Assembly: GCA_903839695.1 (NCBI GenBank)
Contig: CAIMDI010000010.1
Location: 6,703-70,702 of the forward strand
Direction of reading: 5' to 3'
DNA length: 64,000 nucleotides
Source of the DNA: Candidatus Tayloriibacteriota bacterium
GTDB taxonomy: Bacteria > Patescibacteriota > Minisyncoccia > Phycocordibacterales > PALSA-1337
Within the stretch, counting starts at the first letter, position 1. Each line of letters begins with the position of its first letter. This document shows positions 1-64,000 of this stretch, in pieces. A model generated the notes under the pieces. The model ran no database searches. It saw nothing but the letters and a program-made list of their open reading frames with translations, and was not told the DNA's origin. The position numbers and the translations under genes were made by a program.

Positions 1-1
1 G

Positions 2-868
2 AAAAAAGAATTAATAAAAATATTGAAGAAAAATAGTTATGATGCTGTATTAACTTTGCTAACAGACATCATTGATGCAGAAGTTATGGATTCAGCGCCA
101 ACAGTAAAAATTTATGCCAATTTCGCAATTGGTTTTAATAATCTTGATATTGAAGCCGCAAAAGCTAGAGGAGTCTATCTTACAAATACACCAAATGGTG
201 GAGCAGAAAGAGTGGCAGAACATACTTGGGCATTAATTCTTGCTTTAACTTGTCGTATAGTTGAAGGTGATTCATATATAAGGAATGGTAAGTATAATGG
301 TTGGGATCCCATGCTTTTACATGGTGAAAGAATAGAAGGGAAAACCCTGGGAATAATAGGTACAGGACGAATAGGTGCAAATGTAGCTCGTAAGGGAAGA
401 TTTGGATTTGGTATGAATGTCGCCTATTATGATGTAAAAAGAAATGAAGAACTTGAAAAAGAAGATGGTGCAAAATTTTATCCTACAGTTGAAGAAGTAT
501 TAAAGATTTCAGATATAGTTTCTTTACATGTGCCATTGATGGATTCTACTCATCATTTAATAAATATTGATAGATTAAAAATGATGAAACCGTCAGCGTA
601 TTTGATAAACACATCCAGAGGTCCAGTTATTGATGAAAATGATCTCGTATACGCCTTAAAAAATAAAATTATAAAGGGTGCCGGTCTTGATGTATTTGAA
701 TTTGAACCAAAACTCGTAAGTGGATTAGCAAAATTATCTGATGTTGTTATTACTCCTCATATTGCTTCAGCAACTGAAGAGGCAAGACTAGAAATGTCAA
801 AAGTATCTGCACAAAATATCATAGATTGCATGGGTGGTGTTATTCCTAGAAACAATGTGTTAAAATAA
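2..868 (+). CDS. D-isomer-specific 2-hydroxyacid dehydrogenase (NAD-binding). The 5' end is cut by the window edge.
   Basis: The frame is open back to nt 2. NAD-binding motif GIIGTGRIGANVARK, plus HVPL, LINTSRG and GAGLDVFEFEP motifs typical of the glyoxylate/hydroxypyruvate reductase family. Confidence 0.8.
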   Translation, partial: KKELIKILKKNSYDAVLTLLTDIIDAEVMDSAPTVKIYANFAIGFNNLDIEAAKARGVYLTNTPNGGAERVAEHTWALILALTCRIVEGDSYIRNGKYNGWDPMLLHGERIEGKTLGIIGTGRIGANVARKGRFGFGMNVAYYDVKRNEELEKEDGAKFYPTVEEVLKISDIVSLHVPLMDSTHHLINIDRLKMMKPSAYLINTSRGPVIDENDLVYALKNKIIKGAGLDVFEFEPKLVSGLAKLSDVVITPHIASATEEARLEMSKVSAQNIIDCMGGVIPRNNVLK

Positions 869-886
869 TATTACAAATAATTAAAT

Positions 887-1096
887 ATGTCAGAAATTCA
901 ATTTGATACAGACCAAATACAATACAAACCTAGGACTGTTGTTGGCCAGCAACATTCTTCAGTAGGTGGTATTACAGGTTGGTTATTGCAAAAAGGTATT
1001 ATAAAAGATGAGTCACAAGCGGGCGGAGTGCTTATGGTTATTGTCATTATAAATTTTATTTTAACAGCTTTAGTAATTTATTTCTTTGTATTTTAA
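887..1096 (+). CDS. hypothetical small protein with a C-terminal hydrophobic segment
   Basis: 69-aa ORF ending in a TM-like tail VLMVIVIINFILTALVIYFFVF. No recognisable domain. Confidence 0.3.
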   Translation: MSEIQFDTDQIQYKPRTVVGQQHSSVGGITGWLLQKGIIKDESQAGGVLMVIVIINFILTALVIYFFVF

Positions 1097-1294
1097 TATG
1101 AATAAAACCCCAAAAAAATTAGCTTTTCCAAAATCAGTGTATGCAATTTTCATTTGCACAATTATTATCAATGCCATAATAACTTATTTTATTGTAAATT
1201 ACCCAGTTCAGATATTGTGTGGCCTATAATCAACATATTCTAGCCTGTGCAGATCTATGTTGTGTTTATTCCACAAAGTAATACAATATTACAC

Positions 1295-1828
1295 ATGAAG
1301 TCTAAAAATAACTACAGTTCAGGATTCACCCTAATTGAATTGTTAGTTGTTGTCTCAATAATAAGTATTTTATCTAGTGTTGTATTAGCGTCGATGTCTA
1401 CAGCAAGAGGAAAGGCAAAAGATGCATCAGTAAAATTTCTGGCAACACAGATGAGGAATGTTTATGAAATGGAATATTTAAAAAGTGGAAGTTACTCAGC
1501 GATGCATGCTGTTACTTCGACTGGTACGGGTTGGGTATGTACTGATACTCCTAGTGTTCATATATGTCTTGTTACCAACATAGCAGGTTGTGATAGTGTA
1601 TATCAATTAGCTACACTGCCAGATGCAAACAAGGTTTGTGATGATATTATAAATAAGTTAGGTGGTTACACATTTGGTGTTATGAATGGTAGCAAGGATA
1701 CTGATTACGCAGTTTTTATAACATATCCAAGTGACAATACAAAAGGATTCTGTGTAAGGAGTACTGGAGCTGTTTCAGCTTCTGTCTCAAGTGCTGATAA
1801 TTGTCTGAATAAGAGTTTATCAATATAA
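1295..1828 (+). CDS. type IV pilin-like protein with a prepilin N-terminal cleavage/methylation domain
   Basis: Short basic leader MKSKNNYSSG followed by FTLIELLVVVSIISILSSVVL. This is the class III signal (G|F, Glu at +5, hydrophobic helix). There are C-terminal Cys pairs. The start was moved to the internal ATG at 1295. Confidence 0.75.
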   Translation: MKSKNNYSSGFTLIELLVVVSIISILSSVVLASMSTARGKAKDASVKFLATQMRNVYEMEYLKSGSYSAMHAVTSTGTGWVCTDTPSVHICLVTNIAGCDSVYQLATLPDANKVCDDIINKLGGYTFGVMNGSKDTDYAVFITYPSDNTKGFCVRSTGAVSASVSSADNCLNKSLSI

Positions 1829-1842
1829 AAATAATAACTAAA

Positions 1843-1870
1843 GGCCATCAATCAACTCTGATCGATGGCC
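1843..1870. terminator. hairpin GGCCATC-N14-GATGGCC between the convergent pilin and PEP-CTERM genes. A T-run lies on the minus-strand side.
   Basis: 7-bp GC-rich inverted repeat. It is flanked by an A-run on the plus strand, which is a T-run for the minus-strand transcript. Confidence 0.4.
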
Positions 1871-1936
1871 AATTCAATAAAAACTGACAAAACTTAAGAT
1901 TCATGGTTTCTAGCTCACTTGAGCACTTCCCATGAT

Positions 1937-2677
1937 TCATGTTCTCTTTCTTCTGAAGATGAGAATTCCAGCACCGCCGATGAGGAAAACTGCAACTGAC
2001 GACGGTTCTGGGATTGACTGCATTTGAAAGACTCCCAGAGTGAAACCACAATTATTCAGATTGTTAAAATCTGGTTGGAACGACTCCACTTGGAGACTGA
2101 ACACATCACCAGGTTTAACCGTACCAAACTCGCTGGTAAACGTGACAGCATCGAAGGGATGCAATCTATCTGCTACTATGGGGTCAGTCCCTACTGAAAC
2201 CCCATTGATTTCGAAGTTAGACAATGTCATGTGCCCATCATCCGCTTTCGCTTTGTTTATTATCCCGACGGATACCATGAATGAATTGACTCCTGCCATG
2301 CTGGGTGTGTTTACCGTGTTGTCAATACGGGTGCTTGCCCCATATCCATAGCCATCAGTCCTCTCTGTTCTTACAGAGGACGCACCGATTGTCATTGTTA
2401 ATTGGAATTTACTCAAATTCTCAATAGTCCACGGTGCACCAGATAAAGTCTGGTCCAATGGAGAGTTCATGTAAAGGACACCCTGTGACAAGAAACTCTT
2501 CCACATTGGGTACGGGAGGTCTGTTACCTCCTGAGGGGTTAAGTCGCGGGTAATCACCATTTGATTTACCACGATTGATTGCTCAGACAACTGAGCGTTG
2601 ACGTTACTGACGAAGGTCAGGAACGCTACGAAGACGGCCAACAGGGCCGCCCTCATTGTTTGTTGACTCGTTTTCAT
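1937..2677 (-). CDS. secreted protein with a C-terminal PEP-CTERM sorting signal
   Basis: N-terminal signal peptide MKTSQQTMRAALLAVFVAFLTFVSNVNA. The C-terminus is IPEPSSVAVFLIGGAGILIFRRKRT (PEP motif, TM helix, Arg-rich tail). A GGAG RBS precedes the ATG at 2675-2677 on the minus strand. Local GC is ~47% against ~32% background. Confidence 0.7.
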   Translation of the reverse strand: MKTSQQTMRAALLAVFVAFLTFVSNVNAQLSEQSIVVNQMVITRDLTPQEVTDLPYPMWKSFLSQGVLYMNSPLDQTLSGAPWTIENLSKFQLTMTIGASSVRTERTDGYGYGASTRIDNTVNTPSMAGVNSFMVSVGIINKAKADDGHMTLSNFEINGVSVGTDPIVADRLHPFDAVTFTSEFGTVKPGDVFSLQVESFQPDFNNLNNCGFTLGVFQMQSIPEPSSVAVFLIGGAGILIFRRKRT

Positions 2678-2897
2678 TTTTGTTCTCCGAAGAACCACTC
2701 TTGTTTTTGGACAACAGGTCCATTAACTCCGTGGTATTTTATTTATGTTAATGATCTATAAGATCTGCAATACATATATCATCTTTAGTATGCCTTTGTC
2801 AAGTAAAATTGTGGAAAAAACCTATTGCCAATTATTAATTTTTAATGAGTAATGTGGCCCCCTTTACTTTTTATTTAATCTGTATATAATACTTCCC

Positions 2898-3569
2898 ATG
2901 CTTATATTAACAGTTGAACCACGCGATTTAAAAATAAAGAACGAAACTCTACGTGAAAGTGGAAGTATTCCTGCTGTACTTTACGGACCTAAACAAAAAT
3001 CTACTTCTGTAAAAGTTTCTACTATCGATTTCATAAAAGCTTATAAAAAAGCTGGTGAATCATCAGTTATTCTATTGAAAGAAGGAGACAAGGAACATGA
3101 GGCACTTATACAAGACGTAGATGTTCATCCAGTTACAGGCGCACCAAGACATGCAGATTTTTATGTAATAGAAAAGGGAAAGAAAGTAAAAGTAAATGTA
3201 CCACTTATTTTCGAAGGAGTTTCTCCAGCAGTAAAGGACAAAGGAGCTATTCTTATCAAAGTTGCCCGAGATTTGGAAATTGAAGCAGCACCAAAGGATT
3301 TACCACACGAATTAAGAGTAGATATATCTACACTAGTAGAATTTTCAAGTACAGTTATGGCAAAGGACATTAAACTTCCAGCAGGAGTAACACTTATTTC
3401 AGGACCAGACGAAATACTTGCATCAGTTTCAGAAGCAAAAGAAGAAACAGAAGAAGTAAAACCTATAGACATGTCAACAATCGAAGTAGAAAAGAAGGGC
3501 AAGGTAGAAGTAGAAGGAGAAGCTGGAGAAGATGCTTCAGCAGAAAAGAAAGAAACAAAGAAGGCGTAA
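2898..3569 (+). CDS. rplY: 50S ribosomal protein L25 (Ctc form with an acidic/lysine-rich C-terminal tail)
   Basis: N-terminus LTVEPRDLKIKNETLRESGSIPAVLYGPKQ matches the L25/Ctc 5S-rRNA-binding fold. C-terminal E/K-rich extension. Confidence 0.8.
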   Translation: MLILTVEPRDLKIKNETLRESGSIPAVLYGPKQKSTSVKVSTIDFIKAYKKAGESSVILLKEGDKEHEALIQDVDVHPVTGAPRHADFYVIEKGKKVKVNVPLIFEGVSPAVKDKGAILIKVARDLEIEAAPKDLPHELRVDISTLVEFSSTVMAKDIKLPAGVTLISGPDEILASVSEAKEETEEVKPIDMSTIEVEKKGKVEVEGEAGEDASAEKKETKKA

Positions 3570-3599
3570 GCCTTTTTTGTTTATGCTACAATATACTAT

Positions 3600-4949
3600 A
3601 TGAATTTGATTGCGAAAGTATTTTTTATTATGGGTATATTTTTTATGCCTATTTTGATACATGCACAGGCTGTTGAAACAGCAGCTCAAAAAGAATCTAG
3701 ACTTCAGGCTGAGCTTGCACAAGTATTAAAAGAACAAGAAGAAACCGAAAAAATCCTTGCAAGTGCACAAAATCAAAGTGCTTCATTAAAGCGCGATATT
3801 CTTATACTTGATACAAAAATCAAGTCAGCTCAGCTAAATATTAAAGCCAAAAATCTACTCATAGAGTCGCTAGGTAAGGATATTACAAAGAAACAAGAGC
3901 AGATTTTAAGTCTGGAGGAAAGGATAAGTAGAGGTAGGGAAACTTTGTCTCAAATAATGCGAAAAACAAATGAAATAGATTCATTATCAATACCAGAATT
4001 TATTTTAGAAAAAGAAGATTTAACTACAGTTCTTTCAGACATTGATAAATTTGAATCAATACGAGAATCATTAAAAATTACATTTGAACAAATTAGAAGT
4101 GATAAGACACAGACAGAGACAGAAAAAGATGTATTGGATAAAAGAAAGAATAAGGAAATGGACGCCAGAGCGACAATAGAATCAGAAAAAAAGAATATTC
4201 AAAATGATGAAATAGAAAAACAGAAACTATTAACAGAGAGTAAGGGAAATGAAAAGGCGTATTCACAAATACTTGCAGATAAAAAGATAAAAGCAGCACA
4301 AATAAGATCTGCATTGTTTTCATTGAGAGATGCAGCAGCTATTCCTTTTGAAAAAGCATTACAATACGCAAATATTGCATCAAAAAGTACAGGTGTAAGA
4401 CCCGCATTTTTACTTGCAATTCTTACTCAAGAATCAGCATTAGGAAAAAATGTAGGATCTTGTTATTTAAGTGATATAAACACAGGATATGGAGTAAGCG
4501 TAAAATCAGGAACTATATTTCCAAATGTAATGAAGCCAGGAAGAGATACAACACCTTTTGTAAGTATAACAAAGTCATTGGGTATGGATCCTATGAAAAC
4601 ATTGGTTTCTTGTCCAATACTCAGCGCTGGAGGATACGGTGGAGCGATGGGCCCAGCACAATTCATTGCCTCGACATGGATGTTGTTTAATAGTCGATTG
4701 GCTAAAGTATTAAATACTCCTATACCAAATCCTTGGTCACCTCAAGATGCTTTTATGGCTTCGGCAATGTTTCTCTCTGATCTAGGTGCGTATTCAGGAA
4801 GTTATACAGGAGAAAGAAATGCAGCTTGCAAATACTATTCCGGTAAAGCATGTAGTACAAAGTCAGTTAATAATGCATATGGAACACAAGTTATGTCAAA
4901 AGCAGCTATTATTCAACAAACAATGATTGATCCATTGCAAGGATTGTAA
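3600..4949 (+). CDS. secreted coiled-coil protein with a C-terminal lytic-transglycosylase-like domain
   Basis: Signal peptide, then ~250 aa of heptad-rich coiled coil. Then LLAILTQESALG (ES catalytic motif) and GAMGPAQFIASTW (the MltB/SLT-type GxMQF..TW motif). Confidence 0.6.
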   Translation: MNLIAKVFFIMGIFFMPILIHAQAVETAAQKESRLQAELAQVLKEQEETEKILASAQNQSASLKRDILILDTKIKSAQLNIKAKNLLIESLGKDITKKQEQILSLEERISRGRETLSQIMRKTNEIDSLSIPEFILEKEDLTTVLSDIDKFESIRESLKITFEQIRSDKTQTETEKDVLDKRKNKEMDARATIESEKKNIQNDEIEKQKLLTESKGNEKAYSQILADKKIKAAQIRSALFSLRDAAAIPFEKALQYANIASKSTGVRPAFLLAILTQESALGKNVGSCYLSDINTGYGVSVKSGTIFPNVMKPGRDTTPFVSITKSLGMDPMKTLVSCPILSAGGYGGAMGPAQFIASTWMLFNSRLAKVLNTPIPNPWSPQDAFMASAMFLSDLGAYSGSYTGERNAACKYYSGKACSTKSVNNAYGTQVMSKAAIIQQTMIDPLQGL

Positions 4950-5081
4950 TTTCTGTAAAAAAAATATTCAGGCACAATATTTTAATCTTGGTAATATTGA
5001 CCATGATTTTTTTTGCCTCATAATGTATTCAAATATGTACCAAATTTATTTTACTAATTAATTATTCTTAAAAATTATCTC

Positions 5082-5681
5082 ATGCAAGAAACAGAACCAA
5101 TATATTTTACAAAATTTAGGGAAGGTATAGATAGGAGATTTGACTCTATGGACAAGAGATTCGATTCTATGGATAGAAAGTTTGAGGCTGTAGACTTAAA
5201 GTTTATTGCGATGGATAAAAAGTTTGACGCAATAGATAAAAGGTTTGACTCTATGGACAAAAAGTTTGATGCGATAGACTTAAGATTTGTTGCGATGGAC
5301 AAAAAGTTCGATGCTATAGACTTAAGATTTGCTGCGATGGATAAAAAGTTTGACGCAATAGACTTAAGATTTGACTCAATATACAAGAGGTTTGACTCTA
5401 TGGATAAAAAGTTTGATGCCATAGATAAAAGGTTTGTTAATATGGACAAAAAGTTTGATGCTATTGATGTTAAATTCGTTACTATAGATGAGAATTTCAA
5501 AAATATCAGTTCTCAACTTACTGACATAAGAAATATGCAGGACATTCATTTTGAGGCTATTGGCGGGGTAAAAATCCAAATAACAGAGATTATTGAAGCA
5601 TTGGATAGAAAGGCAGATGTTGCTGATGTAAAAGCATTAGAATATCGAACTAAAAAGCTTGAGTCTCTAGCTTTTGCATAA
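5082..5681 (+). CDS. coiled-coil protein built from ~17 near-identical heptads (DKKFDAI / DLRFVAM)
   Basis: Perfect 7-residue periodicity with F and I/M at the a/d positions. The ends are non-repetitive (C-terminal ...ALEYRTKKLESLAFA). Orientation matches the flanking genes. An antisense ORF at 5075..5500 is also open, so strand choice is uncertain. Confidence 0.5.
   Translation: MQETEPIYFTKFREGIDRRFDSMDKRFDSMDRKFEAVDLKFIAMDKKFDAIDKRFDSMDKKFDAIDLRFVAMDKKFDAIDLRFAAMDKKFDAIDLRFDSIYKRFDSMDKKFDAIDKRFVNMDKKFDAIDVKFVTIDENFKNISSQLTDIRNMQDIHFEAIGGVKIQITEIIEALDRKADVADVKALEYRTKKLESLAFA
5130..5500. repeat. tandem 21-bp (heptad-encoding) repeat tract
   Basis: The units atggataaaaagtttgacgcaatagac and ttaagatttgttgcgatggacaaaaag recur ~17 times with small variations. 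Confidence 0.8.
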
Positions 5682-5755
5682 TATATTGCAAATTATACAT
5701 ATAATATGTAAATGGTTGCAGATTTGCTTATTATTTGGTATAGTCTTTCTTACTT

Positions 5756-6022
5756 ATGAAAAAAGATATTCACCCAAAAGAATACAGACCTGTTGTGTTC
5801 GTAGATAATTCTAACGGATCTCAGTTTCTCATTTCTTCAACTATAAAAACAACAGAAAAAGCAACATGGACAGATGGAAAAGAATACCCAGCATTTCACG
5901 TAGAAATTTCTAGTGCTTCTCATCCATTTTATACAAATCAAGAAAAGACTATGGACAGCGCAGGTCGTGTAGAAAAGTTCAAAACTCGCCAATCAAAAGC
6001 TACTTCAAAGAAGAAGGCTTAG
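5756..6022 (+). CDS. rpmE: 50S ribosomal protein L31
   Basis: MKKDIHPKEYRPVVFVDNSNGSQF...HPFYT matches the L31 family. Confidence 0.85.
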   Translation: MKKDIHPKEYRPVVFVDNSNGSQFLISSTIKTTEKATWTDGKEYPAFHVEISSASHPFYTNQEKTMDSAGRVEKFKTRQSKATSKKKA

Positions 6023-6949
6023 ATGAATTTAGAAGAATACAAAAAAAATCACAAAACAGCATTTCTGGCTGATATATATGAGAAGCTTTTGAAAGACGAA
6101 GCAGAGCTTCTTTCTATTGTGCAAAAGGATCCTTCTATGAAAGAGATTGCTGAAGCAGATTTAGCAAATATTGCAGAGCAAAAGAAAAACACTGAAGATC
6201 AAATTAAAGCCATAATCGAATCTGAAAAAGAGGAAATAGAATATCCTACAGAATTGATATTGGAAGTTCGTGCAGCAACAGGTGGTGATGAAGCTACACT
6301 TTTTGCCGAGGAATTGATGCAAATGTATAAAAAGTATGCGGAAACAAAAGGCTGGTCAGTAAAGATTATTGAAGATTTAACTTTAGAAATAAAGGGTAAA
6401 ACTGCCTATGAAATCTTAAAACACGAAACTGGTGTTCATAGAGTGCAAAGAATTCCAGAAACTGAAAAAATGGGTCGTGTGCATACGTCTACAGCATCAG
6501 TGGCTATATTGCCTATTAGAAAAAAAGTAAAATTTGAAATAAATCCAACAGAATTGCATGTTGAGTTTTCCCGCGCTGGTGGAAAGGGAGGTCAAAATGT
6601 AAATAAAGTTGAGACAGCGGTAAGAATATTACACATACCGACAGGTATTGACGTTAGAGCGACAGCAGAAAGAAGCCAAAGTGCAAATCGCGAAATGGCC
6701 ATGTCTATTCTTATGGCAAAATTAGAGGCATTGAAAGAGGAACAAGAAGCAAAGAAATTTAATGCAAATAAGAAGGGACAAATAGGTACTGGGGATCGTT
6801 CAGAAAAAATCCGTACGTACAATTTTCCACAAGATCGCCTTACAGATCATAGAATAAAAGAATCATGGAGTAATATACACAGTATTATGTCTGGAAAGCT
6901 TGATCCTATTATAGAAAAGCTAGAAGAGTTTCAGAGGTTGCAAAAATAA
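6023..6949 (+). CDS. prfA: peptide chain release factor 1 (N-terminally short, 308 aa)
   Basis: GGQ motif (GGKGGQNVNK) and RF1-type RVQRIPETEKMGRVHTS (PxT class, not SPF). The start follows directly after the rpmE stop. Confidence 0.8.
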   Translation: MNLEEYKKNHKTAFLADIYEKLLKDEAELLSIVQKDPSMKEIAEADLANIAEQKKNTEDQIKAIIESEKEEIEYPTELILEVRAATGGDEATLFAEELMQMYKKYAETKGWSVKIIEDLTLEIKGKTAYEILKHETGVHRVQRIPETEKMGRVHTSTASVAILPIRKKVKFEINPTELHVEFSRAGGKGGQNVNKVETAVRILHIPTGIDVRATAERSQSANREMAMSILMAKLEALKEEQEAKKFNANKKGQIGTGDRSEKIRTYNFPQDRLTDHRIKESWSNIHSIMSGKLDPIIEKLEEFQRLQK

Positions 6950-6981
6950 GCCCTATTTGCTACACTCTGTCTACATTAATT

Positions 6982-7689
6982 ATGAACAAACAAGCAAACA
7001 ACCCAATGATCGATAGTATGTTTAAAGCAGGTGCTCATTTTGGTTTTTCTAAGACACGTAGACACCCTAGTGTTGCCCCTTATATTTTTGGTATTAAAAA
7101 TAAAGTAGAAATATTTGATCTAGAAAAAACAAGTGATTTATTAGAAAAAGCAAAGGTTTACGTTGCAACTTTAGGAAGAGAGGGAAAGTCTATACTTTTT
7201 GTCGGAGGCAAAAGTGAGGCAAGAAATGCTACAAAGATAGGTGCTTTATCTATAAACATGCCTTATGTAGACGGAAGATGGATTGGTGGTACTCTTACAA
7301 ACTTTGTTCAAATCAGAAAGCGAGTAGAAAAGCTAGAAAGACTAACTTCAGAAAAGGAAAAGGGAGAATTAACAAAATACACAAAAAAGGAGAGATTATT
7401 GATCGACCGTGAGATTGCAAATCTAGAGAGATTCTTTTCTGGAGTAGTTTCAATGAAAGAACTTCCAAAAGCTATTTTTGTTGTAGATCCAAAGAAAGAA
7501 AAAACTGCTGTTAAAGAAGCACAAGATATGGGTATTGTAGTTGTATCTATTGCTGGTTCAGATTGCAATATAAAATCAATAGACTATCCAATTGTCGGAA
7601 ATGATTCATCTCAAACAAGTATTCAGTACCTAACCAACGAAATCACTAAAGCATATTTTGACGCCAAGTCTGAGGTAAAAAAAATATAG
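6982..7689 (+). CDS. rpsB: 30S ribosomal protein S2
   Basis: MIDSMFKAGAHFGFSKTRRHPSVAPYIFGIKNKVEIFDLEKT is the S2 N-terminal signature. The gene lies upstream of tsf. Confidence 0.9.
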   Translation: MNKQANNPMIDSMFKAGAHFGFSKTRRHPSVAPYIFGIKNKVEIFDLEKTSDLLEKAKVYVATLGREGKSILFVGGKSEARNATKIGALSINMPYVDGRWIGGTLTNFVQIRKRVEKLERLTSEKEKGELTKYTKKERLLIDREIANLERFFSGVVSMKELPKAIFVVDPKKEKTAVKEAQDMGIVVVSIAGSDCNIKSIDYPIVGNDSSQTSIQYLTNEITKAYFDAKSEVKKI

Positions 7690-7761
7690 CTCTATCTAGC
7701 AAGTTCAGGATTTTGTGTGGTATAATGTTTCTTATTATTATAATCTTTAAATACTAATATT

Positions 7762-8355
7762 ATGTCTACAATTACTACCGAACAAGTAAAAGAATTACGA
7801 GATTCAACTGGCATATCAGTAATGCAATGTAAAAAAGCTTTAGAAGAGGCTGGTGGTGATATGGAAAAAGCTAAAGTCATTCTTAGAAAAAAGAGTGGAG
7901 AATTAGCTTCAAAAAAAAGCGATAGAACATTCCATTCTGGCACCATACAGGCATATTCACATTCAACTGGAAAAGTTGCTACTTTAGTTGAGCTTGTTTG
8001 CGAAACTGATTTCGTTTCTGGAAACGATGAGTTCAAGGCTCTTGCGCGAGATATTGCAATGCATATTACTGCATCAAATCCAAAATTTCTAAAGAAAGAA
8101 GATATTACAGAAGAAGCTAGAAATACCGCAAAGGAAGTATTCATGAAGGAGGTTGAAGGAAAGCCAAAGGAAATGCAAGATAAGATTCTTGAAGGTAAAC
8201 TTGCTACATATTTTGGAGAAATGGTTCTTTTAAATCAACCATTTATTAAAAACCCAGAATTAACAATAGAAGGACTAATACAAGCTGCTGTACAAAAGTT
8301 TGGTGAAAAGATTGAAGTTTCAAGATTCATCAGATACGGCGTGCTTGAACAATAA
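7762..8355 (+). CDS. tsf: elongation factor Ts
   Basis: TTEQVKELRDSTGISVMQCKKALEEAGGDMEKAKVILRKK is the UBA-like EF-Ts N-terminus. Conserved rpsB-tsf arrangement. Confidence 0.9.
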   Translation: MSTITTEQVKELRDSTGISVMQCKKALEEAGGDMEKAKVILRKKSGELASKKSDRTFHSGTIQAYSHSTGKVATLVELVCETDFVSGNDEFKALARDIAMHITASNPKFLKKEDITEEARNTAKEVFMKEVEGKPKEMQDKILEGKLATYFGEMVLLNQPFIKNPELTIEGLIQAAVQKFGEKIEVSRFIRYGVLEQ

Positions 8356-8356
8356 A

Positions 8357-8770
8357 ATGTCTACTTTTTTAGATCCAATTACCATATCTTTCTACATTTC
8401 TTTTTTAGGTATAATCAGCTTATTCGGCCTGAAGATTTTTGAAATTAAGTCTGGAAAGAAAAATTGGGTTTCTAAAATAGCAGGCAAGACAGATTCAACA
8501 ATTAGAAATTCTTATATATTTTTAAGAAAAACATTTTCCCATATAAATAAGAAGAACGCTATTGCACTTATTCAATGGATTGCGTATTATATCTTATCGT
8601 GGGCAAGACGAGCTTACATATGGGCTCATAGAAAGGCTCATGCCCATCCACCATCAAAAATGGTTATAGATATGGTGAGAGGTAGAGGAGAAATAAAAAG
8701 AAATGGAGGAGTATCATTTTTTTTGAAAAGTATCTCTTCAGATGATATAGTAGAAGAAGCAAAGAAATAA
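8357..8770 (+). CDS. hypothetical membrane protein
   Basis: 137-aa ORF starting 1 nt after the tsf stop. N-terminal TM segment ITISFYISFLGIISLFGL. No known domain. Confidence 0.35.
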   Translation: MSTFLDPITISFYISFLGIISLFGLKIFEIKSGKKNWVSKIAGKTDSTIRNSYIFLRKTFSHINKKNAIALIQWIAYYILSWARRAYIWAHRKAHAHPPSKMVIDMVRGRGEIKRNGGVSFFLKSISSDDIVEEAKK

Positions 8771-8781
8771 TGTTTAAATAG

Positions 8782-8794
8782 TGCCACCTTAGCT
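8782..8794 (+). repeat. 13-nt copy of the tRNA-Thr 5' end (TGCCACCTTAGCT). Not a complete tRNA.
   Basis: It exactly matches 8861-8873. The downstream sequence does not form a D/anticodon/T arm and has no 3' acceptor complement. Confidence 0.4.
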
Positions 8795-8861
8795 GTCTTG
8801 GTAGGTATACAACGTAAGGTGAGAATAATGACCCAAATGTGTTTTTGAAAAATAAATATTT

Positions 8862-8937
8862 GCCACCTTAGCTCAGTTGGTAGAGCAACGCTTTTGTAAA
8901 GCGAAGGTCCCCAGTTCAAGTCTGGGAGGTGGCTCCA
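8862..8937 (+). tRNA. tRNA-Thr (anticodon UGU), with encoded CCA
   Basis: Manual cloverleaf: acceptor GCCACCT/AGGTGGC, D-arm GCTC-AGTTGGTA-GAGC, anticodon loop TT-TGT-AA, T-arm CCCAG-TTCAAGT-CTGGG, discriminator T, CCA. Confidence 0.85.
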
Positions 8938-8953
8938 AGAAATAATAAAAATT

Positions 8954-8977
8954 AGCCCTTCAGGGCTATTTTTGTTA
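8954..8977 (+). terminator. rho-independent terminator after tRNA-Thr
   Basis: AGCCCTTCAGGGCT hairpin followed by TATTTTTGTT. Confidence 0.6.
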
Positions 8978-8987
8978 TTATTAGTAT

Positions 8988-9722
8988 ATGAAAAATCAAA
9001 AAGGCCATTTACATCCATTAACTCAATTTACCAGAGAAGTGGTAAATATTTTTGCTGATATGGGATTCGTAGTTGCTGAAGGTCCAGAACTTGAAAAAGA
9101 ATTTTACAATTTTGATGCATTAAATATTCCTGCAGATCATCCATCTCGAGATATGCAAGATACATTTTGGATAAAAATGGACTCACAAAAAGATAATGTA
9201 GAAAAAATTGATTCCAGAATTCGTCCTGTTATGCGAACACAAACTTCTGCTGTCCAAGTAAGGTTTTTGGAAAAACATAAAGACAATTTACCTTGTGCAA
9301 TAGTTGTGCCAGGTAAGGTTTTTAGAAATGAGGCAACAGACGCTACACATGAAGCTCAATTCTCCCAATTAGAAGCATTATACGTTGATAAAGATGTATC
9401 AATGGGACATTTGAAAGGTGTTATAGAACATTTCTTAAAGAAAATGTATGGAGATGGAGTTGAAATACGTTTTAGACCAAGTTTTTTTCCATTCGTTGAA
9501 CCGGGAGTAGAAGTAGATATGAAATTCAATGGTAAATGGTTGGAAATGGGAGGCGCTGGTATGGTACATCCAAATGTATTTAAAACTGTTGGTATAGATT
9601 CAGAAGTGTGGAAAGGATTTGCTTTTGGTTTTGGTATAGATCGACTTGTAATGATGAAGCACAATATTACAGACATAAGATTATTATACAGCGGTGATTT
9701 AAGATTTATTAATCAATTCTAA
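8988..9722 (+). CDS. pheS: phenylalanine--tRNA ligase alpha subunit (short form, 244 aa)
   Basis: Class II aaRS motifs: HPSRDMQDTFW, FRPSFFPFVEPGVEVD, GAGMVHPNV, GFAFGFGIDRLVMM. Confidence 0.9.
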   Translation: MKNQKGHLHPLTQFTREVVNIFADMGFVVAEGPELEKEFYNFDALNIPADHPSRDMQDTFWIKMDSQKDNVEKIDSRIRPVMRTQTSAVQVRFLEKHKDNLPCAIVVPGKVFRNEATDATHEAQFSQLEALYVDKDVSMGHLKGVIEHFLKKMYGDGVEIRFRPSFFPFVEPGVEVDMKFNGKWLEMGGAGMVHPNVFKTVGIDSEVWKGFAFGFGIDRLVMMKHNITDIRLLYSGDLRFINQF

Positions 9723-9731
9723 TTAAAACAA

Positions 9732-9980
9732 ATGAAAAATATATACAAAAAGATAATCGCATCACTTTTTTTTCTGGTAATATTTTTATTTGGATCACAC
9801 ATTGTTTCTGCTGAAGAAATATCTTATTCAAATGATTTAACTGTCGGTAGTGTAGGAGCTGATATAAAAAATAATCAAATTACAGCAGGGAATTATATAG
9901 TAAAGGTTTGTGTCGCAGGTACTAATGAATGTGATCAAAGCGATTCAGCGTTTATTATAAGTAATTCTGTTGTGTACTAA
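9732..9980 (+). CDS. small secreted Cys-containing hypothetical protein
   Basis: Signal peptide MKNIYKKIIASLFFLVIFLFGSHIVSA. 82 aa. First gene of a tightly coupled 4-gene block. Confidence 0.4.
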   Translation: MKNIYKKIIASLFFLVIFLFGSHIVSAEEISYSNDLTVGSVGADIKNNQITAGNYIVKVCVAGTNECDQSDSAFIISNSVVY

Positions 9981-9984
9981 TAAA

Positions 9985-10203
9985 ATGAAGCCTGGAATAT
10001 ACAAACATTCAAAAAAGGGAAATGAATACAAGGTTCATTTTATTGCAAAGAATTCAGAGACTTTGGAGGATATGGTCGTATATGAAGCGCTTTATGAAAA
10101 TGATATATCAAAGTATTGGGTGAGGCCAGTAAGTATGTTTGAGGAAATTGTAGAAATTAATGGAGAAAAAGTACCAAGATTTATTTGGATAAGAGAAAAA
10201 TAG
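9985..10203 (+). CDS. DUF1653-family small protein
   Basis: MKPGIYKHSKKGNEYKVHFIAKNSETLEDMVVYEALYEND..WVRPVSMFEEIVEINGEKVPRF follows the DUF1653 pattern from memory (KPGxYxHxKGNxY...SET.E..VVY.ALY...WVRP..MF). The ATG is 4 nt after the previous stop. Confidence 0.55.
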   Translation: MKPGIYKHSKKGNEYKVHFIAKNSETLEDMVVYEALYENDISKYWVRPVSMFEEIVEINGEKVPRFIWIREK

Positions 10204-10204
10204 G

Positions 10205-11263
10205 ATGAAAAAAAGTAATTCAAAATTAAAAAAACTAATAATTCGCAATAGCACAGCAGAATTCCTGATGTTTACTTCTGATGCAAGAAGTAATGGTATT
10301 GAAGTTCGTTTTGAAAATGAAAATCTTTGGTTGACACAAAAGCTCATTGCTGAACTTTTTGAGGTTAGTGTTCCAACAATAAATGAGCATCTTAAAACTA
10401 TTTTTCATTCAAATGAATTAGATATTAAAACAACTATTAGGAAATTCCTAATAGTTCATAAAGAAGGAAGTAGATCAGTTTCTAGAGACATTGAACATTA
10501 TAGCCTTGAAGCAATTATTTCTATTGGTTATCGTGTAAACTCTGAAAAAGCGATGGCATTTCGCCGTTGGGCTACTGAGGTATTGAAGACATTTTCAGTG
10601 CGTGGATATGTACTTGATCACAACAGATTGGAGAATGGAACATATCTTGGTCAAAATTATTATGACTCGCTTATATTAGAAATTCGTGAAATACGAAATA
10701 GCGAAAGGAAGTTTTATCAAAAAATTACTGATATTTACACAACAGCGTTAGATTATGATGTCAATTCTCCATTAACACAAAGTTTTTTTAAAAATGTACA
10801 AAATAAATTACATTATGCAATACATGGGAATACTGCTCCAGAAGTTATATTAAAAAGAGTAAATGCAAAAAAAGAAAATATGGGATTAACAAGTTGGGAG
10901 AAGTCGCCAAAAGGAAAGATTTTGAAAACTGATGTTGTAATTGCAAAGAATTATCTAGATACTAAAGAATTGAAATCATTAGACCGTATTGTTTCAATGT
11001 ATTTGGATTATGCTGAAGATCAAGCAGAACAACAAATTCCCATGACAATGAATGACTGGGTAGAAAGATTGGATGCATTTCTTAAATTTAATAGAAAAGA
11101 GGTGTTAAATAATCCTGGAAAAGTTTCCGCAGAAATAGCAAAAAGCTTTGCTGAAAGTGAATTTGAAAAATATAGAATGGTTCAAGACAGGCTTTTTGAA
11201 AGTGATTTTGATAGATTTGTTTATGATATAAGGGGAATGGCAGAAAATAATAAAAAAATATAA
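10205..11263 (+). CDS. RhuM-family (virulence protein RhuM) DNA-binding protein
   Basis: N-terminal EVRFENENLWLTQKLIAELFEVSVPTINEHLKTIF, then ISIGYRVNSEKAMAFRRWATEVL, LDHNRLENG and ILEIREIRNSERKFYQKITDIYTTALDYD. These match conserved blocks of the RhuM family (PF13310) as recalled. The stop overlaps the next start (TAATG). Confidence 0.6.
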   Translation: MKKSNSKLKKLIIRNSTAEFLMFTSDARSNGIEVRFENENLWLTQKLIAELFEVSVPTINEHLKTIFHSNELDIKTTIRKFLIVHKEGSRSVSRDIEHYSLEAIISIGYRVNSEKAMAFRRWATEVLKTFSVRGYVLDHNRLENGTYLGQNYYDSLILEIREIRNSERKFYQKITDIYTTALDYDVNSPLTQSFFKNVQNKLHYAIHGNTAPEVILKRVNAKKENMGLTSWEKSPKGKILKTDVVIAKNYLDTKELKSLDRIVSMYLDYAEDQAEQQIPMTMNDWVERLDAFLKFNRKEVLNNPGKVSAEIAKSFAESEFEKYRMVQDRLFESDFDRFVYDIRGMAENNKKI

Positions 11264-13029
11264 TGAAAAAAGATATTAAAATTTCATTTAGAGTTCTGAA
11301 AGAACAAATACTTTATTTCAAAAAGGAAATGATTGTTTTGATTGTGCTTACTATTTTTGGATCACTTGGAAATGGAATAGTTCCTGTCGTCGCAGGTAAG
11401 TTTTTTGATTCACTAATACTAAGCTCCCCTTCAGTAATTTTTGGTATTTTATTGACACCATTTGTATTGTTAGGAGTTTGGTTTTTCATTCAAATATTAA
11501 TAGCTTTGATTGAGAAAGAAATTAGTTATTCTAGGAATTTTGTTGGATTTAGTGTAAGAATTAATTATGTAAAGGGTATATACGATCGTTTGATAAATTT
11601 ACCGATGTCTTTTCATAAAGGAACAAAGTATGGAGAGATTACATCTAATGTAAACGAATCTGGTTGGGGAGTGCAAGTTATTATTGGAAATATTTTAATT
11701 GGTATTGTTCCACAATTATTAACTATTGTAATTGCATTTATTATTATTTTTTCTTTAAATGCATTACTTGCAATTGTGATCCTTGTTGCTGTAGTTATCT
11801 ATACTATAGTTTTAAGTATAACCAGCAAGAAATTGCATGAAATTCAGACAGTAATTTATCAAAGTTGGGAGCAATCTTTTGGATATAGCTGGGATACAAT
11901 TACAAATATTCAAGCAGTCAAACATGCAGTGACAGAGGATTATGAGTCAAAGAATATTGCCGATAGATTTTTAAAGCATATAATTTTGCCATTTTCAAAA
12001 ATTTATAAGTTAGAGACATCACTTGATTTGTTACAAAGAATAGTTATTACTTTTACTCAACTTATAATATTTTTCTCATCAATTTATTTGGTTAAAAGTG
12101 GGTCAATGACTATCGGAGAATTATTTGCATTCAATGCATACACAGCTTTAATATTTGGTCCTTTTACAATACTAAATAAAGATATTGGTGATTTACGTAA
12201 TTCGATTATTAAAATAGTAGCTACAGAAAAAATGATTGGTGAAGGTTATGAAATATACAATCCTGTTGATGAAGTTATAATTCCAGAAATTAAAGGTAGC
12301 GTTGAATTTAAGAATGTTTCTTTTTATTATAATAAAGAAAATCTTGTTCTTAAAAATATTTCATTTAAAGTTGAACCAGGTCAAATAATAGCCTTGGTTG
12401 GTGAATCTGGTGTTGGAAAAAGTACTCTTATTGAACTTCTTGCTGGATATCATTTTGCAAATGAGGGTGATGTGCTGATTGATGGTATTGATATTAAAAA
12501 AATAGGATTAAAATTCCTACGTAAACAAATAGCTACTGTGCCTCAGGAAGTAATTTTATTTAATGATACAATTAAGCATAATATTTCCTATGGTAATTTT
12601 GATTCTATAGATGAACAGATTGAAGAAGCCTCAAAAAAAGCTCATGCATACGATTTTATAATGAAATTTCCAAATACTTGGCAACAAATAGTAGGAGAAA
12701 GGGGAGTAAAACTTTCTGTGGGGCAAAAACAAAGAGTTGCTATTGCCAGAGCTATTTTACGAAATCCTAAAATATTGATATTAGATGAACCAACATCTGC
12801 TCTTGATGCGGGATCTGAAAATATTATTACAGGGTCTCTGGAGGAATTAATGAAAAGCAAGACAACATTTATTATTGCTCATCGTTTGAGTACTGTAAGA
12901 AAAGCTGATAAAATTCTAGTGTTTAAAGATGGTTCTATTGTAGAATCAGGAAATCATTCAGAATTATTAAAAATCGAGAATGGTGAATACAAGAGATTAT
13001 ACGATTTACAGGTTGGATTACATAACTAG
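11263..13029 (+). CDS. ABC exporter, fused permease-ATPase (MsbA/multidrug type)
   Basis: Six-helix TMD, then Walker A GESGVGKSTL, signature LSVGQKQR, Walker B ILILDEPTSALD and H-loop IIAHRLS. Confidence 0.8.
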   Translation: MKKDIKISFRVLKEQILYFKKEMIVLIVLTIFGSLGNGIVPVVAGKFFDSLILSSPSVIFGILLTPFVLLGVWFFIQILIALIEKEISYSRNFVGFSVRINYVKGIYDRLINLPMSFHKGTKYGEITSNVNESGWGVQVIIGNILIGIVPQLLTIVIAFIIIFSLNALLAIVILVAVVIYTIVLSITSKKLHEIQTVIYQSWEQSFGYSWDTITNIQAVKHAVTEDYESKNIADRFLKHIILPFSKIYKLETSLDLLQRIVITFTQLIIFFSSIYLVKSGSMTIGELFAFNAYTALIFGPFTILNKDIGDLRNSIIKIVATEKMIGEGYEIYNPVDEVIIPEIKGSVEFKNVSFYYNKENLVLKNISFKVEPGQIIALVGESGVGKSTLIELLAGYHFANEGDVLIDGIDIKKIGLKFLRKQIATVPQEVILFNDTIKHNISYGNFDSIDEQIEEASKKAHAYDFIMKFPNTWQQIVGERGVKLSVGQKQRVAIARAILRNPKILILDEPTSALDAGSENIITGSLEELMKSKTTFIIAHRLSTVRKADKILVFKDGSIVESGNHSELLKIENGEYKRLYDLQVGLHN

Positions 13030-13043
13030 ATCAAAAAACTAAA

Positions 13044-14996
13044 ATGAAAATATTAAAAAGTTGGTTACAAAAACATATAGTAGAAACATTACCTAGTGAT
13101 GAACAAATCGAGCAAGCTTTGATTCTAAAATCTTCGGAAGTTGAGGGAATTGAGAAAATCAAATTAACATTTGATAATAAAGTTATTGACGATACTGTTT
13201 TTGATATTAAAGTTTTGCCTGACCGCGCTCACTATATGTTGTCACACAGAGGAGTAGCATATGATCTTTGTGCTGTCTTAAATCTAAATTTAAAACAAGA
13301 TGAAGAAATTTTACCTATAAAAGGAGAACATATTAAAGTAAATATTGAAACAGAATTGTGTAGTAGATATACTGCAACATCTATTACTAACATTGCCAAT
13401 TCATCATCACCTGAATGGCTCAAAAATGCCCTAGAGGCTGTAGGAGCTAGGTCAATCAGTGGAATCGTCGATGCAACAAATTATGCAATGTTTGACACGG
13501 GACAGCCTTTGCATGCTTTTGATGCTGACAAAGTATCTGGATCACTAACTGTAAGAATGGCCAAAGAAGGTGAAGAAATTCAATTATTACCAGAAAGAAT
13601 TTTTATAGAAGGGAAATGGGAAGAAAAAGAAAGATTTTTAAAATTAAATTCAAGTGATATGGTGATTGCAGACAAAAAAGGACCACTTGCAATAGCTGGC
13701 GTTAAAGGGGGTTTAAGAGCAATAGTTGATGAGAATACCAAAAATATTATTTTAGAATCCGCTTGTTTCAATCCCGTAAGTATTCGAAGAACTTCTACAA
13801 AATATAATATTAGAAATGATTCTTCAAAAAGATTTGAAAATGAAATCACACCGTATCTGACTGATTGGGGAGTGTCTTGTTTTATAAAAATAATAAAGGA
13901 AATATCACCAAAATTAGAAATTGGTTTTATCACAGATGTAAGTAATAAATTACCTGAGCCTTTTATAGTTTCATTAACTCATAAGAAAATTGAATCAATA
14001 TTAAATTTTACTATTTCTGAAAAAAGAGTTTTAAGTATTTTGGAAAAACTAGATTGTGTTATTGGTGTTTCTGATGGTTTGTATAGTGTAACTCCGCCAT
14101 TTGAGCGACTTGATTTGAGAATTGCAGAGGACATTATAGATGAAATCGGTAGAATAGAAGGTTTAGATAAGATTAAAAGTATTATCCCTAATGCTAAAAA
14201 TAAACACGAATTTTCAAAGGAATTTTTAATTGCTGAAAAGGTTAAAGATTTCTTTTTGAGCAAAGAATTTTCAGAAATTCAAACTAGATCATTTGCTGAC
14301 AAAGGTGATATTGAAGTTTCTTACCCTATGGCTTCTGATAAAGGCTTTCTAAGAGTGAATCTTTACAATGGAGTTATTGAATCTATGAATTTGTCTATAA
14401 GTCAGGCACCTTTGCTTGGTCTTGATAAGATTATGATATTTGAGATTGGAAAAACTTTTCCCAAAAGTGGAGAGCAATTAGACCTTTGTTTTTCAATTAA
14501 TTATACAAAAAAAATAAAAAATAAAGATCAAATTATAAAAGACGAACTTGAAGGATTAATAAAAGAATTAGAATCTGATTTTGGAGTAAAATTGTTCTCA
14601 AATATAAATCAAAATTTTGCTTATATAAGTAATCTTGATAAATTGGATGTAAAATTGAACTTTAAATCAATAAAAATAGAGAAAGGTTCAGATTCCGTAT
14701 TCAAACCATTTTCTAATGAGCCATTTATGGTGAGGGATATAGCGCTATTTGTTGATGGTTCTGTTGGCGCAGAAAATGTACAAGAAGTCATAAAGAGCTC
14801 AATAAACTCAATCACAAAAGACCTTTTGGTTAAGGGTCCAGACCTATTTGATCAATTCGAAAAAGAAGGGAAAAAGTCATTAGCATTTAGAATGATATTT
14901 CAAGCAAATGATAGAACATTAACAGATTTAGAAGTAAATAGTTTTATGGAAAAAGTGTATTTTTCCGTAAAAGAAAAAGGTTGGCAGGTTAGATAA
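13044..14996 (+). CDS. pheT: phenylalanine--tRNA ligase beta subunit (short, 650 aa)
   Basis: N-terminal MKILKSWLQKHIVETLPSDEQIEQALILKSSEVEGIEK (the PheT SWL.. start), B3/4 and B5 regions, C-terminal anticodon-binding-like domain. Partner of pheS. Confidence 0.8.
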   Translation: MKILKSWLQKHIVETLPSDEQIEQALILKSSEVEGIEKIKLTFDNKVIDDTVFDIKVLPDRAHYMLSHRGVAYDLCAVLNLNLKQDEEILPIKGEHIKVNIETELCSRYTATSITNIANSSSPEWLKNALEAVGARSISGIVDATNYAMFDTGQPLHAFDADKVSGSLTVRMAKEGEEIQLLPERIFIEGKWEEKERFLKLNSSDMVIADKKGPLAIAGVKGGLRAIVDENTKNIILESACFNPVSIRRTSTKYNIRNDSSKRFENEITPYLTDWGVSCFIKIIKEISPKLEIGFITDVSNKLPEPFIVSLTHKKIESILNFTISEKRVLSILEKLDCVIGVSDGLYSVTPPFERLDLRIAEDIIDEIGRIEGLDKIKSIIPNAKNKHEFSKEFLIAEKVKDFFLSKEFSEIQTRSFADKGDIEVSYPMASDKGFLRVNLYNGVIESMNLSISQAPLLGLDKIMIFEIGKTFPKSGEQLDLCFSINYTKKIKNKDQIIKDELEGLIKELESDFGVKLFSNINQNFAYISNLDKLDVKLNFKSIKIEKGSDSVFKPFSNEPFMVRDIALFVDGSVGAENVQEVIKSSINSITKDLLVKGPDLFDQFEKEGKKSLAFRMIFQANDRTLTDLEVNSFMEKVYFSVKEKGWQVR

Positions 14997-15000
14997 AATT

Positions 15001-15009
15001 TGCTATAAT
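15001..15009 (+). promoter_or_regulatory. extended -10 element TGcTATAAT upstream of gyrB
   Basis: Sequence match only. ~48 nt upstream of the gyrB ATG. Confidence 0.3.
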
Positions 15010-15056
15010 TAAAGCACATAAACAATTAAATAATTCCCTAATAACCTTATAAAATC

Positions 15057-17129
15057 ATGGCAAAAGAAGACAAAAAGAAAGATAGTTATGGAGCTGATTC
15101 CATACAAGTCCTAGAGGGTCTAGAACCCGTAAGAAAGCGTCCTGGAATGTATATCGGTACCACAGGTCCAGATGGTCTTCATCATCTTATTACTGAAATT
15201 TTTGATAACTCCAGAGATGAAGCTATGGGTGGTTTTGCCAATCATATCGAAGTCTCTCTTTTGCCAAAGAACAGAATTAGAGTTGTAGATAATGGTAGAG
15301 GCATTCCAGTAGACATTCACAAATCCACAAAAGTCTCAGCTCTAGAAACCATTATGACAGTTTTGCATGCTGGAGGTAAATTCGGAGGTGAAGATTCAGG
15401 ATACAAAGTTTCCGGAGGTTTGCACGGCGTGGGTGCATCTGTGGTAAATGCTCTTTCTATATATGCTCAAGTTTGGGTTCATAAAGATGGAGGTATTTAT
15501 ACACAAGAATATTCTCAAGGAAAGAAAAAGGCAGCAGTAAAGAAAATTGCCTCTACAAAATTTCACGGTACTATAGTTGCTTTCGAGCCAGATGTTGAAA
15601 TATTCAAGGAAATCAAATTTGATTTTCCTAGAGTAGTAAATTCATTACGCCAGCAAGCATATTTGGTTCCCGCTTTACGTATTACGGTTATTGATGCCAG
15701 AGAAGCTGTTGATTTAAAATTAGATCCTGAAACAACATATATAAAAGATCTAAACCTACAGGTTCCCTCACAAACATTTTTCTTTGAAAATGGTCTTACT
15801 TCACTTGTAAAATTCAATAATCAAATTCTCAAACCAATACACAAAAACATTTTCTATGTTGAGAAAAAAGCTGAGGGAGTAGAATCTGTAGAAGTGGCAT
15901 TACAATATGCAGACGACATATCTTCTCGTATTCTTCCATTTGCCAATAATATCTACAATCCAGAAGGAGGAACACATGTCACAGGCTTTAAAACATCACT
16001 TACTAGAAGTTTAAATACCTATGCAAAGAAAAATAATCTCATAAAGGAGGGTGAAGATAGTTTTACAGGTGACGATGTTCTAGAGGGACTTACTGCAGTT
16101 ATTTCCGTTAAATTACGTGAAATTCAGTTTGAAGGTCAGACAAAAGCCAAATTGGGTTCAGTAGAAGCGCAAGGAGCGGTGGCTACAGTTTTCGGAGAAG
16201 CATTCTCAGCTTTCCTAGAAGAAAATCCTGAAGATGCAAGGGCAATGATTATGAAAGTTGTTCTTGCTATGAAAGCTCGAAAGGCAGCAAAAGCAGCTAA
16301 GGATAGTGTCCTTAGAAAGGGTGCATTGGAGGGCATGACATTACCTGGTAAGCTCGCTGACTGTCAGACAAATGTCGCATCTGAATCAGAATTATTTATT
16401 GTGGAGGGAGATTCCGCAGGTGGAACAGCAAAAACTGGTAGAGATCGCAAAACCCAAGCCATCCTTCCTCTGAGAGGAAAAATTCTAAACATAGAAAGAG
16501 CAAGATTGGATCGTATGCTTGGATCTGAACAAATTAAAAATCTTGTATTAGCTTTCGGAACTGCTATTGGAGACACATTTGATATTTCTAAACTTCGTTA
16601 TCACAAAATTATTCTAGCAACAGATGCCGACGTTGACGGAGCGCATATTCGTACACTTATCCTTACATTACTTTATAGATATTTTAAGCCATTGATTGAA
16701 GGAGGATATGTCTATATTGCACATCCACCATTATATAAAGTAAAAAGAGGTAAAGAAGTATTGTATTTCTATTCTGAAGAAGAAAAAATAAAAGCTTTAG
16801 GAAAAGAAATAGAAAGTATTAGCGAAGTTGATTCTGCACAAGAGTCAGAACTACTAGAACGAGCTGGTGCAGAGGTAGAGGAGCAGGGAGAAGTTACGGA
16901 AGGGAAGAAACAGAAGATTTTAATTCAAAGATATAAGGGTCTCGGAGAAATGAATGCAGAAGAATTGTGGGAGACAACAATGGATCCAGAAAAGCGTATA
17001 TTAAAACAAGTAAATATAGGTGACGCTCAAGAAGCAGATAAAGTATTTGATATGCTTATGGGTACAGATGTTCCAAGTAGAAAGATGTTTATTCAGTCAA
17101 ATGCAAAGAAAGCAACAATAGATATTTAG
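15057..17129 (+). CDS. gyrB: DNA gyrase subunit B
   Basis: GHKL ATPase N-terminus (LEGLEPVRKRPGMYIGTTGPDGLHHL..EIFDNSRDEAMGG). TOPRIM region EGDSAGG. C-terminal QRYKGLGEMNAEELWETTMDP. Confidence 0.9.
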   Translation: MAKEDKKKDSYGADSIQVLEGLEPVRKRPGMYIGTTGPDGLHHLITEIFDNSRDEAMGGFANHIEVSLLPKNRIRVVDNGRGIPVDIHKSTKVSALETIMTVLHAGGKFGGEDSGYKVSGGLHGVGASVVNALSIYAQVWVHKDGGIYTQEYSQGKKKAAVKKIASTKFHGTIVAFEPDVEIFKEIKFDFPRVVNSLRQQAYLVPALRITVIDAREAVDLKLDPETTYIKDLNLQVPSQTFFFENGLTSLVKFNNQILKPIHKNIFYVEKKAEGVESVEVALQYADDISSRILPFANNIYNPEGGTHVTGFKTSLTRSLNTYAKKNNLIKEGEDSFTGDDVLEGLTAVISVKLREIQFEGQTKAKLGSVEAQGAVATVFGEAFSAFLEENPEDARAMIMKVVLAMKARKAAKAAKDSVLRKGALEGMTLPGKLADCQTNVASESELFIVEGDSAGGTAKTGRDRKTQAILPLRGKILNIERARLDRMLGSEQIKNLVLAFGTAIGDTFDISKLRYHKIILATDADVDGAHIRTLILTLLYRYFKPLIEGGYVYIAHPPLYKVKRGKEVLYFYSEEEKIKALGKEIESISEVDSAQESELLERAGAEVEEQGEVTEGKKQKILIQRYKGLGEMNAEELWETTMDPEKRILKQVNIGDAQEADKVFDMLMGTDVPSRKMFIQSNAKKATIDI

Positions 17130-17189
17130 CTCTTATACATATATTAACCAGCATTAAAGCCATATATTGTATAGTTTAGATAACTATAC

Positions 17190-17218
17190 TTGACTTTTCT
17201 TATAATATGGTTTATAGT
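17190..17218 (+). promoter_or_regulatory. sigma70-like promoter: TTGACT, 17-nt spacer, TATAGT
   Basis: Consensus-like -35 and -10 with optimal spacing, ~15 nt upstream of the ATG at 17233. Confidence 0.4.
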
Positions 17219-17232
17219 TACAAGATAAAAAC

Positions 17233-18648
17233 ATGAAATATATATCATTAAATACAAACCAAATTGCAGCAAAAATACTATTAGCTTCACTTATTGCGCT
17301 AACGATTTTTACTGTGTTCAAACCAAAACAAGCAAATGCCGGTTTCAATTTTATGAGACTGATAGATCCTCTTTGTTTGACTTGTGATAATGATAATACA
17401 AAGACAACAATTGTTACTCAAGTTGTTCCTGCTCCTCCAGTTATAACTAAACCTGTTCATTATGGTGGTGGTACAATCCCGATATATACATATCCAACAC
17501 CTACATATCCATCTACTCCTACTTATCCTACAAATAATTACAGCCAACTTTATGCTTATTGTTACCCGATATATTCTCAAGGAAAAGTTGGAGCCAATAT
17601 GACATGGGTAGTTTCTTCTAGTGGAGGAAATGGAAATTATTATACTACTTGGTCTGGAAACGATGGTCTTTCTGGTTATGGATCTAGTATAAGTAAAATA
17701 TATTATAATACTGGATCAAAGTATGCATCAGCCAATGTAACATCTGGTAATCAGTCTGTTAATGCAAATTGTACATCAAATATTGAGATTTACGATAACA
17801 ATAACAATTACAATAATAATTACAATAATAACTACAATAACAATAATAATTATAATAACTACAATAATTATTCTCCAGTTTATGTTTCTTGTTCAGCAAA
17901 TACAACTTCTATATCTAAAGGTTCAAATGTAGTATGGCAAGCATATCCTACAGGTGGTAATGGTTACTTTACTTATTATTGGTCTGGTACAGATTCTTTA
18001 AGTGGATACTCAAGTTCAATAAATACATTTTATAATAGTGTTGGTCTTAAAAATGCCAGTGTCACTGTCACTTCAAATGGTCAATCAGTAACACAAATGT
18101 GTTCAAATTACGTAAACGTTACTTCTCCATATACAAGTGTCGTAAACAATACAAATCAAAATAACGGTACATTGCAAGTAGCTTGTTTCCCAGATAAAAC
18201 AACAGCTAGAACTGGCGCTATAGTCACATGGGGTGTAGAAGCCATAGGAGGAAATAATATTTTTACTTATTCATGGACTGGTACAGATGGATTATCAAGT
18301 AATCAATCTTCAGTAGCTACCGAATATGGTTCAACAGGATCAAAAAGTGCTACTGTAACTGTTTCATCAAATGGGCAGTCTATAACTCAAGCATGCGGTG
18401 GTAAGGTAAATATTGTATCTGGTAGTACAGGAAATAATGCAAATAATGGTACAAGTAGAAATAATACAAACACAAATACAAATACAAATAAGGCTTCAGT
18501 AAGTTCTCAAGATCAACAAGATAATTCTTTATCAGCAGCATCACTATTCTCATTAAAAAATATTCCATGGGGCTGGGTGGCTGTACTTGTTATATTGGTG
18601 CTTATGTTTACAGTTATGTACCTTATATTCAATAGAAATAAGATATAA
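17233..18648 (+). CDS. cell-surface protein. Signal peptide, three tandem Cys-bounded ~90-aa domains, a poly-N/Y linker and a C-terminal TM anchor.
   Basis: Three repeats each carry the pattern C..(x)..VxW.V...GGNG.YxYxWSGxDGLSGYxSSI...Y...G.K.A.V.V.S.GQSV...C. C-terminal WGWVAVLVILVLMFTVMYLIF. Confidence 0.5.
   Translation: MKYISLNTNQIAAKILLASLIALTIFTVFKPKQANAGFNFMRLIDPLCLTCDNDNTKTTIVTQVVPAPPVITKPVHYGGGTIPIYTYPTPTYPSTPTYPTNNYSQLYAYCYPIYSQGKVGANMTWVVSSSGGNGNYYTTWSGNDGLSGYGSSISKIYYNTGSKYASANVTSGNQSVNANCTSNIEIYDNNNNYNNNYNNNYNNNNNYNNYNNYSPVYVSCSANTTSISKGSNVVWQAYPTGGNGYFTYYWSGTDSLSGYSSSINTFYNSVGLKNASVTVTSNGQSVTQMCSNYVNVTSPYTSVVNNTNQNNGTLQVACFPDKTTARTGAIVTWGVEAIGGNNIFTYSWTGTDGLSSNQSSVATEYGSTGSKSATVTVSSNGQSITQACGGKVNIVSGSTGNNANNGTSRNNTNTNTNTNKASVSSQDQQDNSLSAASLFSLKNIPWGWVAVLVILVLMFTVMYLIFNRNKI
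17795..17870 (+). repeat. AAT/TAC-rich microsatellite-like tract encoding (N/Y)n low-complexity linker
   Basis: aataacaattacaataataattacaataataactacaataacaataataattataataactacaataat. Confidence 0.6.
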
Positions 18649-18708
18649 ATAAAAGACTAAAGAGAACGGGTGTTGCTCCAAATATAATACAGTCTAAATA
18701 AACAAAAA

Positions 18709-18734
18709 CTCCTTCATATAGAAGGGGTTTTTGT
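18709..18734. terminator. bidirectional hairpin terminator between the repeat-protein gene (+) and thrS (-)
   Basis: CTCCTTCatataGAAGGGG hairpin, flanked by an A-run upstream and a T-run downstream. Confidence 0.5.
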
Positions 18735-18751
18735 TTGCTAATATATTAATC

Positions 18752-20506
18752 CTATTTTCTCTCTTTAATCTCTATAAGTAATTTTTCTAGTATTTCCTTT
18801 TCGGTCAATTGGCCAATCTGTCCAGCGTCACGACTCTCAAGAGTAGCTTTGCCAACCGCCAAGTCTTTGTCACCAACAATAATGAAATAAGGTGCTCTGG
18901 AAACTTTCGCTTGACGAATCTTTTTGCCAAAACCGTCTTTAGATAAATCTGTTTCAACTCTGATCATGTTTGAATGGAGTAAATCATGTATTTCTATAGC
19001 CTTGGCATGATGTGCTTCAGAAACTGGTATAACTTTGACTTGTACAGGGGCGAGCCATAATGGCATATTTCCACCATAATGTTCGATTAGGAAGCCCATA
19101 AAGCGCTCATGAGTTCCAAGTGGTGCTCGGTGAATACACAATGGAGTTCTTTCTTTGCCTTCATTGTCGGTATAAACTAGACTAAATCTTTTGGGTACAG
19201 CGAAGTCGACTTGATTCGTTGCCAATGTGAATTCGCGACCAATAGCGCTCCAAACTTGAACATCTATTTTAGGACCATAAAAAGCAGCTTCATTTGGAAC
19301 TTCGATGTATGGAATTTTTGAATCAATTAATACTTGTCTTACCATATCCTCTGTTTTTTTCCATAATTCAGGATCATTAACAAATTTTTCACCAAGTCTT
19401 TTTGGGTCGTGTGTAGAGAATCGCATTATGTATTTTTCAACTCCAAATATTTTGAAGTATTGAATATACATTTCGTTTACTGCTCGAAATTCGTCAGCAA
19501 ACTGCTCTTCGGTACAGTAAATATGTGCATCATTCATTTGCATCATACGTACACGCATTAATCCAAATAACTCACCAGATTTTTCATGCCTATAACAAGT
19601 ACCATATTCGGCGAGTCTTAATGGTAGATTCTTATAACTTCTCTGTTCTGCAGAAAAAATTTTGTGATGATGTGGACAATTCATCGCTTTTAAATAATAT
19701 TTACCACCCTCGTATTCCATAGGTGGAAACATGCTTTCCTCATAATACGGTAAATGACCACTCATTTTGTACATAGACTCTTTTGCTAGATGTGGAGTTC
19801 TAACACGATGATAATTCATTTTAAACTCAGTTTCTTTTGCGAGTTTTTCAAGTTCTTCTATCATAGCTGTACCATTTGGTAACCAAAGTGGAAGGCCAGG
19901 TCCAACATCTTCGTCGAAAGTGTATATTCCCATTTCTTTTCCGATTTTTCTATGATCTCTTTTTTCTGCTTCTACTCGCATTGTTTCGTAATCATCCAAT
20001 TCCAATTTTGATCCGAATGCTAGTCCATATATTCTCGTCAGCATTTTATTGTCTTCACTTCCTCTCCAGTATGCACCTGCAACTCGAGAAAGTTTGAATG
20101 AATCATGCGGAATTTCTTTTGCTGGATTTTCTGAATGTCCTCCACGGCAAAGATCTGTAAAATTACCACATGTGTAAAGAGTAATTTTTTCTCCTTTTTT
20201 AATGATTTCATCGATTAATTCAAGTTTGTATGGATTGTCTTTAAAATGTTCTTTTGCTTCTGATTCTGTAACTTCTTTATGTGTAAATTTTGTCCATGAC
20301 TTTAGATGGCCTTTCATCTTTTTTTCTATATTTACTAAGTCTTTTTCAGAAATTTTTATATCAGCTGGGAACTCGAAGTCATAATAGAAACCATCATCAA
20401 CGGCTGGTCCGATAGTGTTTTTTGTTCCAGGATAAATATCCAATACAGCAGAAGCTAATAAATGTGCCAGAGTATGGCGAATGTTGGGTAATTGTTCATT
20501 TTTCAT
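18752..20506 (-). CDS. thrS: threonine--tRNA ligase (short form lacking the N-terminal TGS domain)
   Basis: N-terminal IRHTLAHLLASAVLDIYPGTKNTIGPAVDDGFYYDF (second additional domain) and class II core HRGSEDNKMLTRIYG. C-terminal anticodon-binding domain. Confidence 0.9.
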   Translation of the reverse strand: MKNEQLPNIRHTLAHLLASAVLDIYPGTKNTIGPAVDDGFYYDFEFPADIKISEKDLVNIEKKMKGHLKSWTKFTHKEVTESEAKEHFKDNPYKLELIDEIIKKGEKITLYTCGNFTDLCRGGHSENPAKEIPHDSFKLSRVAGAYWRGSEDNKMLTRIYGLAFGSKLELDDYETMRVEAEKRDHRKIGKEMGIYTFDEDVGPGLPLWLPNGTAMIEELEKLAKETEFKMNYHRVRTPHLAKESMYKMSGHLPYYEESMFPPMEYEGGKYYLKAMNCPHHHKIFSAEQRSYKNLPLRLAEYGTCYRHEKSGELFGLMRVRMMQMNDAHIYCTEEQFADEFRAVNEMYIQYFKIFGVEKYIMRFSTHDPKRLGEKFVNDPELWKKTEDMVRQVLIDSKIPYIEVPNEAAFYGPKIDVQVWSAIGREFTLATNQVDFAVPKRFSLVYTDNEGKERTPLCIHRAPLGTHERFMGFLIEHYGGNMPLWLAPVQVKVIPVSEAHHAKAIEIHDLLHSNMIRVETDLSKDGFGKKIRQAKVSRAPYFIIVGDKDLAVGKATLESRDAGQIGQLTEKEILEKLLIEIKERK

Positions 20507-20569
20507 ATTAGAATAATAGCAGATTAATGAAGGAGATAAAAGGTGTTGACATGTATAGCTTATTGATTC

Positions 20570-23500
20570 TTATTCTAATACTTTAACTCTTTCTACGATC
20601 ATACTTTTTTGACCATTTCGTTCTGACATTTTTCCTTTAACTGCGATGCATTTGTCAGGCACAAAGGCATTCTTAAATTCAAAGAGTATGCGAGGGAAGA
20701 CAACAGTTTCTAAGTCTCCAGAAAAGTCTGCTACTTTTACAAAAGCCATTAAATCACCTTTCTTTGTATTGATTGGTTTTATTTCCTCAACAATGCATGC
20801 AATTGTAAATTCCTCACCGTCTATTAACGTTTCTTTTGCGTTTTTAATATTCATATCTCTTTTTGATATAATTTCTTTATAGCGATCAAGGGGATGACCA
20901 GAGATATACAATCCAAGTAACTCCTTTTCCCAAGCAAGTTTTTCCCTAATCTCAGCATTTGGCACTTCAGCAAGTTTTAATTGAGGAATCGAAGATGTAT
21001 CTGTCATAAGACCAAATAATGATTCTTGATTTTCTGTGTTTTTATCTTTCTCTTTATTATATGCAAGAATAGTTTCGACATTACCCATAAGAATTCCACG
21101 ATCAATACCAAAATTATCTAATGCACCTACTTTGATTAATGCTTCAAGAGATTTTTTATTTAAATTCCTATCTTTTACTCTATCAAGAAAGTCAGAAAGA
21201 GATTTGAATTTACCATTTCTTTTTCTTTCGTCAATTATGGCTGTAGCAATACCCTGGCCAAAGTTTTTTATTGTTACTAATCCAAAGCGAATAGTATCTT
21301 TATTTTCTCCCTCACGTTTTACCACGGTGAATTGACTAAAGCTTTCATTAATATCTGGAGGTAAAATAGGTATTTGCATTCTTTTACATTCACCAATTAT
21401 TTCTGCAATTTTTTCTACATCACCAGAATCCGCTGTTAGAACTGCGGACATATAAATAGCGGGGAAATTGGCCTTCATATAGGCTGTTTGATATGCTACG
21501 CGACCGTAGGATGCAGCGTGGGAATTATGTACTACAAAATCATTTGCAATAAAATTGTGATCAGGTGGAACTGTTAAATCATACGTCATTTCTTTTGCAG
21601 ACTTTTTTATCGAAACTATTTCATCCCAATATATATCAGAATTAGCTAAATTAATTAATTCCTCTGATTTTAACTCCATACCAATTATATTAATAGTTCC
21701 TCTTTGAAAACCGATTTTATTTTTATCAAAGGAAAATATCCTCTTTGATAATCCTAGTTTTTCCGAAATACTATTTACAGAAATATTTTTTTCAAGCATT
21801 ATTTTTCTAATATAAACTAATACCATCGCAGGAATTATATCCTTTGTTCCTCTTGCGGGATTGTCTGAAAGATGATCAGTGTTTTTCGCTAAAATGATCA
21901 TATCTAATTTCTTTTTGCCAATTAAATGTTTGCCAATTCCACTTTTAAATTTTACTAAGTTAATTCTTCCAGAGACAACTATGGTATATCCAAGTTTATA
22001 TCCATTTTTGTATTTAAATTTTTTATTATGAATAGTTGAAATGATTCCAAGTCTCAGTAATAGATGTTGAGTATCTGTTGATAACTTGTACGAACTAGTG
22101 GCGTAATATACTTGTTGGTTTTTTATACTGATACAACCGTCCCCTTGCCACATTTTACCCAACAGAATTTCCAATGACTCCTTGTTATACTCAAAAGCAA
22201 ATTTAGGAATATATTTTTCCGTTGCTTTATGATATGAAAGCCCCATTTCTTTTATCCATTGAAATATAGAATTGCCGTCTTTATTATTATTTTGACCACA
22301 ATATACAGCAATTGCCGCTTTACTTTTATCAATAGTAAATTTTATATTTTTAAATATACTTGCATTTTTAATAAAATCATTAACTTCATTTTCTTGTTTT
22401 GAATAGAAATAGATTCCATGAGGATGGCAAAAATTACCTTCTGAAATTAAATAACCCAGACTCGCTGCTTTCTCTGGTTCGGAGATTTTGCCGAGTATTT
22501 TCTCTAAAGTTCTTGGTACAGCTATTCTTTGTCCAACTTTTAATTCTCCAAGATTAGTCCAACCACTAAATGTTAGGAATGGATGATTTTCTGTTGCTTT
22601 TATATTCTTGCCAAGTCTAGTCTTTAATTCAAATATATTTTTAATACCGTTTTCCATTACGGCACTTATTTGATTTGACTTAAGTGAATGCTTTGAAGAT
22701 AAAGAAAGTATTTTTAGTTTTAAATTATTTTCATATATTTCCTTCGCCGTGTGAATTTGTCCTGTGTTAGAGTTTACTATTTTTGTATCTCCGACTATAC
22801 ATTTATTGAATCCATACGCAGCGAAAGGTTCAATAAGCTTCCATAATTGATTTGCTTTTGTTTTTGCCATTCCATTTTTTACTAAACCAGAAAGCAATTT
22901 TTCTTTTTGTTCCTCCATGTCTTTGGGAATTTTTTTACCCATAGCCTTTCGGAGCTTATCAGCCTCCAACCAAGAATATCCGCCAAGCTTGATGGCTATC
23001 ATCATAACGTCATCCTGATATGTAATAACTCCATAAGACATATCAAGTATATCTTTCATTCTAGGGTCTAAATATTCTATTTTGGTATTATCATGTTTTC
23101 TTTCAATATATTGAGGTATGGATTCTATCGGGCCTGGGCGATACAATGCCACCATAGCGTTAATATCATGTACTCTAGATGGTTTTAGTTCAACAAGGAA
23201 TTTGGTCATTCCTGCTCCGTTTAATTGAAATAGACCTATAGTCTCACCTCGAGCTAGCATTTCAAAAGTTTTTTTATCATCCAAAGGTATATTCTCGATA
23301 TCAATCAATTTATTTTCAATTTTTTTAACTCTTTCAACTGCATCGGCAAGTATTGAAAGATTTTTTATTCCTAGAAAGTCAAATTTTAAAAGCCCGACAC
23401 CATCTTCACCAACTGCATGCATATCATATTGAGTTATGATTTTTTTGGTTCCATCTTCTTTGCCTTTTGTATCGTATTGAAGTGGTACATGTTCTGTTAA

Positions 23501-25159
23501 TGGATCTGGAGAAATAACCACACCTGCTGCGTGAACAGAAATGTGTCTTGCACATCCTTCAATTTTTTTTGCCATATCAATAATTCGTTTTGTATCTGTT
23601 TCTCTGTCGTATGCGTCTTTTAATTCAGAAACTTCAGTTAAGGCTCTATCTATAGTCATTGGAAAACCTTGCGCACCCATTGGAATTAATTTAGAAATTC
23701 TATCAGCAATATCATAAGGATAACCCATAGCTCTGGCTACGTCTCTTACTGCACCTCTTGCCATCATTGTTCCGAATGTACCGATTTGTGCAACTTTATC
23801 ATGACCGTATTTTTTGCGTGTATATTCTATAACCTCATCGCGTCTATTATCGGCAAAGTCCATATCAATATCAGGTGCCGAAGGTCTTTCAGGATTTAGA
23901 AATCTTTCAAAGGGAAGTTTGTATGCTAATGGATCTACATTGGTAATTTTCGTTAAATATGTAGTAAGTGAACCTGCAACCGATCCTCGAATATTAGTTA
24001 GAATTCCATTTTCATGTGCATATCTTAATAAATCAGATACCACAAGAAAATATTGTGCATATCCTTTATTTTTTATAATCATTAATTCGTATTCAAGTCT
24101 ATCAACAACTTCTTTTGTGGGACTAAGGCCTCGAATGGGAATACCCTCGTATGCCAATCTTTTTAATTCATCATCATGAGATAGTCCACTTTCAACTATG
24201 AAATTTGGAAAATACCATTTACCCAAAGTAATATCTAAATTACACATTTCTGCAATTTTTATTGTATTTGCAATGGCTTCAGGAATATCTTTAAATAATT
24301 CTTCAGCTTTTTCTTGAGAAATGAAAGAAAAATCTTCTTCATCTTCAGAATTATTCATTCCACCACCAGCAGAATTTCTATCAGATATATCACCTGATGT
24401 ATTTACAAGCATTAATGTATCACGAGCTTCTCTATCTTCTTGATGTAAATAATATACATCGTGACCAGCAACTATTGGTGTATTGGTTTGACGTGCAATT
24501 TTAATTAATTCCTGCATAAGATTTTCATGTCCTTGAATCTCTGGATGACGTGTAATTTCAATATAAAAATTATCTTCACCGTATGTTTTTTTGTAAAAAT
24601 TTATAGTCTCAATTGCCTTATCAATATTTTTTGATTTTATGGCTTGTGATATTTCACTAGAAAAGGATGGTGAAATGCAAATTAAATTATCTTTGTATTT
24701 TTCTATAAGTTCTTTATCAATACGAGGTTTGTAATAAAAACCTTCTAGATTTGAATCTGTCACTAATTTGATTAAATTCTTGTAGCCATCATAATTTTTG
24801 GCAAGTAAAATATGGCGTGTTCGGCGATTGTCTATTCCTGCTTGCATATCTTTCCTTCCTCTCAATGCCATGTAAAAGTCTACACCCAATATAGGCTTTA
24901 TACCTTTCTTTTTACATCGCTGATAGAATTCTATAGCACCATAAAGGTTTCCAGCATCAGTTAATGCCAGCGCTGTCATGTTTTGTTTTATAGCTTCGTC
25001 TACCAAATCATCTATTTTAGGAAGGGCATTGAGCAATGAATAATGACTGTGAGTATGTAGATGAATGAATTTGGACATATTACCATTATAGCAAATATCG
25101 TAGGTTATCCCCAAGTTCTTAAGATTTGATAAATTATTTGCAAAATTTGCTATGGACAA
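20570..25159 (-). CDS. dnaE: DNA polymerase III alpha subunit, interrupted in-frame by an intein
   Basis: PHP domain HLHTHSHYSLL. Polymerase core. The conserved GFNK|SHAASY block is split by a 426-aa insertion. OB-fold C-terminus. Confidence 0.9.
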   Translation of the reverse strand: MSIANFANNLSNLKNLGITYDICYNGNMSKFIHLHTHSHYSLLNALPKIDDLVDEAIKQNMTALALTDAGNLYGAIEFYQRCKKKGIKPILGVDFYMALRGRKDMQAGIDNRRTRHILLAKNYDGYKNLIKLVTDSNLEGFYYKPRIDKELIEKYKDNLICISPSFSSEISQAIKSKNIDKAIETINFYKKTYGEDNFYIEITRHPEIQGHENLMQELIKIARQTNTPIVAGHDVYYLHQEDREARDTLMLVNTSGDISDRNSAGGGMNNSEDEEDFSFISQEKAEELFKDIPEAIANTIKIAEMCNLDITLGKWYFPNFIVESGLSHDDELKRLAYEGIPIRGLSPTKEVVDRLEYELMIIKNKGYAQYFLVVSDLLRYAHENGILTNIRGSVAGSLTTYLTKITNVDPLAYKLPFERFLNPERPSAPDIDMDFADNRRDEVIEYTRKKYGHDKVAQIGTFGTMMARGAVRDVARAMGYPYDIADRISKLIPMGAQGFPMTIDRALTEVSELKDAYDRETDTKRIIDMAKKIEGCARHISVHAAGVVISPDPLTEHVPLQYDTKGKEDGTKKIITQYDMHAVGEDGVGLLKFDFLGIKNLSILADAVERVKKIENKLIDIENIPLDDKKTFEMLARGETIGLFQLNGAGMTKFLVELKPSRVHDINAMVALYRPGPIESIPQYIERKHDNTKIEYLDPRMKDILDMSYGVITYQDDVMMIAIKLGGYSWLEADKLRKAMGKKIPKDMEEQKEKLLSGLVKNGMAKTKANQLWKLIEPFAAYGFNKCIVGDTKIVNSNTGQIHTAKEIYENNLKLKILSLSSKHSLKSNQISAVMENGIKNIFELKTRLGKNIKATENHPFLTFSGWTNLGELKVGQRIAVPRTLEKILGKISEPEKAASLGYLISEGNFCHPHGIYFYSKQENEVNDFIKNASIFKNIKFTIDKSKAAIAVYCGQNNNKDGNSIFQWIKEMGLSYHKATEKYIPKFAFEYNKESLEILLGKMWQGDGCISIKNQQVYYATSSYKLSTDTQHLLLRLGIISTIHNKKFKYKNGYKLGYTIVVSGRINLVKFKSGIGKHLIGKKKLDMIILAKNTDHLSDNPARGTKDIIPAMVLVYIRKIMLEKNISVNSISEKLGLSKRIFSFDKNKIGFQRGTINIIGMELKSEELINLANSDIYWDEIVSIKKSAKEMTYDLTVPPDHNFIANDFVVHNSHAASYGRVAYQTAYMKANFPAIYMSAVLTADSGDVEKIAEIIGECKRMQIPILPPDINESFSQFTVVKREGENKDTIRFGLVTIKNFGQGIATAIIDERKRNGKFKSLSDFLDRVKDRNLNKKSLEALIKVGALDNFGIDRGILMGNVETILAYNKEKDKNTENQESLFGLMTDTSSIPQLKLAEVPNAEIREKLAWEKELLGLYISGHPLDRYKEIISKRDMNIKNAKETLIDGEEFTIACIVEEIKPINTKKGDLMAFVKVADFSGDLETVVFPRILFEFKNAFVPDKCIAVKGKMSERNGQKSMIVERVKVLE
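21524..22801 (-). mobile_element. intein (426 aa) with a LAGLIDADG-type homing endonuclease domain inside dnaE
   Basis: Starts with Cys right after GFNK (CIVGDTKI). Block B is GKNIKATENHPFLT (TxxH). LAGLIDADG-like motifs LGYLISEGNF and LLGKMWQGDGCIS. Ends ...FVVHN, followed by Ser+1 of SHAASY. The boundaries are in frame (residues 787-1212). Confidence 0.8.
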
Positions 25160-25200
25160 TAGCTATTATATTGATAACATTGGTTGAAATGATAGTTTAA

Positions 25201-25818
25201 ATGAAAAAAGACTCAAAAAATAAAAATCTCTATAAATACCTCATTGGTATTGACGAAGTAGGTCGGGGACCTATAGCTGGTCCTGTGGCTGTTGGCGCTT
25301 TTGTATATCTCAAACCAGAAGCAAAAAAATATTTTCATGGCGTAAAAGAGTCAAAACAATTAACAGAAGAGAAAAGGGAAATTTGGTTTAGTAAAATAAA
25401 AAAAGCGAAGCAAGATGGTCTAATTGACTTTGCTGTGTCATTTCAAAATGAAAAAATAATTGATAAAAAAGGCATATCTTTTGCAATAAAAAAAGCTTTA
25501 GCGACTTCAGTATCTGTATTTAAGATAAAACCCGAAGAAGTTATGATTTTACTGGATGGCGGATTAAGGGCGCCTGCAGAATATACAAATCAAAAGACAA
25601 TTATTAAGGGAGATGTAAAGGAGCAGGTCATTGCCCTTGCATCTATTTGCGCAAAAGTAATGCGAGACAGAAAAATGATTGTATGGTCCAAAAAGTACAC
25701 AAAATACGGATTTGATAAAAATAAGGGCTATGGAACTAGTCAGCATTATGAAGCTATTAGGAAGTATGGACTTATCGATTTGCACAGGAGAAGTTTCTTG
25801 CAAAAATCCTTAATATAA
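25201..25818 (+). CDS. rnhB: ribonuclease HII
   Basis: GIDEVGRGPIAGPVAVGA catalytic motif. Confidence 0.85.
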   Translation: MKKDSKNKNLYKYLIGIDEVGRGPIAGPVAVGAFVYLKPEAKKYFHGVKESKQLTEEKREIWFSKIKKAKQDGLIDFAVSFQNEKIIDKKGISFAIKKALATSVSVFKIKPEEVMILLDGGLRAPAEYTNQKTIIKGDVKEQVIALASICAKVMRDRKMIVWSKKYTKYGFDKNKGYGTSQHYEAIRKYGLIDLHRRSFLQKSLI

Positions 25819-25835
25819 GCTAATATAATAAAACT

Positions 25836-26060
25836 ATGGTAAACCGAATGAGAGCAAATAGATCGCATCGCGATAATAGACGTTCACATCACGCTTTAGA
25901 TGATGTGCGACTTTCTAAATGCGCTAACTGCGGATCACAGCATATCAGACATACTATGTGTGATAAATGTGGTACTTACAGAGGCAAAAAGGTGATAGAC
26001 ATGACAGCATTAGTAGCAAAGAAAACATCGAAAAAGCAGAAAAAGGAGGTTAAGAAATAG
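25836..26060 (+). CDS. rpmF: 50S ribosomal protein L32 (with a lysine-rich C-terminal tail)
   Basis: RRSHHAL...CANCGSQHIRHTMCDKCGTYRG zinc-ribbon pattern of bL32. Confidence 0.75.
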   Translation: MVNRMRANRSHRDNRRSHHALDDVRLSKCANCGSQHIRHTMCDKCGTYRGKKVIDMTALVAKKTSKKQKKEVKK

Positions 26061-26089
26061 TTAAAAATTGGGTTCGTTCTTTATAAAAT

Positions 26090-26989
26090 ATGGCAAACAG
26101 ACATCTTTCAAGATCAGTAGTACTCCAATCACTCTTTGAGTGGGACTTTCGAGGTTGTCATAATGAAACTATAAAAGAAACAGTCACTCGTATATCGAAG
26201 GAATTTGCTCCTGGTATGAGTGATTTTTCTTTTGTTCAAGAATTAATAGATAGTATTTTGGCGAAAAAGAATGATTTGGATGAAGTTATTACCAAGGCCG
26301 CACCAGATTGGCCTTTAGACAAAATATCACTTATTGATAGAAATATTTTAAGAATTGGTTTATACGAATTACTTTTTGCAAATAGAGATGAAGTTCCAGC
26401 AAAAGTAGCTATAAATGAGGCTATTGAGTTGGCAAAAAGTTTTGGTGGTGAAAACAGTAGTAAATTCGTAAATGGAGTGTTGGGATCTGTTTATAAAGAA
26501 ATTGGAGAGCCTGGAAAAGATTCTATTTCAAAGAAAAAGAAAAAAATTGAAGATATTCCATACGAACAAATGCCGATACAAAATCTAGGCGGAGCTGTAG
26601 TATATTCTAGACATGAAGGAGAGATATATTTAGCTTTTGTTCATGATATATTTGGACATTGGACTTTGTCTAAGGGTAAAATTCCTGAAGGTGATGTAAA
26701 GATAGGTACAATTGCTAAAATTAAAGAGGAAATGGGATTGGATGTAGAAATAGTAGATGATTTAGGTGATAACGGTTATATTGCAAGTGATCCAGAAAAA
26801 GGAAAATTAAGAAAACACGTTCATTACTTTTTGGCTGAGTCAAAGTATGAAAATATAAAGCTAGCTCAAAAACCTGGTCTCGATGACGCTAAATGGTTCA
26901 AATTATCAGACATATTAGAATTAAATTTCTATAATGATATTTTACCAATAGTAACAAAAGCTATCACAATTTTGAATAAAAAAATATAA
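26090..26989 (+). CDS. nusB: NusB antitermination factor fused to a C-terminal Nudix-fold domain
   Basis: Residues 1-140 form the NusB fold (RHLSRSVVLQSLFEWDF...LIDRNILRIGLYELLF). Residues ~165-295 match a Nudix fold (GGAVVYSRHEGEIYLAFVH; GHWTLSKGKIPEGDVKIGTIAKIKEEMGL resembling the Nudix box; VHYFLAES; AKWFKLSDILEL). Confidence 0.65.
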   Translation: MANRHLSRSVVLQSLFEWDFRGCHNETIKETVTRISKEFAPGMSDFSFVQELIDSILAKKNDLDEVITKAAPDWPLDKISLIDRNILRIGLYELLFANRDEVPAKVAINEAIELAKSFGGENSSKFVNGVLGSVYKEIGEPGKDSISKKKKKIEDIPYEQMPIQNLGGAVVYSRHEGEIYLAFVHDIFGHWTLSKGKIPEGDVKIGTIAKIKEEMGLDVEIVDDLGDNGYIASDPEKGKLRKHVHYFLAESKYENIKLAQKPGLDDAKWFKLSDILELNFYNDILPIVTKAITILNKKI

Positions 26990-26994
26990 ATTCT

Positions 26995-27690
26995 ATGCCC
27001 GATTATTTAAAATTCTCTGAAAAATTAAATGTAAAATTTAATGATATAAGTCTCCTCAAAAGAGCTTGTACACATCGTTCATATTTAAATGAAAATAAAT
27101 CAGCAGGTTTAGAGCACAATGAAAGATTAGAATTTCTTGGAGATGCAGTTTTGGAATTGGTTGTAACTAGTTTTCTTTTTAGAAAATACCCAGGTAAAAA
27201 CGAAGGAGATTTAACATCTTACAGATCAGCACTTGTAAATACACATAGTTTGTCAAAAGTAGCACTTCATATAGGTGTTGATGAATATATTTTATTGTCA
27301 AAAGGAGAATCCAGAGATACAGGAAGGGCAAGGTCAATTATTCACGCAGATACCATAGAGGCTATTATTGGTTCAGTATATTTGGATCAAGGTTATGATG
27401 CCGCAGCCAATTTTATTTCTGAACAATTATTAGAGGTAATAGACATAGATGATATTGTAGAAAATAAAACATGGTTAGATGCAAAAAGCCGATTTCAAGA
27501 AAAAGCGCAAGAGATGACAGGACTAACTCCATCATATAAAACTGTAAAAGAAACAGGACCAGATCATAGCAAAATATTCACATTGGGTGTATTCATAGGT
27601 GACACACAAGTCGCTCTCGGCTCAGGAATGTCAAAACAAGAAGCAGAGCAAAAAGCTGCAGAAAAAGCATTGGAAGTGAAGGGATGGTAA
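26995..27690 (+). CDS. rnc: ribonuclease III
   Basis: ERLEFLGDAVLELVVTSFLF signature. C-terminal dsRBD (..GPDHSKIFTLGVFIGDTQVALGSGMSKQEAEQKAAEKAL). Confidence 0.9.
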   Translation: MPDYLKFSEKLNVKFNDISLLKRACTHRSYLNENKSAGLEHNERLEFLGDAVLELVVTSFLFRKYPGKNEGDLTSYRSALVNTHSLSKVALHIGVDEYILLSKGESRDTGRARSIIHADTIEAIIGSVYLDQGYDAAANFISEQLLEVIDIDDIVENKTWLDAKSRFQEKAQEMTGLTPSYKTVKETGPDHSKIFTLGVFIGDTQVALGSGMSKQEAEQKAAEKALEVKGW

Positions 27691-27723
27691 ATACTAAATA
27701 ATTATAGTGAAATTGAGAGGCTA

Positions 27724-27779
27724 TTATGTTAAAATACTCTTATGTATCTCAAGTCATTAGAGATTTCAGGATTTAAATC
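27724..27779 (+). repeat. diverged direct-repeat copy A (~84% identical) of the smc promoter plus first 13 codons
   Basis: ttatgttaaaatactcttATGTATCTCAAGTCATTAGAGATTTCAGGATTTAAATC aligns with 29073..29128 at 47 of 56 positions. Confidence 0.7.
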
Positions 27780-27798
27780 TCTAATTAATCACAGTTAA
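27742..27798 (+). pseudogene. remnant 5' fragment of smc (MYLKSLEISGFKS + 5 aa, then stop)
   Basis: Its 13 codons encode the same peptide as the smc start at 29091. It terminates at TAA 27796-27798. Confidence 0.6.
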
Positions 27799-27807
27799 AT
27801 TTTGCAT

Positions 27808-27870
27808 AATTCACTGAATTTGGTATAATTTGGTGAATATGTTCACTGAATTAGTATAAAAATAGTGAAT
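27808..27870 (+). promoter_or_regulatory. extended -10 (TGGTATAAT, 27821-27829) embedded in repeated TTCACTGAATT motifs and a GTGAA-N4-TTCAC palindrome, upstream of the DUF4143 ATPase gene
   Basis: Two direct copies of TTCACTGAATT (27810-27820, 27842-27852) and an inverted partial copy AGTGAAT (27864-27870). The palindrome spans 27833-27846. Confidence 0.35.
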
Positions 27871-27883
27871 CTATTAAAATAAC

Positions 27884-29020
27884 ATGAAAATACATAGATA
27901 TTTAAAGGATAGGCTGGTAGCCAGTCTAGGCAAAAAAAAGATACTTATTGTGTATGGTCCTCGACAAGTTGGTAAAACTACACTAGTAAAAGAATTTCTA
28001 ATCGATAATGCCAATAGTGTTTATTATAATTGTGATCAAGACGAGACTCGTATTCTTTTTGAAGAAGCAAATCTAGAGAAGCTTGGATTTTTGGTAAAAA
28101 AATACGATACTATCGTTATAGATGAAGCCCAAAAGGTAAAAAATATCGGTTTATCTTTAAAGATCATTTTTGATAATTTCCCAGATAAAAATTATATAGT
28201 TACAGGATCTTCATCTTTTGATCTCGCAGAGTCTGTGTCCGAGCCACTTACTGGTAGATTTTTCTCATACACGATGTTCCCAGTTGCAGAAGTAGAATTA
28301 TCTAGGGACAAAAATCCTATTGAAATTAGAGAATCACTCGAGACTCGTTTGATATATGGTTCATATCCAGAAGTTATTACTGCACCCGATATTGAAACAA
28401 AAAAAGAAATAATAAAAAATATTACATCAAATTATTTATTTAAAGATATTCTAGCTTTAGATATAATACGAAATTCAGATGATTTGAAAAAGTTATTGCA
28501 AGCATTAGCTCTACAGAGTGGTAATGAAGTCTCTTATACAGAACTTGCACAGACACTAGGTATTGATAAAAATACTGTAAAAAAATATCTAGAAATTTGT
28601 GAAAAGCTTTATATATTATTTTCATTATCACCTTATGCATCAAAAAAGCGTAAATCAATATCAATGCTTAAAAAGTATTATTTTTTTGATCTTGGTATTA
28701 GAAATGCTCTAATAAATAATTTTAATTCACTTTCAACTAGGAATGATACTGGGGCACTTTGGGAAAATTATATGATTCTGGAAAGGATGAAGTATAACTC
28801 CGCAAGAGGTTTTGATCCTATATATTATTTCTTTCGTTCATACGATATGCAGGAGATAGATTTGTTTGAAGATGAGGGAGGTGTGATAAATGGATTTGAG
28901 TTCAAATTTACTAAAGGTAATATAAGTCGTACCATGAAGGATATATTTGATAATGATATAGAAGGTAAGGAATTAAAGATTATTAGTAGGGATAACTACT
29001 CAGAGTTTATTGGAGGGTAA
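27884..29020 (+). CDS. AAA+ ATPase of the AAA_14/DUF4143 family
   Basis: Walker A GPRQVGKTTL, Walker B IVIDEAQ. The C-terminal half has the typical DUF4143 layout. Confidence 0.75.
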   Translation: MKIHRYLKDRLVASLGKKKILIVYGPRQVGKTTLVKEFLIDNANSVYYNCDQDETRILFEEANLEKLGFLVKKYDTIVIDEAQKVKNIGLSLKIIFDNFPDKNYIVTGSSSFDLAESVSEPLTGRFFSYTMFPVAEVELSRDKNPIEIRESLETRLIYGSYPEVITAPDIETKKEIIKNITSNYLFKDILALDIIRNSDDLKKLLQALALQSGNEVSYTELAQTLGIDKNTVKKYLEICEKLYILFSLSPYASKKRKSISMLKKYYFFDLGIRNALINNFNSLSTRNDTGALWENYMILERMKYNSARGFDPIYYFFRSYDMQEIDLFEDEGGVINGFEFKFTKGNISRTMKDIFDNDIEGKELKIISRDNYSEFIGG

Positions 29021-29072
29021 TTCCTATTTTAGTTGTTTAACTTTATTACTTTAATTCATAAATTTTACGAAT

Positions 29073-29128
29073 TTATGCTAAAATATACGCATGTATTTGA
29101 AGTCATTAGAGATTTCTGGATTTAAGTC
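29073..29128 (+). repeat. direct-repeat copy B: the native smc promoter (-10 TGCTAAAAT) plus the smc start
   Basis: Partner of 27724..27779. Confidence 0.7.
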
Positions 29129-31298
29129 CTTTGCTAAAAAGGCTACTTTAAATTTTACTTCACCGATTTCTTCTATAGTTGGTCCTAATGGCTCCGGCAA
29201 ATCAAATGTTGCTGAAGCTTTTCGTTTTGTCCTTGGTGAACAATCCATAAAATCTATGCGTGGAAAAAGAGGTGAAGATTTGATATTTAATGGAGGTGGA
29301 GATGGCGCAAGGGTTAATCGTGCTGGAGTAAAAGTTATTTTTGATAATTCAAAGAGAATGCTAAATGTTGACTTTGATGAAGTTGCTATTGAGCGTGTCG
29401 TGCACAGAGATAATTCAAATGAATATTTTATCAATGGCTCTCCAGTAAGATTGAGAGATATTGTGGAACTTTTAGCTCATGCACATATTGGTGCTTCTGG
29501 TCATCATATTATTTCTCAAGGAGAAGCTGATAGAATACTAAATGCTAATATTCGTGAGCGAAGGGAAATGATAGAAGATGCTTTAGGATTAAAGATTTAT
29601 CAATATAAAAAAGCTGAAAGTCAAAGAAAACTTGAAAAAACAGAAGAAAATATGAAATCTGTTGAGTCTTTAAGACGTGAAATTGCACCGCATTTAAAAT
29701 TTCTAAAAAAACAAGTTGAAAAAGTAGAAAAAGTTCAACAATTGAGAGAAGAATTAAGAAATTTATATAAAGAATATTTTAAAAGAGAAGAAACATATTT
29801 AAAAGATGAAAGAAAAAAGATTGATAATGAAAAAGATCCTTTAGTAAAGGAATTAGCACAACTTGATATTGAAATAGCTGAAGCAAGAAATATTCTTGAA
29901 AATTCAAAAAATCGTGATTCCAAAAGCGATGAGCTTATAAACTTAGAAGGATCATTGTATAAGATTAGAATTGAAAAGGATTCTGTTATGAGGGAAGTAG
30001 GAAAAATTGAAGGAGAAATATCATCAGGAAATCGTACTATTTCTAAAGAAAAGGAAAAGCAAGCGAGAGATGAATTTAAGACTATATATTTAAAGGACGT
30101 TGAGGAAATTGTAAATAGAGTTAGTTTAATAGACAGTTTAGATGAGATTAGGCAGATATTGTCTAGATTTATTTCTTCGCATAAAAATAAGGAGGACTCT
30201 GCTTTAATTGCTGAAATCGAAAAGGAAATTTCTGAATTAAAAAATAAAAAGAAAGATTTTGAAAATAATTTGATTAGAATTACTGATGAAGAAAAAGCTA
30301 GAACACTAGAGTACAATGAATTGCGTCAAAAAATCGAAAGAGAAAAGGATTCAAATAGAGATGCAGAAAAAAATGTATTTAGAATAATTGCTAGACAAAA
30401 TGAAGTTAGAGGAGTGTTAAATGGAGCTAGAACACGTGAAGAAAAGTTAATGTTTGAAGAAGAAGCTCATAAAAGAGAAATGCAAGAAGCATATGCTATT
30501 GTAGGTCGCGAAGCCTTGGATAATAAGGATCTTATCTTGTCTGATGAACCTCGTCCTTTACAATACGATAGATTAAAAAATATTGAAAAAATTAAAGTTC
30601 GTATTGAGGACTCTGGCGCAGGGAATAGTTTTGATATTTTAAAAGAGTATAAAGAAGTTGAGGAAAGAGATATTTTTCTTGCAAAGGAAATTCAAGATCT
30701 CGAAGTATCCAAAGTAAATTTAAATAATATGATTTCTGATTTAGATGCACGTATAGATATTGAATTTAAAGAAGGAATACTAAAAATTAATGCACAATTT
30801 CAACAATATTTTTCTCTGATGTTTGGTGGAGGTAATGCTGGATTAAATGTTATTAGAGAAAAAAAGAGATTGAAAAAATCTGACACCGATCTTTCGGCTG
30901 TACTTGCTGATAATGTTGAAAATATAATTGAAAATGAAGGTGAAGAGGGAATTGAAATAAATGTAAGTTTACCTAGAAAAAAGGTAAAGGGTCTCATGAT
31001 GCTTTCAGGAGGCGAAAGAGCACTTACCTCTATCGCTTTGCTTTTCGCTATTTCTCAAGTAAATCCACAACCTTTTATTATTCTTGATGAAACTGATGCT
31101 GCATTAGATGAGGCAAATTCTAGAAAATACGGTGATATGATTGCCAATCTATCGCAATATTCTCAATTAATACTTATTACTCACAATCGCGAGACAATGT
31201 CACGTGCAGGAGTATTGTACGGAGTAACAATGGGCGGAGATGGTGCTTCAAAATTATTATCAATTCAATTTGAAGAAGCTGTTCAAGTAGCAAAATAA
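29091..31298 (+). CDS. smc: SMC-family chromosome-segregation ATPase, unusually short (735 aa) with no recognisable hinge
   Basis: SMC head N-terminus MYLKSLEISGFKSFAKKATLNF..GPNGSGKSNVAEAFRFVLGEQS. SMC head C-terminus LSGGERALTSIALLFAISQ..FIILDETDAALDEANSRKYGDMI..ITHNRETMSRAGVLYGVTM. The middle ~430 aa are coiled-coil-like with no GxxG hinge motifs. Confidence 0.75.
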   Translation: MYLKSLEISGFKSFAKKATLNFTSPISSIVGPNGSGKSNVAEAFRFVLGEQSIKSMRGKRGEDLIFNGGGDGARVNRAGVKVIFDNSKRMLNVDFDEVAIERVVHRDNSNEYFINGSPVRLRDIVELLAHAHIGASGHHIISQGEADRILNANIRERREMIEDALGLKIYQYKKAESQRKLEKTEENMKSVESLRREIAPHLKFLKKQVEKVEKVQQLREELRNLYKEYFKREETYLKDERKKIDNEKDPLVKELAQLDIEIAEARNILENSKNRDSKSDELINLEGSLYKIRIEKDSVMREVGKIEGEISSGNRTISKEKEKQARDEFKTIYLKDVEEIVNRVSLIDSLDEIRQILSRFISSHKNKEDSALIAEIEKEISELKNKKKDFENNLIRITDEEKARTLEYNELRQKIEREKDSNRDAEKNVFRIIARQNEVRGVLNGARTREEKLMFEEEAHKREMQEAYAIVGREALDNKDLILSDEPRPLQYDRLKNIEKIKVRIEDSGAGNSFDILKEYKEVEERDIFLAKEIQDLEVSKVNLNNMISDLDARIDIEFKEGILKINAQFQQYFSLMFGGGNAGLNVIREKKRLKKSDTDLSAVLADNVENIIENEGEEGIEINVSLPRKKVKGLMMLSGGERALTSIALLFAISQVNPQPFIILDETDAALDEANSRKYGDMIANLSQYSQLILITHNRETMSRAGVLYGVTMGGDGASKLLSIQFEEAVQVAK

Positions 31299-31325
31299 AA
31301 GTAAAAATTTATATTATTTTATATG

Positions 31326-33290
31326 CTAATTAACTTTTGCAAAATCAAGAGTTTTTTTGTCTAAATCTGCGGACATTACTTTAAATTTGATAGCATCACC
31401 TAAAGTAAATTTATTTTTTGTTTTCTGACCAACTATAGAATATGTTTTACTGTTAAATTCGTAATAATCGTCACCAATATCGCGGATTTTTATCATTCCT
31501 TCAGATTTTGTTTCATTTTCTTCTACATATAATCCCCATTCAGTAACTCCAGATATTTTACCTTCAAAAACTTGACCAACTTTATCAGACATATATTCAA
31601 CTTGTTTCAATTTCTTTGATTCTCTTTCAGCAATAGAAGCATCAATTTCTCTCGCTGTAGACTTTTCTGCTATGTTTTGGAATTGTACTATTTCGGTATC
31701 TCCAAAGGGTTCATTATGCAAATGTCTTTGAAGAATTCTTTGAATTAGTAAATCAGGATATCTTCTTATTGGAGATGTAAAATGAGTGTAATATTCAAAA
31801 GCTAAGCCGAAATGGCCTATGTTTTTCGTTGAATAAACAGCTTTTTGCATAGATCTTATAACTGCTGTGCTAATTAATGCCTCATGAACAGTGCCTGAGA
31901 TTTGCTTTAATAGGGATTTTATATCATGTGCAGTAACTTTTCCATTTTTTGTTTCCAATTTGTATCCGAGAGCTTTTACGAAATTTGATAAATCTAACAT
32001 TCTTTCTTGATCAGGAATATCATGTATTCTGTAAATCGAACCCGTGTCTTTTTTGCCTTTCTTTTTTATGGAGTCAAAAATATGTTTGGCAACTTCGCGA
32101 TTTGCTAAAAGCATGTATTCTTCAACAAGTTTGTGTGTATCAAGTCTCGGTTTTTTGTAAACACCTACAGGCTTGCCGTTTTCATCTAGTTTAAATTTGA
32201 TTTCTTCTTGCTCAAATTCTATTGCACCTTTTCTAAATTTTTCTTTTTGAAGATTTTTGGCAATGTAATTTAACTTATCTAGCTCGGTAAAATATTGACC
32301 AGATTTTGTATTTAATGAATCTTGAGCGTCTTCATAAGTAAATCTATGATTTGAATTGATAATTGATTTACCAAAGCCTCTTTCTATTACATGGCCACTA
32401 TTATTCATTGTAAACCAAGCTGAAAAGGTTAATTTGTCTTCATTTGGGTTTAAACTGCAGACGTCATTTGATAATACTTCAGGAAGCATGGGTATAGTGC
32501 GATCCACTAGATAAATTGAGCAACCTCGTTTAAAGGCTTCTTTGTCTAAAGCTGATCCTTCCTTTACATAATGACTAACATCAGCAATATGTACGCCAAT
32601 TTCATATTTACCTCCTTCTAATACTTTAAATGAAATCGCATCGTCAAAATCCTTGGCATCAAATGGGTCGATTGTAAAAGTAAGTGTATTTCTAAAGTCC
32701 TTTCTTTTTGGTATTTCAGACTCGATATCAGAAATTTTATTTCTACTAATTTCGCTGGCTTCATTTTCAACTGATACAGGGAAGTCAATTTCAAATCCTT
32801 TTTCCAGAACTATACTTTCCATTTCAGCATTATTATTTCCTTTTTTACCAATTACTTTTATTAATTTTCCTGTTGGATTTTTCTTTGAATCAGTCCATTC
32901 ATTCATTTTTACAAAGACTTTATCACCAATAGATATTTTGTTTATATCGCTTTGCTCTAAAACAATAGATGCATAAGCCTTTTTGTCATCTGGGTATGCT
33001 GTCAAAACTCCTTCACGACTATCTATAGTACAAACAAAAGTATCGCGATTTCTTTCAACTACTTTTATTACTTCTGCAGACAACTGACCATATGAATTTT
33101 TCTTACCAATTTTAATTTCAACCGTATCACCATTTAATGCTGTATTTAGAAAACCAACATCTATCATAATGTCCTTTTCTGTGTTTTTGGGGTCTTTAAC
33201 AAAGCCCATACCCTTACGATTGGTCATTATAATTCCAATCAATGTATTGGCCCCTGTTTTTTGCTTTTTCATTCGAATACTATAACCCAT
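31326..33290 (-). CDS. rnr: ribonuclease R (RNB-family 3'-5' exoribonuclease)
   Basis: Cold-shock/OB N-terminus. RNB motif IDPFDAKDFDDAIS. C-terminal S1 domain VGQVFEGKISGVTEWGLYV. The start was set to the internal Met (MGYSIR), because the upstream ORF extension overlaps rpsP. Confidence 0.8.
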   Translation of the reverse strand: MGYSIRMKKQKTGANTLIGIIMTNRKGMGFVKDPKNTEKDIMIDVGFLNTALNGDTVEIKIGKKNSYGQLSAEVIKVVERNRDTFVCTIDSREGVLTAYPDDKKAYASIVLEQSDINKISIGDKVFVKMNEWTDSKKNPTGKLIKVIGKKGNNNAEMESIVLEKGFEIDFPVSVENEASEISRNKISDIESEIPKRKDFRNTLTFTIDPFDAKDFDDAISFKVLEGGKYEIGVHIADVSHYVKEGSALDKEAFKRGCSIYLVDRTIPMLPEVLSNDVCSLNPNEDKLTFSAWFTMNNSGHVIERGFGKSIINSNHRFTYEDAQDSLNTKSGQYFTELDKLNYIAKNLQKEKFRKGAIEFEQEEIKFKLDENGKPVGVYKKPRLDTHKLVEEYMLLANREVAKHIFDSIKKKGKKDTGSIYRIHDIPDQERMLDLSNFVKALGYKLETKNGKVTAHDIKSLLKQISGTVHEALISTAVIRSMQKAVYSTKNIGHFGLAFEYYTHFTSPIRRYPDLLIQRILQRHLHNEPFGDTEIVQFQNIAEKSTAREIDASIAERESKKLKQVEYMSDKVGQVFEGKISGVTEWGLYVEENETKSEGMIKIRDIGDDYYEFNSKTYSIVGQKTKNKFTLGDAIKFKVMSADLDKKTLDFAKVN

Positions 33291-33330
33291 ATTGCCTTTT
33301 TTTAATAGGTCTGGTAGTATAGCCCCTATG

Positions 33331-33699
33331 TTAATGATTCGATTACAACGAGTAGGAAGAAAGCACGAACCAGTTTTTCGTCTTGTTTTGACTGACTCAA
33401 AAAATGGTCCAAAGAGTGGTAAATATCTAGAAGTACTAGGTTCATATGATCCACGCTTAGATAATAAGATTGAGAATTTCAATATTCCTAAAATAAAGCT
33501 ACATATATCAAATGGTGCTAAACTTTCAAATACCGTTTTCAATTTCCTAGTAACAAAGAAAATCCTTGAAGGAAAAAAGATCAACGCTTTACCAAAAAGA
33601 ACACCTATCAAAAAAGAAGAAGCTAAAGTAGAAGAAAAAAAGGCAGTAGAAGCTCCCGTAGTGGATTCAACTCCAGTAGAAGCTCCAGTTCAAGCATAG
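33331..33699 (+). CDS. rpsP: 30S ribosomal protein S16 (with an A/P/E/K-rich C-terminal extension)
   Basis: MLMIRLQRVGRKHEPVFRLVLTDSKNGPKSGKYLEVLGSYDP. The start was taken at the internal Met. Confidence 0.85.
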   Translation, partial: LMIRLQRVGRKHEPVFRLVLTDSKNGPKSGKYLEVLGSYDPRLDNKIENFNIPKIKLHISNGAKLSNTVFNFLVTKKILEGKKINALPKRTPIKKEEAKVEEKKAVEAPVVDSTPVEAPVQA

Positions 33700-33809
33700 T
33701 ATTTTAAGAAAATACACTTAACTGTGCAAAACTCATTTTGATTCTTTAACTCATCACGGTACAATATGTATCGTAGTTGTTTGATTATAAGATAATAAGT
33801 AAAACAGAT

Positions 33810-34136
33810 ATGAACAGTAATAATGATCAGCAGTTTCTAGAGTTTGTGGTTAAGTCATTGGTAGAAAATCCAAATGACGTAAAAATCGCAAGAACCGTAG
33901 ATGAGATGGGCGTTCTAATGACATTATCAGTAAATGCAGCAGATATGGGTAAAGTTATCGGTAGAGCAGGAAATACTGCAAAAGCTATCAGAACTTTACT
34001 AAGAGTTGTTGGAATGAAAAATAACTCTAGAGTTAATCTAAAGATTAACGAACCAGAGGGAGGATTGAAGTCAGTACCTATGGTAGAAAAAGCTTCAAAA
34101 ACAGTAGATGAAGCGATGGCAGATTTAAAGATTTAA
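33810..34136 (+). CDS. KH-domain RNA-binding protein (the UPF0109 family, usually found between rpsP and trmD)
   Basis: FLEFVVKSLVENPNDVKI...MGKVIGRAGNTAKAIRTLL (GxxG KH motif). Conserved position in the rpsP cluster. Confidence 0.7.
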   Translation: MNSNNDQQFLEFVVKSLVENPNDVKIARTVDEMGVLMTLSVNAADMGKVIGRAGNTAKAIRTLLRVVGMKNNSRVNLKINEPEGGLKSVPMVEKASKTVDEAMADLKI

Positions 34137-34202
34137 TTTTAAAAGTGACAATCTTAAAAAAACGTGATAATATAAAATCACGTTTTTTTAATTAGCAAAT
34201 CA

Positions 34203-34874
34203 ATGAATTATCATATTATTTCACTATTTCCGCAATCTTTTGATTCATATATTTCTGAATCTATTCTTAAGCGTGCACAAGAGAATAAAAAAATAAAAAT
34301 TAAATTCTATAATCCTCGTGATTTCACAATCGCTTCAGGCAAAGGGAAAAAACAAAGTTACTCTGATCGTCGTGTAGACGATAAACCTTATGGTGGCGGA
34401 CCCGGTATGGTCATAGAGGCCCTTCCTGTGATAAAAGCCATTGCAAAAGCAGTAGGTAAAAAATCAAATAAAAAGAAGGTTAAAATTGTGTGGTTTACGC
34501 CTTCAGGGAAACAATTTGATACAACTTATGCAAAGGAATTGGCTGTAAAATATACTGATATTGTATTTGTATGCGGTCGCTATGAAGGTATAGATGCCAG
34601 AGTTAAATCTGCTTTTAAAATGGATGAAATATCTATTGGCCCTTTTATTCTTACTGGAGGGGAATTGCCTGCTATGTTATTGATTGATTCTATTTCAAGA
34701 CAAATTTCTGGAGTATTAGGTGACAACACCTCTCTCGAAGAAAATCGTATTGCTTGTTCAGATGTATATACACGTCCAGAAGTAGTAGAATATAAAGGAA
34801 AGAAATATAAAGTACCAAAAGTCCTTCTTTCTGGTAATCACAAACTCATTGATGAATGGAAAAAAAATAAATAA
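34203..34874 (+). CDS. trmD: tRNA (guanine37-N1)-methyltransferase
   Basis: MNYHIISLFPQSF N-terminus of the SPOUT fold. DDKPYGGGPGMV and GRYEGIDARV motifs. Confidence 0.9.
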   Translation: MNYHIISLFPQSFDSYISESILKRAQENKKIKIKFYNPRDFTIASGKGKKQSYSDRRVDDKPYGGGPGMVIEALPVIKAIAKAVGKKSNKKKVKIVWFTPSGKQFDTTYAKELAVKYTDIVFVCGRYEGIDARVKSAFKMDEISIGPFILTGGELPAMLLIDSISRQISGVLGDNTSLEENRIACSDVYTRPEVVEYKGKKYKVPKVLLSGNHKLIDEWKKNK

Positions 34875-35847
34875 TAAGATAATAATATTAAGTATTTTAT
34901 CTATACTACTTATATTATTTATATTATTTTTTGCAAAAAATAATCCTAAAGTTATTTCTATTGAAAATACAAAAATATATCCAGAAAAAGAAATAATCAA
35001 AAAAGTAAAAACTGAAAGTGTTAAAATAATTATTGTTGGAGACATGATGCTCGATAGAAATGTCAGAAATATCATAAACAAAAAAGGATTCGATTACTTC
35101 TTTTCTGGTGTAAAGGATATTATAAATAATGCTGATATTGCAGTGGCAAATCTTGAAGGGCCTTTCACAGACAATCCCTCAAAGACAAATATTCCACATA
35201 GTAAAAGTCTACAATTTACATTTGATACAAAATTAGCTAAGGAATTGGCAGATTTTGGCTTTGATATTCTTGGTCTTTCCAATAATCATACAAAAAACTT
35301 TGGAAATGAAGGTTTTGAAATGACAAAAAAAGTAATAAGTAGTTCCAGTATGCTTTATTATGGAGATCCAGATAATAAAAGTGAAAATAGTGTAATAATT
35401 GAAAAAAATAACATTAAAATTGGTTTTGTTGGTTTTCATGAATTTACTTATGTAAATTTTGATAAAGTAATTTCTGAAATTAAAGCAATTAGAGAAAAAG
35501 TAGATGTACTTATCGTTACTCCACATTGGGGTGTCGAATACAATAGTCAACCAACAGAAAAGCAAATCAAATTAGCAAAAGAATTCATAGATAATGGTGC
35601 AGATATCGTAGTTGGCACACATTCACATATTATAGGAGATATTGGAGAGTATAATAATAAAAAAATATATTATTCACTAGGGAACTTTGCATTTGATCAA
35701 TATTTCTCGAAAGAAACAATGACAGGAATGGGACTACAAATAGAAGCTAAAAAGGGTGTAAATGGTATCGAGCTTGATTATAAGCAAATTCTATTTGAAA
35801 TTGATACTAAAGGAGTTCGTGCTGTAGACAAACAATATTCACTATAA
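34849..35847 (+). CDS. CapA/PGA_cap-family metallophosphatase-like protein (poly-gamma-glutamate synthesis protein CapA homologue), membrane anchored
   Basis: N-terminal TM. Motifs IIVGDMMLDRNV, VANLEGPFTD, LGLSNNHTKNFG, GADIVVGTHSHIIG. Confidence 0.7.
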   Translation: MMNGKKINNKIIILSILSILLILFILFFAKNNPKVISIENTKIYPEKEIIKKVKTESVKIIIVGDMMLDRNVRNIINKKGFDYFFSGVKDIINNADIAVANLEGPFTDNPSKTNIPHSKSLQFTFDTKLAKELADFGFDILGLSNNHTKNFGNEGFEMTKKVISSSSMLYYGDPDNKSENSVIIEKNNIKIGFVGFHEFTYVNFDKVISEIKAIREKVDVLIVTPHWGVEYNSQPTEKQIKLAKEFIDNGADIVVGTHSHIIGDIGEYNNKKIYYSLGNFAFDQYFSKETMTGMGLQIEAKKGVNGIELDYKQILFEIDTKGVRAVDKQYSL

Positions 35848-35901
35848 GCAATGGTAAAAATCATGTTATAATAATTAGCATATTATTAATAACATATTTA
35901 T

Positions 35902-37800
35902 ATGATAACTATCTTTTTTTTAATTGTAATTATTTTTGTAATAATTTTCTTTAATAGCAAAATTTCTACATTAGAGGAAAAGGTTGATTCACTTATAAAT
36001 AAATACAATTCTACAAAAGTAAATCAAAGCGTGGCTACGCCCGTAGTACCTTCTATGGCACAGAGTTCTATTTATGGAATCCCCACGACCACGACAGCGC
36101 CCACACCAATACCTGTACCTATGCCTATTGCTGATAATATATCTAAAACTTCAGGAGAAGAACAAAGTGGTAAAATGCTGGGAAAGATTGGAGTTGCTGC
36201 TATTTTGTTGGCTGGTGCATTCTTCCTAAAGGATGTTCCAGATGAAGGTAAAGTTGGTATTGGCATATTAGTTGGGCTTGTTTTTATTGGCTTAGGATAT
36301 TTTTTGAAAACTAAATATAGAGGATACGCACATTTACTTATGGGTGGAGGAATTTCTGTTTTGTATTTATCGATTTTTGCAGCCACCACTTTATTTAAAA
36401 TGATAAATCCTCAATTCGGTTTCTTTTTGATGATATTTATTACAGCTGTGGCAGTAATTATTAGTCTTGTTGAGGATTCAAAAAAACTTGCTGTTCTCTC
36501 AGCTTTAGGTGGTTTTGTTACTCCTATACTTATAACTACAGTAATGGCCGATTATACTTTATTGCTTAGTTATTTATTGATTTTAGATATAGGCATACTT
36601 GTTATTTCAGCAAAGAAAAAGTGGAATATTTTATATCACACAGGTTTCTGGGGTACAGTACTTATATATTCTGTATGGCATATTGCCAATTATAATTTAG
36701 AAATAATGTATAGTGTGCTATTTTTCCTAACCGCATACTTTATTGTGTTTTTACTTTCAAGTATATTTCATCATTTTATTAGAAAGGAGAAATCTAGTCC
36801 TTCTGATGCTTTGGCAATAAGTTTAAACGCTGGAATGTATTTTATGATGGGTTATAACATTCTATTTCCAACATACCATGATAATTTGGGTTATTTTGCT
36901 CTTGTTTTAGCTGTTGTTTATGCAATTACAGCCAATTTGTCATTTAATGTGATGAGAGATGATAAAATATTAAATTACTTCCTCACTGGAATATCCGTGG
37001 TTTTCCTTTCTATAGCCGTTCCATTACAATTCTCAAATGAATGGATAACTTTAGCTTGGTTAATGGAGGCATTGATTCTGTATATCATTTCATTTAGTTT
37101 GGGGCATAAAGCATTAAGAGTTTTTGCTGGTGTAGTATTTTCTTTAGGAATTATTAGAGTGTTATTCTATGATGGTATTTTGAATTATGCTTATACCAAT
37201 ATTAATACACATGCATTTGTGAACTTCGGTTTCGTATTGTTAATGATTTCAGTGATGATTGCTTATGTCGTACAATATTTATATCACAAATTTGATAATG
37301 TAGAAGACTTGAGTGTTAAAAAAATAATAATGTATTTCGTGCTTACTGCAAATATTCTTACGGTTGTTGGTATTACTTCACAAATATACTTATATTATGA
37401 AAATAGCACTCTGATTTTATCTAGAGACTATGAAGCTAAAGTTAAAGTTATCAATAATAGCGGTGGTGATGAATATTCTCAGGATAAAAATGATATATTA
37501 AATCAAAATTATGCAACTATGTATAAAAGTGTTACAGATTTGAATAATCAAAGAAATACAGTGGTTTCAGTATTTTGGATCATTTACGCTGTTATTCTAA
37601 TAGGAATAGGCTTCTCAAATAAAGTAAAATTACTAAGAATTCTAGGATTAGCATTCTTTGTTATAATAGCTGTAAAGATTTTCTTCGATGTATGGGGATT
37701 AGGTACTCAATACAGAGTTATATCATTGGTTGTGTTTGGAGTAGTGGCATTGCTTGCATCATTTGGTTACGCAAAATATAAAGATAAAATAATAAATTAA
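35902..37800 (+). CDS. polytopic membrane protein (DUF2339-like architecture)
   Basis: N-terminal TM, then a short coiled-coil and P/T-rich linker, then more than 12 predicted TM helices. The family assignment is from recall only. Confidence 0.45.
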   Translation: MITIFFLIVIIFVIIFFNSKISTLEEKVDSLINKYNSTKVNQSVATPVVPSMAQSSIYGIPTTTTAPTPIPVPMPIADNISKTSGEEQSGKMLGKIGVAAILLAGAFFLKDVPDEGKVGIGILVGLVFIGLGYFLKTKYRGYAHLLMGGGISVLYLSIFAATTLFKMINPQFGFFLMIFITAVAVIISLVEDSKKLAVLSALGGFVTPILITTVMADYTLLLSYLLILDIGILVISAKKKWNILYHTGFWGTVLIYSVWHIANYNLEIMYSVLFFLTAYFIVFLLSSIFHHFIRKEKSSPSDALAISLNAGMYFMMGYNILFPTYHDNLGYFALVLAVVYAITANLSFNVMRDDKILNYFLTGISVVFLSIAVPLQFSNEWITLAWLMEALILYIISFSLGHKALRVFAGVVFSLGIIRVLFYDGILNYAYTNINTHAFVNFGFVLLMISVMIAYVVQYLYHKFDNVEDLSVKKIIMYFVLTANILTVVGITSQIYLYYENSTLILSRDYEAKVKVINNSGGDEYSQDKNDILNQNYATMYKSVTDLNNQRNTVVSVFWIIYAVILIGIGFSNKVKLLRILGLAFFVIIAVKIFFDVWGLGTQYRVISLVVFGVVALLASFGYAKYKDKIIN

Positions 37801-39087
37801 ATGAAAAAAACATTTCTAATTGCAATAGTATTCTTTCTATCAATCAGTATCACTTATGCAGAATTCAATATTTCAAATTGGAAATATTTTAAAAGCATGT
37901 CTGTGCCCACTGATTTAAATTCAACTTATTCCAAGAAAATTATTGATAATGACATTTACTCTCATTCTAATTTGCAGGATTTAAGAATTATTGATTCAAA
38001 TAAAGCTGAAATTCCATACAAAATAGTAGAAGAGAAAGATATTAATTATCAAAAAAATATTTATGCAGATGTTTTTGACTCCTCAGTGTCTGGCAATCAA
38101 TCGATGGCAATATTTGATACTAAAATAGACTCAAACAAGGCAAATTCCTTACATTCATCAATAACCCTATCTTTAATTGGAAAAAATTATAAAAGAAAAG
38201 TATCTATTTTTGCTTCAGATAAGAAAATTGCTCACGGTGATGCTGGCTGGAGATTAATAAATTCAAATGGTTATATTTTCAATTTCTATGACTCTGTGAC
38301 TGGATTTAACTCTGGAAATAAGACAATAAACTATTCAAAGACTACTGCAAGATATATTAGAGTGCTCATTTCCGATGGAGAAGGTGAGTTACCGCAGATA
38401 AATGGAGCAAATGTGGCTGAAAACTTAACAAATACAGCTAAAATTGAAAGTGATGAATATCCATTAATAATAAAAAATAATTTATTAAATAAAACAACCG
38501 AGCTAACAGTTGATTTGAAGGCTGATAGAATACCTGCAAGTAAAATAATACTTTCAACATCTGATAAAAACTGGAATAGACATGCTGTTTTAGAAACTTC
38601 AAATACAGAAAATGGTCCTTGGACAATGATTGCTGAGGATTATTTGTATTCAATAAATCAAACTCTATATACAGGAACTAAGACCTTTATTGATTTTAAT
38701 GAATCAAAAAGCAGGTTTTTAAGAATTGTAGTTTCAAATTATGATAATGCACCGGTTAATTTTGATTCTAAAATTGCTGTTTTGAGAAATCAGAAATCTA
38801 TTGTGTACAAAGCTACTGATTATCCATCAAAACTATATTACGGAAATGATAAAGCAATTAGTCCTCAATATGATATTGAAAAATTACTTTCATATACTGA
38901 TCAAAATGAAATGATAAGTACAAAGTTAGGGCCAGAAGAAATAAATGCTGATTATATTGCACCAAAAGCACCAGAAAAGACTTTTACAGAAAAGTATCCA
39001 CAAGCATTAAATATTATTCTCGTAATTATGGTGCTTTTGTTAGCTGGCTTCATGTTTATGACTGTTAGAGGTGCAAAAAGTAAATAG
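37801..39087 (+). CDS. secreted protein with a C-terminal TM anchor (DUF3999-like)
   Basis: Signal peptide MKKTFLIAIVFFLSISITYA. C-terminal ILVIMVLLLAGFMFMTV. The start abuts the previous stop (TAAATG). Family assignment is tentative. Confidence 0.4.
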   Translation: MKKTFLIAIVFFLSISITYAEFNISNWKYFKSMSVPTDLNSTYSKKIIDNDIYSHSNLQDLRIIDSNKAEIPYKIVEEKDINYQKNIYADVFDSSVSGNQSMAIFDTKIDSNKANSLHSSITLSLIGKNYKRKVSIFASDKKIAHGDAGWRLINSNGYIFNFYDSVTGFNSGNKTINYSKTTARYIRVLISDGEGELPQINGANVAENLTNTAKIESDEYPLIIKNNLLNKTTELTVDLKADRIPASKIILSTSDKNWNRHAVLETSNTENGPWTMIAEDYLYSINQTLYTGTKTFIDFNESKSRFLRIVVSNYDNAPVNFDSKIAVLRNQKSIVYKATDYPSKLYYGNDKAISPQYDIEKLLSYTDQNEMISTKLGPEEINADYIAPKAPEKTFTEKYPQALNIILVIMVLLLAGFMFMTVRGAKSK

Positions 39088-39232
39088 TGTCGGCTATTGA
39101 CTATTTTTCACATTCTGATAAGCTCATAACCAACTTCATCGATTGTGTTGCGACTAAATAATGAAGGATTACAAGGCTTTAAATTGATCCTTATTTTGCA
39201 ACTACTACTTACTACACTATTTTAGTAGCTAG

Positions 39233-39260
39233 AACGCCCTTTACAGGCGTTATTTTTCGT
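39233..39260 (+). terminator. hairpin AACGCC-N7-GGCGTT plus T-run in the rpoB leader (terminator or attenuator)
   Basis: Perfect 6-bp stem followed by ATTTTTCGTTGTTT, ~45 nt upstream of the rpoB ATG. Confidence 0.45.
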
Positions 39261-39300
39261 TGTTTAAATTGAGGAATATTATTAATAATAAATAATTTTT

Positions 39301-42300
39301 ATGCATATAACCAAGAAATATTTCAGTAGATTTAAGGAACCGTTGACGACTATGCCAAATTTGGTTGAATCCCAAATAGTTTCATTTGATGCATTCATAA
39401 AGAATGGCATTGGTGAAGTTTTGAAGGAGTTTTCTCCTATTGAGGATTATGCAAAAAAGAAGTTTGAATTGTCTTTTACAGATTTTGAACTTTCTAAACC
39501 AAAATATGATGAGCATTACGCAAAAAGTAATAAGCTTTCATATGAAGGACAAATAAAGGTAAAAGTTAAATTAAAGAACAAGCTTCTTGATGCTGTAAAG
39601 GAACAAGAAATGTTTCTTGCCGATTTACCTTTGATGACAGATCACGGAACATTCATTATAAATGGTATTGAGAGAGTTATAGTTCCTCAGCTTGCACGTT
39701 CATTCGGTATATTTTTTACAGCAAATGAATTAAAGGGAAAGACATTTTTCGGAGCAAAGGTAATACCAGCTCGTGGAGTATGGATGGAAATAGAGTCTGA
39801 TTCTGATGGAACTATATATACTCGTATAGACAGAAAGAGAAAGTTTCCTATTACATCTCTACTTAGAATTCTTGGTTTAAAGACAAATGAAGAAATCCTT
39901 ACAGCTTTTAAGGGTAATGAATTGTCAAAAAAGGTTATTGAAACAACATTGGCAAAGGATCATGCAAAGACAGTTGACGATGCTTATGTTGAAATACACA
40001 AAAGACTTAGAGATGGTGATTTAGCTACAGCAGATAATGCAAGAGAATTTCTTGGAAGTATATTTAACCCTGAACGATACGACATAAATCGTGTTGGTCG
40101 TTTCCGTTTTAACAAGCGTTTTAACAAATCAATGGATGAAAAGGATCTTGAAAGAAGAACTATTTCTTCAGATGATATTGTAACTATTATAAATCACGTT
40201 GTTGAGCTAAATAACACACCAGAAGCAGTAGAAGATGATATTGATCACTTAGGATCAAGACGTGTTAGATATGTTGGAGAATTACTTCAACAAAAACTAC
40301 GTGTTGGTATGACACAAATGAAGAGAAATATTCAGGATAAAATGTCTACAGTGGAACCAGATGTCACACTTCCTGTAAATTTCGTATTTCCAAGACCATT
40401 GCAAGCTCGTATAAAGGAATTCTTCACAACAAATCAGCTATCACAGTTTATGGGACAGGAAAATGTTCTTTCTGAAATTGAAAATCTTAGAAAGCTAACA
40501 GCACTTGGACCCGGAGGACTTACTCGAGAAAGAGCAGGATTCGAAGTTCGCGATGTTCACCCATCACATTACGGAAGAATTTGTCCTATTCACACACCTG
40601 AAGGTCCAAACATTGGTCTTATCCTTAACCTTGCAACATACGCTAGAATAAATGATTTTGGAATGATTGAGACTCCATATGCAAAAGTAAAAAATGGAAA
40701 GGTAACAAAGGACATTGTATATTTGAACGCTCTTGAAGAAGAAGGATTTAGAATTGCTCACGGTGCTATTCCTTATGACAAATCTGGAACTATTACATCA
40801 AATGAGGTTGAAGTTCGTATAAATGGAAAGCCAGGTCTAGCAAAAGCAGCTGAAGTTGACTATATAGATGTATCAACAAATCAAGCTTTTTCTATTGCCA
40901 CTTCTCTTATTCCATTCCTAAATCATGACGATGCAAACCGTGCACTCATGGGATCTAACATGCAAAAGCAGGCTACTCCTTGTCTTATTCCAGAAGCTCC
41001 ATTGGTTGCTACAGGTATTGAAAAGCAAGCAGTTATAGATACAGGAAGAATTGTCTTGGCACCAGAGGATGGTGAGATTGTTTATGTTGATTCAAAGAAA
41101 GTCGTATTTGAAGGTAAGAAAGTTGGAAAAAAAGAATACAATCTAATTCATTTCTCAAGAACAAATGGATTCACAGCTTTTCATCAAAGACCTATAGTAA
41201 GTCTAGGTGATAAAGTAAAGAAAGGAGATGTTCTCGTAGATACATCAACATCAGATAATGGTGAGATTGCCCTTGGACAAAATATGCTTGTAGCATTTAT
41301 GTCATGGTCAGGAAATAACTATGAGGATGCCATTATACTTTCAGAAAGAGTTGTTAAAAACAGTAAATTCAGTTCTATAAACATAGAAGAGTTTGTAGTA
41401 AATGTTCGCGATACAAAACTAGGTCCTGAAGTTACTACTTGTGATATTCCAAATGTTGGAGAAGCTAAACTAAAAAATCTAGCAGAGGACGGAATAGTAA
41501 GAATCGGAGCAGAAGTACGTCCTGGAGATATTCTTGTTGGAAAAATTTCACCTAGAGGTGAAACTCAGCTTACACCAGAAGAAAGACTATTGAGATCAAT
41601 CTTTGGAGAAAAGGCTCGTGATGTTAAAGATACATCAAAGAGAATGGAAGGAGGAAAGAGAGGTCGTGTTATTTCAGTAAAAATCTTTTCTAGAGAGAAA
41701 GGAGATAAGCTTGAATCTGGAATTATAAAAAGAATATATATAGAAGTTGCAGAATTAAGAAATGTTTCTGTTGGAGACAAACTAGCTGGACGTCACGGAA
41801 ACAAAGGAGTTATTTCAAGAATTCTTCCTGAAGAAGATATGCCATACATGGAAGATGGAACACCTGTTGATGTTATTTTGACTCCATTAGGTGTGCCTTC
41901 ACGTATGAACTTAGGACAGATACTTGAACTTCACTTAGGTCTCGCTGCACATACTTTAGGTTATCAAGCCATTGTTCCTCCTTTTACAGGAGCTACTGAT
42001 GTTGAGATAAAAGAAGAGCTTGTGAAAGCTGGATTTGATGCAAGTGGAAAAATGAAATTACGAGACGGAAGAACAGGAGAGCATTTTGATCAGCCAATTG
42101 CAGTTGGATATATGTATATCTTGAAACTTCATCACATGGTTGAAGATAAGATACACATGCGTTCTATTGGACCTTATTCTCTTATCACTCAGCAACCACT
42201 TGGAGGAAAAGCACAAGGTGGAGGACAGAGATTCGGAGAAATGGAAGTCTGGGCATTACTTGGTCACGGTGCCGCTTACACATTGCGTGAAATTCTAACT

Positions 42301-42477
42301 ATAAAGTCTGATGATATACAAGGTCGTTCTCAGGCATTTGATTCTATTGTTAAGGGTGAGCCATTGAAGCAACCAAACCTACCTGCATCATTCAATGTGC
42401 TTCTAAAATCACTACGTGGTTTAGCACTAGATGTTGAATTGATTAAAAAGGGTCGTGATGAGGAAGAAACAGAATAA
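39301..42477 (+). CDS. rpoB: DNA-directed RNA polymerase beta subunit
   Basis: MPNLVESQIVSFDAF, ..GRFRFNKRF.., ..NMQKQATP.., GDKLAGRHGNKGV, GGQRFGEMEVWAL. Confidence 0.95.
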   Translation: MHITKKYFSRFKEPLTTMPNLVESQIVSFDAFIKNGIGEVLKEFSPIEDYAKKKFELSFTDFELSKPKYDEHYAKSNKLSYEGQIKVKVKLKNKLLDAVKEQEMFLADLPLMTDHGTFIINGIERVIVPQLARSFGIFFTANELKGKTFFGAKVIPARGVWMEIESDSDGTIYTRIDRKRKFPITSLLRILGLKTNEEILTAFKGNELSKKVIETTLAKDHAKTVDDAYVEIHKRLRDGDLATADNAREFLGSIFNPERYDINRVGRFRFNKRFNKSMDEKDLERRTISSDDIVTIINHVVELNNTPEAVEDDIDHLGSRRVRYVGELLQQKLRVGMTQMKRNIQDKMSTVEPDVTLPVNFVFPRPLQARIKEFFTTNQLSQFMGQENVLSEIENLRKLTALGPGGLTRERAGFEVRDVHPSHYGRICPIHTPEGPNIGLILNLATYARINDFGMIETPYAKVKNGKVTKDIVYLNALEEEGFRIAHGAIPYDKSGTITSNEVEVRINGKPGLAKAAEVDYIDVSTNQAFSIATSLIPFLNHDDANRALMGSNMQKQATPCLIPEAPLVATGIEKQAVIDTGRIVLAPEDGEIVYVDSKKVVFEGKKVGKKEYNLIHFSRTNGFTAFHQRPIVSLGDKVKKGDVLVDTSTSDNGEIALGQNMLVAFMSWSGNNYEDAIILSERVVKNSKFSSINIEEFVVNVRDTKLGPEVTTCDIPNVGEAKLKNLAEDGIVRIGAEVRPGDILVGKISPRGETQLTPEERLLRSIFGEKARDVKDTSKRMEGGKRGRVISVKIFSREKGDKLESGIIKRIYIEVAELRNVSVGDKLAGRHGNKGVISRILPEEDMPYMEDGTPVDVILTPLGVPSRMNLGQILELHLGLAAHTLGYQAIVPPFTGATDVEIKEELVKAGFDASGKMKLRDGRTGEHFDQPIAVGYMYILKLHHMVEDKIHMRSIGPYSLITQQPLGGKAQGGGQRFGEMEVWALLGHGAAYTLREILTIKSDDIQGRSQAFDSIVKGEPLKQPNLPASFNVLLKSLRGLALDVELIKKGRDEEETE

Positions 42478-42516
42478 TAATTATCATCAAGATCATAAAT
42501 AATTAATATAAAAACT

Positions 42517-45500
42517 ATGGAAAAAAATAATATGTATAAAAGACAAAATGACCCAACAGACTTCGATGCAGTGAAGCTTGGTGTCGCTTCGCCTGAGAAA
42601 ATCTTGGAATGGTCTTTTGGTGAAATTACAAAGCCTGAGACTATTAACTACAGAACTCAAAGATCTGAAAAGAATGGACTTTTTGATGAGAAAATATTCG
42701 GTCCTGATCGTGATTATGAATGTTATTGCGGAAAGTATCGTGGAATAAGATACAAGGGAATTGTTTGTGAAAAATGTGGAGTTGAAATCACACGCTCTAT
42801 TGTTCGTCGAGAAAGAATGGGACATATAGAACTAGCTACTCCTGTTTCTCATATTTGGTTCCTACGATCAATGCCTTCTCGTATTGGTTTGGTTCTTGGT
42901 ATGACAACTTCTGATTTAGAAAAGGTTGTTTATTTCGCTGGATATATTGTCACCAAAATTCATCAAGGAGAAAAAGATGCTTTCTTGAAAGAGCTTGAAT
43001 CTGAATTCAAAACTAAAGTTAAAGCTGCTCAAGATGAAAAAACAAAAGATGCTCTAAAGGAGCTTGTACTTACAGCTCGAAGAGAAATAGAAAGTCTTGT
43101 GCCTGGATTTGTTATGGATGAAGTTCAATATCACAAGTACTCAATGAAATATGGTTCATTATTTGAGGCTGGTATTGGTGCTGAAGCTATATTTGATATT
43201 CTAAAGAAAACAGATATGGGCAAACTCCTTGCATCTCTTGAAGGGGAATTTGAGGGAGCAAGTACACTTGAAAAAGAAAAATTATCAAAAAGAATTTCTC
43301 TTATCAAGTCAATGATAAAGTCAGAAACAAGACCAGAATGGATGTTTCTAACAAGAATTCCAGTTATTCCACCAGCACTTAGACCAATGGTTGCTCTTGA
43401 TGGTGGTCGTTATGCTACATCAGATGTAAATGACCTTTACAGAAGAGTAATAAATCGAAACAATCGTTTACTTAAATTAAAAGAAATTGAAGCACCAGAT
43501 GTTATTTTAAGAAATGAAAAAAGAATTCTACAAGAAGCAGTAGATGTACTTATAGATAATTCTATTCGTCACGGTGCAGCAACAGGAGCTGCAGCTATAC
43601 AAGCTCAAAAGCGTGCTCTTAAATCATTGTCAGATAATCTAAAGAGTAAGAGAGGATTATTTAGACAAAATCTTCTAGGAAAGCGTGTGGACTATTCAGG
43701 ACGTTCAGTAATCGTTGTCGGACCTACTTTGGCACTAGATCAATGTGGTCTTCCAAAGCACATGGCACTTGAACTTTTCAGACCATTCGTTATTTCAGGA
43801 CTATTGAAAAGGGAATTAGCTTTCAACATTAGAGGTGCGGGTAGACTTATAGACGATGGAGCAAAAGAAGTATGGGAAATTCTAGAAGAAGTTATTGCTG
43901 GTAAGTATGTTCTTCTAAATCGTGCGCCTACTCTTCATAGATTAGGTATACAAGCATTCCGTCCTACTCTTATTGAAGGAAATGCTATTCAAGTTCATCC
44001 ACTTGTTTGTACAGCATTCAACGCTGACTTCGACGGTGACCAGATGGCCGTTCACGTTCCACTTGGAGTTGAAGCGCAACTTGAAGCAAAGGAAATAATG
44101 GCAGCAGACAAGAACATTTTAAAGCCTGGAAACGGAGATCCTACAGTTGTAGCTAAGCTTCTAGATATTGTTCTTGGTTGTTTTTGGATAACAAAAACAG
44201 TTGATGGCGACAATGGTGAAGGAAAAATATTTGAAAGTCCAGAAGCCGCATTAACTGCTCACAATTATGACGCAGTAACTTACAGAGCAAAAATAAAAGT
44301 TCTACCAAGAGATGACAAAAAATACGCCCAATTTGAAGGTAAACTTTTTGAAACTACAGTTGGACGTATTCTATTCAACGATATTCTTCCTTGTGATTAT
44401 CCTTTTATTAACAAGGAAATCGATAGAAAGAAATTGTCAGGTATTATGGACGATTTGATTATTAGTCATGATATGAAAGATATTCCTATCATTCTTGATC
44501 AAATTAAAACTTTTGGATTCAAATACGCTACACATTCAGGAACTACATGGGGTATTGATGATGTTATTATTCCAAATGGTAAAGCAGAAGTTATAACAAA
44601 GGCAAAAGCAAGTTCAGATTTAGTAATGGAGCAATTCAATGAGGGATTACTTACAGAAGAAGAGAGACTTAGAAAAAATATTGAAATTTGGCATAGTGCA
44701 AAGGGACAAGTTGAAAAACTTATTCCAAGTTCATTAAATAAAATGGGATCAGTTTACGATATGGTTACATCTGGAGCCAGAGGTTCTCTTTCTCAGATTA
44801 CACAAATGGCCGGAATGAAAGGATTGATCGCTTCTGGATCTGGAGCAACAATTGAATTCCCAATTATATCTTGTTCAAAAGAAGGTTTGACTCCTATTGA
44901 GTATTTCATTACTACTCACGGTTCAAGAAAAGGTCTTACAGACACAGCCCTAAATACAGCAAAAGCAGGTTATCTTACAAGAAAATTATTCGTTGTTGCA
45001 CAAGACGTTATGGTTAACGAAGATGATTGTGGTACAAAGGATTCTATTATTGTAAAAAAGCAAACAGCCTCAGGAATAAATATTCCATTGTCAAAGAATA
45101 TTAGAGGACGTGTGCTAGCAGAAGATTTGCACGCCGCAGACGGAAGTGTTCTATTCAAAAAGAATCACTTATTGTCAAAATTAGAAGCAGTTAAAATAGA
45201 AGAGGCAGATATAGCTGCGGTTCGTGTGCGCTCACCACTTTCATGTAAAAGTGTAAGAGGTGTATGTGCTCAATGTTACGGAGTTGATTTAGGAAGAAAT
45301 AAGCTTGTAGAATTGGGAGAGGCAGTAGGTACAGTTGCTGGACAAGCTATCGGAGAGCCAGGAACACAGTTGACTATGCGTACATTCCACGCCGGAGGTA
45401 CAGCGTCAGTTGGTGGAGATATTACTCAAGGTCTTCCTCGCGTTGAAGAAATCTTTGAAAAACGACGTCCAAAAAATCCTGCAGTTGTTTCTGCAGTTAG

Positions 45501-46197
45501 TGGAACAGTTACAGAAGTTAAAGATCTTGGTAAAGAGAAAGTAATCAAGATAATGCCAGAATTAGAAGATAGAGCAAAGGGTAATAAGCCAAGTGAAGTT
45601 GAATACCTTTTCAATTCTAAGCGTATGTCTTTTGTTAAAATGGGAGATAAAGTAAATAAAGGAGACTTAATAACTGACGGATCTGCCGATATTGATGAAG
45701 TCTTTGAATTCGGTGGAGCAGAAAAAGCAAAGGATTATGTTATTAGTGAAGTTGGAAAGATTTATGAATTACAAGGAGAAACAGTAGCAAGAAAGCATAT
45801 TGAAATAATAGTAAAGCAAATGTTTTCAAGAAGAAAAGTTACTGAAGCTGGTAATACAAACTTTGCAGAGGGAATGATTGTTGATGATATATATCTAAAA
45901 GAAGAAAATGATAAAGCAAAGGAGACAAATGGATCATTGGCAAAGGTAGAAGCAGTTGTTATGGGAATAACAGAAGTATCTCTATCTAGAAAGAGTTTCC
46001 TTTCTGCGGCATCATTCCAACACACAACTCGTGTACTCATAAATAGTGCAGTTAGAGGAAGTGAAGATGATCTAATAGGTCTAATGGAGAACGTTATCAT
46101 AGGTCGCTTGATTCCAGCAGGTTCAGGATTTGCAGGAAGTCCAAAGCAAAAAATGATAGAGACAGTTCAACCAAAGGAAGAGGAATATGGGTATTAA
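42517..46197 (+). CDS. rpoC: DNA-directed RNA polymerase beta' subunit
   Basis: Zn-finger CYCGKYRGIRYKGIVCEKCG and catalytic NADFDGDQMAVH. rpoB-rpoC adjacency. Confidence 0.95.
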   Translation: MEKNNMYKRQNDPTDFDAVKLGVASPEKILEWSFGEITKPETINYRTQRSEKNGLFDEKIFGPDRDYECYCGKYRGIRYKGIVCEKCGVEITRSIVRRERMGHIELATPVSHIWFLRSMPSRIGLVLGMTTSDLEKVVYFAGYIVTKIHQGEKDAFLKELESEFKTKVKAAQDEKTKDALKELVLTARREIESLVPGFVMDEVQYHKYSMKYGSLFEAGIGAEAIFDILKKTDMGKLLASLEGEFEGASTLEKEKLSKRISLIKSMIKSETRPEWMFLTRIPVIPPALRPMVALDGGRYATSDVNDLYRRVINRNNRLLKLKEIEAPDVILRNEKRILQEAVDVLIDNSIRHGAATGAAAIQAQKRALKSLSDNLKSKRGLFRQNLLGKRVDYSGRSVIVVGPTLALDQCGLPKHMALELFRPFVISGLLKRELAFNIRGAGRLIDDGAKEVWEILEEVIAGKYVLLNRAPTLHRLGIQAFRPTLIEGNAIQVHPLVCTAFNADFDGDQMAVHVPLGVEAQLEAKEIMAADKNILKPGNGDPTVVAKLLDIVLGCFWITKTVDGDNGEGKIFESPEAALTAHNYDAVTYRAKIKVLPRDDKKYAQFEGKLFETTVGRILFNDILPCDYPFINKEIDRKKLSGIMDDLIISHDMKDIPIILDQIKTFGFKYATHSGTTWGIDDVIIPNGKAEVITKAKASSDLVMEQFNEGLLTEEERLRKNIEIWHSAKGQVEKLIPSSLNKMGSVYDMVTSGARGSLSQITQMAGMKGLIASGSGATIEFPIISCSKEGLTPIEYFITTHGSRKGLTDTALNTAKAGYLTRKLFVVAQDVMVNEDDCGTKDSIIVKKQTASGINIPLSKNIRGRVLAEDLHAADGSVLFKKNHLLSKLEAVKIEEADIAAVRVRSPLSCKSVRGVCAQCYGVDLGRNKLVELGEAVGTVAGQAIGEPGTQLTMRTFHAGGTASVGGDITQGLPRVEEIFEKRRPKNPAVVSAVSGTVTEVKDLGKEKVIKIMPELEDRAKGNKPSEVEYLFNSKRMSFVKMGDKVNKGDLITDGSADIDEVFEFGGAEKAKDYVISEVGKIYELQGETVARKHIEIIVKQMFSRRKVTEAGNTNFAEGMIVDDIYLKEENDKAKETNGSLAKVEAVVMGITEVSLSRKSFLSAASFQHTTRVLINSAVRGSEDDLIGLMENVIIGRLIPAGSGFAGSPKQKMIETVQPKEEEYGY

Positions 46198-46251
46198 TTA
46201 GTAGATAAATAGAAGGCGGGGGGATAGATAAAAGTAGGTAGTAAAAGAAAG

Positions 46252-46279
46252 AGCCCTAGAAATAGGGCTTTTTCTGTTT
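46252..46279 (+). terminator. rho-independent terminator after rpoC
   Basis: AGCCCTAgaaaTAGGGCT followed by TTTTCTGTTT. Confidence 0.6.
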
Positions 46280-46374
46280 GCGGGAGCTTACAGATCCCTT
46301 CTTTAAAATTTCTTTATAACTTCTTAATAACTTTTTGCTAAAGTGAACAAATTATTAAGATAATTGAATAATAT

Positions 46375-46803
46375 ATGAAAAAAGATTATAAAGAATGGTT
46401 TAAATTTAAACCTATAGTTAACAATATTGAGAATAATATTAGAGCTCGAACTGGCGAAATCTGGTACTGTCACTGGGGGACTAATGTTGGTTCGGAATTT
46501 GATGGCAAGGGCCAAAATAGCATAAGACCAGTTTTAATAATTAAAAAGACTAGTCCTAATACATTCTTATGTTTACCGCTAACAAGTAATGGTAAAGATT
46601 TGCCAATGTATTTTAAATTAAACTCATTTAATACAAAATCTAGTATTGTATTGGATCAGATTCGCTCAATAGATTCAAAAAGATTTTTTAGGTTCATAGA
46701 ACAAGTATCTGATAAGGAGTTAAAAAATATAATAGATAAGTTGGTTCATTATATAAAAGGCGAAACCCCGCCAAATGGCGGGGAATCTCGGCGGTCCAAC
46801 TAA
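46375..46803 (+). CDS. MazF/PemK-family type II toxin (endoribonuclease) homologue, with no antitoxin gene evident
   Basis: [27 protein letters not shown] is similar to EndoA [40 protein letters not shown] is similar to [29 protein letters not shown] is similar to LDDEMMDKVDEAL. Confidence 0.6.
   Translation: [142 protein letters not shown]
46766..46783 (+). other. perfect GC hairpin CCCCGCC-AAAT-GGCGGGG inside the 3' end of the MazF-like ORF
   Basis: 7-bp all-GC stem in a genome of ~32% GC. No U-run follows. Confidence 0.4.
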
Positions 46804-46874
46804 GGACGACTGTACTCATATCATACCAAACCTCTTCTTGTAGTCAACCCCTTAAATGATATATACTGTACGCA

Positions 46875-48656
46875 ATGTCATCTAATGTCGAAAAAATCAA
46901 GGAAAGACTAGGAATTGAAGAGGTAATTAGTTCATATATCAAGCTTGAAAAAGCCGGTAAAAACCTAAAGGGTAAATGCCCATTTCATAATGAAAAAACT
47001 GCGTCATTTTTCGTATCACCTGAAAGGGGAACATATCATTGTTTTGGGTGTTCGATGGGCGGGGACATCTTCAGTTTTGTAGAGCAATTTGAAGGTTTAG
47101 ACTTTATGGGATCATTAAAAATGCTTGCCGAAAGAGCTGGTGTTCAATTGGAATTTGATAAAGCAAATAATGAATACAAAACAGAAAAGGAAAAATTATT
47201 GGCAATTATGGAGGACGCCACAAAGTTTTTTGAAGCTGGATTACAAAGTTCTAAAGATGCACAAGAATATTTAAAAAAGAGAGGTATAAAATCAGAAACA
47301 GCAAAAGAGTTTCGTATAGGATATATTCCCGCAGATTGGAGATTGCTTTATACATATTTAAAAAATAAAAAATACGCAGATAATGAGATCGAAAAGGCGG
47401 GATTAATAAAGCGACCGGAAGAAATAGGTGGAGTAAAAAAAGAATATTACGATAGATTCCGTGGTCGTATTATGTTTCCCATTTCAGATTCTGGTGGACG
47501 TGTAATAGCATTTTCTGGAAGAATATTAATTGACGATGGTAAGTCTGCAAAATATTTAAATAGTCCTGATACGATTTTATTTAACAAAAGTACAGTTCTT
47601 TATGGCATAGATAAAGCTAAACAAACGATACGAATAAAAGATTATTCTATTTTAGTTGAAGGGCAGATGGATTTGGTACTTTCTCATCAGGCAGGCATAA
47701 AAAATACAGTGGCAGTGTCCGGAACTGCGCTCGCAGACTCTCTTGTTTCTAAAGATAATGTTGTAAATAATCTAGGAATTATAAAAAGACTTTCAAACAA
47801 TATTATCCTTGCTTTTGATTCTGATAATGCTGGTAGAAAAGCTGCAATGCGCTCTTCTGCAATTGCTCTTAGTCTTGGTATGGACGTAAAAATTGCCGAT
47901 TTACCAGATGGTAAGGACCCAGCTGATTTAGTATTAGCAAATGTTGAGTCTTGGAAGGATGTATTGCGTAATTCTAAACCTGTGGTAGAATTTCAAATTG
48001 ATACTGTGCTTAAAAAAATGACAGCTGCAAATCTTGACCTGAGGTTATTACCACAGGCATTGCGGGAAAATGTCCTTCCATTTATTGCTCCTCTAACTGG
48101 AGCGATGGAAAAAGCACACTATATAAAATTAATAAAAGAAAAAACCGGGCTTTCTGAAGAATCAATTCGAGAGGATTTGAGGAAAATAGAGGCGTCATTA
48201 AATGGTTTGGTCGCGGAAGTTCGCATGGCTGAAAAGCTTAAAGCGACAACGACTAGGCTAGACTCCATTATCAGAAAGTTGTTTGGTCTCATTTATTATT
48301 TAGAAAAAAACAATATACCTGGAATTGATGCAAAAAGTCACTTGACTAGCATCAAAAATATTTCAGGTGAAAGATATGAAAATATTATTAAAAGTATAGA
48401 GCCACATAAAGATGAATTATTATTAGAGGCCGAAGTGACTTTTAGTTTAGATAATAATAATTTAGCATCAGATTTGAATGAATTATTGTTAAATTTCGAA
48501 GAAGATATCGTTCGTCAGGAATTTTCAGAAACCATGTCGGAATTAGCAAAATCAGAAAGAGAGAAAGATGATCAAAAAGGTCAGGATTTAATGAAAAAAT
48601 GCCAAATACTAAGTATTAGACTATCAGAGTTGGCAAAAAGAAGAATTAAGATTTAA
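46875..48656 (+). CDS. dnaG: DNA primase
   Basis: CHC2 zinc finger CPFHNEKTASFFVSPERGTYHCFGC. TOPRIM region EGQMDLVLSH..FDSDNAGRKAA. Confidence 0.9.
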   Translation: MSSNVEKIKERLGIEEVISSYIKLEKAGKNLKGKCPFHNEKTASFFVSPERGTYHCFGCSMGGDIFSFVEQFEGLDFMGSLKMLAERAGVQLEFDKANNEYKTEKEKLLAIMEDATKFFEAGLQSSKDAQEYLKKRGIKSETAKEFRIGYIPADWRLLYTYLKNKKYADNEIEKAGLIKRPEEIGGVKKEYYDRFRGRIMFPISDSGGRVIAFSGRILIDDGKSAKYLNSPDTILFNKSTVLYGIDKAKQTIRIKDYSILVEGQMDLVLSHQAGIKNTVAVSGTALADSLVSKDNVVNNLGIIKRLSNNIILAFDSDNAGRKAAMRSSAIALSLGMDVKIADLPDGKDPADLVLANVESWKDVLRNSKPVVEFQIDTVLKKMTAANLDLRLLPQALRENVLPFIAPLTGAMEKAHYIKLIKEKTGLSEESIREDLRKIEASLNGLVAEVRMAEKLKATTTRLDSIIRKLFGLIYYLEKNNIPGIDAKSHLTSIKNISGERYENIIKSIEPHKDELLLEAEVTFSLDNNNLASDLNELLLNFEEDIVRQEFSETMSELAKSEREKDDQKGQDLMKKCQILSIRLSELAKRRIKI

Positions 48657-48668
48657 TTAATTAAAATT

Positions 48669-49883
48669 ATGAAAAAAACAAAAAAAATAATAAAGAAAAT
48701 AATTAAAACTAAAAAAACTAAAATTAAGTCAAAGAAAATTGCAAAAAAACCAGCAAAAAGTAAAGAAAAAAAGCCAGCAGGAGCAAAGCAAACTAAAAAC
48801 AAAGAATTTGAATTAAAGGCAAGTAAATTAACTGCAAAGGGAAAAGAAAGAGGCTTCGTCACATACGATGAAATTCTAAAGGAATTTCCAAACATAGAAA
48901 CAGATATTATGTTTTTGGATGATTTGTATTCAAAATTTTCAGTAGCTGGAATTGACGTTTTGGAAGGTGGAGGATTATTGGAAATGGAACCAACAGTTAC
49001 TCATGCACCAAAAAAATATTCATATGGAAGTAGTAGAAGCGCAGATTCTTCATACGATTCTATTCAAATGTATTTAAAGGAAATTGGACAGTTTTCTCTA
49101 ATTTCTGCATCAAATGAAAAAGAATTAGCAAAAAGAATACAGGCTGGAGACAGAGAAGCCAAAAATCTATTGGCACGTGCCAATCTCCGCCTTGTAGTTT
49201 CTATAGCAAAAAAATACGTAGGACGTTCTCCAGATTTAACTTTACTTGATTTGATTCAAGAGGGTAATTTGGGATTGTTCAAAGCCGTTGATAAATTTGA
49301 CTGGACAAAAGGTTACAAATTTTCTACTTATGCAACATGGTGGATACGTCAGGCTATAACTCGTGCATTGGCAGATCAAAGTCGAACTATTCGTGTTCCA
49401 GTACACATGGTGGAAACTATAGCAAAATACAAACAAGTCGTTCGTCGTTTGACTCAAGACCTTGGCCGAGATCCTTTACCTGAAGAAGTAGCAACAGAAA
49501 TGGGTCTTGATGTTGAAAAAATATACAATATAGAAAAAATTGATCAAAACGTCGCTTCTCTGGACGATCAAATAGGTGATGATAGTGATGATGGAAAATC
49601 TACATTAGGTGATTTTATTCCTGATGATAAAATTCTTTCTCCAGATCAAGAAAGTTCACGTAGAATTTTGCGAGATCAAGTTAATGAAATTCTTGATGAT
49701 CTTTCTGAAAAAGAAAAGAAAATTTTGGAAATGCGTCACGGACTAAATGACGGTATTACTCATACTTTGGAGGAGGTTGGAAAAGAGTTTGGTGTTACAA
49801 GAGAGCGTATACGTCAAATTGAAGCAAAGGCTCATGATAAGATTCGCCAACACGACAAAATAAATAGATTAAGAAATTATTAG
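48669..49883 (+). CDS. rpoD: RNA polymerase sigma-70 factor, with a K-rich N-terminal tail
   Basis: Region 1.2 [10 protein letters not shown]. Region 2 [36 protein letters not shown]. Region 4 [23 protein letters not shown]. It follows dnaG. Confidence 0.9.
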
Positions 49884-49898
49884 GGTTAAGAACGAATT

Positions 49899-52862
49899 TT
49901 GGGTTATAATAATTCAATGCAAAACTCCGAATTCGAAACTCTATACAAAAGATTAAATAAAGCACAAAAGGAAGCCGTCGATACTATAGATGGACCTGTT
50001 ATGGTTGTAGCTGGACCTGGTACAGGTAAAACCTCGATTCTAACTCTGCGTATAGCAAATATTCTCAAACAAACTGACGTTTCGCCAGAGAATATTCTTG
50101 CATTAACTTTTACTGAATCTGGTGCATATACCATGCGTAAAAAATTGGTAACTATAATAGGCACCGCTGGATACAAAGTAAATATAAACACTTTCCACGG
50201 ATTTTGTAATGAAATTATTAAACAGTATCCAGAAAGATTTCCAAGAATAATAGGTTCTTCAGCTATTACTGATATAGATCAAATAGAAATTGTAGAAAAA
50301 ATAATTAAAGGTAATGATGATAAAGATGCATTTGAGTACAAATTACTTAAGCCTTATGGTGATATTTTCTTTTATGTTAAGCCTGCACTTTCAGAAATAA
50401 AAAATTTAAAAAGGGAAGCCATAAGTGTAAATGATTTTGAGCAAATAATTTTCAATCAAGAGAAAGATTTTGACGAAATAGAAGAGAAAGTTCATATAAA
50501 GGGTGCTCATAAGGGAAAAATGAAGGGCGAATATATAAAATTAAAAGAAAGAATCGAAAAAAATAAAGAATTATTAAAGCTATATGCTGATTATGAAAAA
50601 GCTCTTATAAAAAATAAGTTCTACGATTTTGAGGATATGATTATTGAGGTGGTTAAAACATTAAAAAGCGATAATGATTTGTTATTAATGTTACAAGAAT
50701 CTTATCAGTATATTTTGGCTGATGAACATCAGGATGCAAATAATGCTCAAAATGCTATTTTAGAATTACTTTCAAATTTTCATGAAAATCCAAATCTATT
50801 TATAGTTGGAGATGATAAACAGGCTATTTTTAGATTCCAAGGTGCATCGATGGAGAATTTTTTATATTTCAAAAAACTTTATCCTTCTGCTGTTATTATA
50901 TATTTGGAAGAAAATTATAGATCTACCCAGCCTATTTTAGACGCGTCGCATTCATTGATTCAAAATAACAAAATGCCAAATGGTCATGAACACACAAAGC
51001 TTCTGTCAAAATTGGAAAAAGGAAAAGAGCCGATAAACATTGTTGAATGTTCAAATCAAAATTCAGAATATTTGTTTTTAACAAATGATATCAAACAAAA
51101 AATCGAAAAGGGTGTTAAAGCTGAAGAAATTGCTATTTTATACAGAGATAATAAAGATGCTTTTCCAATAGCCCAGATTTTTGATAAGGCGGGTATACCG
51201 TTTAGAATTGAAAGTGATAATGACATTTTAAAAGATGAAAATATAAGAAAATTGTTGATAATTTTTGAGTCCATTAATGATTTAAATAATGAGGAAAGGT
51301 TAGCTAAATTATTATTCATAGATTTTCTTGGCTTAAGAGTTATTGATATATACAAGACATTTGAAAGTGTAAAAAAAGAAAAAGCTAAACTAATTGATAT
51401 TGTAGAAAGGGAATTTCCAGAAATATTTAGAAAAATATCATCATGGTCTAGTTATTCCCACAATAAATCTTTTATTGAATTATTTGAAATTATAGTGCGT
51501 GAATCTGGATACCTTGAATTTGTATTATCAAATACAAATTCATTGGAAATGATGAAAACTTTGGATTTGTTTTTTGGTGAATTAAAAAAGATGGCTGGAG
51601 CAAAAAAAGAATATTACTTAAAAGATCTAGTGATGCATTTAGAACGTGTGAGAGAGCATGGTATTTTAACCAAATCAGGTAAAGTTATAGTAAAAGACGG
51701 GATTAGGCTCATGACAGCTCATAAGTCTAAAGGTTTAGAATTTGATTTTGTATATGTTATTGGTGCTTACGATGGACATTGGGGAAATAAGACCAAAAGA
51801 ACCTTTTTCCATACAATGATAATGGCGGATACAAATTCTGATACAAGTGGAAACATTGACGATGAAAGACGATTATTTTACGTTGCTATTACGCGTGCAA
51901 GAAAAGCTGTATACATAACATATTCTAAAGAAAATAATGAAGGTAAGGAATTATTGCCGGCACAATTTATAAGTGAAATTTCAGATGAATATAAAAATCA
52001 GCAATATCAAAATGCATCAAACGACACATTAGCGATTTTTAAAGAATCAATAGTTCATGAACATCATGAAATTCAGAATAAAGAATATTTACAAAATTTA
52101 TTTTTGGAACAGGGACTGTCAGTAACAGCCTTAAATAATTATCTAAAATGCCCATGGGAATATTTTTTTGTAAATTTAATACGTTTACCAAGAGTGCAAT
52201 CAAAACATCAAATGTACGGAACAGCTATTCACGAAACATTAAAAATATTTTTTGATAAGTATAAGGAAGAACAAGATATGAATAAGGATGATTTATTGGA
52301 TTTATTTGAGTATAATCTCAAAAAAGCATTGCTATCCCATACAGACTATATAGATAGCCTAAATAAGGGTAAACAAGCCCTAAATGCCTATTTTGAGGCA
52401 TATAACGGCCTTTGGAATAGATCATTAATCACAGAATACAGCATTCGAGGAGTTCATTTGAATGTTGGGTCTTTTGATCTGCTTTTAAAGGGACAATTAG
52501 ACAAAATAGAGTTAATAAATGAAAAGGATGTAAATGTCGTTGACTTTAAAACAGGTAAAAAGAAAACAGAAAGTAAAGAAAATTATCATAGACAATTAAT
52601 CTTTTATAAATTGCTATTAAGCTTAGATGATAAAAAAAGATTCAATATGATTTCTGGTGAACTTGATTTTATAGAGGCAGATTCTAAGGGAAAATTTGCG
52701 AAGGATAAATTTGAAATCATAAATACTGAAGTTGAGGAATTAACAAATCTCCTAAAACAAAAGGCGAATGAAATTTACAATTTAGAATTTATGAATATGA
52801 AATGCGACGATAAAGATTGTGAATATTGTAAATTAAGTAAATCCCTAGTAAGCAAAAAATAG
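49899..52862 (+). CDS. UvrD/PcrA-family helicase fused to a C-terminal RecB-like PD-(D/E)xK nuclease domain
   Basis: Walker A AGPGTGKTS. The helicase motifs ending FYVAITRARKAVYITYS. Then a nuclease region GSFDLLLKGQLDKIE..VVDFKTGKK..YHRQLIFYKLLL, and a C-terminal Cys cluster CDDKDCEYC. Confidence 0.75.
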   Translation: MGYNNSMQNSEFETLYKRLNKAQKEAVDTIDGPVMVVAGPGTGKTSILTLRIANILKQTDVSPENILALTFTESGAYTMRKKLVTIIGTAGYKVNINTFHGFCNEIIKQYPERFPRIIGSSAITDIDQIEIVEKIIKGNDDKDAFEYKLLKPYGDIFFYVKPALSEIKNLKREAISVNDFEQIIFNQEKDFDEIEEKVHIKGAHKGKMKGEYIKLKERIEKNKELLKLYADYEKALIKNKFYDFEDMIIEVVKTLKSDNDLLLMLQESYQYILADEHQDANNAQNAILELLSNFHENPNLFIVGDDKQAIFRFQGASMENFLYFKKLYPSAVIIYLEENYRSTQPILDASHSLIQNNKMPNGHEHTKLLSKLEKGKEPINIVECSNQNSEYLFLTNDIKQKIEKGVKAEEIAILYRDNKDAFPIAQIFDKAGIPFRIESDNDILKDENIRKLLIIFESINDLNNEERLAKLLFIDFLGLRVIDIYKTFESVKKEKAKLIDIVEREFPEIFRKISSWSSYSHNKSFIELFEIIVRESGYLEFVLSNTNSLEMMKTLDLFFGELKKMAGAKKEYYLKDLVMHLERVREHGILTKSGKVIVKDGIRLMTAHKSKGLEFDFVYVIGAYDGHWGNKTKRTFFHTMIMADTNSDTSGNIDDERRLFYVAITRARKAVYITYSKENNEGKELLPAQFISEISDEYKNQQYQNASNDTLAIFKESIVHEHHEIQNKEYLQNLFLEQGLSVTALNNYLKCPWEYFFVNLIRLPRVQSKHQMYGTAIHETLKIFFDKYKEEQDMNKDDLLDLFEYNLKKALLSHTDYIDSLNKGKQALNAYFEAYNGLWNRSLITEYSIRGVHLNVGSFDLLLKGQLDKIELINEKDVNVVDFKTGKKKTESKENYHRQLIFYKLLLSLDDKKRFNMISGELDFIEADSKGKFAKDKFEIINTEVEELTNLLKQKANEIYNLEFMNMKCDDKDCEYCKLSKSLVSKK

Positions 52863-53693
52863 ATTTAGAGTAGCTTTTATCGTTTCGATTGGCAAAGCTC
52901 CCATCATAATAATCATTTTTGAATCGGCACTTATTCTTATAGGATATTCGCCAGTTGGACCTTTGAAAGGTTCATATAAATTCATTAATTTTTCTTTAAC
53001 TGAAGCTGGAAATGCCGTATCTAATACAATAATACTTGAAGGTGTTCCATCTATACCTACATTTAACCCCTCAACAATATTTTTTTCTATATAATCCTTA
53101 AACTTTCCTGTTGAAAGACAATTGTTGAAATCATCAACATTTAATCCTACAAATTGAGCGATTTTAGGTAATTCTTTTTGATCAAGACCTTTTGGTGATG
53201 ATTTTGTTACAGAAGGAGTTATTTCATAAAGTCTATTGGCATACAACCAGAATTTTTCATTTCCACCGAGTGAACCGGCACATTCCATGGCTGAAGATTC
53301 GTTTATAGCATTTGGATGAGGTATTTCGCCATTTATATTTTCTTTACCTAGCAATGGATAACTTCTATATACCCAAGCAACATTTCCAGAAGGACCATAA
53401 TCACTCATGATTTTTCGCATAGTATTGTGAAAGACTTTACAATATGGACATGAAGGATCTGAGTATTCGATTAGTTTAACTTTAGCATTTGGATTTCCTA
53501 TAACATGATCAGAATCAGAAATACTTTTTACATTTACTTCAAAAGAAGTTTGTTTAACTAAGGTTTTGGTGTCAGATGGGGATTGAGTTCTAGTAAAAAT
53601 AATTGCTAATGCAACAATGGCACCAGCCACAACTATTGCTGTTGGGATATTTAGAATATTATTAGTTTCCTTAGAGTCTTGTGTTGATTCCAT
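52845..53693 (-). CDS. DsbA-like thiol:disulfide oxidoreductase (membrane-anchored thioredoxin fold)
   Basis: N-terminal TM. CPYC active site within KVKLIEYSDPSCPYCKVFH. Confidence 0.7.
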   Translation of the reverse strand: MESTQDSKETNNILNIPTAIVVAGAIVALAIIFTRTQSPSDTKTLVKQTSFEVNVKSISDSDHVIGNPNAKVKLIEYSDPSCPYCKVFHNTMRKIMSDYGPSGNVAWVYRSYPLLGKENINGEIPHPNAINESSAMECAGSLGGNEKFWLYANRLYEITPSVTKSSPKGLDQKELPKIAQFVGLNVDDFNNCLSTGKFKDYIEKNIVEGLNVGIDGTPSSIIVLDTAFPASVKEKLMNLYEPFKGPTGEYPIRISADSKMIIMMGALPIETIKATLNLFFAY

Positions 53694-53731
53694 ATTATGT
53701 TATGTTTATATTAATAAATTAATTATATCAT

Positions 53732-54454
53732 ATGATTATACTTTTAATAGCAATTGGTGCGTTCATTGCAACACTTGTTGGAGGCTTATTAGCATTACGT
53801 TTTAAAGACAAATTACATTTAGTAATAGGATTTAGTGCCGGTGCACTTTTGGGTGTGGCGTTTTTTGATTTATTGCCTGAGGCTATAGAGCTTGCGGGAC
53901 CATCTTTTGATGTATCATTCGTTACCTCATGCGTAGCCCTTGGTTTTGTGATTTATATGATAGTTGATAGATTTATTGCTCCTCATCATGGAGTTGATGA
54001 TCATTGTGAAAATGAAAATCACAGAGGACGCTTGGGTGCTGGTAGTCTATCATTTCATAGTTTTATTGATGGCATGGCTATTGGTTTAGCTTTTCAAGTT
54101 TCTACAGCAGTGGGTGCCATAGTTACCACAGCTGTTTTGGTGCACGATTTCTCTGATGGAATAAATACTATTAGTCTTATACTAAAAAATGGTGGAAGTA
54201 AAAAGGAAGCATTAAAATGGCTTTTTGTTGATGCCGCTGCACCTGTTTTAGGTATTATCGTCTCAAGTTTTATGGTTTTATCAGGACCAAATCTTGGTTT
54301 ATTACTAGCTGTTTTTTGTGGATTCTTTTTGTATTTAGGGGCAAGTGATTTATTACCTGAAAGTCATCATCAACATCCTACTATTTGGACAACTTTCATG
54401 ACTGTGCTGGGTGTTGCTGTATTATTTCTGGCGATAAAATTTGCTGGAGTATAA
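53732..54454 (+). CDS. ZIP-family divalent metal (Zn/Fe) transporter
   Basis: 8 TM. HSFIDGMAIG and HDFSDG motifs. His-rich loop HHGVDDHCENENH. Confidence 0.75.
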   Translation: MIILLIAIGAFIATLVGGLLALRFKDKLHLVIGFSAGALLGVAFFDLLPEAIELAGPSFDVSFVTSCVALGFVIYMIVDRFIAPHHGVDDHCENENHRGRLGAGSLSFHSFIDGMAIGLAFQVSTAVGAIVTTAVLVHDFSDGINTISLILKNGGSKKEALKWLFVDAAAPVLGIIVSSFMVLSGPNLGLLLAVFCGFFLYLGASDLLPESHHQHPTIWTTFMTVLGVAVLFLAIKFAGV

Positions 54455-54456
54455 AA

Positions 54457-55041
54457 CTAGAAAGGTAAAGTATAGGTGATTATGTTCTCGTCTTTCTTTT
54501 CCCAGTTTTCTGTATTTAGTTTGATATCTAAAATTTTTCCTCCCGGCCCAAAATCCTTATATTTTAATATTCCATTTTTCATAGCATAATCATAGACTTC
54601 TTTTGTAATCTTTACATCATCAATACAATATTTGATTATTTTATCTATTTCCCCATTTTTCCACCATGTTACAGCCTCGAGTCCATGACCACTTTTTTTA
54701 ACTCCCAAAGTTGCTTCGGCTATAGTATCCAATTTTATTCTTCTTCCGAGGGAATTTTTGACTTCTACAAGCAAATCAAGGCTTTTGATTTTTGTTAAAT
54801 CTCCAGAATAGTATTTGTTTAAAAGTGGAATATCAAAATGATCACCATTGAAGGTTATAAACATATCTGCTTGCTCTAATATGGGCCACAATTTAGCAAA
54901 ATCTTCTTGTAAATAGCTGGAGTATTGATCAGTTGCGGAGTCATGTATACATACAACAGAAATATCTAAAGCTGTAGAATCTGTAGAATTTACATCTTGA
55001 AATAGATTTCTTGTTTCAATGTCAAAAGTTATTTTTCTCAT
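54457..55041 (-). CDS. RNase H-like fold 3'-5' exonuclease family protein (YprB/PolB-exonuclease-like)
   Basis: FDIET...(acidic) ...FNGDHFDIPLL...YCIDDV pattern of DEDD-type RNase H-like exonucleases. Confidence 0.5.
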   Translation of the reverse strand: MRKITFDIETRNLFQDVNSTDSTALDISVVCIHDSATDQYSSYLQEDFAKLWPILEQADMFITFNGDHFDIPLLNKYYSGDLTKIKSLDLLVEVKNSLGRRIKLDTIAEATLGVKKSGHGLEAVTWWKNGEIDKIIKYCIDDVKITKEVYDYAMKNGILKYKDFGPGGKILDIKLNTENWEKKDENIITYTLPF

Positions 55042-55057
55042 GATGAATGGTAATTAG

Positions 55058-56344
55058 CTATAATTCAATAGTATCAATAGTAAACATCTTTTCCTCACCA
55101 GTTGCTAGATTTTTTAATTTGAAATTACCAGTTTTTACTTCTTCTTCGCCTATGCAAATAACATTTGGAATATGAATTTTGTCTGCATTTCGTATTTGAT
55201 CACCAATTTTTCTAAATGAAAAATCAATTGAAGTTTTTATATTTTTTTCACGCAGACTTTGTGCTAATTCTTGGCCATATTCTGCAAAATCTTTGTTTAG
55301 TAAACAAATATATACATCCGCAGGTAAAATAGATTCTTGCTTGATTACATTTCCATATGTTTCAAGTAAATCACGAGCAACAACATCTCCAGCACCAAAT
55401 CCAAACGCTGAAACTTTTTCGCCTTCAAAAATAGATAATAAATCATCATATCTACCACCACCAAATACTGATCTACGGTTTTCTGGATTTTTGTCAAAAA
55501 CTTCAAATACAATTCCTGTGTAATAATCAAAACCACGCATAAGTGTTTGATCAAAACGAGTATTAGTAATTCCAAGTTTCTCCAAAGCATTTATAACTTC
55601 TTTTATTTCCTTCAAGCCTTTATGCTCTTCTTTAGTTTGTCTTAGATTTGTTGTAAATTCCGCGAAATTTTGAGATGAAATAAGTGTTAGGAATTGTTGG
55701 CTTTTCTCATTTAAAATTTCTTCAGCAAGCATTACAAATGTTTCAGCTGGAATTTTATTCTTTTTATCAATTAGCTTTGAAATTTTCTTCGATTTATCTT
55801 CGTCTAGATTAAATACTTCTTTGGTTACATAATTCATTAATTGGCGATTGTTTATTCTTATTTCGAAGTCTGTAGGCTTAAGTCCATAAGCGCATGTTAT
55901 GTCGTATGCCATTTGAATTACTTCAATTTCTGCTTGAATATTATCTACACCAAATATATCTACGTTTAATTGCCAATGCTCACGTAATCTTCCTCTCTGG
56001 GGTTGTTCATAACGAAATAGATTGGGAATTGAAAACCAACGAAGTGGAAAGGCTAATTCACGCTTCTTGGCAGATACCATTCTAGCTACTGATGGTGTCA
56101 TTTCTGGACGTAAAGTAACCTCACGATCACCACGATCGATAAAAGTATAAGTTTGTTCATTGACTATTTCTTCTCCAGATTTTGCTTTGTAAAGATCAGC
56201 AGGTTCTATAACAGATGCAGAATATTCCTGATAACCATATTTTTGTGCTACACTTTTCCAAATAGTAAATATTTGGTTTTGAATAGCCATGTCATTTGGA
56301 TAAAAATCCCGAACGCCCTTGTATGGATCAATTGATAATTTCAT
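55058..56344 (-). CDS. hisS: histidine--tRNA ligase
   Basis: KGVRDFYPNDMAIQNQIF..TYTFIDRGDREVTLRPEMT..RWFSIPNLFRYE..GGGRYDDL are the class II HisRS motifs. The start was taken at MKLSID. Confidence 0.9.
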   Translation of the reverse strand: MKLSIDPYKGVRDFYPNDMAIQNQIFTIWKSVAQKYGYQEYSASVIEPADLYKAKSGEEIVNEQTYTFIDRGDREVTLRPEMTPSVARMVSAKKRELAFPLRWFSIPNLFRYEQPQRGRLREHWQLNVDIFGVDNIQAEIEVIQMAYDITCAYGLKPTDFEIRINNRQLMNYVTKEVFNLDEDKSKKISKLIDKKNKIPAETFVMLAEEILNEKSQQFLTLISSQNFAEFTTNLRQTKEEHKGLKEIKEVINALEKLGITNTRFDQTLMRGFDYYTGIVFEVFDKNPENRRSVFGGGRYDDLLSIFEGEKVSAFGFGAGDVVARDLLETYGNVIKQESILPADVYICLLNKDFAEYGQELAQSLREKNIKTSIDFSFRKIGDQIRNADKIHIPNVICIGEEEVKTGNFKLKNLATGEEKMFTIDTIEL

Positions 56345-56365
56345 AAATATTATTATATCAAAAAA

Positions 56366-57061
56366 ATGCAAAAAGTCATTATTACAAACAAAAATATTGG
56401 AGAAACACCACTTGAATGTCTCGAGAGGATTCGCATTGAATATGTTATAGCTTCGGATGTTCCCATGACTTATGCTGGACGTTTGGATCCTTTGGCTGAG
56501 GGGGAATTAATAATACTTGTGGGTGATGAATGTAAGAACAAAGAAAAGTATTTGGGTTTTGATAAAGAATACGAAATTGATGTGCTTTTTGGTATTTCTA
56601 CAGATACATATGATGTTTTAGGTATGATTGATGGTGTGAAGATCGCTGAGATTGGTGAAATTGATTTAAATAAATACATTGGAAAGTTTAAACAAGAATA
56701 CCCTAGATATTCTTCTCGTATTATAGCCATGAAAGAAGTTCCAGAGGAAATGCCAACAAAAGATATTGAAATATATTCAATTGAAAATTTAGAAAAAAGA
56801 GAAATGACTGGCGCAGAAGTACTGAAGCAAGTAAAAGAGAATATATCTTTGGTAAAAGGAGATTTTAGACAAAGAGAAATAGTGGAGAAATGGGCGGAAG
56901 TAATTTCTAATGAGCTGGCTGTTGCGAATTTTCCTATTTTAAAATTAAAAGTTAAATGTTCAAGCGGAACATATATGCGAAGTTTGGCAAAGAGAATTGG
57001 AGAAGATGAAGGAACTGTGGCATTGGCAATGGGTATAAAACGAACAAAGATATTTTATTAA
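56366..57061 (+). CDS. truB: tRNA pseudouridine(55) synthase
   Basis: AGRLDPLAEGELIILVG (catalytic Asp), KEY motif, CSSGTYMRSLAKRIGE. Confidence 0.85.
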   Translation: MQKVIITNKNIGETPLECLERIRIEYVIASDVPMTYAGRLDPLAEGELIILVGDECKNKEKYLGFDKEYEIDVLFGISTDTYDVLGMIDGVKIAEIGEIDLNKYIGKFKQEYPRYSSRIIAMKEVPEEMPTKDIEIYSIENLEKREMTGAEVLKQVKENISLVKGDFRQREIVEKWAEVISNELAVANFPILKLKVKCSSGTYMRSLAKRIGEDEGTVALAMGIKRTKIFY

Positions 57062-57154
57062 TTTGTCATTTACACTATTAATATTTTATTCTGCAATGGT
57101 GTTTTTTCATTAAATCTTTAAAACTTCTTAAGAACTATTTGTTACGGTGTGGGG

Positions 57155-57544
57155 ATGGATAAAGAAAAACATAGAAATTTTGTAAAAAACGCAAAAAATG
57201 AATATAAAAATATTAACAAGATTATTTGTCCGGCTTTTGGTAATGAATTTGTATACTTTAATCAAAAAGGTTTTAAACATTTGGTCATGAAGAAAGGTAA
57301 ATATCGGACAATAAGTGAACAAATAAGAAGATTAAAATTGATACCTGAAATTGTCTCAGTAATATCTAATGCAATTGAGTTTAGTTCTTATCGTAATAGC
57401 TTTGGCATAGATTTCTGGTCAATATCTAAAATCGTTAATGGTATTATAATTATTGTGGTTATAAGACAAAATAGTGTAGATAAGCACAAGTATTTTTTAA
57501 GTGTAATGGACAAGGTGATATATAAAAACGCAAAAGCCCCCTAA
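57155..57544 (+). CDS. hypothetical protein
   Basis: 130-aa ORF with no recognisable motif. It lies between truB and rpsA. Confidence 0.3.
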   Translation: MDKEKHRNFVKNAKNEYKNINKIICPAFGNEFVYFNQKGFKHLVMKKGKYRTISEQIRRLKLIPEIVSVISNAIEFSSYRNSFGIDFWSISKIVNGIIIIVVIRQNSVDKHKYFLSVMDKVIYKNAKAP

Positions 57545-57675
57545 GGGACTTCTTATAGTGTCTGTTACCAGCAATCACCGGACTGATCATCTTGGTGCGC
57601 TAATCCAATGACCACAGACATTATTAATTAAATAATATCAAATCTTAAGTCGCTGTCAATAAGTAATACCAAAAG

Positions 57676-57699
57676 AAAAATCCACAAAAATGGATTTTT
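57676..57699. terminator. hairpin AAAAATCCA-caaaaa-TGGATTTTT downstream of rpsA (minus strand), bidirectional
   Basis: 9-bp stem. On the minus strand it is followed by CTTTTGGTATTACTT. Confidence 0.5.
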
Positions 57700-57723
57700 C
57701 TTTACTTAAATTTGCCTTAATAT

Positions 57724-58875
57724 TTAAGCTTTCTTTTCACCAACGAAAGACAAAGCCATTTTTTGTTCTTTTACATCAAATAATGTAATTTTGAAATTAT
57801 ATGACTTTCCTAATTCCAAATTCTTTCTTAACTTTTCTTCTGAACCAAATTCAGAAACATGCACCAAGCCAGCAACTCCTTCTTCTATAGATGTCAAAGC
57901 TCCGTGTTTATTGAATTTAATTACAACTCCTTGTACAAGCATATCCTTCTTGTATTTCTTTGATGCCTCTACCCAAGGATTTTCTTTTAATGCTTTTACT
58001 GACAAAGAGATTTTTCCGTCTTTGATTTCTATTACTTTTACTTTAATCTTTTGTCCAACTTTAAATAATGCACGTGGATCTTCAACTAATGACCAATCAA
58101 TTTCTGATATATGAACCAATCCTTCAAGTCCATCTTCTAGTTTTACGAAAACTCCAAAGTCTACTATACCTGTAACTGTTCCATTTACTACATCTTCAAC
58201 TTTGTATTTTCCTATAATTCTTTCCTTATCCTTTGTTTCCGGACTCTTTTCAGAGAATATTAGTTTTCCTTCTTTAGGAATTGCAGAAATTATAGAAACA
58301 GAAATCTTTGTACCTACAAGTTTCTTTAATTCTTCTAATATCTTGTCTTTATCTCCATCTGTAACTCTTGGATAATGTTCTGTCTTTAATTGTGATGCAG
58401 GAAGAAAACCTGAAATTCCTTGCCATTGTATGATAAGTCCACCCTTATTTGCCTCAATAATAGGTAATTCAAGAATAGATTTGTTGTTGATAGCAGCTTC
58501 TGCTTCACTCCAAATAAGTGCTTGTCTTGCTTCCTTTAGAGAAAGTTCTATATATCCATCTTTGTTATTTGTGTCTACAACTTTTGCAGCAACAACATCA
58601 CCGATATTAACTTTCTTAATAATATCTCTAGCTGTAATATACTCACGACCCATAATGATACCTGTTCCAAATGGTGCAAGATCAATATAAACCGCTGACT
58701 TTTCTATGTTGATAACTGGACCTTCAACCAAGTCACCAATCAATGGTGGATTTGCTGATTCGTTTAGAATACGATCCATCAGTGTATCCAACTTTGGAGG
58801 AACCACTACTTTTTCTTTTTTAACTTTCTTCACCTTTTCTACTGAAACTTCGTCTGTTGTATTGTTTTTAATCAT
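57724..58875 (-). CDS. rpsA: 30S ribosomal protein S1 (four S1 domains)
   Basis: Repeated S1/OB motifs (GDLVEGPVINI.., GDVVAAKVV.., GKYKVEDVVNGTVTGIVDFGVFV.., DMLVQGVVIKFNKHGA..). The start was taken at MIKNNTT. Confidence 0.85.
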   Translation of the reverse strand: MIKNNTTDEVSVEKVKKVKKEKVVVPPKLDTLMDRILNESANPPLIGDLVEGPVINIEKSAVYIDLAPFGTGIIMGREYITARDIIKKVNIGDVVAAKVVDTNNKDGYIELSLKEARQALIWSEAEAAINNKSILELPIIEANKGGLIIQWQGISGFLPASQLKTEHYPRVTDGDKDKILEELKKLVGTKISVSIISAIPKEGKLIFSEKSPETKDKERIIGKYKVEDVVNGTVTGIVDFGVFVKLEDGLEGLVHISEIDWSLVEDPRALFKVGQKIKVKVIEIKDGKISLSVKALKENPWVEASKKYKKDMLVQGVVIKFNKHGALTSIEEGVAGLVHVSEFGSEEKLRKNLELGKSYNFKITLFDVKEQKMALSFVGEKKA

Positions 58876-59059
58876 GATTTTTATGCATACGATCCGTTTT
58901 TTAATTAATAATATGAGAGCTATCAATCAAAATTGATAATTAACTCTCCAAATTACGGTTTTAGCGTATGAAATTGTTAATAATCGGTAAAATTACCGTT
59001 TTCAGATTATATTACATAATAGCTTAAAAGTCGAGTAATTTTGGCTTAATACAGCATTA

Positions 59060-59737
59060 TTACTTTTTATGCCAAACACCAATCCAAAAATTCCTTTTAA
59101 ATGAACGTCCATTGAACTTTGTATAATGAGTTTCTTTGTTTAAATACAATAATTCTCCAATATTTGAATATGTTGAAATAATATCTTCTTTTGAAAAGAC
59201 TCGCTCAATTAATCCAATTTCTGGCATTTTATATGTATCTTTTTCGACTCCAGGATTAGATTTTAATAATTTTTTTGCATTGGTATCTCCATCTTTACAT
59301 AAAGCACGAACAAATAAATAGCCATCGCTTTTCAATACGCGTTGTATTTCATTTAAGTAAATTATTCTTTCTGATTCAAAAAGGGAATTGGAAGAAGTGA
59401 CATCGAGTACTATATCAAAATATGAATCAGGAAATTTTAATGATTCTCCAATACTTTGTTTAATAAAATTACCTTGACCAACAAGGTCCTTGGCGTATTT
59501 TAATGCAGTTTCTGAAATATCGATACCAACTATTTCATTATCAAATCCTTGCTCCTTTATGTATAAGGAATTTTTGGCATTACCACAACCTAAATCAAGA
59601 ATTTTTATAGAAGAAAAATTATAATCAAAATTTTTGCGCAAATAACGCACAAAATCTTTTATTGAAGCAATAGGTTCTTTACTTAAACTAACAAGTTTTG
59701 GATTTTTGTACTCATTTTCCCAAACATTATTTTGCAT
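59060..59737 (-). CDS. class I SAM-dependent methyltransferase
   Basis: Motif I ILDLGCGNAKNS, motif II-like VGIDISE, motif post-I DIVLDV. Confidence 0.7.
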   Translation of the reverse strand: MQNNVWENEYKNPKLVSLSKEPIASIKDFVRYLRKNFDYNFSSIKILDLGCGNAKNSLYIKEQGFDNEIVGIDISETALKYAKDLVGQGNFIKQSIGESLKFPDSYFDIVLDVTSSNSLFESERIIYLNEIQRVLKSDGYLFVRALCKDGDTNAKKLLKSNPGVEKDTYKMPEIGLIERVFSKEDIISTYSNIGELLYLNKETHYTKFNGRSFKRNFWIGVWHKK

Positions 59738-59834
59738 TCACTAACAGTAGCATATTGCATAAATATGAACAAAATTTTAGTTCAGATATATTTGTGGAAA
59801 TTATAATTACTTTTATGATATAATCATTTTACTT

Positions 59835-60473
59835 ATGATAATTACATATTTTGGAGGAGAATTCTTTAAAGTGCAGTTCGGTGACAAAACACTTGCTTTT
59901 AACCCCATTTCAAAGGAATCTAACCTAAAGCCTAGTCGTTTTGGTGCAGATATCGTCCTTTCTACTACTCATCACGTTGATTTCAATGGTATTGACCAAG
60001 TTAGCCATGGAGACAAAACCCCTTTCATAATAAGCGGTCCAGGCGAATACGAAGTAAAAGAAGTGTTTATAAAAGGATTACCATCAGAGTCAAAATACGG
60101 AGGTAAGGATTTGATTAACACTATATATACTGTTTCTTTGGAAAATATGAATATTTGTTTTCTTGGAGCTATAAACAATACAGAACTAAAGGCTGAAACC
60201 ATAGAAGCTTTAGATGAAATAGACATACTTTTTGTTCCTATTGGTGGTGATGGAGTATTGGATCCAGTTAAAGCATACAAATTAGCTATTTCTCTAGAAC
60301 CTAAAATTATTATTCCTATGCATTATGGAGATATTGGAAATAAAGATTCCTTAAAGACATTTTTGAAAGAAGCTGGAGAAAGTCCTAAGGCCGAATCAAA
60401 AATTACATTAAAAAAGAAGGATTTGGAAGGAAAAGAGGGGGATATCATGCTTCTTGATTCTTCAAAAGAGTAG
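59835..60473 (+). CDS. MBL-fold metal-dependent hydrolase (UPF0173-like)
   Basis: ITYFGGEFFKV..ADIVLSTTHHVDFNG..ILFVPIGG..IIPMHYGD matches the UPF0173/YtkL-like family pattern. Confidence 0.55.
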   Translation: MIITYFGGEFFKVQFGDKTLAFNPISKESNLKPSRFGADIVLSTTHHVDFNGIDQVSHGDKTPFIISGPGEYEVKEVFIKGLPSESKYGGKDLINTIYTVSLENMNICFLGAINNTELKAETIEALDEIDILFVPIGGDGVLDPVKAYKLAISLEPKIIIPMHYGDIGNKDSLKTFLKEAGESPKAESKITLKKKDLEGKEGDIMLLDSSKE

Positions 60474-60488
60474 TATAATTTAATTATC

Positions 60489-60809
60489 ATGAATTTAAAT
60501 AAACATATTGAAAATTTAAAAACAAAACCAGAACATATAAAAAAGCGTGTTGCTTTTTTGATTTCATTCTCATTTAGTTTTATGGTTTTTACAGGATGGA
60601 TAGTGTCTTCATATGGCATAAGTTCATCACCAACTCTTGCAAATAACACAGAAAATTCTGATGCAAATGCAACTCTTGTAGAAGCACCAGTGTCATCATT
60701 AACAGCATCAGCAGTAAATGCATGGACTGATATTAAAAAGATTATTTTTGGTTCATCAAATACCAACGCTTCCTCAAATAACCTTGAAATTAAGGGCGGA
60801 AGTAGATAA
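60489..60809 (+). CDS. small hypothetical protein with an N-terminal TM/signal anchor
   Basis: VAFLISFSFSFMVFTGWIVSSYG hydrophobic segment. The C-terminal part is S/N/A-rich. Confidence 0.3.
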   Translation: MNLNKHIENLKTKPEHIKKRVAFLISFSFSFMVFTGWIVSSYGISSSPTLANNTENSDANATLVEAPVSSLTASAVNAWTDIKKIIFGSSNTNASSNNLEIKGGSR

Positions 60810-60888
60810 ATACATAGTGACAAAATCATATTTTTTTGCTACAATTACCATATAAATTATAAGAAATTACTAGAAAATCTAGAAAAAT

Positions 60889-63372
60889 ATGCCTAAAAAA
60901 CCAGTAGAATCTGATAAGAATAATAAGGAAGCAGAACCCAGAGATCCATCAAAGGGTATTGTTGCTAGAAACATAAGCACAGAAATGCGCGATTCTTATC
61001 TTGACTATGCCATGTCTGTTATTACTGCACGTGCTCTTCCTGATGTGCGTGATGGTTTAAAGCCCGTTCACAGAAGAATTCTGTATACATTACACGAACT
61101 AGGCCTTACTGCAGGAGCGAAAACTCGAAAGTCAGCAAAAATTGTTGGAGACGTAACAGGTAATTATCATCCACACGGAACTGTGGCTGTTTATGAGTCT
61201 ATGGTAAACATGGCTCAAGATTTTCGTATGCGTTACCCATTGGTTATTGGTCAAGGAAACTTCGGTTCTATAGACGGTGATAATGCTGCAGCAGACAGAT
61301 ATACCGAAGCAAAAATGTCTAGAATTGCACAAGAAACTCTTAGAGATATTGAAAAGGATACAGTGGATTTTCGACCAAACTACGAAGGCACAAGAAACGA
61401 GCCGACTGTATTACCTACAACCGTACCCAATCTACTATTAAATGGCACACTTGGTATTGCCGTTGGTATGGCAACAAATATTCCTCCCAATAATCTTTCA
61501 GAAGTTATAGATGCTACTGTTCATCTTATAGAAAATAAAGAAGCTACCACAAACGACCTACTCCAATTCATAAAGGGCCCAGATTTTCCTACTGGTGGGG
61601 TAATGTACGGTGAAAAAGACATTCACCACGCATATTCTACGGGTAGAGGTGGTATTTTGGTTCGAGGTGAGGCTGAGATTATTGAGGATAAAAAAGGACA
61701 ATTCCAAATAGTCATTACATCTATACCTTATCGCGTAAATAAAGCTGAATTGATTATGAGAATTGCAGATTTGGTAAGAGAAAAACTTGTAGAAGGTATA
61801 AAGGGTCTAAGAGACGAATCAGATAAGGAGCTCAGAATAGTAATAGACCTTAAAAATGGCGCATATCCCGAGAAAGTACTAAATTATATATACAAACACA
61901 CCCAATTAGAAGACACTTTCCATGTAAACATGGTTGCTCTTGTTCATGGTGTTCCACAAACTATTGCTCTTAAGACATTTTTGGAGGAATTTATTACTCA
62001 TAGAATTGAAGTTATTAGAAGAAGAACAAAATTTGATTTAAATAAGGCTGAGGACAGAGAACATATACTTATTGGTCTCAAGAAAGCATTGGATCATATC
62101 GATGAAATCATTTCTTTGATAAGAGCTTCAAAAGACGCTGTGGAAGCTCATGCCAATCTTATCAAAAAGTTTAAATTCTCAGACAAACAAGCAACAGCTA
62201 TTCTAGAAATGCGTTTACAAAAGCTTGCTGGCCTTGAAAGAAAGAAGGTAATAGAAGAATTAAAAGAAGTTCAAGAATTAATTGAAAAATTAAAGGAAAT
62301 TCTAGGAAGTGAAAAGAAAGTTAGGGGTATTATAAAGGACGAATTAGCTGAAATAAAGGCAAAATACGGCGATGAAAGAAGAACAAAGCTCGTAAGACAT
62401 ACTCTAAAGGATTTTAATCCTGAGGATCTTATTGCTGATGAGGAAAGTGTATTGGTTCTTACAAAAGGTGGTTACATAAAGCGTACAAATCCAGATGAAT
62501 ATAAACAACAAAAGAGAGGAGGTGTTGGTGTTGTAGATTTGGACACAAAAGAGGAGGATTTTATTACTCATCTTATTTATGCTAGTTCACATAACGATAT
62601 TCTATTTTTTACAGATAAAGGAAAAGCTTATCAAATAAAAATGTATGATATTCCAGAGGGAAAGCGAGCTACTCGTGGAAAATCTATAATGAATTTCCTT
62701 TCACTTTCTGAAAATGAAAAAATAACATCTATTTTGCCAATGCCAAAGGATAAAAAAGATGCTGAAGGTTTGGCTTTGATGATGGTTACAAAAAACGGCA
62801 CAGGTAAGAAGAGTTCAGCAAAGCATTTCCATGATGTTAGACGTTCAGGATTGATTGCTATTACTTTGGAGGATGGTGATGAGCTCATGTCCGCATCATT
62901 CGTTTCTAAAAACGACAATATAGTCATAGCCACAAGAGATGGTCAATCAATCAGATTTGAAGAAGGAGATGTAAGAGAAATGGGTAGAAACGCTACTGGT
63001 GTTCGTGTTATAAAATTAGGAAAAGACGATGCTGTTATTAGTGCAGATATAGTTTCAAAAAATGCAAAAAACCCATTATTATTCGTTATGGGTGAGCATG
63101 GTTATGGAAAGAAAACTAAACTTGAAGAATATAAAGTTCAAAATCGCGGTGGCTCAGGTATTCTTACTATGAATGTCACAGACAAAACTGGTCCACTTAT
63201 TTCTGCAAAAGTTGTTACAGAAGAAATAGAGGAAATGGTAGCAATGTCAAAGAAAAGTCAGGTAATAAGAGTGAATCTAAAAGAAATTCCAACACTCGGA
63301 AGATCAACTCAAGGTGTGAGAGTAATGAAATTAAGAGATGGGGATTCCTTGGCAAGCTTGATTTGTTTATAA
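60889..63372 (+). CDS. gyrA: DNA gyrase subunit A
   Basis: [31 protein letters not shown] with active-site Tyr region. GyrA-box-like QRGGVGV. C-terminal beta-pinwheel repeats. Confidence 0.95.
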
Positions 63373-63389
63373 TGTGTTATAATTAATTC

Positions 63390-63914
63390 ATGTTTTCTAA
63401 TCCACAAAAAAATATTGCAGAGTTTGGGATTACTGATGGTATGAAAGTTATTGATTTAGGATCTGGTACTGGATTCTATACTATTGAAGCTGCCAAAAAA
63501 GTTGGACCTGGTGGAAGAGTTTATGCTGTAGATGTTCAACAAGATTTATTAAATAAACTAAAGAACTCCGCTTCTTTGATTGGTCTTCATAATATTGAAA
63601 TTGTTTGGGGAAATATAGAAAAAATAGGAGGTACCAAATTACGTGAATCCATAGCTGATAGAGTTATTTTATCAAATACTCTATTTCAAATTGCAGTTGA
63701 AGATAGAGATAATCTTGCACTAGAAGTAAAACGTTTATTAAAAAGCGGTGGAAAACTTATGGTAATTGATTGGGAAGCAGGAACCCCTTTAAGCCCTAAA
63801 ATTGTGGTTTCCAAAATGCTTGCAGAAGGAATTTTTCAGAAAAATGGTTTTGTATTAGAAAAAAACTTCGATGCAGGTGATCATCATTATGGTATTATTT
63901 TTAAAAAATCATGA
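63390..63914 (+). CDS. class I SAM-dependent methyltransferase (UbiE/COQ5-like fold)
   Basis: VIDLGSGTGFYT (motif I), GRVYAVDV, KLMVIDW. It ends in an ATGA overlap with the next ORF, and is the only TGA stop among the genes whose stops I checked. Confidence 0.7.
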   Translation: MFSNPQKNIAEFGITDGMKVIDLGSGTGFYTIEAAKKVGPGGRVYAVDVQQDLLNKLKNSASLIGLHNIEIVWGNIEKIGGTKLRESIADRVILSNTLFQIAVEDRDNLALEVKRLLKSGGKLMVIDWEAGTPLSPKIVVSKMLAEGIFQKNGFVLEKNFDAGDHHYGIIFKKS

Positions 63915-64000
63915 GTAAATTTCAGATTATAGTAATGGGGATATTTATAGCTTGTTTGGTTGCTGGAGTTATTGCTTTTGCAACATTTAAAGGAAGTGGA
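63911..64000 (+). CDS. hypothetical membrane protein (3' end truncated by the window edge)
   Basis: MSKFQIIVMGIFIACLVAGVIAFATFKGSG. Hydrophobic N-terminus only. Confidence 0.3.
   Translation, partial: MSKFQIIVMGIFIACLVAGVIAFATFKGSG

Follow-up and report, generated by a model that had tools for sequence, protein, structure and literature searches.

The window, that is, the whole 64-kb stretch of DNA analysed in this study, carries on its minus strand a gene for a secreted PEP-CTERM protein of 246 amino acids (positions 1937 to 2677, 741 nt including the stop codon; ATG at 2677-2675 and stop codon at 1939-1937). This gene lies in an inserted cassette, absent from sister lineages, that extends on the minus strand from the stop codon of a pilin gene to the −35 box of the promoter of the L25 gene (1829 to 2862). 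The pilin gene had been placed beside the PEP-CTERM gene in a preliminary description of this DNA, and a match to PF07963 (N_methyl; E value, 1.3e-8) agrees with that assignment: the type IV pilin-like gene at 1295 to 1828 (plus strand) encodes an N-terminal methylation motif and is convergent with the cassette. On the other side, the ribosomal protein L25/TL5 gene (rplY; 2898 to 3569, plus strand) is divergent from the cassette and has its own promoter at 2863-2890. A promoter-like site of the cassette was read from the sequence at 2773 to 2802 (minus strand); its −35 TTGACA (2802-2797), TG (2781-2780), and −10 TATATG (2778-2773) elements would direct the transcription of the PEP-CTERM gene. 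The Shine-Dalgarno (SD) sequence GGAG is located at 2685 to 2688 on the same strand, 7 nt upstream of the ATG. Downstream of the coding sequence (CDS), an intrinsic-terminator-like hairpin with a 12-bp stem followed by the T-run TTTAGTTATT was found at 1843 to 1870 (minus strand), and this hairpin is also present in contig L084, which carries another allele of the gene. No Rfam family was found at the cassette locus, and the 5′ leaders folded no better than shuffled sequences (z −0.7 to −1.2).

Recomputation of GC content, GC3, and codon usage for the PEP-CTERM gene against the other 50 genes of the window agreed with the earlier observation of a single GC-rich gene at this place. The GC content of the gene was 0.464, compared with 0.327±0.027 in the other genes (z 5.1), and its GC3 was 0.51, compared with 0.215±0.044 elsewhere (z 6.8; the next-highest value among the 51 genes was at most 0.36). 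The 741-nt stretch with the highest GC content in the 64 kb was this gene (0.467 versus a mean of 0.327, sd 0.031), and its codon-fit score was approximately 8 sd below those of the other genes. A strong NNC preference was observed in its codons: TTC accounted for 76% versus 25% in the host, ATC for 46% versus 9%, and CTC plus CTG for 42% versus 6%. No such preference was seen in the host ribosomal and RNA polymerase genes. The outlying GC, GC3, and codon-fit values thus bear out the description of the gene as compositionally foreign. The GC-rich block (approximately 1921-2700) coincides with the extent of the CDS; the promoter, the distal part that makes up most of the leader, and the terminator of the cassette are AT-rich and host-like. 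The GGAG sequence, earlier described as a canonical ribosome-binding site unlike those of most genes here, was indeed the sole canonical SD sequence among the 51 genes, 49 of the 51 open reading frames (ORFs) lacking an SD-like motif of any kind. Many ORFs of the window have a TATAAT-like box a few bases upstream of the ATG.

Inspection of the deduced protein agreed with the Sec signal peptide noted before. Residues 1-28 (2594 to 2677, minus strand) read MKTSQQTMR, AALLAVFVAFLTFV, and SNVNA|QL, with a basic n-region, a 14-residue hydrophobic core, and a predicted cleavage site at VNA|Q; the end of the signal peptide is AALLAVFVAFLTFVSNVNA|QL. The C-terminal tail of the protein is IPEPSSVAVFLIGGAGILIFRRKRT. 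Its PEP-CTERM module (residues 221-246; 1940 to 2017, minus strand) consists of SIPEP, SSVAVFLIGGAGILIF, and RRKRT. For the tail (residues 222-245), TIGR02595 gave 23.7 bits against a cutoff of 16, and the protein carries a PEP-CTERM domain by this NCBIfam model, as had been proposed from the letters. PF07589 gave 20.1 bits (E value, 6.7e-4), which was just below the gathering threshold of 20.7; this Pfam model finds only about 22% of the TIGR02595 instances (Haft et al. 2006, PMC1569441). Three further versions of the protein, which are introduced below, were scored with TIGR02595. P0002 (23.8 bits) and P0008 (24.8 bits) passed, P0005 (15.2 bits) fell just under the cutoff, and P0008 also passed PF07589 at 26.4 bits.

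Weak, sub-threshold similarity beyond the tail was found to the NF038129, NF038120 (QFxxD), and PepA (NF033554) families of diderm bacteria, in the 35-100 residues upstream of the tail. The window protein scored 16.9 bits with NF038129 and 19.0 bits with NF038120, and the best score of any allele was 30.7 bits. Because scores of 17-31 bits are far under the family cutoffs of 65-80 (65 and 80 for NF038129 and NF038120, respectively), the protein falls outside these families, and on sequence comparison it is a member of no named PEP-CTERM protein family. A profile search of PDB sequences found nothing, and the models obtained from AlphaFold2 runs with two- and three-sequence alignments were unusable (pLDDT of 40.8 and 42.6); they suggested, at low confidence, approximately eight strands in the core. 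Public records label these proteins as "hypothetical protein" at most.

The locus recurs in independent assemblies. Seven contigs, obtained from different samples with different assemblers, were 100% identical to the window over a segment of 2,330 bases covering the pilin gene, the cassette, and rplY, and the exact window protein was called on at least 17 contigs. Islands of the window type and of the type found in a related lineage, L016 (on at least 15 contigs, from independent assemblies), both recur across many independent assemblies, and the orientation of the cassette was constant across all contigs of each species. An artefact, whether a chimera of the assembly or a GC-rich stretch mistaken for a gene, has nothing but the composition jump in its favour and is considered to have a negligible probability, chimerism being ruled out by the seven independent, 100% identical assemblies, the L016-type island lying on at least 15 contigs, and the frame, signal peptide, and tail being kept between alleles with dN well below pS. 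The sample names of the contigs with the window protein point to a stratified-lake metagenome series.

The best relatives of the L25 protein (up to 85% identity) are in metagenome-assembled genomes labelled Candidatus Taylorbacteria, Paceibacteria, or Patescibacteria. The host, which had been described as possibly CPR-like, is accordingly placed in Candidatus Taylorbacteria (CPR, Patescibacteria) by its L25 relatives. In dozens of relatives, the genes for a 2-hydroxyacid dehydrogenase, a 69-aa membrane protein, the pilin, L25, and a 449-aa transglycosylase-like protein occur in this conserved order. The distance from the pilin stop codon to the rplY start codon was 35-70 nt in approximately 15 relatives inspected, compared with 1069 nt in the window. 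Since these empty sites are so short, the cassette is an insertion, and the proposal of a horizontal acquisition was upheld in this respect. A regular-expression scan of approximately 1.3 Mb of related loci found PEP-CTERM-type ORFs confined to the pilin–L25 slot of three lineages: the slot was filled only in the window species, L087 (ERZ27300037), and L016 (Loclat_bin-01970).

In L087, whose L25 is 87% identical to that of the window, the slot contains a gene for a 235-aa protein, P0005, in the same orientation as in the window. Its GC content is 0.50 and its GC3 is 0.48, and the flanks have a GC content of 0.34-0.38. The TTGACA…TG.TATAT promoter arrangement of the window is conserved in L087, and an SD sequence is found at the same place (ACGGAGAAAC…ATG, ACGGAGAAACCAAC-ATG); the promoter, SD sequence, and start codon are thus homologous between the two. 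P0005 shares 25% identity with the window protein (E value, 7e-11) and retains VPEPS, a helix, and RRLRR. In L016 (L25, 83-85% identical), the slot contains a gene for a 191-aa protein, P0008, on the opposite strand, with a GC content of 0.49 against 0.364. The core of P0008 has no detectable similarity to that of the window protein. The signal-peptide junctions of the two are similar (AVA|QLGAPSI in L016 and VNA|QLSEQSI in the window), and a promoter-like sequence of L016, TTGACAAAAGCATGCT, resembles that of the window cassette.

A neighbour-joining tree of the single protein L25 (216 columns; 200 bootstrap replicates) grouped the window species with L087 and L016 in a clade with 99% support, and the slot was empty in the nearest lineages outside this clade (L019, L004, and L047). 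The L25 dS values among the three island-bearing species were 0.70-0.86. With a shared filled slot, a 99% clade, and these dS values, one gain in the ancestor of the three species would be the simplest reading. The L016 state, inverted and with its core replaced or diverged, would then be derived. Since the L016 core is unrelated and the gene is inverted, this locus may instead have arisen by its own insertion at a hot spot and need not be an ortholog.

Within the window species, contigs L084 and L085 carry a second allele, which encodes P0002. Their identity to the window is 98-100% over rplY and the intergenic region, over the leader and the first 35 codons, and again over the last 28 codons and the 3′ flank. 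Enclosed by these conserved ends is a hypervariable core of approximately 550 bp (codons 36-218; 2024 to 2572, minus strand), for which the low-confidence AlphaFold2 models suggest a beta-rich ectodomain. The core showed only about 55-65% nucleotide identity to the L084/L085 allele, with indels. By the Nei-Gojobori method, the conserved ends between the alleles gave dS values of 0.09-0.16 and dN values of 0-0.016 (dS 0.09 and dN 0 for codons 1-35, the signal-peptide end, against L084), and the core gave a pS of 0.81 and a dN of 0.37. Under identical residues, the alleles differed at 59% of 44 four-fold sites. The core proteins are still 55-60% identical, which indicates purifying selection on the reading frame and a genuine gene. 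The PEP-CTERM module is identical between the window protein and P0002. In P0011, a third haplotype, only residues 4-9 depart from the window protein. The sampling to date comprises two alleles of the core and a single 5′ variant.

This sharply bounded mosaic, with breakpoints in the signal peptide and the anchor, indicates exchange of alleles that would have occurred by homologous recombination, the signal-peptide and PEP-CTERM ends acting as the conserved 5′ and 3′ recombination anchors. A diversity-generating retroelement was ruled out as the source of the variation, because the divergence of approximately 40%, which includes indels, extends over about 550 bp and affects bases other than adenine. 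Neither silent cassettes nor a second copy of the gene were found in the 64-kb window. The L016 and L087 cassettes are not flanked by inverted repeats, which leaves invertase-type switching unsupported. No transposase or integrase is present, and the 12-13-nt direct and inverted repeats flanking the window cassette (D7 and I12) were no better than the chance repeats of the region.

The preliminary description had proposed a search for the nearest homologues. Three word-index searches and one full HMMER search, covering 5.8 billion clustered and 1.84 billion representative proteins, returned the alleles, P0005, tail-only matches, and nothing else; every version of the protein is an ORFan, with no donor or close outside homologue in these collections. 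A scan of JGI metagenomes yielded the known L085 contig only. A scan of viral contigs found no relative, and a phage origin is therefore without support. The last 60 residues resemble those of P0006, a PEP-CTERM protein encoded on a contig with 57.7% GC (hhalign probability, 96%). Taken together, the SD sequence, the codon usage, and the similarity to P0006 and to families of diderm bacteria favour a donor that was probably GC-richer, used SD sequences, and possessed PEP-CTERM proteins.

The timing of the acquisition was considered next to these data. A recent, single acquisition by the window species alone, which would not yet have been ameliorated, had been suggested in the preliminary description. 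It would account for the outlying GC, GC3, and SD sequence and for the lack of the gene in most relatives. This reading was not upheld and is considered very unlikely: GC-rich genes occupy the same slot in L087 and L016, at L25 dS values of 0.70-0.86 from the window and within the 99% clade, the promoter and SD sequence are homologous between the window and L087, silent sites are almost saturated with differences between the two alleles of the species, and no donor was found among 5.8e9 proteins.

The GC excess of so old a gene was examined at four-fold sites with a model composed of host four-fold frequencies and F81-type decay. The allele p of 0.59 and the GC4 of 0.36 (host, 0.14) were reproduced when the donor GC4 was about 0.65 or more, and plain incomplete amelioration after an old transfer therefore suffices. 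Silent-site saturation was also considered as proof of a GC-maintaining force and was ruled out as such, since neutral partial amelioration fits the four-fold sites. At these sites the allele core appeared approximately 2.4 times older than the split between the window and L087, an excess that would have to come from a locally higher rate, from constraint weaker than that on L25, or from introgression out of a clade member not yet sampled.

Active maintenance of the GC richness, whether through selection acting on codon usage or the mRNA or through gene conversion with a GC bias at a hot spot of recombination, was weighed against incomplete amelioration. All four versions have a GC3 of 0.46-0.52 although their silent sites have diverged heavily, the NNC preference is strong (TTC at 76% versus 25%), and recombination at the locus is evident. 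In addition, the GC excess is confined to the CDS, although neutral amelioration should treat the leader and the synonymous sites alike, which leaves room for a degree of selection, or of biased conversion, acting on the CDS. Against maintenance, the neutral model fits if the donor GC4 was about 0.65 or more, the GC4 at conserved residues is already down to 0.36, and NNC codons are not preferred in the ribosomal and RNA polymerase genes of the host. On balance, active maintenance appears unlikely.

The 64-kb window, approximately 10 kb of flanking sequence, and the syntenic regions of relatives contained no exosortase gene, and none was found in roughly 85 kb surrounding the locus. The absence from the window, already noted in the preliminary description, was consistent with its polytopic proteins (at least six predicted helices), which are an ABC transporter, a DUF2339 protein, and a ZIP transporter only. 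A PGA_cap capsule gene is present at 34849-35847, and no exopolysaccharide (EPS) locus was found in the 64 kb, which contains a single PEP-CTERM gene. CPR bacteria are widely considered to lack an outer membrane. PEP-CTERM proteins are the putative substrates of the exosortase EpsH/XrtA (Haft et al. 2006, PMC1569441); their occurrence was limited to bacteria possessing both an outer membrane and EPS genes, in which they co-occurred with EpsH, with a median of 8 genes per positive genome (PMC1569441). Among the papers of the collection searched in full text, none linked PEP-CTERM or exosortase to CPR/Patescibacteria, and the few with both terms used them in unrelated contexts, such as a reference-list citation.

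It is nevertheless conceivable that exosortase-type sorting works in this clade, with cleavage at PEP and transfer of the ectodomain to a surface polymer or its release. The motif [IV]PEP[SA] is kept in all four versions, the rest of which has diverged to 25% identity or beyond recognition, and this conservation amid divergence suggests a constraint on the PEP motif itself. The prolines could, however, persist as helix-capping residues. Moreover, no exosortase was found in the regions searched, the one PEP-CTERM gene contrasts with the median of 8 per positive genome, no further PEP-CTERM ORF was found in the approximately 1.3 Mb of related loci, and the host is of a type excluded by the defining paper (PMC1569441). 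A working exosortase-type system in this clade is therefore regarded as possible but doubtful, and the window protein is at most a putative member of a PEP-CTERM/exosortase system.

The reading that we favour, with moderate confidence, is an ancestral horizontal gain of a cassette of approximately 1 kb by a small clade of Taylorbacteria, in which it would encode a fast-evolving, allele-exchanging surface protein. The self-contained cassette, made up of the promoter, a leader of about 95 nt with the SD sequence, the CDS, and the terminator, would have come from the GC-richer bacterium using SD sequences and PEP-CTERM proteins that was described above and would have landed in the short pilin–rplY spacer of the clade ancestor. 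Its product is predicted to be exported by Sec, with the signal peptide cut after VNA, and a beta-rich ectodomain of about 190 residues would be displayed at the cell surface, tethered by the C-terminal helix, with RRKR facing the cytoplasm. An exosortase, if one is encoded in the genome, would instead cut the protein at PEP. Since the gain, the gene has diverged extremely fast, as indicated by the 25% protein identity between species whose L25 proteins are 87% identical, and this would be why the version of each species is an ORFan. Divergent alleles would be swapped between strains by homologous recombination anchored in the signal-peptide and tail sequences, and the GC excess would be the incompletely ameliorated remnant of the donor. 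The most likely role of the protein is that of a variable, membrane-anchored surface protein. Because the gene lies beside that for the pilin, diverges rapidly, and exchanges alleles, we further hypothesize that this surface molecule may face a host cell or phages.

A bolder version holds that this Taylorbacteria clade, whose cells are presumed to lack an outer membrane, has long kept a diderm-type sorting signal functional, the strict conservation of the PEP motif reflecting the action of an undescribed exosortase-like enzyme; that the variable ectodomain, encoded beside the pilin gene, is a host-contact or phage-exposed determinant of an episymbiont; and that the GC content of the CDS is perhaps actively maintained at a hot spot of recombination. 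This version is offered tentatively, and we consider it fairly unlikely.

In comparison with known systems, the protein resembles the PEP-CTERM class in its signal peptide, its ectodomain without known homology, and its C-terminal PEP, hydrophobic helix, and basic cluster; high diversity and ORFan character are also typical of the class (PMC1569441). In contrast, the class was defined as limited to bacteria with an outer membrane and EPS (PMC1569441), and the host here belongs to the CPR. The gene also differs from the class in being seen as a single copy, with no paralogous family and no exosortase nearby, and in being a compositional outlier that is allelically hypervariable. The logic of a motif, a helix, and a basic tail is shared with the LPXTG/sortase proteins of monoderms, whose single-membrane envelope is also the one expected here. 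The motif of the window protein is, however, PEP and not LPXTG: TIGR01167 (LPXTG) gave no match at an E value of 10 or less, and the LAETG variant alone gave 11 bits against a cutoff of 30. In surface antigens such as flagellin FliC and Borrelia OspC, a variable core recombines between conserved termini. The alleles described here likewise have conserved ends and a sharply bounded divergent centre between otherwise near-identical strains, but there is no relation in sequence or fold to these antigens, and silent cassettes are absent from the window.

What is new in this locus is a familiar sorting signal in an unexpected lineage, in a gene that is single-copy, old, compositionally alien, and allelically variable. 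An old, clade-wide compositional island also warns against taking GC jumps as evidence of recent transfer. The presence of an exosortase in these bacteria would extend the known range of the system to an envelope of a very different kind, and its absence would show that such a tail can persist simply as a membrane anchor. Little is known about surface construction and host-cell recognition in CPR/Patescibacteria, and this gene provides a concrete candidate for a surface determinant of an ultra-small CPR bacterium.

In the sister species, the pilin gene adjoining the inverted PEP-CTERM gene island (L016 8322-9173; L096 9021-9851, on a further contig of the same species) encodes a Laminin_G_3 (lectin-like) domain. 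The pilin is also highly variable in length and sequence among relatives, with 34-75% identity in partial matches and one to three copies. Two HepT-like/nucleotidyltransferase (MNT) toxin-antitoxin-type pairs were located 5' of the syntenic block in the sister species (L096 1478-3572); the window species lacks both pairs at the equivalent place.

P0011, a third haplotype of the 246-aa PEP-CTERM protein of the window, is encoded on a 1751-bp contig (ENA ERZ1426690) and corresponds to window positions 2650-2668. The differences between P0011 and the window protein are confined to residues 4-9 (MKTDQHNIKA versus MKTSQQTMRA). P0011 hints at a further recombination breakpoint at the extreme 5' end of the PEP-CTERM gene. 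In L087, the same slot in a related species, perfect 13-nt complementarity was observed between the SD-bearing leader and the coding region of its PEP-CTERM protein, P0005 (849-861 and 1129-1141); about 0.01 such 13-nt pairs are estimated to be expected by chance in 1.2 kb, and no equivalent of this leader–coding complementarity was seen in the window gene.

Three database proteins from outside the window, P0003, P0004, and P0007, are each approximately 1000 aa long and consist of three to five tandem units. Each unit ends with a PEP-CTERM tail (…PEPSTLALLLIGG…RRKR), which leads directly into the next signal-peptide-like segment without an intervening stop codon. These proteins are either fused gene calls or true polyproteins of PEP-CTERM units.

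Elsewhere in the window, a plus-strand gene at 5082-5681, whose position is kept in relatives, encodes a 199-aa protein composed of repeats of approximately 11 residues (DKKFDAIDLRF...). This protein showed no confident Pfam family, giving weak coiled-coil-type matches only, and an ORF on the minus strand (5075-5500) is mirrored antisense to it. A PGA_cap capsule-synthesis gene (34849-35847) precedes an adjacent plus-strand gene pair (35902-39087) encoding a 632-aa DUF2339 protein with approximately 17 predicted helices (DUF2339 E-value, 4.6e-64) and a 428-aa DUF3999 protein.

All ORF starts of the window were inspected, and an SD-like motif was absent at 49 of the 51 (examples of start regions: 2870-2897, 3572-3599, 29063-29090, and 59807-59834). 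TATAAT-like boxes lie 6-10 nt upstream of the ATG in many genes; these results suggest that initiation in the host organism is largely leaderless or SD-independent.

Follow-up and report, generated by a model that had tools for sequence, protein, structure and literature searches.

The 3.3-kb interval between pheS and pheT in this compact Paceibacteria (Taylorbacteria-like) genome is probably a mosaic of four independent genes at a variable junction, and not one system. The genes encode an 82-residue protein with a signal peptide (sp82), a DUF1653 protein, a RhuM-family protein and a fused ABC exporter. They are not regarded as one system because related genomes have each of them without the others. 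The best reading of the sequence is that the interval is a variable slot whose present occupant is a stand-alone RhuM defence gene, probably co-transcribed with pheST. RhuM is the only one of the four genes that, from sequence comparison, looks newly acquired.

Gene layout and composition of the interval

ORF calls and Pfam matches confirm that four close-packed ORFs lie between pheS and pheT in the window (the whole 64,000-nucleotide stretch that was analysed), as the initial annotation had proposed (Table 1). Read directly from the sequence, the gaps are 9 nt between pheS and sp82, 4 nt between sp82 and DUF1653, 1 nt between DUF1653 and RhuM and 14 nt between ABC and pheT, while the RhuM stop and the ABC start overlap by 1 nt (TAATG). 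The three junctions within the gene group read exactly as had been claimed, but such tight spacing is the norm genome-wide: tsf is followed by the next gene after 4 nt, and pheS–pheT spacings of 4–7 nt are found in relatives. The neighbours of the interval are pheS, pheT and gyrB, with a tRNA-Thr gene upstream of pheS. Compared with the TIGR00468 model (NCBIfam profile match), the encoded PheS is missing ~66 residues at its N-terminus. The DUF1653 start is placed at the ATG at 9985, the mechanical ORF beginning at the TTG at 9970. No further copy of any of the four genes is found elsewhere in the window.

Table 1. Features of the pheS–pheT interval (window coordinates)
Feature	Position	Strand	Properties
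pheS	8988-9722	+	244 aa, short form; PF01409 2.6e-93; TIGR00468 312 bits vs cutoff 237
sp82 (82-aa signal-peptide ORF)	9732-9980	+	BLASTP to both ends of 566-aa relative
DUF1653 protein	9985-10203	+	72 aa; PF07866 4.6e-21
RhuM-family protein	10205-11263	+	352 aa; PF13310 1.7e-106; PADLOC PDC-S05
Palindrome in RhuM, 25 nt	10432-10456	.	AACTATTAGGAAATTCCTAATAGTT; encodes TIRKFLIV
ABC exporter half-transporter, fused	11263-13029	+	588 aa; PF00664 + PF00005
Polymorphic site in ABC gene	11572	+	A>T; codon 104 AAG -> TAG in other assemblies
pheT	13044-14996	+	650 aa, short form; PF03483 (B3_4), PF03484 (B5), PF03147 (FDX-ACB); TIGR00472 2.2e-108

The four genes show no foreign composition, their GC (0.29–0.32) and GC3 (0.17–0.29) being close to those of pheS and pheT. 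Sites resembling promoters or terminators are as frequent as in shuffled sequence, there is no terminator between pheS and pheT, and Rfam finds only the tRNA-Thr. Since the interval genes have no recognisable promoter or terminator of their own, the pheS promoter probably drives their transcription, on through pheT. No integrase gene is present among the interval ORFs and Pfam matches, and neither a tRNA attachment site (the only tRNA being that upstream of pheS) nor a clear target duplication was found. An imperfect repeat of 25 nt (84%) flanks the RhuM ORF on both sides (10189-10213 and 11247-11271). The ABC gene contains a further copy of this kind, which suggests that the A-rich composition of stop/start junctions explains the flanking repeat; convincing flanking repeats were not found. 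One assembly of the same population (L004) has an alternative 5' junction at window position 9769, representing either a rearrangement or an assembly chimera.

The interval in related genomes

Related loci holding both genes number 27 and represent 25 distinct species, with three loci copying others already counted. In 15 of the 27, pheS and pheT are 4–40 nt apart. This synteny comparison bears out the proposal that accessory genes were inserted within pheST; they are regarded as accessory to the operon because the interval contents are missing from many relatives. The two genes are adjacent in L010, L012, L013, L014, L015 and L028, and also in most of the distant relatives. On a neighbour-joining tree of pheT, which carries no support values, occupied and empty intervals are interspersed.

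The occupied intervals differ in content. A 566-residue secreted protein followed by DUF1653 fills the interval in L018, L043 and L044, and a 686-residue secreted protein replaces the 566-residue form in L047 and L048. The secreted-protein gene is also directly upstream of DUF1653 and pheT in L011, where the contig ends before pheS. The ABC gene alone separates pheS from pheT in L040, DUF1653 and ABC precede pheT in L041, DUF1653, a NYN-domain gene and ABC fill the interval in L042, and DUF1653 with a KilA-N-domain gene does so in L045 and L046. The complete four-gene set is present in none of the related species examined. Conservation of the same genes in the pheST operon of relatives, which the initial annotation had named as evidence against an insertion, is thus found in part: DUF1653, the secreted protein and ABC are resident in the nearest relatives, while none of the related genomes recovered has RhuM at this position.

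The initial annotation had also read the four genes as one inserted cassette and as one functional system, and neither claim survives this comparison. Each gene is found without the others in relatives (L040, L041, L042, L045, the L018, L043, L047 and L011 group and, for RhuM, L037–L039), every sub-combination is seen, sp82 is a remnant and the ABC gene has a nonsense allele. A single mobile four-gene cassette was likewise rejected, as the full set recurs in none of the related species and the DNA homology between two RhuM loci stops ~15 nt outside the ORF. It is very improbable that the four genes are one co-inherited defence, abortive-infection or toxin-export module inserted whole into pheST. 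The ORFs are indeed contiguous and co-directional, with near-zero junctions, and RhuM is defence-associated; however, close packing is general in this genome, the full set recurs in no related species, and the ABC protein has neither a C39 peptidase domain nor any cargo-specific feature. In addition, the named RhuM homologues come from many phyla, whereas the named ABC and DUF1653 homologues are all from Patescibacteria.

The sp82 gene had been described as encoding a small secreted protein, a description that its relatives overturn. Its signal is of a plausible Sec type (MKNIYKKIIASLFFLVIFLFGSHIVSA/EE) and a Pfam search of the protein gives no match, but both of its ends match the surface protein of L018 (6078-7778) by BLASTP, residues 1–49 aligning with 1–47 and residues 41–76 with 530–565. 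The full-length relative of ~566 residues carries PG_binding_1, Kre9_KNH and PKD domains (Pfam), and a full-length counterpart of sp82 occupies the same position in L018, L043, L044, L047 and L048. It appears that sp82 arose by an in-frame internal deletion of ~480 codons from the gene of a 566-residue cell-surface protein, and it is probably functionless. A role for sp82 as cargo of the exporter was rejected in view of its Sec-type signal, where peptide-exporter cargo would have a double-glycine leader, and its origin as a gene remnant.

The DUF1653 assignment was checked by HMM search and holds, PF07866 scoring 75.4 bits against a cutoff of 23.5 with 60 of 62 model positions covered. The sole solved relative is PDB 3BE3, an 'uncharacterized protein' matched at E 2.4e-4, the literature offers one unrelated proteomics paper, and no PADLOC model matches. 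Orthologues with 72–85% identity are located in the pheS–pheT interval of L011, L018, L041, L043, L045 and L047, and one with 52% identity in L042; most have neither RhuM nor ABC beside them, and all named homologues are from Patescibacteria. The protein would be a small cytoplasmic one, vertically inherited in this clade between pheS and pheT. Judged from a dN/dS of ~0.08, a rough value as dS is saturated, DUF1653 is under purifying selection.

A type II toxin-antitoxin pair of DUF1653 and RhuM was rejected since their adjacency is not conserved, DUF1653 occurring without RhuM in 7 species and RhuM without DUF1653 in 2. A broader proposal, that DUF1653 is the fixed partner (antitoxin, regulator or insertion landmark) of a variable effector, draws on its small size and conservation and on the presence of a conflict-type gene right after it in three species (RhuM here, NYN in L042, KilA-N in L045). 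It is improbable nonetheless, because DUF1653 is followed directly by pheT in at least 4 species and by ABC in one, with no effector, DUF1653 is not found beside the nearest RhuM homologues, and no PADLOC model matches it. The mosaic reading would instead have a DUF1653-ABC slot that in other species is empty or holds a NYN- or KilA-N-domain gene.

The ABC protein has an MsbA-like arrangement of TMD and NBD, with the membrane domain right at the N-terminus and intact motifs (Walker A GESGVGKST, signature LSVGQ, Walker B ILILDEPTS, H-loop AHRLST). Its score lies under every NCBIfam equivalog cutoff. Assignment as a peptide or bacteriocin exporter was rejected (no C39 peptidase domain; TIGR01193 229.6 vs cutoff 523.85), as was that of an MsbA lipid A flippase (TIGR02203 366.3 bits vs cutoff 602), so that only a generic subfamily-B exporter is indicated. 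The three nearest orthologues located (L040, L041 and L042; 75–79% identity) are directly upstream of pheT, and all homologues with a source name belong to Patescibacteria lineages. The gene is probably the clade's own MsbA-like homodimeric exporter, found upstream of pheT in several relatives. In L004 and L005, assemblies of the same population, the substitution at 11572 creates a nonsense allele, and the gene is called as two ORFs of 103 and 474 residues there and in contig g8eMc_9H. That some members of the population carry a nonsense allele would suggest that the exporter is to a degree dispensable.

These observations also bear on a two-gene module of RhuM and ABC, in which the exporter might, for example, remove the RhuM product or give immunity. 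The TAATG overlap and the weak match of the NBD to PADLOC models with ABC-like ATPases are in its favour, but those matches cover the generic NBD only, the three nearest ABC orthologues are in place without RhuM, no ABC gene lies beside the RhuM homologues of 83% and 75% identity, and the strains with the nonsense allele retain an intact and identical RhuM. Such a module is exceedingly improbable.

The RhuM protein and its homologues

The RhuM assignment, checked in the same way, is well above threshold (PF13310, 355.6 bits, cutoff 33.7; residues 77–329). The protein also matches the PADLOC model PDLC04851 (PDC-S05) at 1.4e-148 over its full length (residues 9–344, 342-position model), and the family alignment shows that every invariant family residue is kept; R164, S166, E167, N249 and Y250 are among the positions that are invariant or nearly so. 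The predicted structure has an N-terminal winged-helix (wHTH) domain and a conserved all-helical C-terminal domain, with a pLDDT of 84 (54 from a shallow alignment, before more diverse sequences were included). No structural analogue of the C-terminal domain is present among the fold matches. A Fic/Doc toxin was rejected, there being no Fic/Doc Pfam match, no Fic structure among the fold matches, and no HxFx(D/E)GNGRxxR motif in the sequence or in the conserved family columns. Some homologues bear a 'Fic' label from their sources. RhuM gives no BLASTP match to the KilA-N protein of L045.

The nearest homologue, 83% identical over the aligned part, lies at the rpoB–rpoC junction of a sister species with 95% identity in rpoB. 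The pheS–pheT interval of this species probably has no RhuM, an assignment that leans partly on a shared sample series. The next homologue (75%) is solo in a different context, with hypothetical genes and S1 as neighbours, and the homologues in L037–L039 have no DUF1653 or ABC neighbours. Homologues with 65–70% identity carry source names of Deltaproteobacteria, Spirochaetia, Endomicrobiaceae, Xanthomonadaceae and a Methanosarcinaceae archaeon. The family is represented on 127 plasmid and 51 phage records, with some members beside type I R-M genes. Family members typically sit in defence islands or at type I R-M loci; this one does not, and the interval has no other PADLOC match or R-M gene. 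The unrelated neighbours of the two closest homologues suggest that RhuM has a single-gene character.

Anantharaman et al. 2013 (PMC3710099) predicted a toxin role for the RhuM family. One PDC-S05 member from a cold seep is reported to guard E. coli B against T7, T5 and T4, with a ~1000-fold lower plating efficiency in E. coli for T7 and T5 (bioRxiv 10.1101/2024.09.26.614923). The PDC-S05 match and this report of a protective family member uphold the initial view of RhuM as a mobile, defence-type gene. The proposal is that the RhuM gene moves horizontally and serves on its own in phage defence, here as a bare ORF in the DUF1653-ABC slot. By analogy with the family toxin prediction and the single-gene protection by PDC-S05, on which this lone-effector proposal is based, it probably acts alone. 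The modelled winged helix would probably bind nucleic acid, and the helical C-terminal domain would probably serve as the effector or toxin, stopping the phage from multiplying. Papers tying RhuM to the Candidate Phyla Radiation were not found in the literature.

The gain of RhuM here, as opposed to its loss elsewhere, is a direction assigned by parsimony over about a dozen species. A 22/25 copy of the RhuM palindrome is present just after DUF1653 in L042 and may be a RhuM remnant. This fragment hints that the presence of RhuM in the slot may be older than one recent insertion would suggest.

That only pheS and pheT are functional, the interval being decaying ballast and RhuM an inactive passenger, is quite improbable. 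It would fit the sp82 remnant, the ABC nonsense allele and the absence of various parts from relatives. Against it, RhuM, DUF1653 and ABC have dN/dS values of 0.08–0.12, similar to the 0.11 of pheT, though these are rough as dS is saturated, and RhuM keeps the invariant residues and is identical in sequence across 9 independent assemblies.

Relation to known systems and significance

In its ~350-residue size, its conserved residues and its stand-alone occurrence in changing contexts, the protein resembles the RhuM family (PF13310, COG3943)/PDC-S05. It differs from typical members in being a bare ORF between housekeeping-operon genes of Patescibacteria rather than part of a defence island or R-M locus. 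A winged helix at the N-terminus and a helical domain at the C-terminus are likewise combined in DdrC, a DNA-binding protein of Deinococcus radiodurans (PDB 7QVB, 8U0G). However, identity is 8–11%, the whole-chain TM-score is 0.2–0.3 and the C-terminal domains are not superposable, so that the likeness concerns one domain and is not family membership. The window ABC shares the ABC_membrane and ABC_tran architecture of MsbA-like type IV (subfamily B) exporters but falls well short of the curated cutoffs (MsbA 366 vs 602; bacteriocin exporter 230 vs 524).

Hot spots of variable and defence genes between conserved core genes have been described for enterobacterial and Pseudomonas genomes. Like them, the pheS–pheT slot is a fixed position holding different conflict-type genes by lineage (RhuM, NYN, KilA-N, GIY-YIG). 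Unlike them, it holds single promoter-less ORFs in an essential operon and not multi-gene islands. A wider reading, rather unlikely on present evidence, is that, in Paceibacteria, the junctions of essential gene pairs coupled in translation (pheS-pheT in this genome, rpoB-rpoC in the sister species) are favoured insertion points for conflict genes that arrive as single bare ORFs with no promoter (such as RhuM, NYN, KilA-N, GIY-YIG and HNH), inserted with ORF-level precision and using the transcription of the operon, and that DUF1653 may mark or assist the slot. If true, this would mean 'operon-embedded' immunity for bacteria whose genomes leave no room for defence islands.

The four-gene interval is largely ordinary, and RhuM here is one more member of the already known PDC-S05 kind. 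Synteny over a dozen relatives split an apparent system into four unrelated histories. In compact co-directional genomes such as those of Patescibacteria, contiguity and near-zero spacing do not amount to a functional module. The remaining interest is in a RhuM/PDC-S05 gene within pheST whose closest homologue is in rpoBC of a sister species, and in NYN and KilA-N genes in the same pheST slot. Should the placement prove to be more than a by-product of compactness, it would reveal a way in which ultra-small bacteria keep and exchange defence genes when they have no islands, and fixed core-gene junctions would provide a simple comparative handle for finding single-gene defences in uncultured lineages.

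Gene order around pheS and pheT

As the initial annotation described, four ORFs lie between pheS and pheT: an 82-aa signal-peptide ORF (sp82), a DUF1653 gene, a RhuM gene and a fused ABC exporter. Pfam backs every one of these assignments, and the junctions among the four are as claimed: gaps of 4 nt and 1 nt, then an overlap, TAATG. The genome is a low GC (33%) member of the Patescibacteria, and the best matches of pheT are from MAGs labelled Candidatus Taylorbacteria, Paceibacteria and Patescibacteria.

Coordinates and Pfam support of features around pheS and pheT (window positions)
Feature	Position	Strand	Pfam support
rpsB	6982-7689	+	
tsf	7762-8355	+	
small membrane protein	8357-8770	+	
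tRNA-Thr	8862-8937	+	
pheS	8988-9722	+	
sp82	9732-9980	+	
DUF1653	9985-10203	+	PF07866, 4.6e-21
RhuM	10205-11263	+	PF13310, 1.7e-106
ABC exporter	11263-13029	+	ABC_membrane + ABC_tran
pheT	13044-14996	+	
gyrB	15057-17129	+	

PheS (244 aa) and PheT (650 aa) are both short forms, with equal lengths in relatives. The alignment of PheS to TIGR00468 begins only at model position 67 and that of PheT to TIGR00472 only at position 156, so PheT is without the N-terminal part of the latter model. A 23-nt stretch at 8782-8804, lying 79 nt ahead of tRNA-Thr, copies the 5' half of that gene (87%) and may represent a pseudogene or a tRNA fragment. Farther upstream, two adjacent 113-nt segments (5157-5269 and 5283-5395; mutual identity ~80%), seen as secondary BLAST matches, form a tandem repeat within a 199-aa ORF at 5082-5681.

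Scanning with PheT, with each GTDB species represented by one genome, gave 27 loci, and protein look-ups gave more. Both pheS and pheT are present at 27 loci from 25 distinct species, with L044, L046 and L048 being copies of L043, L045 and L047. The two genes are 4-40 nt apart in 15 of these 27, so an insertion is borne out relative to many relatives. The membrane-protein/pheS and pheT/gyrB junctions are equally variable (45 to >6000 nt), and the rpsB/tsf/membrane-protein spacing is always tight in the compared loci. Since the junctions adjacent to pheST vary as much, accessory singletons among housekeeping genes are the local norm and no peculiarity of pheST. Upstream of pheS, an 87-aa and 204-aa gene pair is found in L010 (6229-7099), an HNH endonuclease in L043 (4100-4525) and pilin-like proteins of 281-284 aa in L015 and L028. 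The pheT gene itself has a ~590-nt insert (8984-9576) between two matching halves in L029, and in L047 (7226-9167) gene calling splits it into ORFs of 415 and 222 aa.

Gene content of the pheS-pheT interval in related loci
Loci	Gene order
L018, L043, L044 (pheT 74%)	pheS, 566-aa secreted protein, DUF1653, pheT
L047, L048	pheS, 686-aa secreted protein, DUF1653, pheT
L011	secreted protein, DUF1653, pheT (contig stops before pheS)
L040	pheS, ABC, pheT
L041	DUF1653, ABC, pheT
L042	pheS, DUF1653, NYN(+HAD-like) 324 aa, ABC, pheT
L045, L046	pheS, DUF1653, KilA-N 275 aa, pheT

In more distant genomes the interval holds a pilin-like protein (L016), a GIY-YIG nuclease (L031) or a PNPOx-like protein (L021), and empty and occupied intervals are intermixed in a PheT neighbour-joining tree (no support values). 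The four ORFs had been read as one cassette or system. The accessory insertion and the defence-type RhuM stand, but the single system does not, because relatives show every sub-combination and none of the related genomes compared has the full set. Judged from these sequences, the interval is best described as a mosaic at a variable junction, consisting of a decayed surface-protein gene, two genes resident in the lineage (DUF1653 and the MsbA-like exporter) and a mobile, stand-alone RhuM/PDC-S05 candidate defence gene.

Resident and decayed genes of the interval

Six related species have a DUF1653 orthologue (72-85% identity) at the same position, L042 has one that has diverged further (52%), and the dN/dS of the gene is ~0.08. 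DUF1653 resides stably in the pheS-pheT interval, usually without RhuM. The sole solved relative of DUF1653, 3BE3, is uncharacterised. Orthologues of the ABC exporter (75-79%) lie directly upstream of pheT, a 54% homologue follows mreB in another housekeeping context, and all homologues with a source name are from Patescibacteria lineages. The ATPase motifs are intact; the protein has no peptidase domain and scores below all specific NCBIfam cutoffs. Codon 104 (position 11572) is AAG in the window but TAG (A>T) in L004, L005 and contig g8eMc_9H, three further assemblies from this population; the sampled population thus carries a segregating nonsense allele, and the exporter therefore appears dispensable. 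Several contigs break at 11533-11583, which would fit the SNP bubble at 11572.

The sp82 product can be aligned with two stretches, residues 1-47 and 530-565, of the L018 566-aa protein, which has PG_binding_1, Kre9_KNH and PKD domains. Since both ends of this protein are matched, sp82 is what an in-frame deletion of the interior has left of a gene for a cell-surface protein, rather than a dedicated small secreted factor. Upstream of window 9769, inside the sp82 signal peptide, L004 has 457 nt (1-457) unrelated to the window, encoding minus-strand ABC ATPase fragments and a small ORF; L005 likewise starts exactly at 9769. The L004 junction may stem from a rearrangement in that strain or from chimeric assembly.

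Promoter-like and terminator-like matches are as frequent as in shuffled sequence, and no terminator was found between pheS and pheT; transcriptional read-through from pheS to pheT would be the simplest assumption. Near-zero ORF spacing is genome-wide and is thus no evidence of a functional link.

The RhuM gene and its carriage

RhuM matches PADLOC PDC-S05, a candidate single-gene phage defence, over its full length (1.4e-148). In E. coli, one PDC-S05 (RhuM-domain) gene is reported to have lowered the plating efficiency of T7 and T5 ~1000-fold and that of T4 ~10-fold (preprint 10.1101/2024.09.26.614923). RhuM had earlier been predicted to be a toxin domain and was noted to stand where Doc does in R-M/PrrC loci (Anantharaman et al. 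2013, PMC3710099). The predicted structure, built from a diverse alignment (pLDDT 84), has a conserved all-helical C-terminal domain, for which a PDB search gave no convincing analogue. RhuM has neither the fold nor the motif of Fic/Doc. Taken together, the PDC-S05 match, the toxin prediction and the model would make a DNA-binding sensor joined to a helical effector the most reasonable mechanism.

No relative recovered has a RhuM counterpart between pheS and pheT. In a sister species (L037 6001-8607), whose RpoB is 95% identical to that of the window and whose pheS-pheT interval is probably without RhuM, the nearest homologue (83% over the 96% that aligns) separates rpoB from rpoC; in the window these two genes are adjacent. 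DNA similarity of the two RhuM loci ends ~15 nt outside the ORF. Their synonymous divergence (1.4) exceeds that of rpoB (0.9), which argues against simple orthology, both values being near saturation. In L037, RhuM is followed by a 50-aa DUF6364/ribbon-helix-helix-like ORF and a 458-aa secreted protein, the latter with a C-terminal repeat resembling the sp82/566-aa family. The homologue next in identity (75%) stands alone in a different context again. Source names of those at 65-70% cover several phyla and include a Methanosarcinaceae archaeon, and 127 plasmid and 51 phage records carry relatives, in some cases adjoining type I R-M subunits.

A perfect 10+10 palindrome, AACTATTAGGAAATTCCTAATAGTT, at 10432-10456 inside RhuM recurs in L037. 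In L042, 6 nt past the DUF1653 stop, positions 969-993 match it at 22/25 and translate to NSTIGDFLIVRE, which resembles the RhuM consensus STIRKFLIVQKE; this segment is possibly a vestige of RhuM at that slot. At its stop/start junctions the RhuM ORF is flanked by the two copies (10189-10213 and 11247-11271) of an imperfect direct repeat of 25 nt (84%). As a similar copy occurs a third time, at 12490-12513, A-rich junction composition is a likelier explanation than target duplication.

The RhuM/PDC-S05 family is already known, and one more member is added here. What remains of interest is its position inside pheST in the window and inside rpoBC in the sister species, together with the use of the same pheST slot by NYN and KilA-N genes in other genomes. 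Such placement may mean that ultra-small genomes carry defence genes in a targeted, 'operon-embedded' manner, or only that these genomes offer nowhere else to insert.

Follow-up and report, generated by a model that had tools for sequence, protein, structure and literature searches.

A probable smc 5'-end displacement scar beside a PDC-S01-type ATPase gene at the rnc-smc hot spot of a Candidatus Taylorbacteria bacterium

In the genome of an uncultivated freshwater bacterium that its relatives place in Paceibacteria / Candidatus Taylorbacteria of the Candidate Phyla Radiation, the promoter and first codons of smc occur twice, once at the intact gene and once as a relic upstream of a DUF4143 ATPase gene that separates rnc from smc. 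We consider it rather probable that this arrangement is the scar of an smc 5'-end displacement by homology-facilitated illegitimate recombination (HFIR) at an rnc|smc hot spot that has been hit repeatedly. We infer from sequence comparison how the recombination proceeded and which copy was the resident one. DUF4143 has been assigned to the PD-(D/E)XK superfamily with unknown function (PMC3424549). PDC-S01, in which an ATPase is fused to a PD-(D/E)XK domain, has been reported among the most frequent candidate defence systems; most PDC systems of the core defensome still await validation, with nothing specific to PDC-S01 stated there (PMC12988326). At Vibrio T6SS and Rhs loci, displacement by HFIR is proposed to have left orphan gene fragments (PMC5361080).

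Results

A leftover smc start lies between rnc and the ATPase gene

In the 64,000-nt stretch analysed (the window; G+C content, 32.7%), rnc (26995..27690, plus strand), which encodes an RNase III of 231 aa with Pfam matches to Ribonucleas_3_3, Ribonuclease_3 and dsrm, and an smc-like gene (29091..31298, plus strand), whose 735-aa product matches SMC_N over residues 2-719, form the conserved left and right flanks of the hot spot. Orthologues of the smc-like protein, 58-85% identical, were found in 80 species. A repeat search reproduced the 56-nt repeat from which the sequence-only reading had started: 27724-27779 and 29073-29128 are in the same orientation, match at 47 of 56 positions (84% identity) and constitute the longest direct repeat within 26900-29500. 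Between the spacers on either side of the ATPase gene (rnc-ATPase and ATPase-smc), the best ungapped score was 29 and thus lay above the shuffled AT-rich background, the yardstick named beforehand, since 1,000 first-order Markov resamplings that kept the dinucleotide transition frequencies gave a mean of 8.7 (sd 1.3) and a maximum of 16. Besides, the sequence of 27600-29250 (1.65 kb) was 100% identical in nine independent metagenome assemblies from different samples and showed two mismatches in a tenth; the feature is therefore no assembly artefact. Chance similarity in AT-rich DNA, which the G+C content of the window would favour, or mis-assembly has a negligible probability and was rejected on the score, on the identical peptide encoded across 13 codons in both copies, and on the agreement of the nine assemblies. 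The repeat is real.

The upstream copy (smc' relic, 27724..27780, plus strand) spans smc positions -18 to +39 and holds an extended -10, an ATG at 27742 and 13 codons. Its promoter (27707..27735, plus strand), found by the promoter scan, is composed of GTGAAA, 17 nt, and TAAAAT with an upstream TG (TGTTAAAAT at 27727-27735), and its mini-ORF (27742..27798, plus strand) reads MYLKSLEISGFKSLINHS before ending at a TAA stop codon (27796-27798). The downstream copy (29073..29129, plus strand), delimited by the repeat and by orthologue comparison, contains the functional smc promoter (TGCTAAAAT at 29076-29084) and the first 13 codons. Reading of the sequence and the promoter scan confirmed that both copies comprise TGYTAAAAT, 6 nt, and an ATG with 13 codons that encode the same peptide (MYLKSLEISGFKS), that both -10 boxes score as TG-extended promoter-like sites, and that the upstream frame closes at 27796, as had been read from the letters. 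The relic promoter ends 6 nt 5' of the relic ATG, a distance that suggests a leaderless design, and the same promoter geometry precedes smc in close relatives. The relic ATG is 51 nt past the rnc stop, i.e. the ancestral geometry is kept.

The end of the relic was determined by comparison with 32 distinct smc starts of orthologues, all from species whose SMC is at least 75% identical. Since the upstream copy first violates an invariant orthologue column at +40, the break was placed at 27780|27781, which makes the relic 57 nt long (27724-27780 against 29073-29129); the first base past the break thus falls on an invariant column. The left limit of similarity (-18) coincides with the start of promoter conservation among relatives, as expected if two diverged alleles are compared. 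These observations support the view that the upstream segment is a real leftover of the smc promoter and 13 codons. A blastn self-match revealed a perfect 11-bp inverted repeat with an 8-nt loop (ATTAGAGATTT / AAATCTCTAAT, 27756..27785) that spans the junction of the relic and the cassette; the DNA fold energy of this hairpin was -7.2 kcal/mol (z = -3.8), and none of 200 shuffles was as stable. Snap-back templated synthesis was considered as a possible origin of the hairpin. Because the conserved left block of the cassette already includes part of the right arm, there are no extra inserted bases to explain at the junction. No further smc-like relics were found in the window, and the motif TTCACTGAAT was not enriched elsewhere in it.

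The two copies resemble alleles

The identity between the copies (47/56) is at the level seen to the smc starts of other species: the smc start of L021 matched each copy at 48/56 positions, that of L011 matched the upstream copy at 47/56, and that of L015 matched the downstream copy at 48/56. The 39 coding nt differ at five positions, each time synonymously, an outcome for which random substitution gives P of about 0.0002-0.0004 with five changes and ca. 0.2% with four. Among the 32 orthologues, 25 columns are conserved to at least 90%, and the 10 differences between -18 and +39 avoid all of these; wherever the copies differ, each of the two bases is also present in functional orthologues. The relic ATG, extended -10 and spacing are all intact, unlike those of the decayed relic in L019 (see below). 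Four of the coding differences lie within the 56-nt repeat and the remaining one, at +39, just beyond it; at three of the four, the upstream copy has the state of most close relatives, which is also expected from a frozen relic beside an evolving functional copy. Since the identity is at inter-species level, the coding changes are synonymous only and the differences are confined to neutral columns, the copies do not look like a fresh duplication. As end displacement would predict, they look like functional alleles that diverged under selection and were recently brought together, rather than a duplicate and its neutral decay product. The proposal of the sequence-only reading that the insertion had made the repeat as a target duplication was not supported, given that the similarity of the copies does not exceed that of smc starts from different species and that their differences lie at neutral positions.

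The rnc-smc junction is a recurrent insertion site

A total of 160 loci of relatives were compared, namely 80 genome loci of representative species, taken around smc, and 80 metagenome loci, taken around rnc; gap statistics refer to the 139 loci in which the rnc end as well as the smc start was visible, and the flanks were searched for the ATPase by tblastn at 1e-5. The nusB-rnc-smc order was conserved wherever the contigs of the relatives reached that far. rnc was 5' of smc in 71 of the 80 genome loci, and the smc start was downstream of rnc in 68 of the 80 metagenome loci, which had been fetched by their rnc match. The gap was 65 nt or shorter, i.e. the site was empty, in 64/139 loci, and it was 151-3641 nt long and filled with unrelated cargo in 65/139. 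No relative of the ATPase was found by this search in the flanks of any of the 160 loci. The conserved order and the empty sites indicate that the rnc-smc junction is ancestrally tight (about 10-60 nt) in Paceibacteria, and comparison with the relatives confirmed the ATPase gene as an insertion into it. Both the ancestral adjacency and the insertion between rnc and smc had been put forward in the sequence-only reading, and the empty site that was to be sought in relatives is common; a relative that carries the ATPase here and lacks the duplicated smc start was not among the 160 loci.

The cargo comprised a DUF3800 protein (L011), prepilin-type LamG proteins (L018 and L078), a Peptidase_S74 tail-fibre-like protein (L025), a PG_binding protein (L041) and, in at least eight species, members of a Cys-rich small-protein family. 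PADLOC gave no matches on the other hot-spot cargo except one generic HTH, and there were no integrase or mobile-element genes among the gap ORFs examined. Judged by these empty and occupied (>150 nt) sites and their varied cargo, the junction is a general core-gene-flanked hot spot at which the site recurs and the ATPase does not.

Further smc relics were found at two other arrangements of this junction. In L019, whose arrangement equals that of L105, a decayed smc start in which ATG has become ATA and several nonsynonymous changes have accumulated, with similarity to about +50, is located ~420 nt upstream of the real smc start, from which it is separated by a hairpin and an unrelated 96-aa ORF on the minus strand (gapped score 20 against a shuffle maximum of 14). 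In L024, the relic is made up of the promoter and smc nucleotides 1-19, accompanied by the beginning of a divergent minus-strand gene, and flanks a Cys-rich gene and another gene (score 33 against a shuffle maximum of 14). The break points thus differ, being at +39 in the window, about +50 in L019 and +19 in L024, and so does the cargo. Since both vary, the footprint is not site-specific and is not linked to DUF4143. No closer relative whose site is empty or intermediate was found by the genome scan, which reached up to 85% SMC and 94% Rnc identity, or by the metagenome scan, which reached up to 86% Rnc identity, and look-ups by exact protein gave only this strain, arranged identically.

The inserted gene and its regulatory block

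The sole ORF between the copies (27884..29020, plus strand) encodes an AAA_14 + DUF4143 ATPase-nuclease of 378 aa (Pfam E 3e-28 for AAA_14 and 9e-37 for DUF4143). Its match to PADLOC PDC-S01 (PDLC04789; E 2.3e-132) covers residues 1-376 of 378, i.e. the protein matches the family models (PDC-S01 / AAA_14-DUF4143, COG1373) over its full length. The Walker A residues G30-K31-T32, the Walker B residues D80-E81, and D326 and K341 are invariant in 18 homologues and E339 is nearly so; the Walker A/B and PD-(D/E)XK catalytic residues are therefore intact. The nearest solved folds of the AlphaFold model (pLDDT 88.5) are a Pyrococcus Walker-type ATPase, STAND NTPases and ORC/Cdc6, and no sequence relatives of the ATPase were found in the PDB. 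The gene is a candidate anti-phage gene of the PDC-S01 family.

Homology to ATPase loci in other contexts and the promoter scan delimited a 5' regulatory block of the cassette (27781..27883, plus strand). On the plus strand, it contains a -35 box TTTGCA (27801), a TG-extended -10 box TATAAT (27824-27829), a second -10-like box TATAAA (27854-27859), and two operator-like inverted repeats, ATTCAC-N18-GTGAAT (27809-27838) and GTTCAC-N18-GTGAAT (27841-27870). The -35 box, the -10 box TATAAT and the two TTCAC-N18-GTGAA repeats, which bracket the -10-like boxes, were conserved in all six aligned loci; no mention of this conserved double operator of a PDC-S01 subgroup promoter was found in the literature cited here. 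Leader similarity continues more weakly (consensus CTnGTTATCCACA) as far as 27781, which leaves no gap between the conserved cassette block and the relic. A 52-nt spacer (29021..29072, plus strand) extends from the ATPase stop to the functional smc promoter and is unlike the corresponding sequence at other ATPase loci; no homologue of it was found, and a blastn-short search of the 160 relatives' loci gave nothing above chance level (E at or below about 0.06). When this spacer, the 33 nt after rnc and the cassette leader were compared with the relatives' loci, only chance-level matches of 13-21 nt (mostly 13-14 nt) were obtained. The insert carries only the ATPase gene and its own promoter/operator, as had been noted initially.

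The ATPase gene occurs in other contexts without flanking repeats

The closest ATPase homologues (76-87% aa identity) were found in six other genomic contexts: after an RNase J-like gene in L091, the closest homologue, whose contig stops 74 nt past the gene; after adk-map at the end of the ribosomal protein cluster in L092; between unknown genes and a PG_binding gene in L094; downstream of HIT or HD_3 genes, followed by a 47-aa ORF and a methyltransferase and with a diversity-generating retroelement nearby, in L095, L097 and L183; between tig and clpP in L181; and immediately upstream of ligA, beside a HepT/MNT pair, in L186 and L187. Since these homologues sit in six other contexts, a movement of the gene between genomes is supported by the comparison. 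Nucleotide homology between the window and L091, L092/L093 and L094 extended from 27801-27809 to about 29000-29013 with 74-82% identity, covering the promoter/operator and the ORF only, and nothing was conserved past the stop codon; the ATPase travels as a promoter/operator-plus-ORF unit. In two independent contexts, the position at which cassette conservation starts on the left agrees to within about 10 nt, which could hint at a defined element end.

Flanking repeats were found at none of the eight other ATPase loci tested, where scores were 8-12 and shuffle maxima 12-16 (29 in the window), and no smc-like sequence was found near them. The window contains no second DUF4143 gene, and no close relatives of the ATPase were found in viral contigs. 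A donor arrangement, in which the ATPase gene lies directly upstream of smc with no relic, was not present in any collection searched, nine look-ups of the closest homologues included. For DUF4143 copies, whose cataloguing the sequence-only reading had recommended, the comparison covered the window and these eight loci and yielded no flanking duplication at the loci and no other copy in the window. The suggestion of that reading that the duplication may be direct evidence of a mobile DUF4143 cassette was supported neither by these eight loci nor by the relics of L019/L105 and L024, which flank unrelated cargo.

Discussion

The scenario that we favour is as follows. DNA from a related lineage would have carried, in this order, the cassette, the spacer, an smc promoter and the 5' part of smc, the incoming accessory gene being a PDC-S01-type ATPase-nuclease with its own promoter/operator of roughly 100 nt. 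This DNA may have recombined homologously inside smc, and its other end would have been joined illegitimately to the resident smc at +39 (27780|27781). The resident smc promoter and first 13 codons would thereby have been displaced upstream, and the incoming smc start would now serve the gene; the upstream 57-nt segment would be the smc start that was originally in place, now orphaned, or at least another allele of it. One junction is seamless and the other abrupt, as the downstream copy runs into intact smc and the upstream copy breaks at 27780|27781. The displacement model fits the seamless right junction, the abrupt left junction, the allele-like copies, the varied break points and the unrelated cargo. 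A 5-nt microhomology (AATCT) at the join is possible, judging from the cassette flank of L094. A foreign tract in the 5' part of smc gave no signal in a sliding amino-acid comparison, for which the head domain is too conserved to discriminate, and synonymous sites, which are near saturation, showed a weak, non-significant dip in codons 1-40 against L012.

This reading places the locus beside the HFIR scars described as orphan immunity genes of the Vibrio cholerae T6SS and orphaned Rhs/CDI 3' fragments (PMC5361080). As in those cases, one end lies in a conserved gene and the other is non-homologous, the displaced anchor-proximal resident segment survives as an orphan with a short stretch of the conserved gene, and one locus is hit repeatedly with different cargo. 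Unlike in those cases, where immunity genes or toxin 3' ends are affected, the displaced part is a housekeeping 5' end (the smc promoter and 13 codons), the locus belongs to an uncultivated member of the Candidate Phyla Radiation, and the route is deduced from sequence only. As regards the inserted gene, it resembles PDC-S01 in general in being a single-gene unit with frequent transfer and an ATPase fused to PD-(D/E)XK (PMC3424549, PMC12988326), and differs in the conserved double operator of its promoter; a defence role is a candidate role only. At the level of the genome, integration hot spots flanked by core genes are a general concept of bacterial pangenome organisation. The present site agrees with it in that rnc and smc bracket different accessory genes in each species and many sites are empty, and departs from it in that the inserts are mostly single genes of 0.2-3.6 kb in very small genomes.

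Direct repeats that flank an insert exactly and in the same orientation, with the upstream copy at the ancestral distance from rnc and in the relatives' common state at three of the four coding differences inside the repeat, would also be left by a duplication of ~57 nt in situ, through a staggered break and fill-in or a replication error, after which the copies diverged to 84%. We regard this as unlikely, because copy identity is no higher than between species, and a neutral relic should have gained nonsynonymous or disruptive changes, as the relic of L019 did, but none of the 10 differences is in a conserved column. Transposition in particular would be expected to leave identical repeats of fixed length, and 57 nt far exceeds target duplications of the transposase type. 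Here, the repeats are 57 nt at 84% identity, terminal inverted repeats and a transposase are absent, the ATPase gene being the sole ORF, and the same footprint was seen at none of the eight other ATPase loci. A circular DNA that carried the cassette and a ~57-nt fragment of a related smc 5' end could likewise have entered by a Campbell-type single crossover in the central 17-nt core identical between the copies (AAGTCATTAGAGATTTC), leaving hybrid copies. Diverged homologous direct repeats around an insert are what such an event would produce, and the allele-like pattern of differences fits it equally well. Nevertheless, no circular or viral carrier was found, there being no relatives in viral contigs, the cassette occurs in other contexts without smc-like sequence, and 17 nt of identity is very short for a RecA-type crossover; this route seems a little less likely still than duplication in situ.

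An identical core with diverged arms and a restored 5' end of the target are, in layout, also reminiscent of attachment sites. An integrase-dependent element whose attachment site mimics the smc start would make the two copies attL and attR. Nonetheless, the 1.3-kb insert (27781-29072) has no recombinase domain, the independent relics of L019 and L024 break elsewhere (about +50 and +19) beside unrelated cargo, the six other contexts of the cassette show neither repeats nor smc-like sequence, and the cargo at the junction is heterogeneous. Site-specific integration is therefore very improbable, and the lack of a recombinase in the insert and of a crossover core shared among the relics largely refutes it. 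In sum, the locus has direct repeats around an inserted gene in common with transposon target-site duplications and att sites, and is set apart from them by the 57-nt length, the 84% identity, the variable break points and the absence of terminal repeats, transposase and integrase.

Beyond the route of entry, the PDC-S01 cassette might promote its own spread in the manner of a free-standing homing endonuclease gene, an idea that we hold to be highly doubtful. In genomes that lack the cassette, conserved genes would be cut close to their 5' ends by the PD-(D/E)XK nuclease, and repair from a cassette-bearing template would copy the cassette and the adjacent gene start, leaving a 5'-end displacement scar. 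The conserved left edge, within about 10 nt in independent contexts, would be compatible with such homing-like behaviour, as would the position of several cassette copies directly beside core genes (smc, ligA, map, tig/clpP).

With displacement of the smc 5' end as the favoured reading, the event is of an ordinary, known kind: a candidate defence gene in a core-gene-flanked hot spot with an end-displacement scar. To our knowledge, such events have rarely been dissected in the uncultivated lineage to which this organism belongs. The scar does not show that DUF4143 genes are self-mobile, and an over-reading is hereby corrected. As by-products, the analysis brought to light the conserved double operator (TTCAC-N18-GTGAA) in the promoter of a PDC-S01 subgroup and a putative leaderless design of the smc promoter in these bacteria. 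The locus offers a clean example, dated by decay, of the way in which individual accessory genes gain entry to the tiny, densely packed genomes of the Candidate Phyla Radiation. The inserted gene comes from one of the most widespread but unvalidated candidate defence families, and its route of entry appears to displace the start of the neighbouring gene without the help of a mobile-element enzyme.

Features of the ATPase cassette and its homologue loci

At 27809-27870, upstream of the ATG of the AAA_14/DUF4143 ATPase gene inserted between rnc and smc, lie two inverted repeats (TTCAC-N18-GTGAA) that resemble operators and are arranged in tandem, each with a -10-like box inside it. The pair was kept upstream of the ATPase ATG in six loci of the PDC-S01 subgroup, to which the window ATPase belongs (the window, L091, L092, L094, L095, and L097). 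This conservation suggests that the ATPase genes of the subgroup would be autoregulated.

The gene call for the closest homologue of the window ATPase, P0002 (L091 4962-6098), is truncated at 365 aa; starting 39 nt further upstream, at an in-frame ATGAAAATA, gives the full 378 aa. The L091 contig ends 74 nt past the ATPase gene, at the promoter-like motif TGATAAAAT. The ATPase homologues P0008 and P0009 are each preceded, at a distance of a few kb, by a diversity-generating retroelement (bAvd and RVT_1; L095 1833-3282 and L097 829-3274). While the gene upstream of the ATPase differs between the two loci (HIT against HD_3), the downstream genes are common to both, which marks the left cassette edge as a recombination break point.

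In the window, an inverted repeat of two perfectly matching 11-bp arms around an 8-nt loop (27756-27785; DNA fold z = -3.8) crosses the junction between the cassette and the smc relic, the leftover smc promoter with 13 codons. This repeat could have arisen by chance, could be a trace of microhomology, or could form a hairpin in the transcript.

The smc start and neighbouring ORFs

Within 29076-29093, the TG-extended -10 box of smc ends 6 nt upstream of the ATG, and a ribosome-binding site would not fit between them. Because of this spacing, the arrangement suggests that the smc mRNA would be leaderless. The same design was kept at the corresponding position in the close relatives compared, with the exceptions of L079 and L081. 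The SMC-like protein (29091-31298) is short (735 aa), and an SMC hinge domain was not detected in it with Pfam; its length is comparable across all 80 relatives.

Elsewhere in the window, a DnaE-like ORF of 1529 aa (20570-25159, minus strand) seems, as read from its translation, to carry an intein-like insert running from CIVGDTKI to VVHNS. The RNase R ORF as mechanically called (31326-33611, minus strand) encodes 761 aa from a TTG and overlaps the rpsP ORF on the opposite strand (33292-33699, plus strand). Since RNase R is 654 aa in metagenome gene calls, its true start lies further downstream than this TTG.

Cys-rich proteins at the rnc-smc junction

A family of small Cys-rich proteins with one or two repeats of the pattern CxCxCH...CCExxPC...H..C..C, for which no Pfam match was obtained, is encoded in or near the rnc-smc gap in at least eight species (L013 5604-5861, L024 3949-4323, L079 2229-2453, L028, L038, L039, L081, and L083). 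In L038, rnc was not detected, leaving the Cys-rich gene there unplaced relative to the gap. In two species, an insert of ca. 400 nt carrying the Cys-rich gene is flanked on both sides by the perfect 19-nt palindrome ACAGAGGTGACACCTCTGT, one copy directly downstream of the rnc stop codon and the other just upstream of the smc ATG (L079 2152-2170 and 2568-2586; L081 5496-5514 and 5970-5988); the palindrome was missing from the remaining 178 loci. The Cys-rich family may be an older resident of the rnc-smc junction.

What the first reader, a model, noticed from the sequence alone, without database searches (positions are those of the whole stretch)
29091..31298. Canonical SMC heads on a 735-aa protein with no hinge
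Both head halves align residue-for-residue in pattern with condensin-type SMC (FKSF, GPNGSGKSN, LSGGE..LDE..DAALD). The protein is ~450 aa shorter than bacterial SMC. The central region is continuous coiled-coil-like sequence with no Gly-rich hinge motifs and no Cys hook. Dimerisation would therefore have to occur differently, as in RecN or MukB-like apex contacts. Alternatively the protein works as a minimal SMC. Either would be unusual for the housekeeping condensin.
Basis: partly seen in the sequence, partly recalled or inferred. Interest (0 to 1): 0.55.

Follow-up and report, generated by a model that had tools for sequence, protein, structure and literature searches.

The report
Half-length SMC without a hinge
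This gene is the normal chromosome-organising SMC ATPase of a tiny 'candidate phyla radiation' bacterium, but its dimerising hinge is replaced by a short helical cap and its arms are half the usual length. The same design is conserved across hundreds of related lineages, so it offers a natural test of what the hinge is for.

Summary
ORF 29091-31298 (+) encodes a 735-aa protein with complete, canonical Smc head halves, no cysteine and no hinge.

Against the bacterial SMC profile TIGR02168 (1181 positions), residues 2-330 match positions 1-331 and residues 365-726 match 848-1180. About 35 residues therefore replace the distal half of both arms plus the hinge. Pfam, a hinge HMM built here and profile-profile comparison find no hinge remnant, while the same tests detect hinges in 976-1191-aa controls. 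AlphaFold2 gives a coiled-coil hairpin closed by two ~15-residue helices.

It is not an artefact. All 150 best representatives at 50% clustering are 577-780 aa. Further hinge-less forms of about 710-1079 aa occur in many Patescibacteria lineages.

It sits at the ancestral housekeeping position, nusB-rnc-smc-rpsP-KH-trmD, so it is most likely the Smc orthologue and not a RecN-like paralogue.

Two things could not be tested: how it dimerises, and whether ScpA/ScpB or a second SMC exist elsewhere in the genome.

I found no paper describing this in Patescibacteria. A 2025 paper reports hinge-less SMCs in marine Actinobacteria. I rate it a new variant of a known kind, of moderately high interest.

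The parts
29091..31298 (+). smc gene: 735-aa hinge-less, short-armed SMC (stop codon included)
   Evidence: ORF. SMC_N E 5.9e-62. TIGR02168 536 bits. 5xg3 E 2.9e-87.
29091..29585 (+). N-terminal head half (aa 1-165), with Walker A GPNGSGKSN (aa 31-39, nt 29181-29207), R57 and Q-loop Q143
   Evidence: Residue-for-residue alignment with the B. subtilis Smc head. G31-K37, R57 and Q143 are invariant in 138 diverse family members.
29592..30065 (+). N-terminal arm helix (aa 168-325). It matches TIGR02168 positions up to 331, which is the head-proximal half of a canonical arm.
   Evidence: AF2 helices 168-272 and 275-325, pLDDT about 90. Profile mapping. The stretch aa 160-309 is 149 aa (IQR 148-150) across the family.
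30066..30194 (+). Apex cap (aa 326-368): two short helices (about 328/332-346 and 350-365) that replace the distal arms plus the hinge
30195..30725 (+). C-terminal arm helix (aa 369-545), including a helix break at aa 471-487 (nt 30501-30551) that corresponds to the Smc joint
   Evidence: AF2: H369-470, break, H488-508, H513-578. TIGR02168 positions 848-1180 match aa 365-726. The best fold match is 5xei, an Smc head with coiled coil and joint. The joint lies at B. subtilis residues 922-1011 (PMC5526789). Placing the break inside it rests on my own offset estimate.
30726..31295 (+). C-terminal head half (aa 546-735), with signature LSGGE (nt 31002-31016), Walker B/D-loop FIILDETDAALD (nt 31074-31109) and H-loop H698
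   Evidence: Alignment with 5xg3. S639-E642, D666, E667, D669, H698 invariant.
30852..30944 (+). Family-specific insertion in the C-terminal head (aa 588-618): a basic cluster (EKKRLKK) followed by an acidic run
   Evidence: The FxGG-to-LSGGE spacing is 41-42 aa in 16 of 16 canonical SMCs. It has a median of 61 aa (45-87) in 130 short forms. The second half of the insert has a mean net charge of -5.
26090..27690 (+). Upstream conserved neighbours: nusB-NUDIX fusion (26090-26989) and rnc, RNase III (26995-27690)
   Evidence: The nusB-rnc-smc order is found in L001, L003, most GTDB loci and the longer hinge-less classes.
27884..29020 (+). AAA_14/DUF4143 ATPase gene inserted between rnc and smc. 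It is local to this genome and not part of the SMC system.
   Evidence: Pfam. It is absent from this position in L001 and L003.
31326..34874 (.). Downstream conserved neighbours: rnr, RNase R (-, 31326-~33350); rpsP, S16 (+, ~33328-33699); KH-domain khpA (+, 33777-34136); trmD (+, 34203-34874)
   Evidence: The same order occurs in L003, L168, L169 and L171. It matches my recollection of the Bacillus order rnc-smc-ftsY-ylxM-ffh-rpsP-khpA-rimM-trmD.

Best explanation
This is the housekeeping Smc orthologue of a low-GC Patescibacteria (Paceibacteria/Parcubacteria-type) bacterium. It belongs to a very large lineage of SMC proteins in which the globular hinge has been replaced by a short all-helical cap.

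In this sub-family the distal half of both arm helices is also gone. What remains is the ATPase heads, the kleisin-binding neck, the joint and arms of about 170 residues, half the B. subtilis length.

Shown:
- The head motifs are intact.
- The hinge is absent.
- The arm truncation is symmetric.
- The joint-region helix break is retained.
- The architecture is conserved across hundreds of lineages.
- The gene occupies the ancestral smc position.

Inferred:
- It still works as an ATP-driven, DNA-clamping SMC motor, presumably with a kleisin.
- Two subunits are held together by ATP-dependent head engagement, by side-by-side arm (rod) contacts, and probably by the amphipathic helical cap, which would act as a minimal dimerisation element.
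- This would give a ring or rod about half the usual length, fitted to a genome of 0.6-0.9 Mb.
For: Heads:
- 5xg3 E 2.9e-87; SMC_N E 5.9e-62.
- All ATPase motifs are invariant in 138 diverse members.

Deletion map:
- TIGR02168 positions 1-331 and 848-1180 are matched; 332-847 are missing.

No hinge:
- Pfam SMC_hinge is not among the families shared by 67 diverse members; only the top 25 of 81 matched families are listed, so a single-member hit cannot be excluded.
- Pfam SMC_hinge is absent in 5 divergent GTDB forms, while four 976-1191-aa controls score 1e-24 to 1e-35.
- hhalign probability is 0.1-0.2%, and the hinge HMM built here gives a best E of 0.011 on the short forms against 1e-38 to 1e-78 on the canonical SMCs it was built from.
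- In 228 further relatives only P0465 has a hinge (E 2e-35); the rest give a best E of 0.037.

Structure:
- Arms have pLDDT about 90, closed by a two-helix cap.
- The best fold match is the Smc head-coiled coil-joint structure 5xei.

Conservation:
-.
- The N-proximal arm length is fixed at 149 aa (IQR 148-150).

Orthology:
- nusB-rnc-smc-(rnr)-rpsP-KH-trmD synteny in the window and in all length classes.
- RecN model 52 bits against a cutoff of 408.

Plausibility of function without a hinge:
- In B. subtilis the hinge can be replaced by a Rad50 zinc hook.
- Arm length is under periodic constraint, with a possible minor natural mode reported at 163 aa (PMC5344682).
- Arm-arm contacts contribute to dimerisation of hinge-less Smc (PMC5526789).
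Against: - The protein misses the NCBIfam equivalog cutoff (536 against 567 bits) and lacks a defining SMC domain.
- ScpA/ScpB were not found in the window, its contig flanks or any fetched Patescibacteria locus. These cover only a small, largely syntenic fraction of a genome, so the partners are unverified.
- No dimer model could be made.
- The cap is poorly conserved in sequence across the wider family and has only moderate confidence in the monomer models (pLDDT about 57-83).
- In B. subtilis, hinge-mediated dimerisation is reported as essential for dynamic DNA interaction (Hirano & Hirano 2002, seen only as a reference title).
- In B. subtilis, most shortened Mini-Smc alleles fail to relocate from parS.
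Confidence: 0.75

Rival explanations
1. Same protein and same orthology, but the cap does not dimerise. Each subunit is a closed hairpin, and two subunits meet only at the ATP-engaged heads, bridged by a kleisin if one exists. There would be no closed inter-arm (S) compartment. DNA would be held only on top of the heads or in the kleisin compartment, so the complex would act as an ATP-gated clamp or bridge and not as a canonical two-compartment loop extruder.
For: - The apex sequence is weakly conserved across the wide family.
- The apex length is variable, 91-145 aa between conserved anchors.
- The family-wide basic/acidic insertion in the head could supply DNA or partner contacts lost with the hinge.
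Against: - A conserved amphipathic pattern in the two cap helices is visible across the sampled families by eye in the printed alignment and mid-regions; it was not quantified.
- Invariant hydrophobic residues in the close family (Y333, I353, L357, F360) suggest a packed or interacting element.
- The tight length control of the arms is what one expects if two arms must stay in register.
- Arm-arm contacts are known to support dimers of hinge-less Smc in B. subtilis.
Confidence: 0.3
2. It is an SMC-like paralogue with a specialised role (RecN-like repair, or defence as with Lamassu LmuB or Wadjet JetC). The true housekeeping condensin is encoded elsewhere in the genome.
For: - Hinge-less SMC-like ATPases of 550-800 aa are typical of RecN and some defence systems.
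- The whole genome could not be inspected.
Against: - It occupies the ancestral smc slot between rnc and rpsP-KH-trmD in every lineage examined.
- The heads are 40-50% identical to Firmicutes Smc over the N-terminal ~225-270 residues of the head (tblastn best segments).
- TIGR02168 scores 536 bits, against 52 for RecN and 50 for Rad50.
- There are no nuclease, defence or kleisin-like neighbours.
- A hinge-bearing relative (P0465) sits at the same locus in another small genome, which shows replacement at the locus and not duplication.
- Among 360 related proteins listed, none on the long contigs that carry short forms is a second, hinge-bearing copy. This is weak evidence, because only top hits are shown.
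Confidence: 0.07
3. It is an artefact: a mis-assembled, internally deleted or decaying smc pseudogene.
For: None beyond the unusual length.
Against: - The reading frame is intact, with all catalytic motifs.
- The identical protein occurs on 5 contigs (P0001).
- Hundreds of independent clusters from NCBI, ENA, JGI and Logan share the architecture.
- Heads and neck are under strong purifying conservation.
Confidence: 0.01

Closest known systems
Bacterial Smc of the Smc-ScpAB condensin (B. subtilis Smc; TIGR02168 SMC_prok_B)
   Same: Head halves, ATPase motifs, neck, the joint-region helix break and the rnc-smc gene position are shared. The N-terminal 330 and C-terminal 360 residues align collinearly with the profile.
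   Different: The PF06470 hinge and the distal half of both arms are missing (profile positions 332-847). It carries a charged insertion of about 20 aa in the C-terminal head. It scores below the equivalog cutoff. ScpA/ScpB partners are unverified.
Engineered Mini-Smc and Smc(Zn-hook) chimeras of B. subtilis (Buermann et al. 2017, PMC5344682)
   Same: They have shortened arms and/or the hinge replaced by an unrelated small dimerisation element, and some retain function. That paper reports possible minor natural arm-length modes, one at 163 aa, close to the ~170-aa arms here.
   Different: Those are laboratory constructs that keep a bona fide dimerisation module (hinge or zinc hook). The shortest functional arms there were about 250 aa. 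This protein is natural, has no Cys and has no known dimerisation module.
'Hinge-less' SMC variants of marine Actinobacteria (Environ Microbiome 2025, PMC12153180)
   Same: [quoted passage not shown] They are abundant in nature and were not seen together with a regular SMC.
   Different: They come from a different phylum and were described from ocean gene catalogues. No sequences were available here, so relatedness, arm length and apex design could not be compared. They most likely represent an independent loss.
RecN
   Same: It is an SMC-like ATPase of comparable size, with no globular hinge, whose coiled coils meet at the apex.
   Different: The RecN model scores 52 bits against a cutoff of 408. 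The head sequences and gene context here are those of Smc. RecN has much shorter coiled coils and an SOS/repair role (from general knowledge).
Rad50/SbcC
   Same: They are ABC-type heads on a long antiparallel coiled coil without a hinge.
   Different: They need a CxxC zinc hook and an Mre11/SbcD nuclease partner. This protein has no Cys, the window holds no such neighbour, and the Rad50 models score about 50 bits or less against cutoffs of 700-1087.

Membership tests
Prokaryotic Smc (Smc-ScpAB condensin) | Bipartite ABC ATPase head with Walker A, Q-loop, signature LSGGE, Walker B, D-loop and H-loop | tested here: met
   The motifs are invariant across 138 members.
Prokaryotic Smc (Smc-ScpAB condensin) | Intramolecular antiparallel coiled-coil arm with a head-proximal joint | tested here: met
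   AF2 helices with a break at aa 471-487. Best fold match is 5xei, head + coiled coil + joint. The arm is only about 170 aa, against 344 aa in B. subtilis.
Prokaryotic Smc (Smc-ScpAB condensin) | Central globular hinge dimerisation domain (PF06470) | tested here: not met
   No hit at E <= 1. Not among the families shared by 67 relatives; only the top 25 of 81 families are listed. hhalign probability 0.1-0.2%. Positive controls score 1e-24 to 1e-35. Only about 40 residues lie between the arm helices.
Prokaryotic Smc (Smc-ScpAB condensin) | Score above the NCBIfam TIGR02168 equivalog cutoff | tested here: not met
   536.0 bits against a cutoff of 567.35. It is by far the best family hit.
Prokaryotic Smc (Smc-ScpAB condensin) | Kleisin ScpA and kite ScpB encoded in the genome | not testable with these tools
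   None were found in the 64-kb window, its contig flanks or about 25 Patescibacteria loci, using HMMs built from PDB and 80 metagenomic sequences. Whole genomes could not be read.
Prokaryotic Smc (Smc-ScpAB condensin) | Conserved chromosomal position next to rnc, upstream of the rpsP-KH-trmD cluster | tested here: met
RecN | Match to the RecN equivalog model (TIGR00634) | tested here: not met
   51.9 bits against a cutoff of 407.85.
Rad50/SbcC | CxxC zinc hook at the coiled-coil apex | tested here: not met
   No Cys in the protein. Only 2 of 138 relatives have any CxxC in the middle region.
MukB/MksB/JetC | MukB-type N-terminal domain and adjacent MukE/MukF-like genes | tested here: not met
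   PF04310 gives only marginal hits in 9 of 67 members, best E 0.005. No such neighbours are seen.
Hinge-less SMC variants (marine Actinobacteria, PMC12153180) | SMC heads plus coiled coil, with no hinge and no CXXC | tested here: met
.
Hinge-less SMC variants (marine Actinobacteria, PMC12153180) | Common descent with the actinobacterial cluster | not tested
The carriers here are Patescibacteria.

The most novel reading that the evidence does not exclude
Across a large part of the Patescibacteria, the only SMC complex has no hinge at all. Its arms have been shortened in steps from about 330 to about 170 residues. If these complexes still organise chromosomes, then the hinge (its dimerisation, its DNA binding and any gate function) is dispensable for bacterial SMC function in nature, and a simple helical cap, or no apex contact at all, suffices. 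If they lack a closed inter-arm compartment, they represent a mechanistically distinct, clamp-only class of SMC motor.
Probability: 0.35. Interest if true: 0.8.

Novelty: new variant of a known kind. Interest (0 to 1): 0.62.

Why it matters
Current models of SMC action give the hinge several jobs: holding the dimer together, binding DNA, and acting as a DNA gate or anchor during loop extrusion. They also treat an arm of about 50 nm as functionally tuned.

A natural Smc orthologue that lacks the hinge, and in this sub-family has half-length arms, across hundreds of lineages is a ready-made experiment. It shows which parts evolution keeps: heads, neck, joint and a fixed-length proximal arm. It also shows which parts can go.

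The small size (735 aa, no Cys) makes the protein attractive for structural and single-molecule work. The series of natural lengths (about 735 to 1070 aa) offers a test of the arm-periodicity rule found by mutagenesis in B. subtilis. It also bears on how ultra-small genomes of 0.6-0.9 Mb are organised.

Tried and rejected
- ScpA/ScpB search with HMMs built from PDB sequences, over the window and 85 loci, found nothing.
- The contig flanks beyond the window hold no ScpA/ScpB.
- The IMG/VR scan found nothing.
- The metagenome scan returned 80 ScpB and 43 ScpA loci, but none is CPR-like. L126 looks Bacteroidota-like and L138 Clostridia-like.
- Improved HMMs again found nothing in the Patescibacteria loci. 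ScpAB presence is therefore left open, not rejected.
- Looking for a kleisin next to smc in five other length classes found none.
- A head-only NJ tree separates the window's family, the other hinge-less forms and canonical SMCs into three groups. It cannot be rooted reliably, so a single hinge loss and several losses cannot be told apart.
- An exact ~91-aa arm periodicity among the natural length classes is suggestive (sister pairs differ by 139-184 aa in total) but is not demonstrated.
- Literature searches for hinge-less SMC in Patescibacteria or CPR found nothing.
Full report
**1. The observation**

The window is low-GC (about 30-36%). It carries an intact ORF at 29091-31298 (+) that encodes 735 aa.
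- GFKSF at aa 10-14
- Walker A GPNGSGKSN at aa 31-39
- Q-loop Q143
- signature LSGGE at aa 638-642
- Walker B/D-loop FIILDETDAALD at aa 662-673
- H-loop H698

The two head halves align almost without gaps with the B. subtilis Smc head (PDB 5xg3, E 2.9e-87; aa 1-209 and 500-731). Pfam SMC_N spans aa 2-719 at E 5.9e-62.

The protein has no cysteine, and only seven glycines lie between aa 170 and 500. Pfam reports no SMC_hinge even at E <= 1.

**2. What exactly is missing**

The bacterial SMC equivalog TIGR02168 has 1181 positions. Residues 2-330 match positions 1-331 and residues 365-726 match positions 848-1180. About 35 residues therefore stand in for positions 332-847. That span is the distal half of the N-terminal arm helix, the hinge, and the distal half of the C-terminal arm helix. 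The truncation is symmetric and leaves arms of about 170 residues, half the 344 aa that Buermann et al. give for B. subtilis (PMC5344682).

AlphaFold2 on a 38-sequence alignment models the heads poorly but the arms well, with pLDDT about 90. The helices are 168-272 and 275-325, then two short helices 328-345 and 350-365, then 369-470, a break at 471-487, and helices 488-508 and 513-578. An apex-only model (aa 262-440, pLDDT 83) gives the same two-helix cap.

**3. Is a diverged hinge hiding there?**

No. The tests were:
- Pfam SMC_hinge is not among the families shared by 67 diverse relatives. Only the top 25 of 81 matched families are listed, so a hit in one member cannot be excluded.
- Pfam SMC_hinge is absent from five still more divergent GTDB forms. 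In the same call it is found at 1e-24 to 1e-35 in four controls of 976-1191 aa.
- A hinge HMM built here from 18 canonical SMCs scores those same sequences at 1e-38 to 1e-78. Its best E on about 160 short forms is 0.011.
- Profile-profile comparison of the apex or the whole middle region with the hinge profile gives 0.1-0.2% probability.
- There is also no room: a hinge needs about 150 residues, and the cap has about 40.

**4. Is it real, and how widespread is it?**

The identical protein is on five contigs. More than 120 clusters at 73-100% identity are all 730-756 aa and lack the hinge in precomputed Pfam. An exhaustive phmmer search of 1.8 billion representatives returns 150 best hits that are all 577-780 aa, down to 41% identity.

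GTDB genomes that carry such forms are labelled Patescibacteria, Parcubacteria, Paceibacterota, Minisyncoccia, Azambacteria and Uhrbacteria.

Searches seeded with an 810-aa form and a 991-aa form show that hinge loss is much broader than this short family. They list 228 related proteins of 582-1079 aa from bins named Kuenenbacteria, Komeilibacteria, Kerfeldbacteria, Buchananbacteria, Howlettbacteria, CPR2 and Patescibacteria. Only one of them has a hinge: P0465, 1019 aa, E 2e-35. The best E among the rest is 0.037.

Lengths cluster near 735-750, 765-780, 795-810, 840-855, 870-885, about 990, about 1020 and about 1065-1079 aa. The longest forms have essentially full-length arms but still only a helical cap. 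Hinge loss and arm shortening are therefore separable, and the window's family is at the short extreme.

Within the window's family the head-proximal N-arm is held at 149 aa (IQR 148-150). The distal part varies more, from 91 to 145 aa.

**5. Is it the housekeeping copy?**

The gene lies downstream of rnhB, the nusB-NUDIX fusion and rnc. It lies upstream of rpsP, a KH-domain gene and trmD, with rnr in between. This is the ancestral arrangement known from Bacillus, rnc-smc-ftsY-ylxM-ffh-rpsP-khpA-rimM-trmD (my own knowledge).

The nusB-rnc-smc-(rnr)-rpsP order recurs in most of the 21 loci with short forms that I inspected, and in the 882-, 991- and 1071-aa classes. The 766-aa form shows only smc-rpsP. 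The one hinge-bearing small-genome relative also shows smc-rpsP-KH.

RecN, Rad50 and MukB models score far below their thresholds. I therefore regard it as the Smc orthologue. I could not read whole genomes, so a second SMC elsewhere is not formally excluded.

**6. Partners**

No ScpA or ScpB is encoded in the window, in the contig flanks beyond it, or in about 25 Patescibacteria loci. This holds even with HMMs built from PDB sequences and then from 80 ScpB and 42 ScpA sequences recovered from metagenomes. These loci cover only a small, syntenic part of a genome, and scpAB are rarely next to smc, so this says nothing about the rest of the genome.

Indirect signs that a kleisin is still bound are the strong conservation of the neck (aa 196-210 and 496-540) and of the C-terminal cap strands.

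**7. How it most likely works**

Shown: the ATPase site is complete; the neck, the joint-region helix break and a length-controlled proximal arm are retained; the hinge is absent.

Inferred: the protein still undergoes ATP-driven head engagement and clamps DNA on the heads. The basic residues K59/R60, R120 and R122 align with B. subtilis K60, R120 and K122. Their role in DNA clamping is my recollection of Vazquez Nunez et al. 2019 and was not checked here.

If the joint is retained, ParB-dependent loading is conceivable, because ParB targets the Smc joint (PMC9449133).

Dimerisation must come from some mix of three things: head engagement plus kleisin bridging, side-by-side arm contacts, and the cap. 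Arm contacts are reported to contribute to dimerisation of hinge-less Smc in B. subtilis. The cap shows an amphipathic pattern, seen by eye in the printed sequences and not quantified, across the families sampled. Several of its hydrophobic residues are invariant in the close family.

The main alternative is that the cap does not dimerise. The complex would then lack a closed inter-arm compartment and would act as a clamp-only device.

A further family trait may compensate for functions lost with the hinge. It is a 20-45-aa insertion in the C-terminal head, made of a basic cluster followed by an acidic run. Canonical SMCs have an invariant 41-42-aa spacing at this site. Its role is unknown. 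The ~805-aa class lacks the insertion.

**8. Comparison with what is known**

Experiments in B. subtilis make a functional hinge-less Smc plausible. A Rad50 zinc hook can replace the hinge. Arm length is constrained periodically, with a period of about 91 aa. Natural arm lengths are multimodal, and one possible minor mode lies at 163 aa.

The only report of natural hinge-less SMCs that I found concerns a marine actinobacterial cluster (PMC12153180). Searches that combined SMC, hinge, ScpA or ScpB with Patescibacteria, CPR or Parcubacteria found nothing relevant. Public databases simply call these proteins 'chromosome segregation protein' or 'AAA family ATPase'.

**9. Verdict**

The feature is a natural, very widespread, hinge-less and (here) half-armed variant of the housekeeping Smc.

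I rate it a new variant of a known kind, with interest 0.62. Interest is limited by three points: dimerisation mode and partner set are untested, a second SMC elsewhere in the genome is not excluded, and there is a precedent in another phylum.

Noticed in passing
window 20570-25159 (-): dnaE (DNA polymerase III alpha) is 1529 aa because it carries an intein with a LAGLIDADG homing endonuclease (Intein_splicing at aa 801-1212, LAGLIDADG_3 at aa 1000-1076). The orthologue in L001 is 1081 aa and has no intein.
   Followed up: partly
window 27884-29020 (+): An AAA_14 + DUF4143 ATPase gene sits between rnc and smc only in this genome. In relatives rnc directly abuts smc, so this looks like a recent insertion into a conserved gene string.
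   Followed up: partly
window 26090-26989 (+): NusB is fused to a C-terminal NUDIX hydrolase domain. The fusion is conserved in the close relatives (L001, L003 and many GTDB loci), whereas the 991- and 1071-aa SMC lineages have a plain NusB of about 160 aa.
   Followed up: partly
window 30852-30944 (+), SMC aa 588-618: There is a family-wide insertion in the C-terminal SMC head: a K/R cluster followed by an acidic run. The FxGG-LSGGE spacing has a median of 61 aa, against an invariant 41-42 aa in canonical SMCs. Its function is unknown, and it is absent from the ~805-aa hinge-less class.
   Followed up: partly
window 5082-5681 (+) and 5075-5500 (-): A 199-aa protein is built from about 11-residue repeats (DKKFDAIDLRF and variants), with a long repeat-derived antisense ORF. 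Pfam gives only weak coiled-coil matches.
   Followed up: no
window 46375-46803 (+): A MazF/PemK-type toxin gene lies between rpoC and dnaG. I did not look for an antitoxin.
   Followed up: no
window 49899-52862 (+): A 987-aa fusion of a UvrD-type helicase with a C-terminal PD-(D/E)XK (Cas4-like) nuclease, similar to AddA/AdnB, lies directly after rpoD.
   Followed up: no
P0271-P0498; L167-L171: Hinge-less Patescibacteria SMCs fall into discrete length classes (about 740, 770, 800, 845, 875, 990, 1020 and 1070 aa). Sister pairs in a head tree differ by 139-184 aa, which suggests stepwise and possibly period-constrained changes in arm length.
   Followed up: partly
L170 (GCA_964394405.1, 596,879-bp contig), P0465: A small-genome relative keeps a hinge-bearing 1019-aa SMC at the same smc-rpsP-KH locus. 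It could serve as an outgroup for dating the hinge loss.
   Followed up: partly
L016, L022 (GTDB record titles); P0304: Bins that carry the Patescibacteria-type short SMC are labelled Bdellovibrionales, Gammaproteobacteria and Woesearchaeota in their records. These are probably mislabelled or contaminated bins.
   Followed up: no
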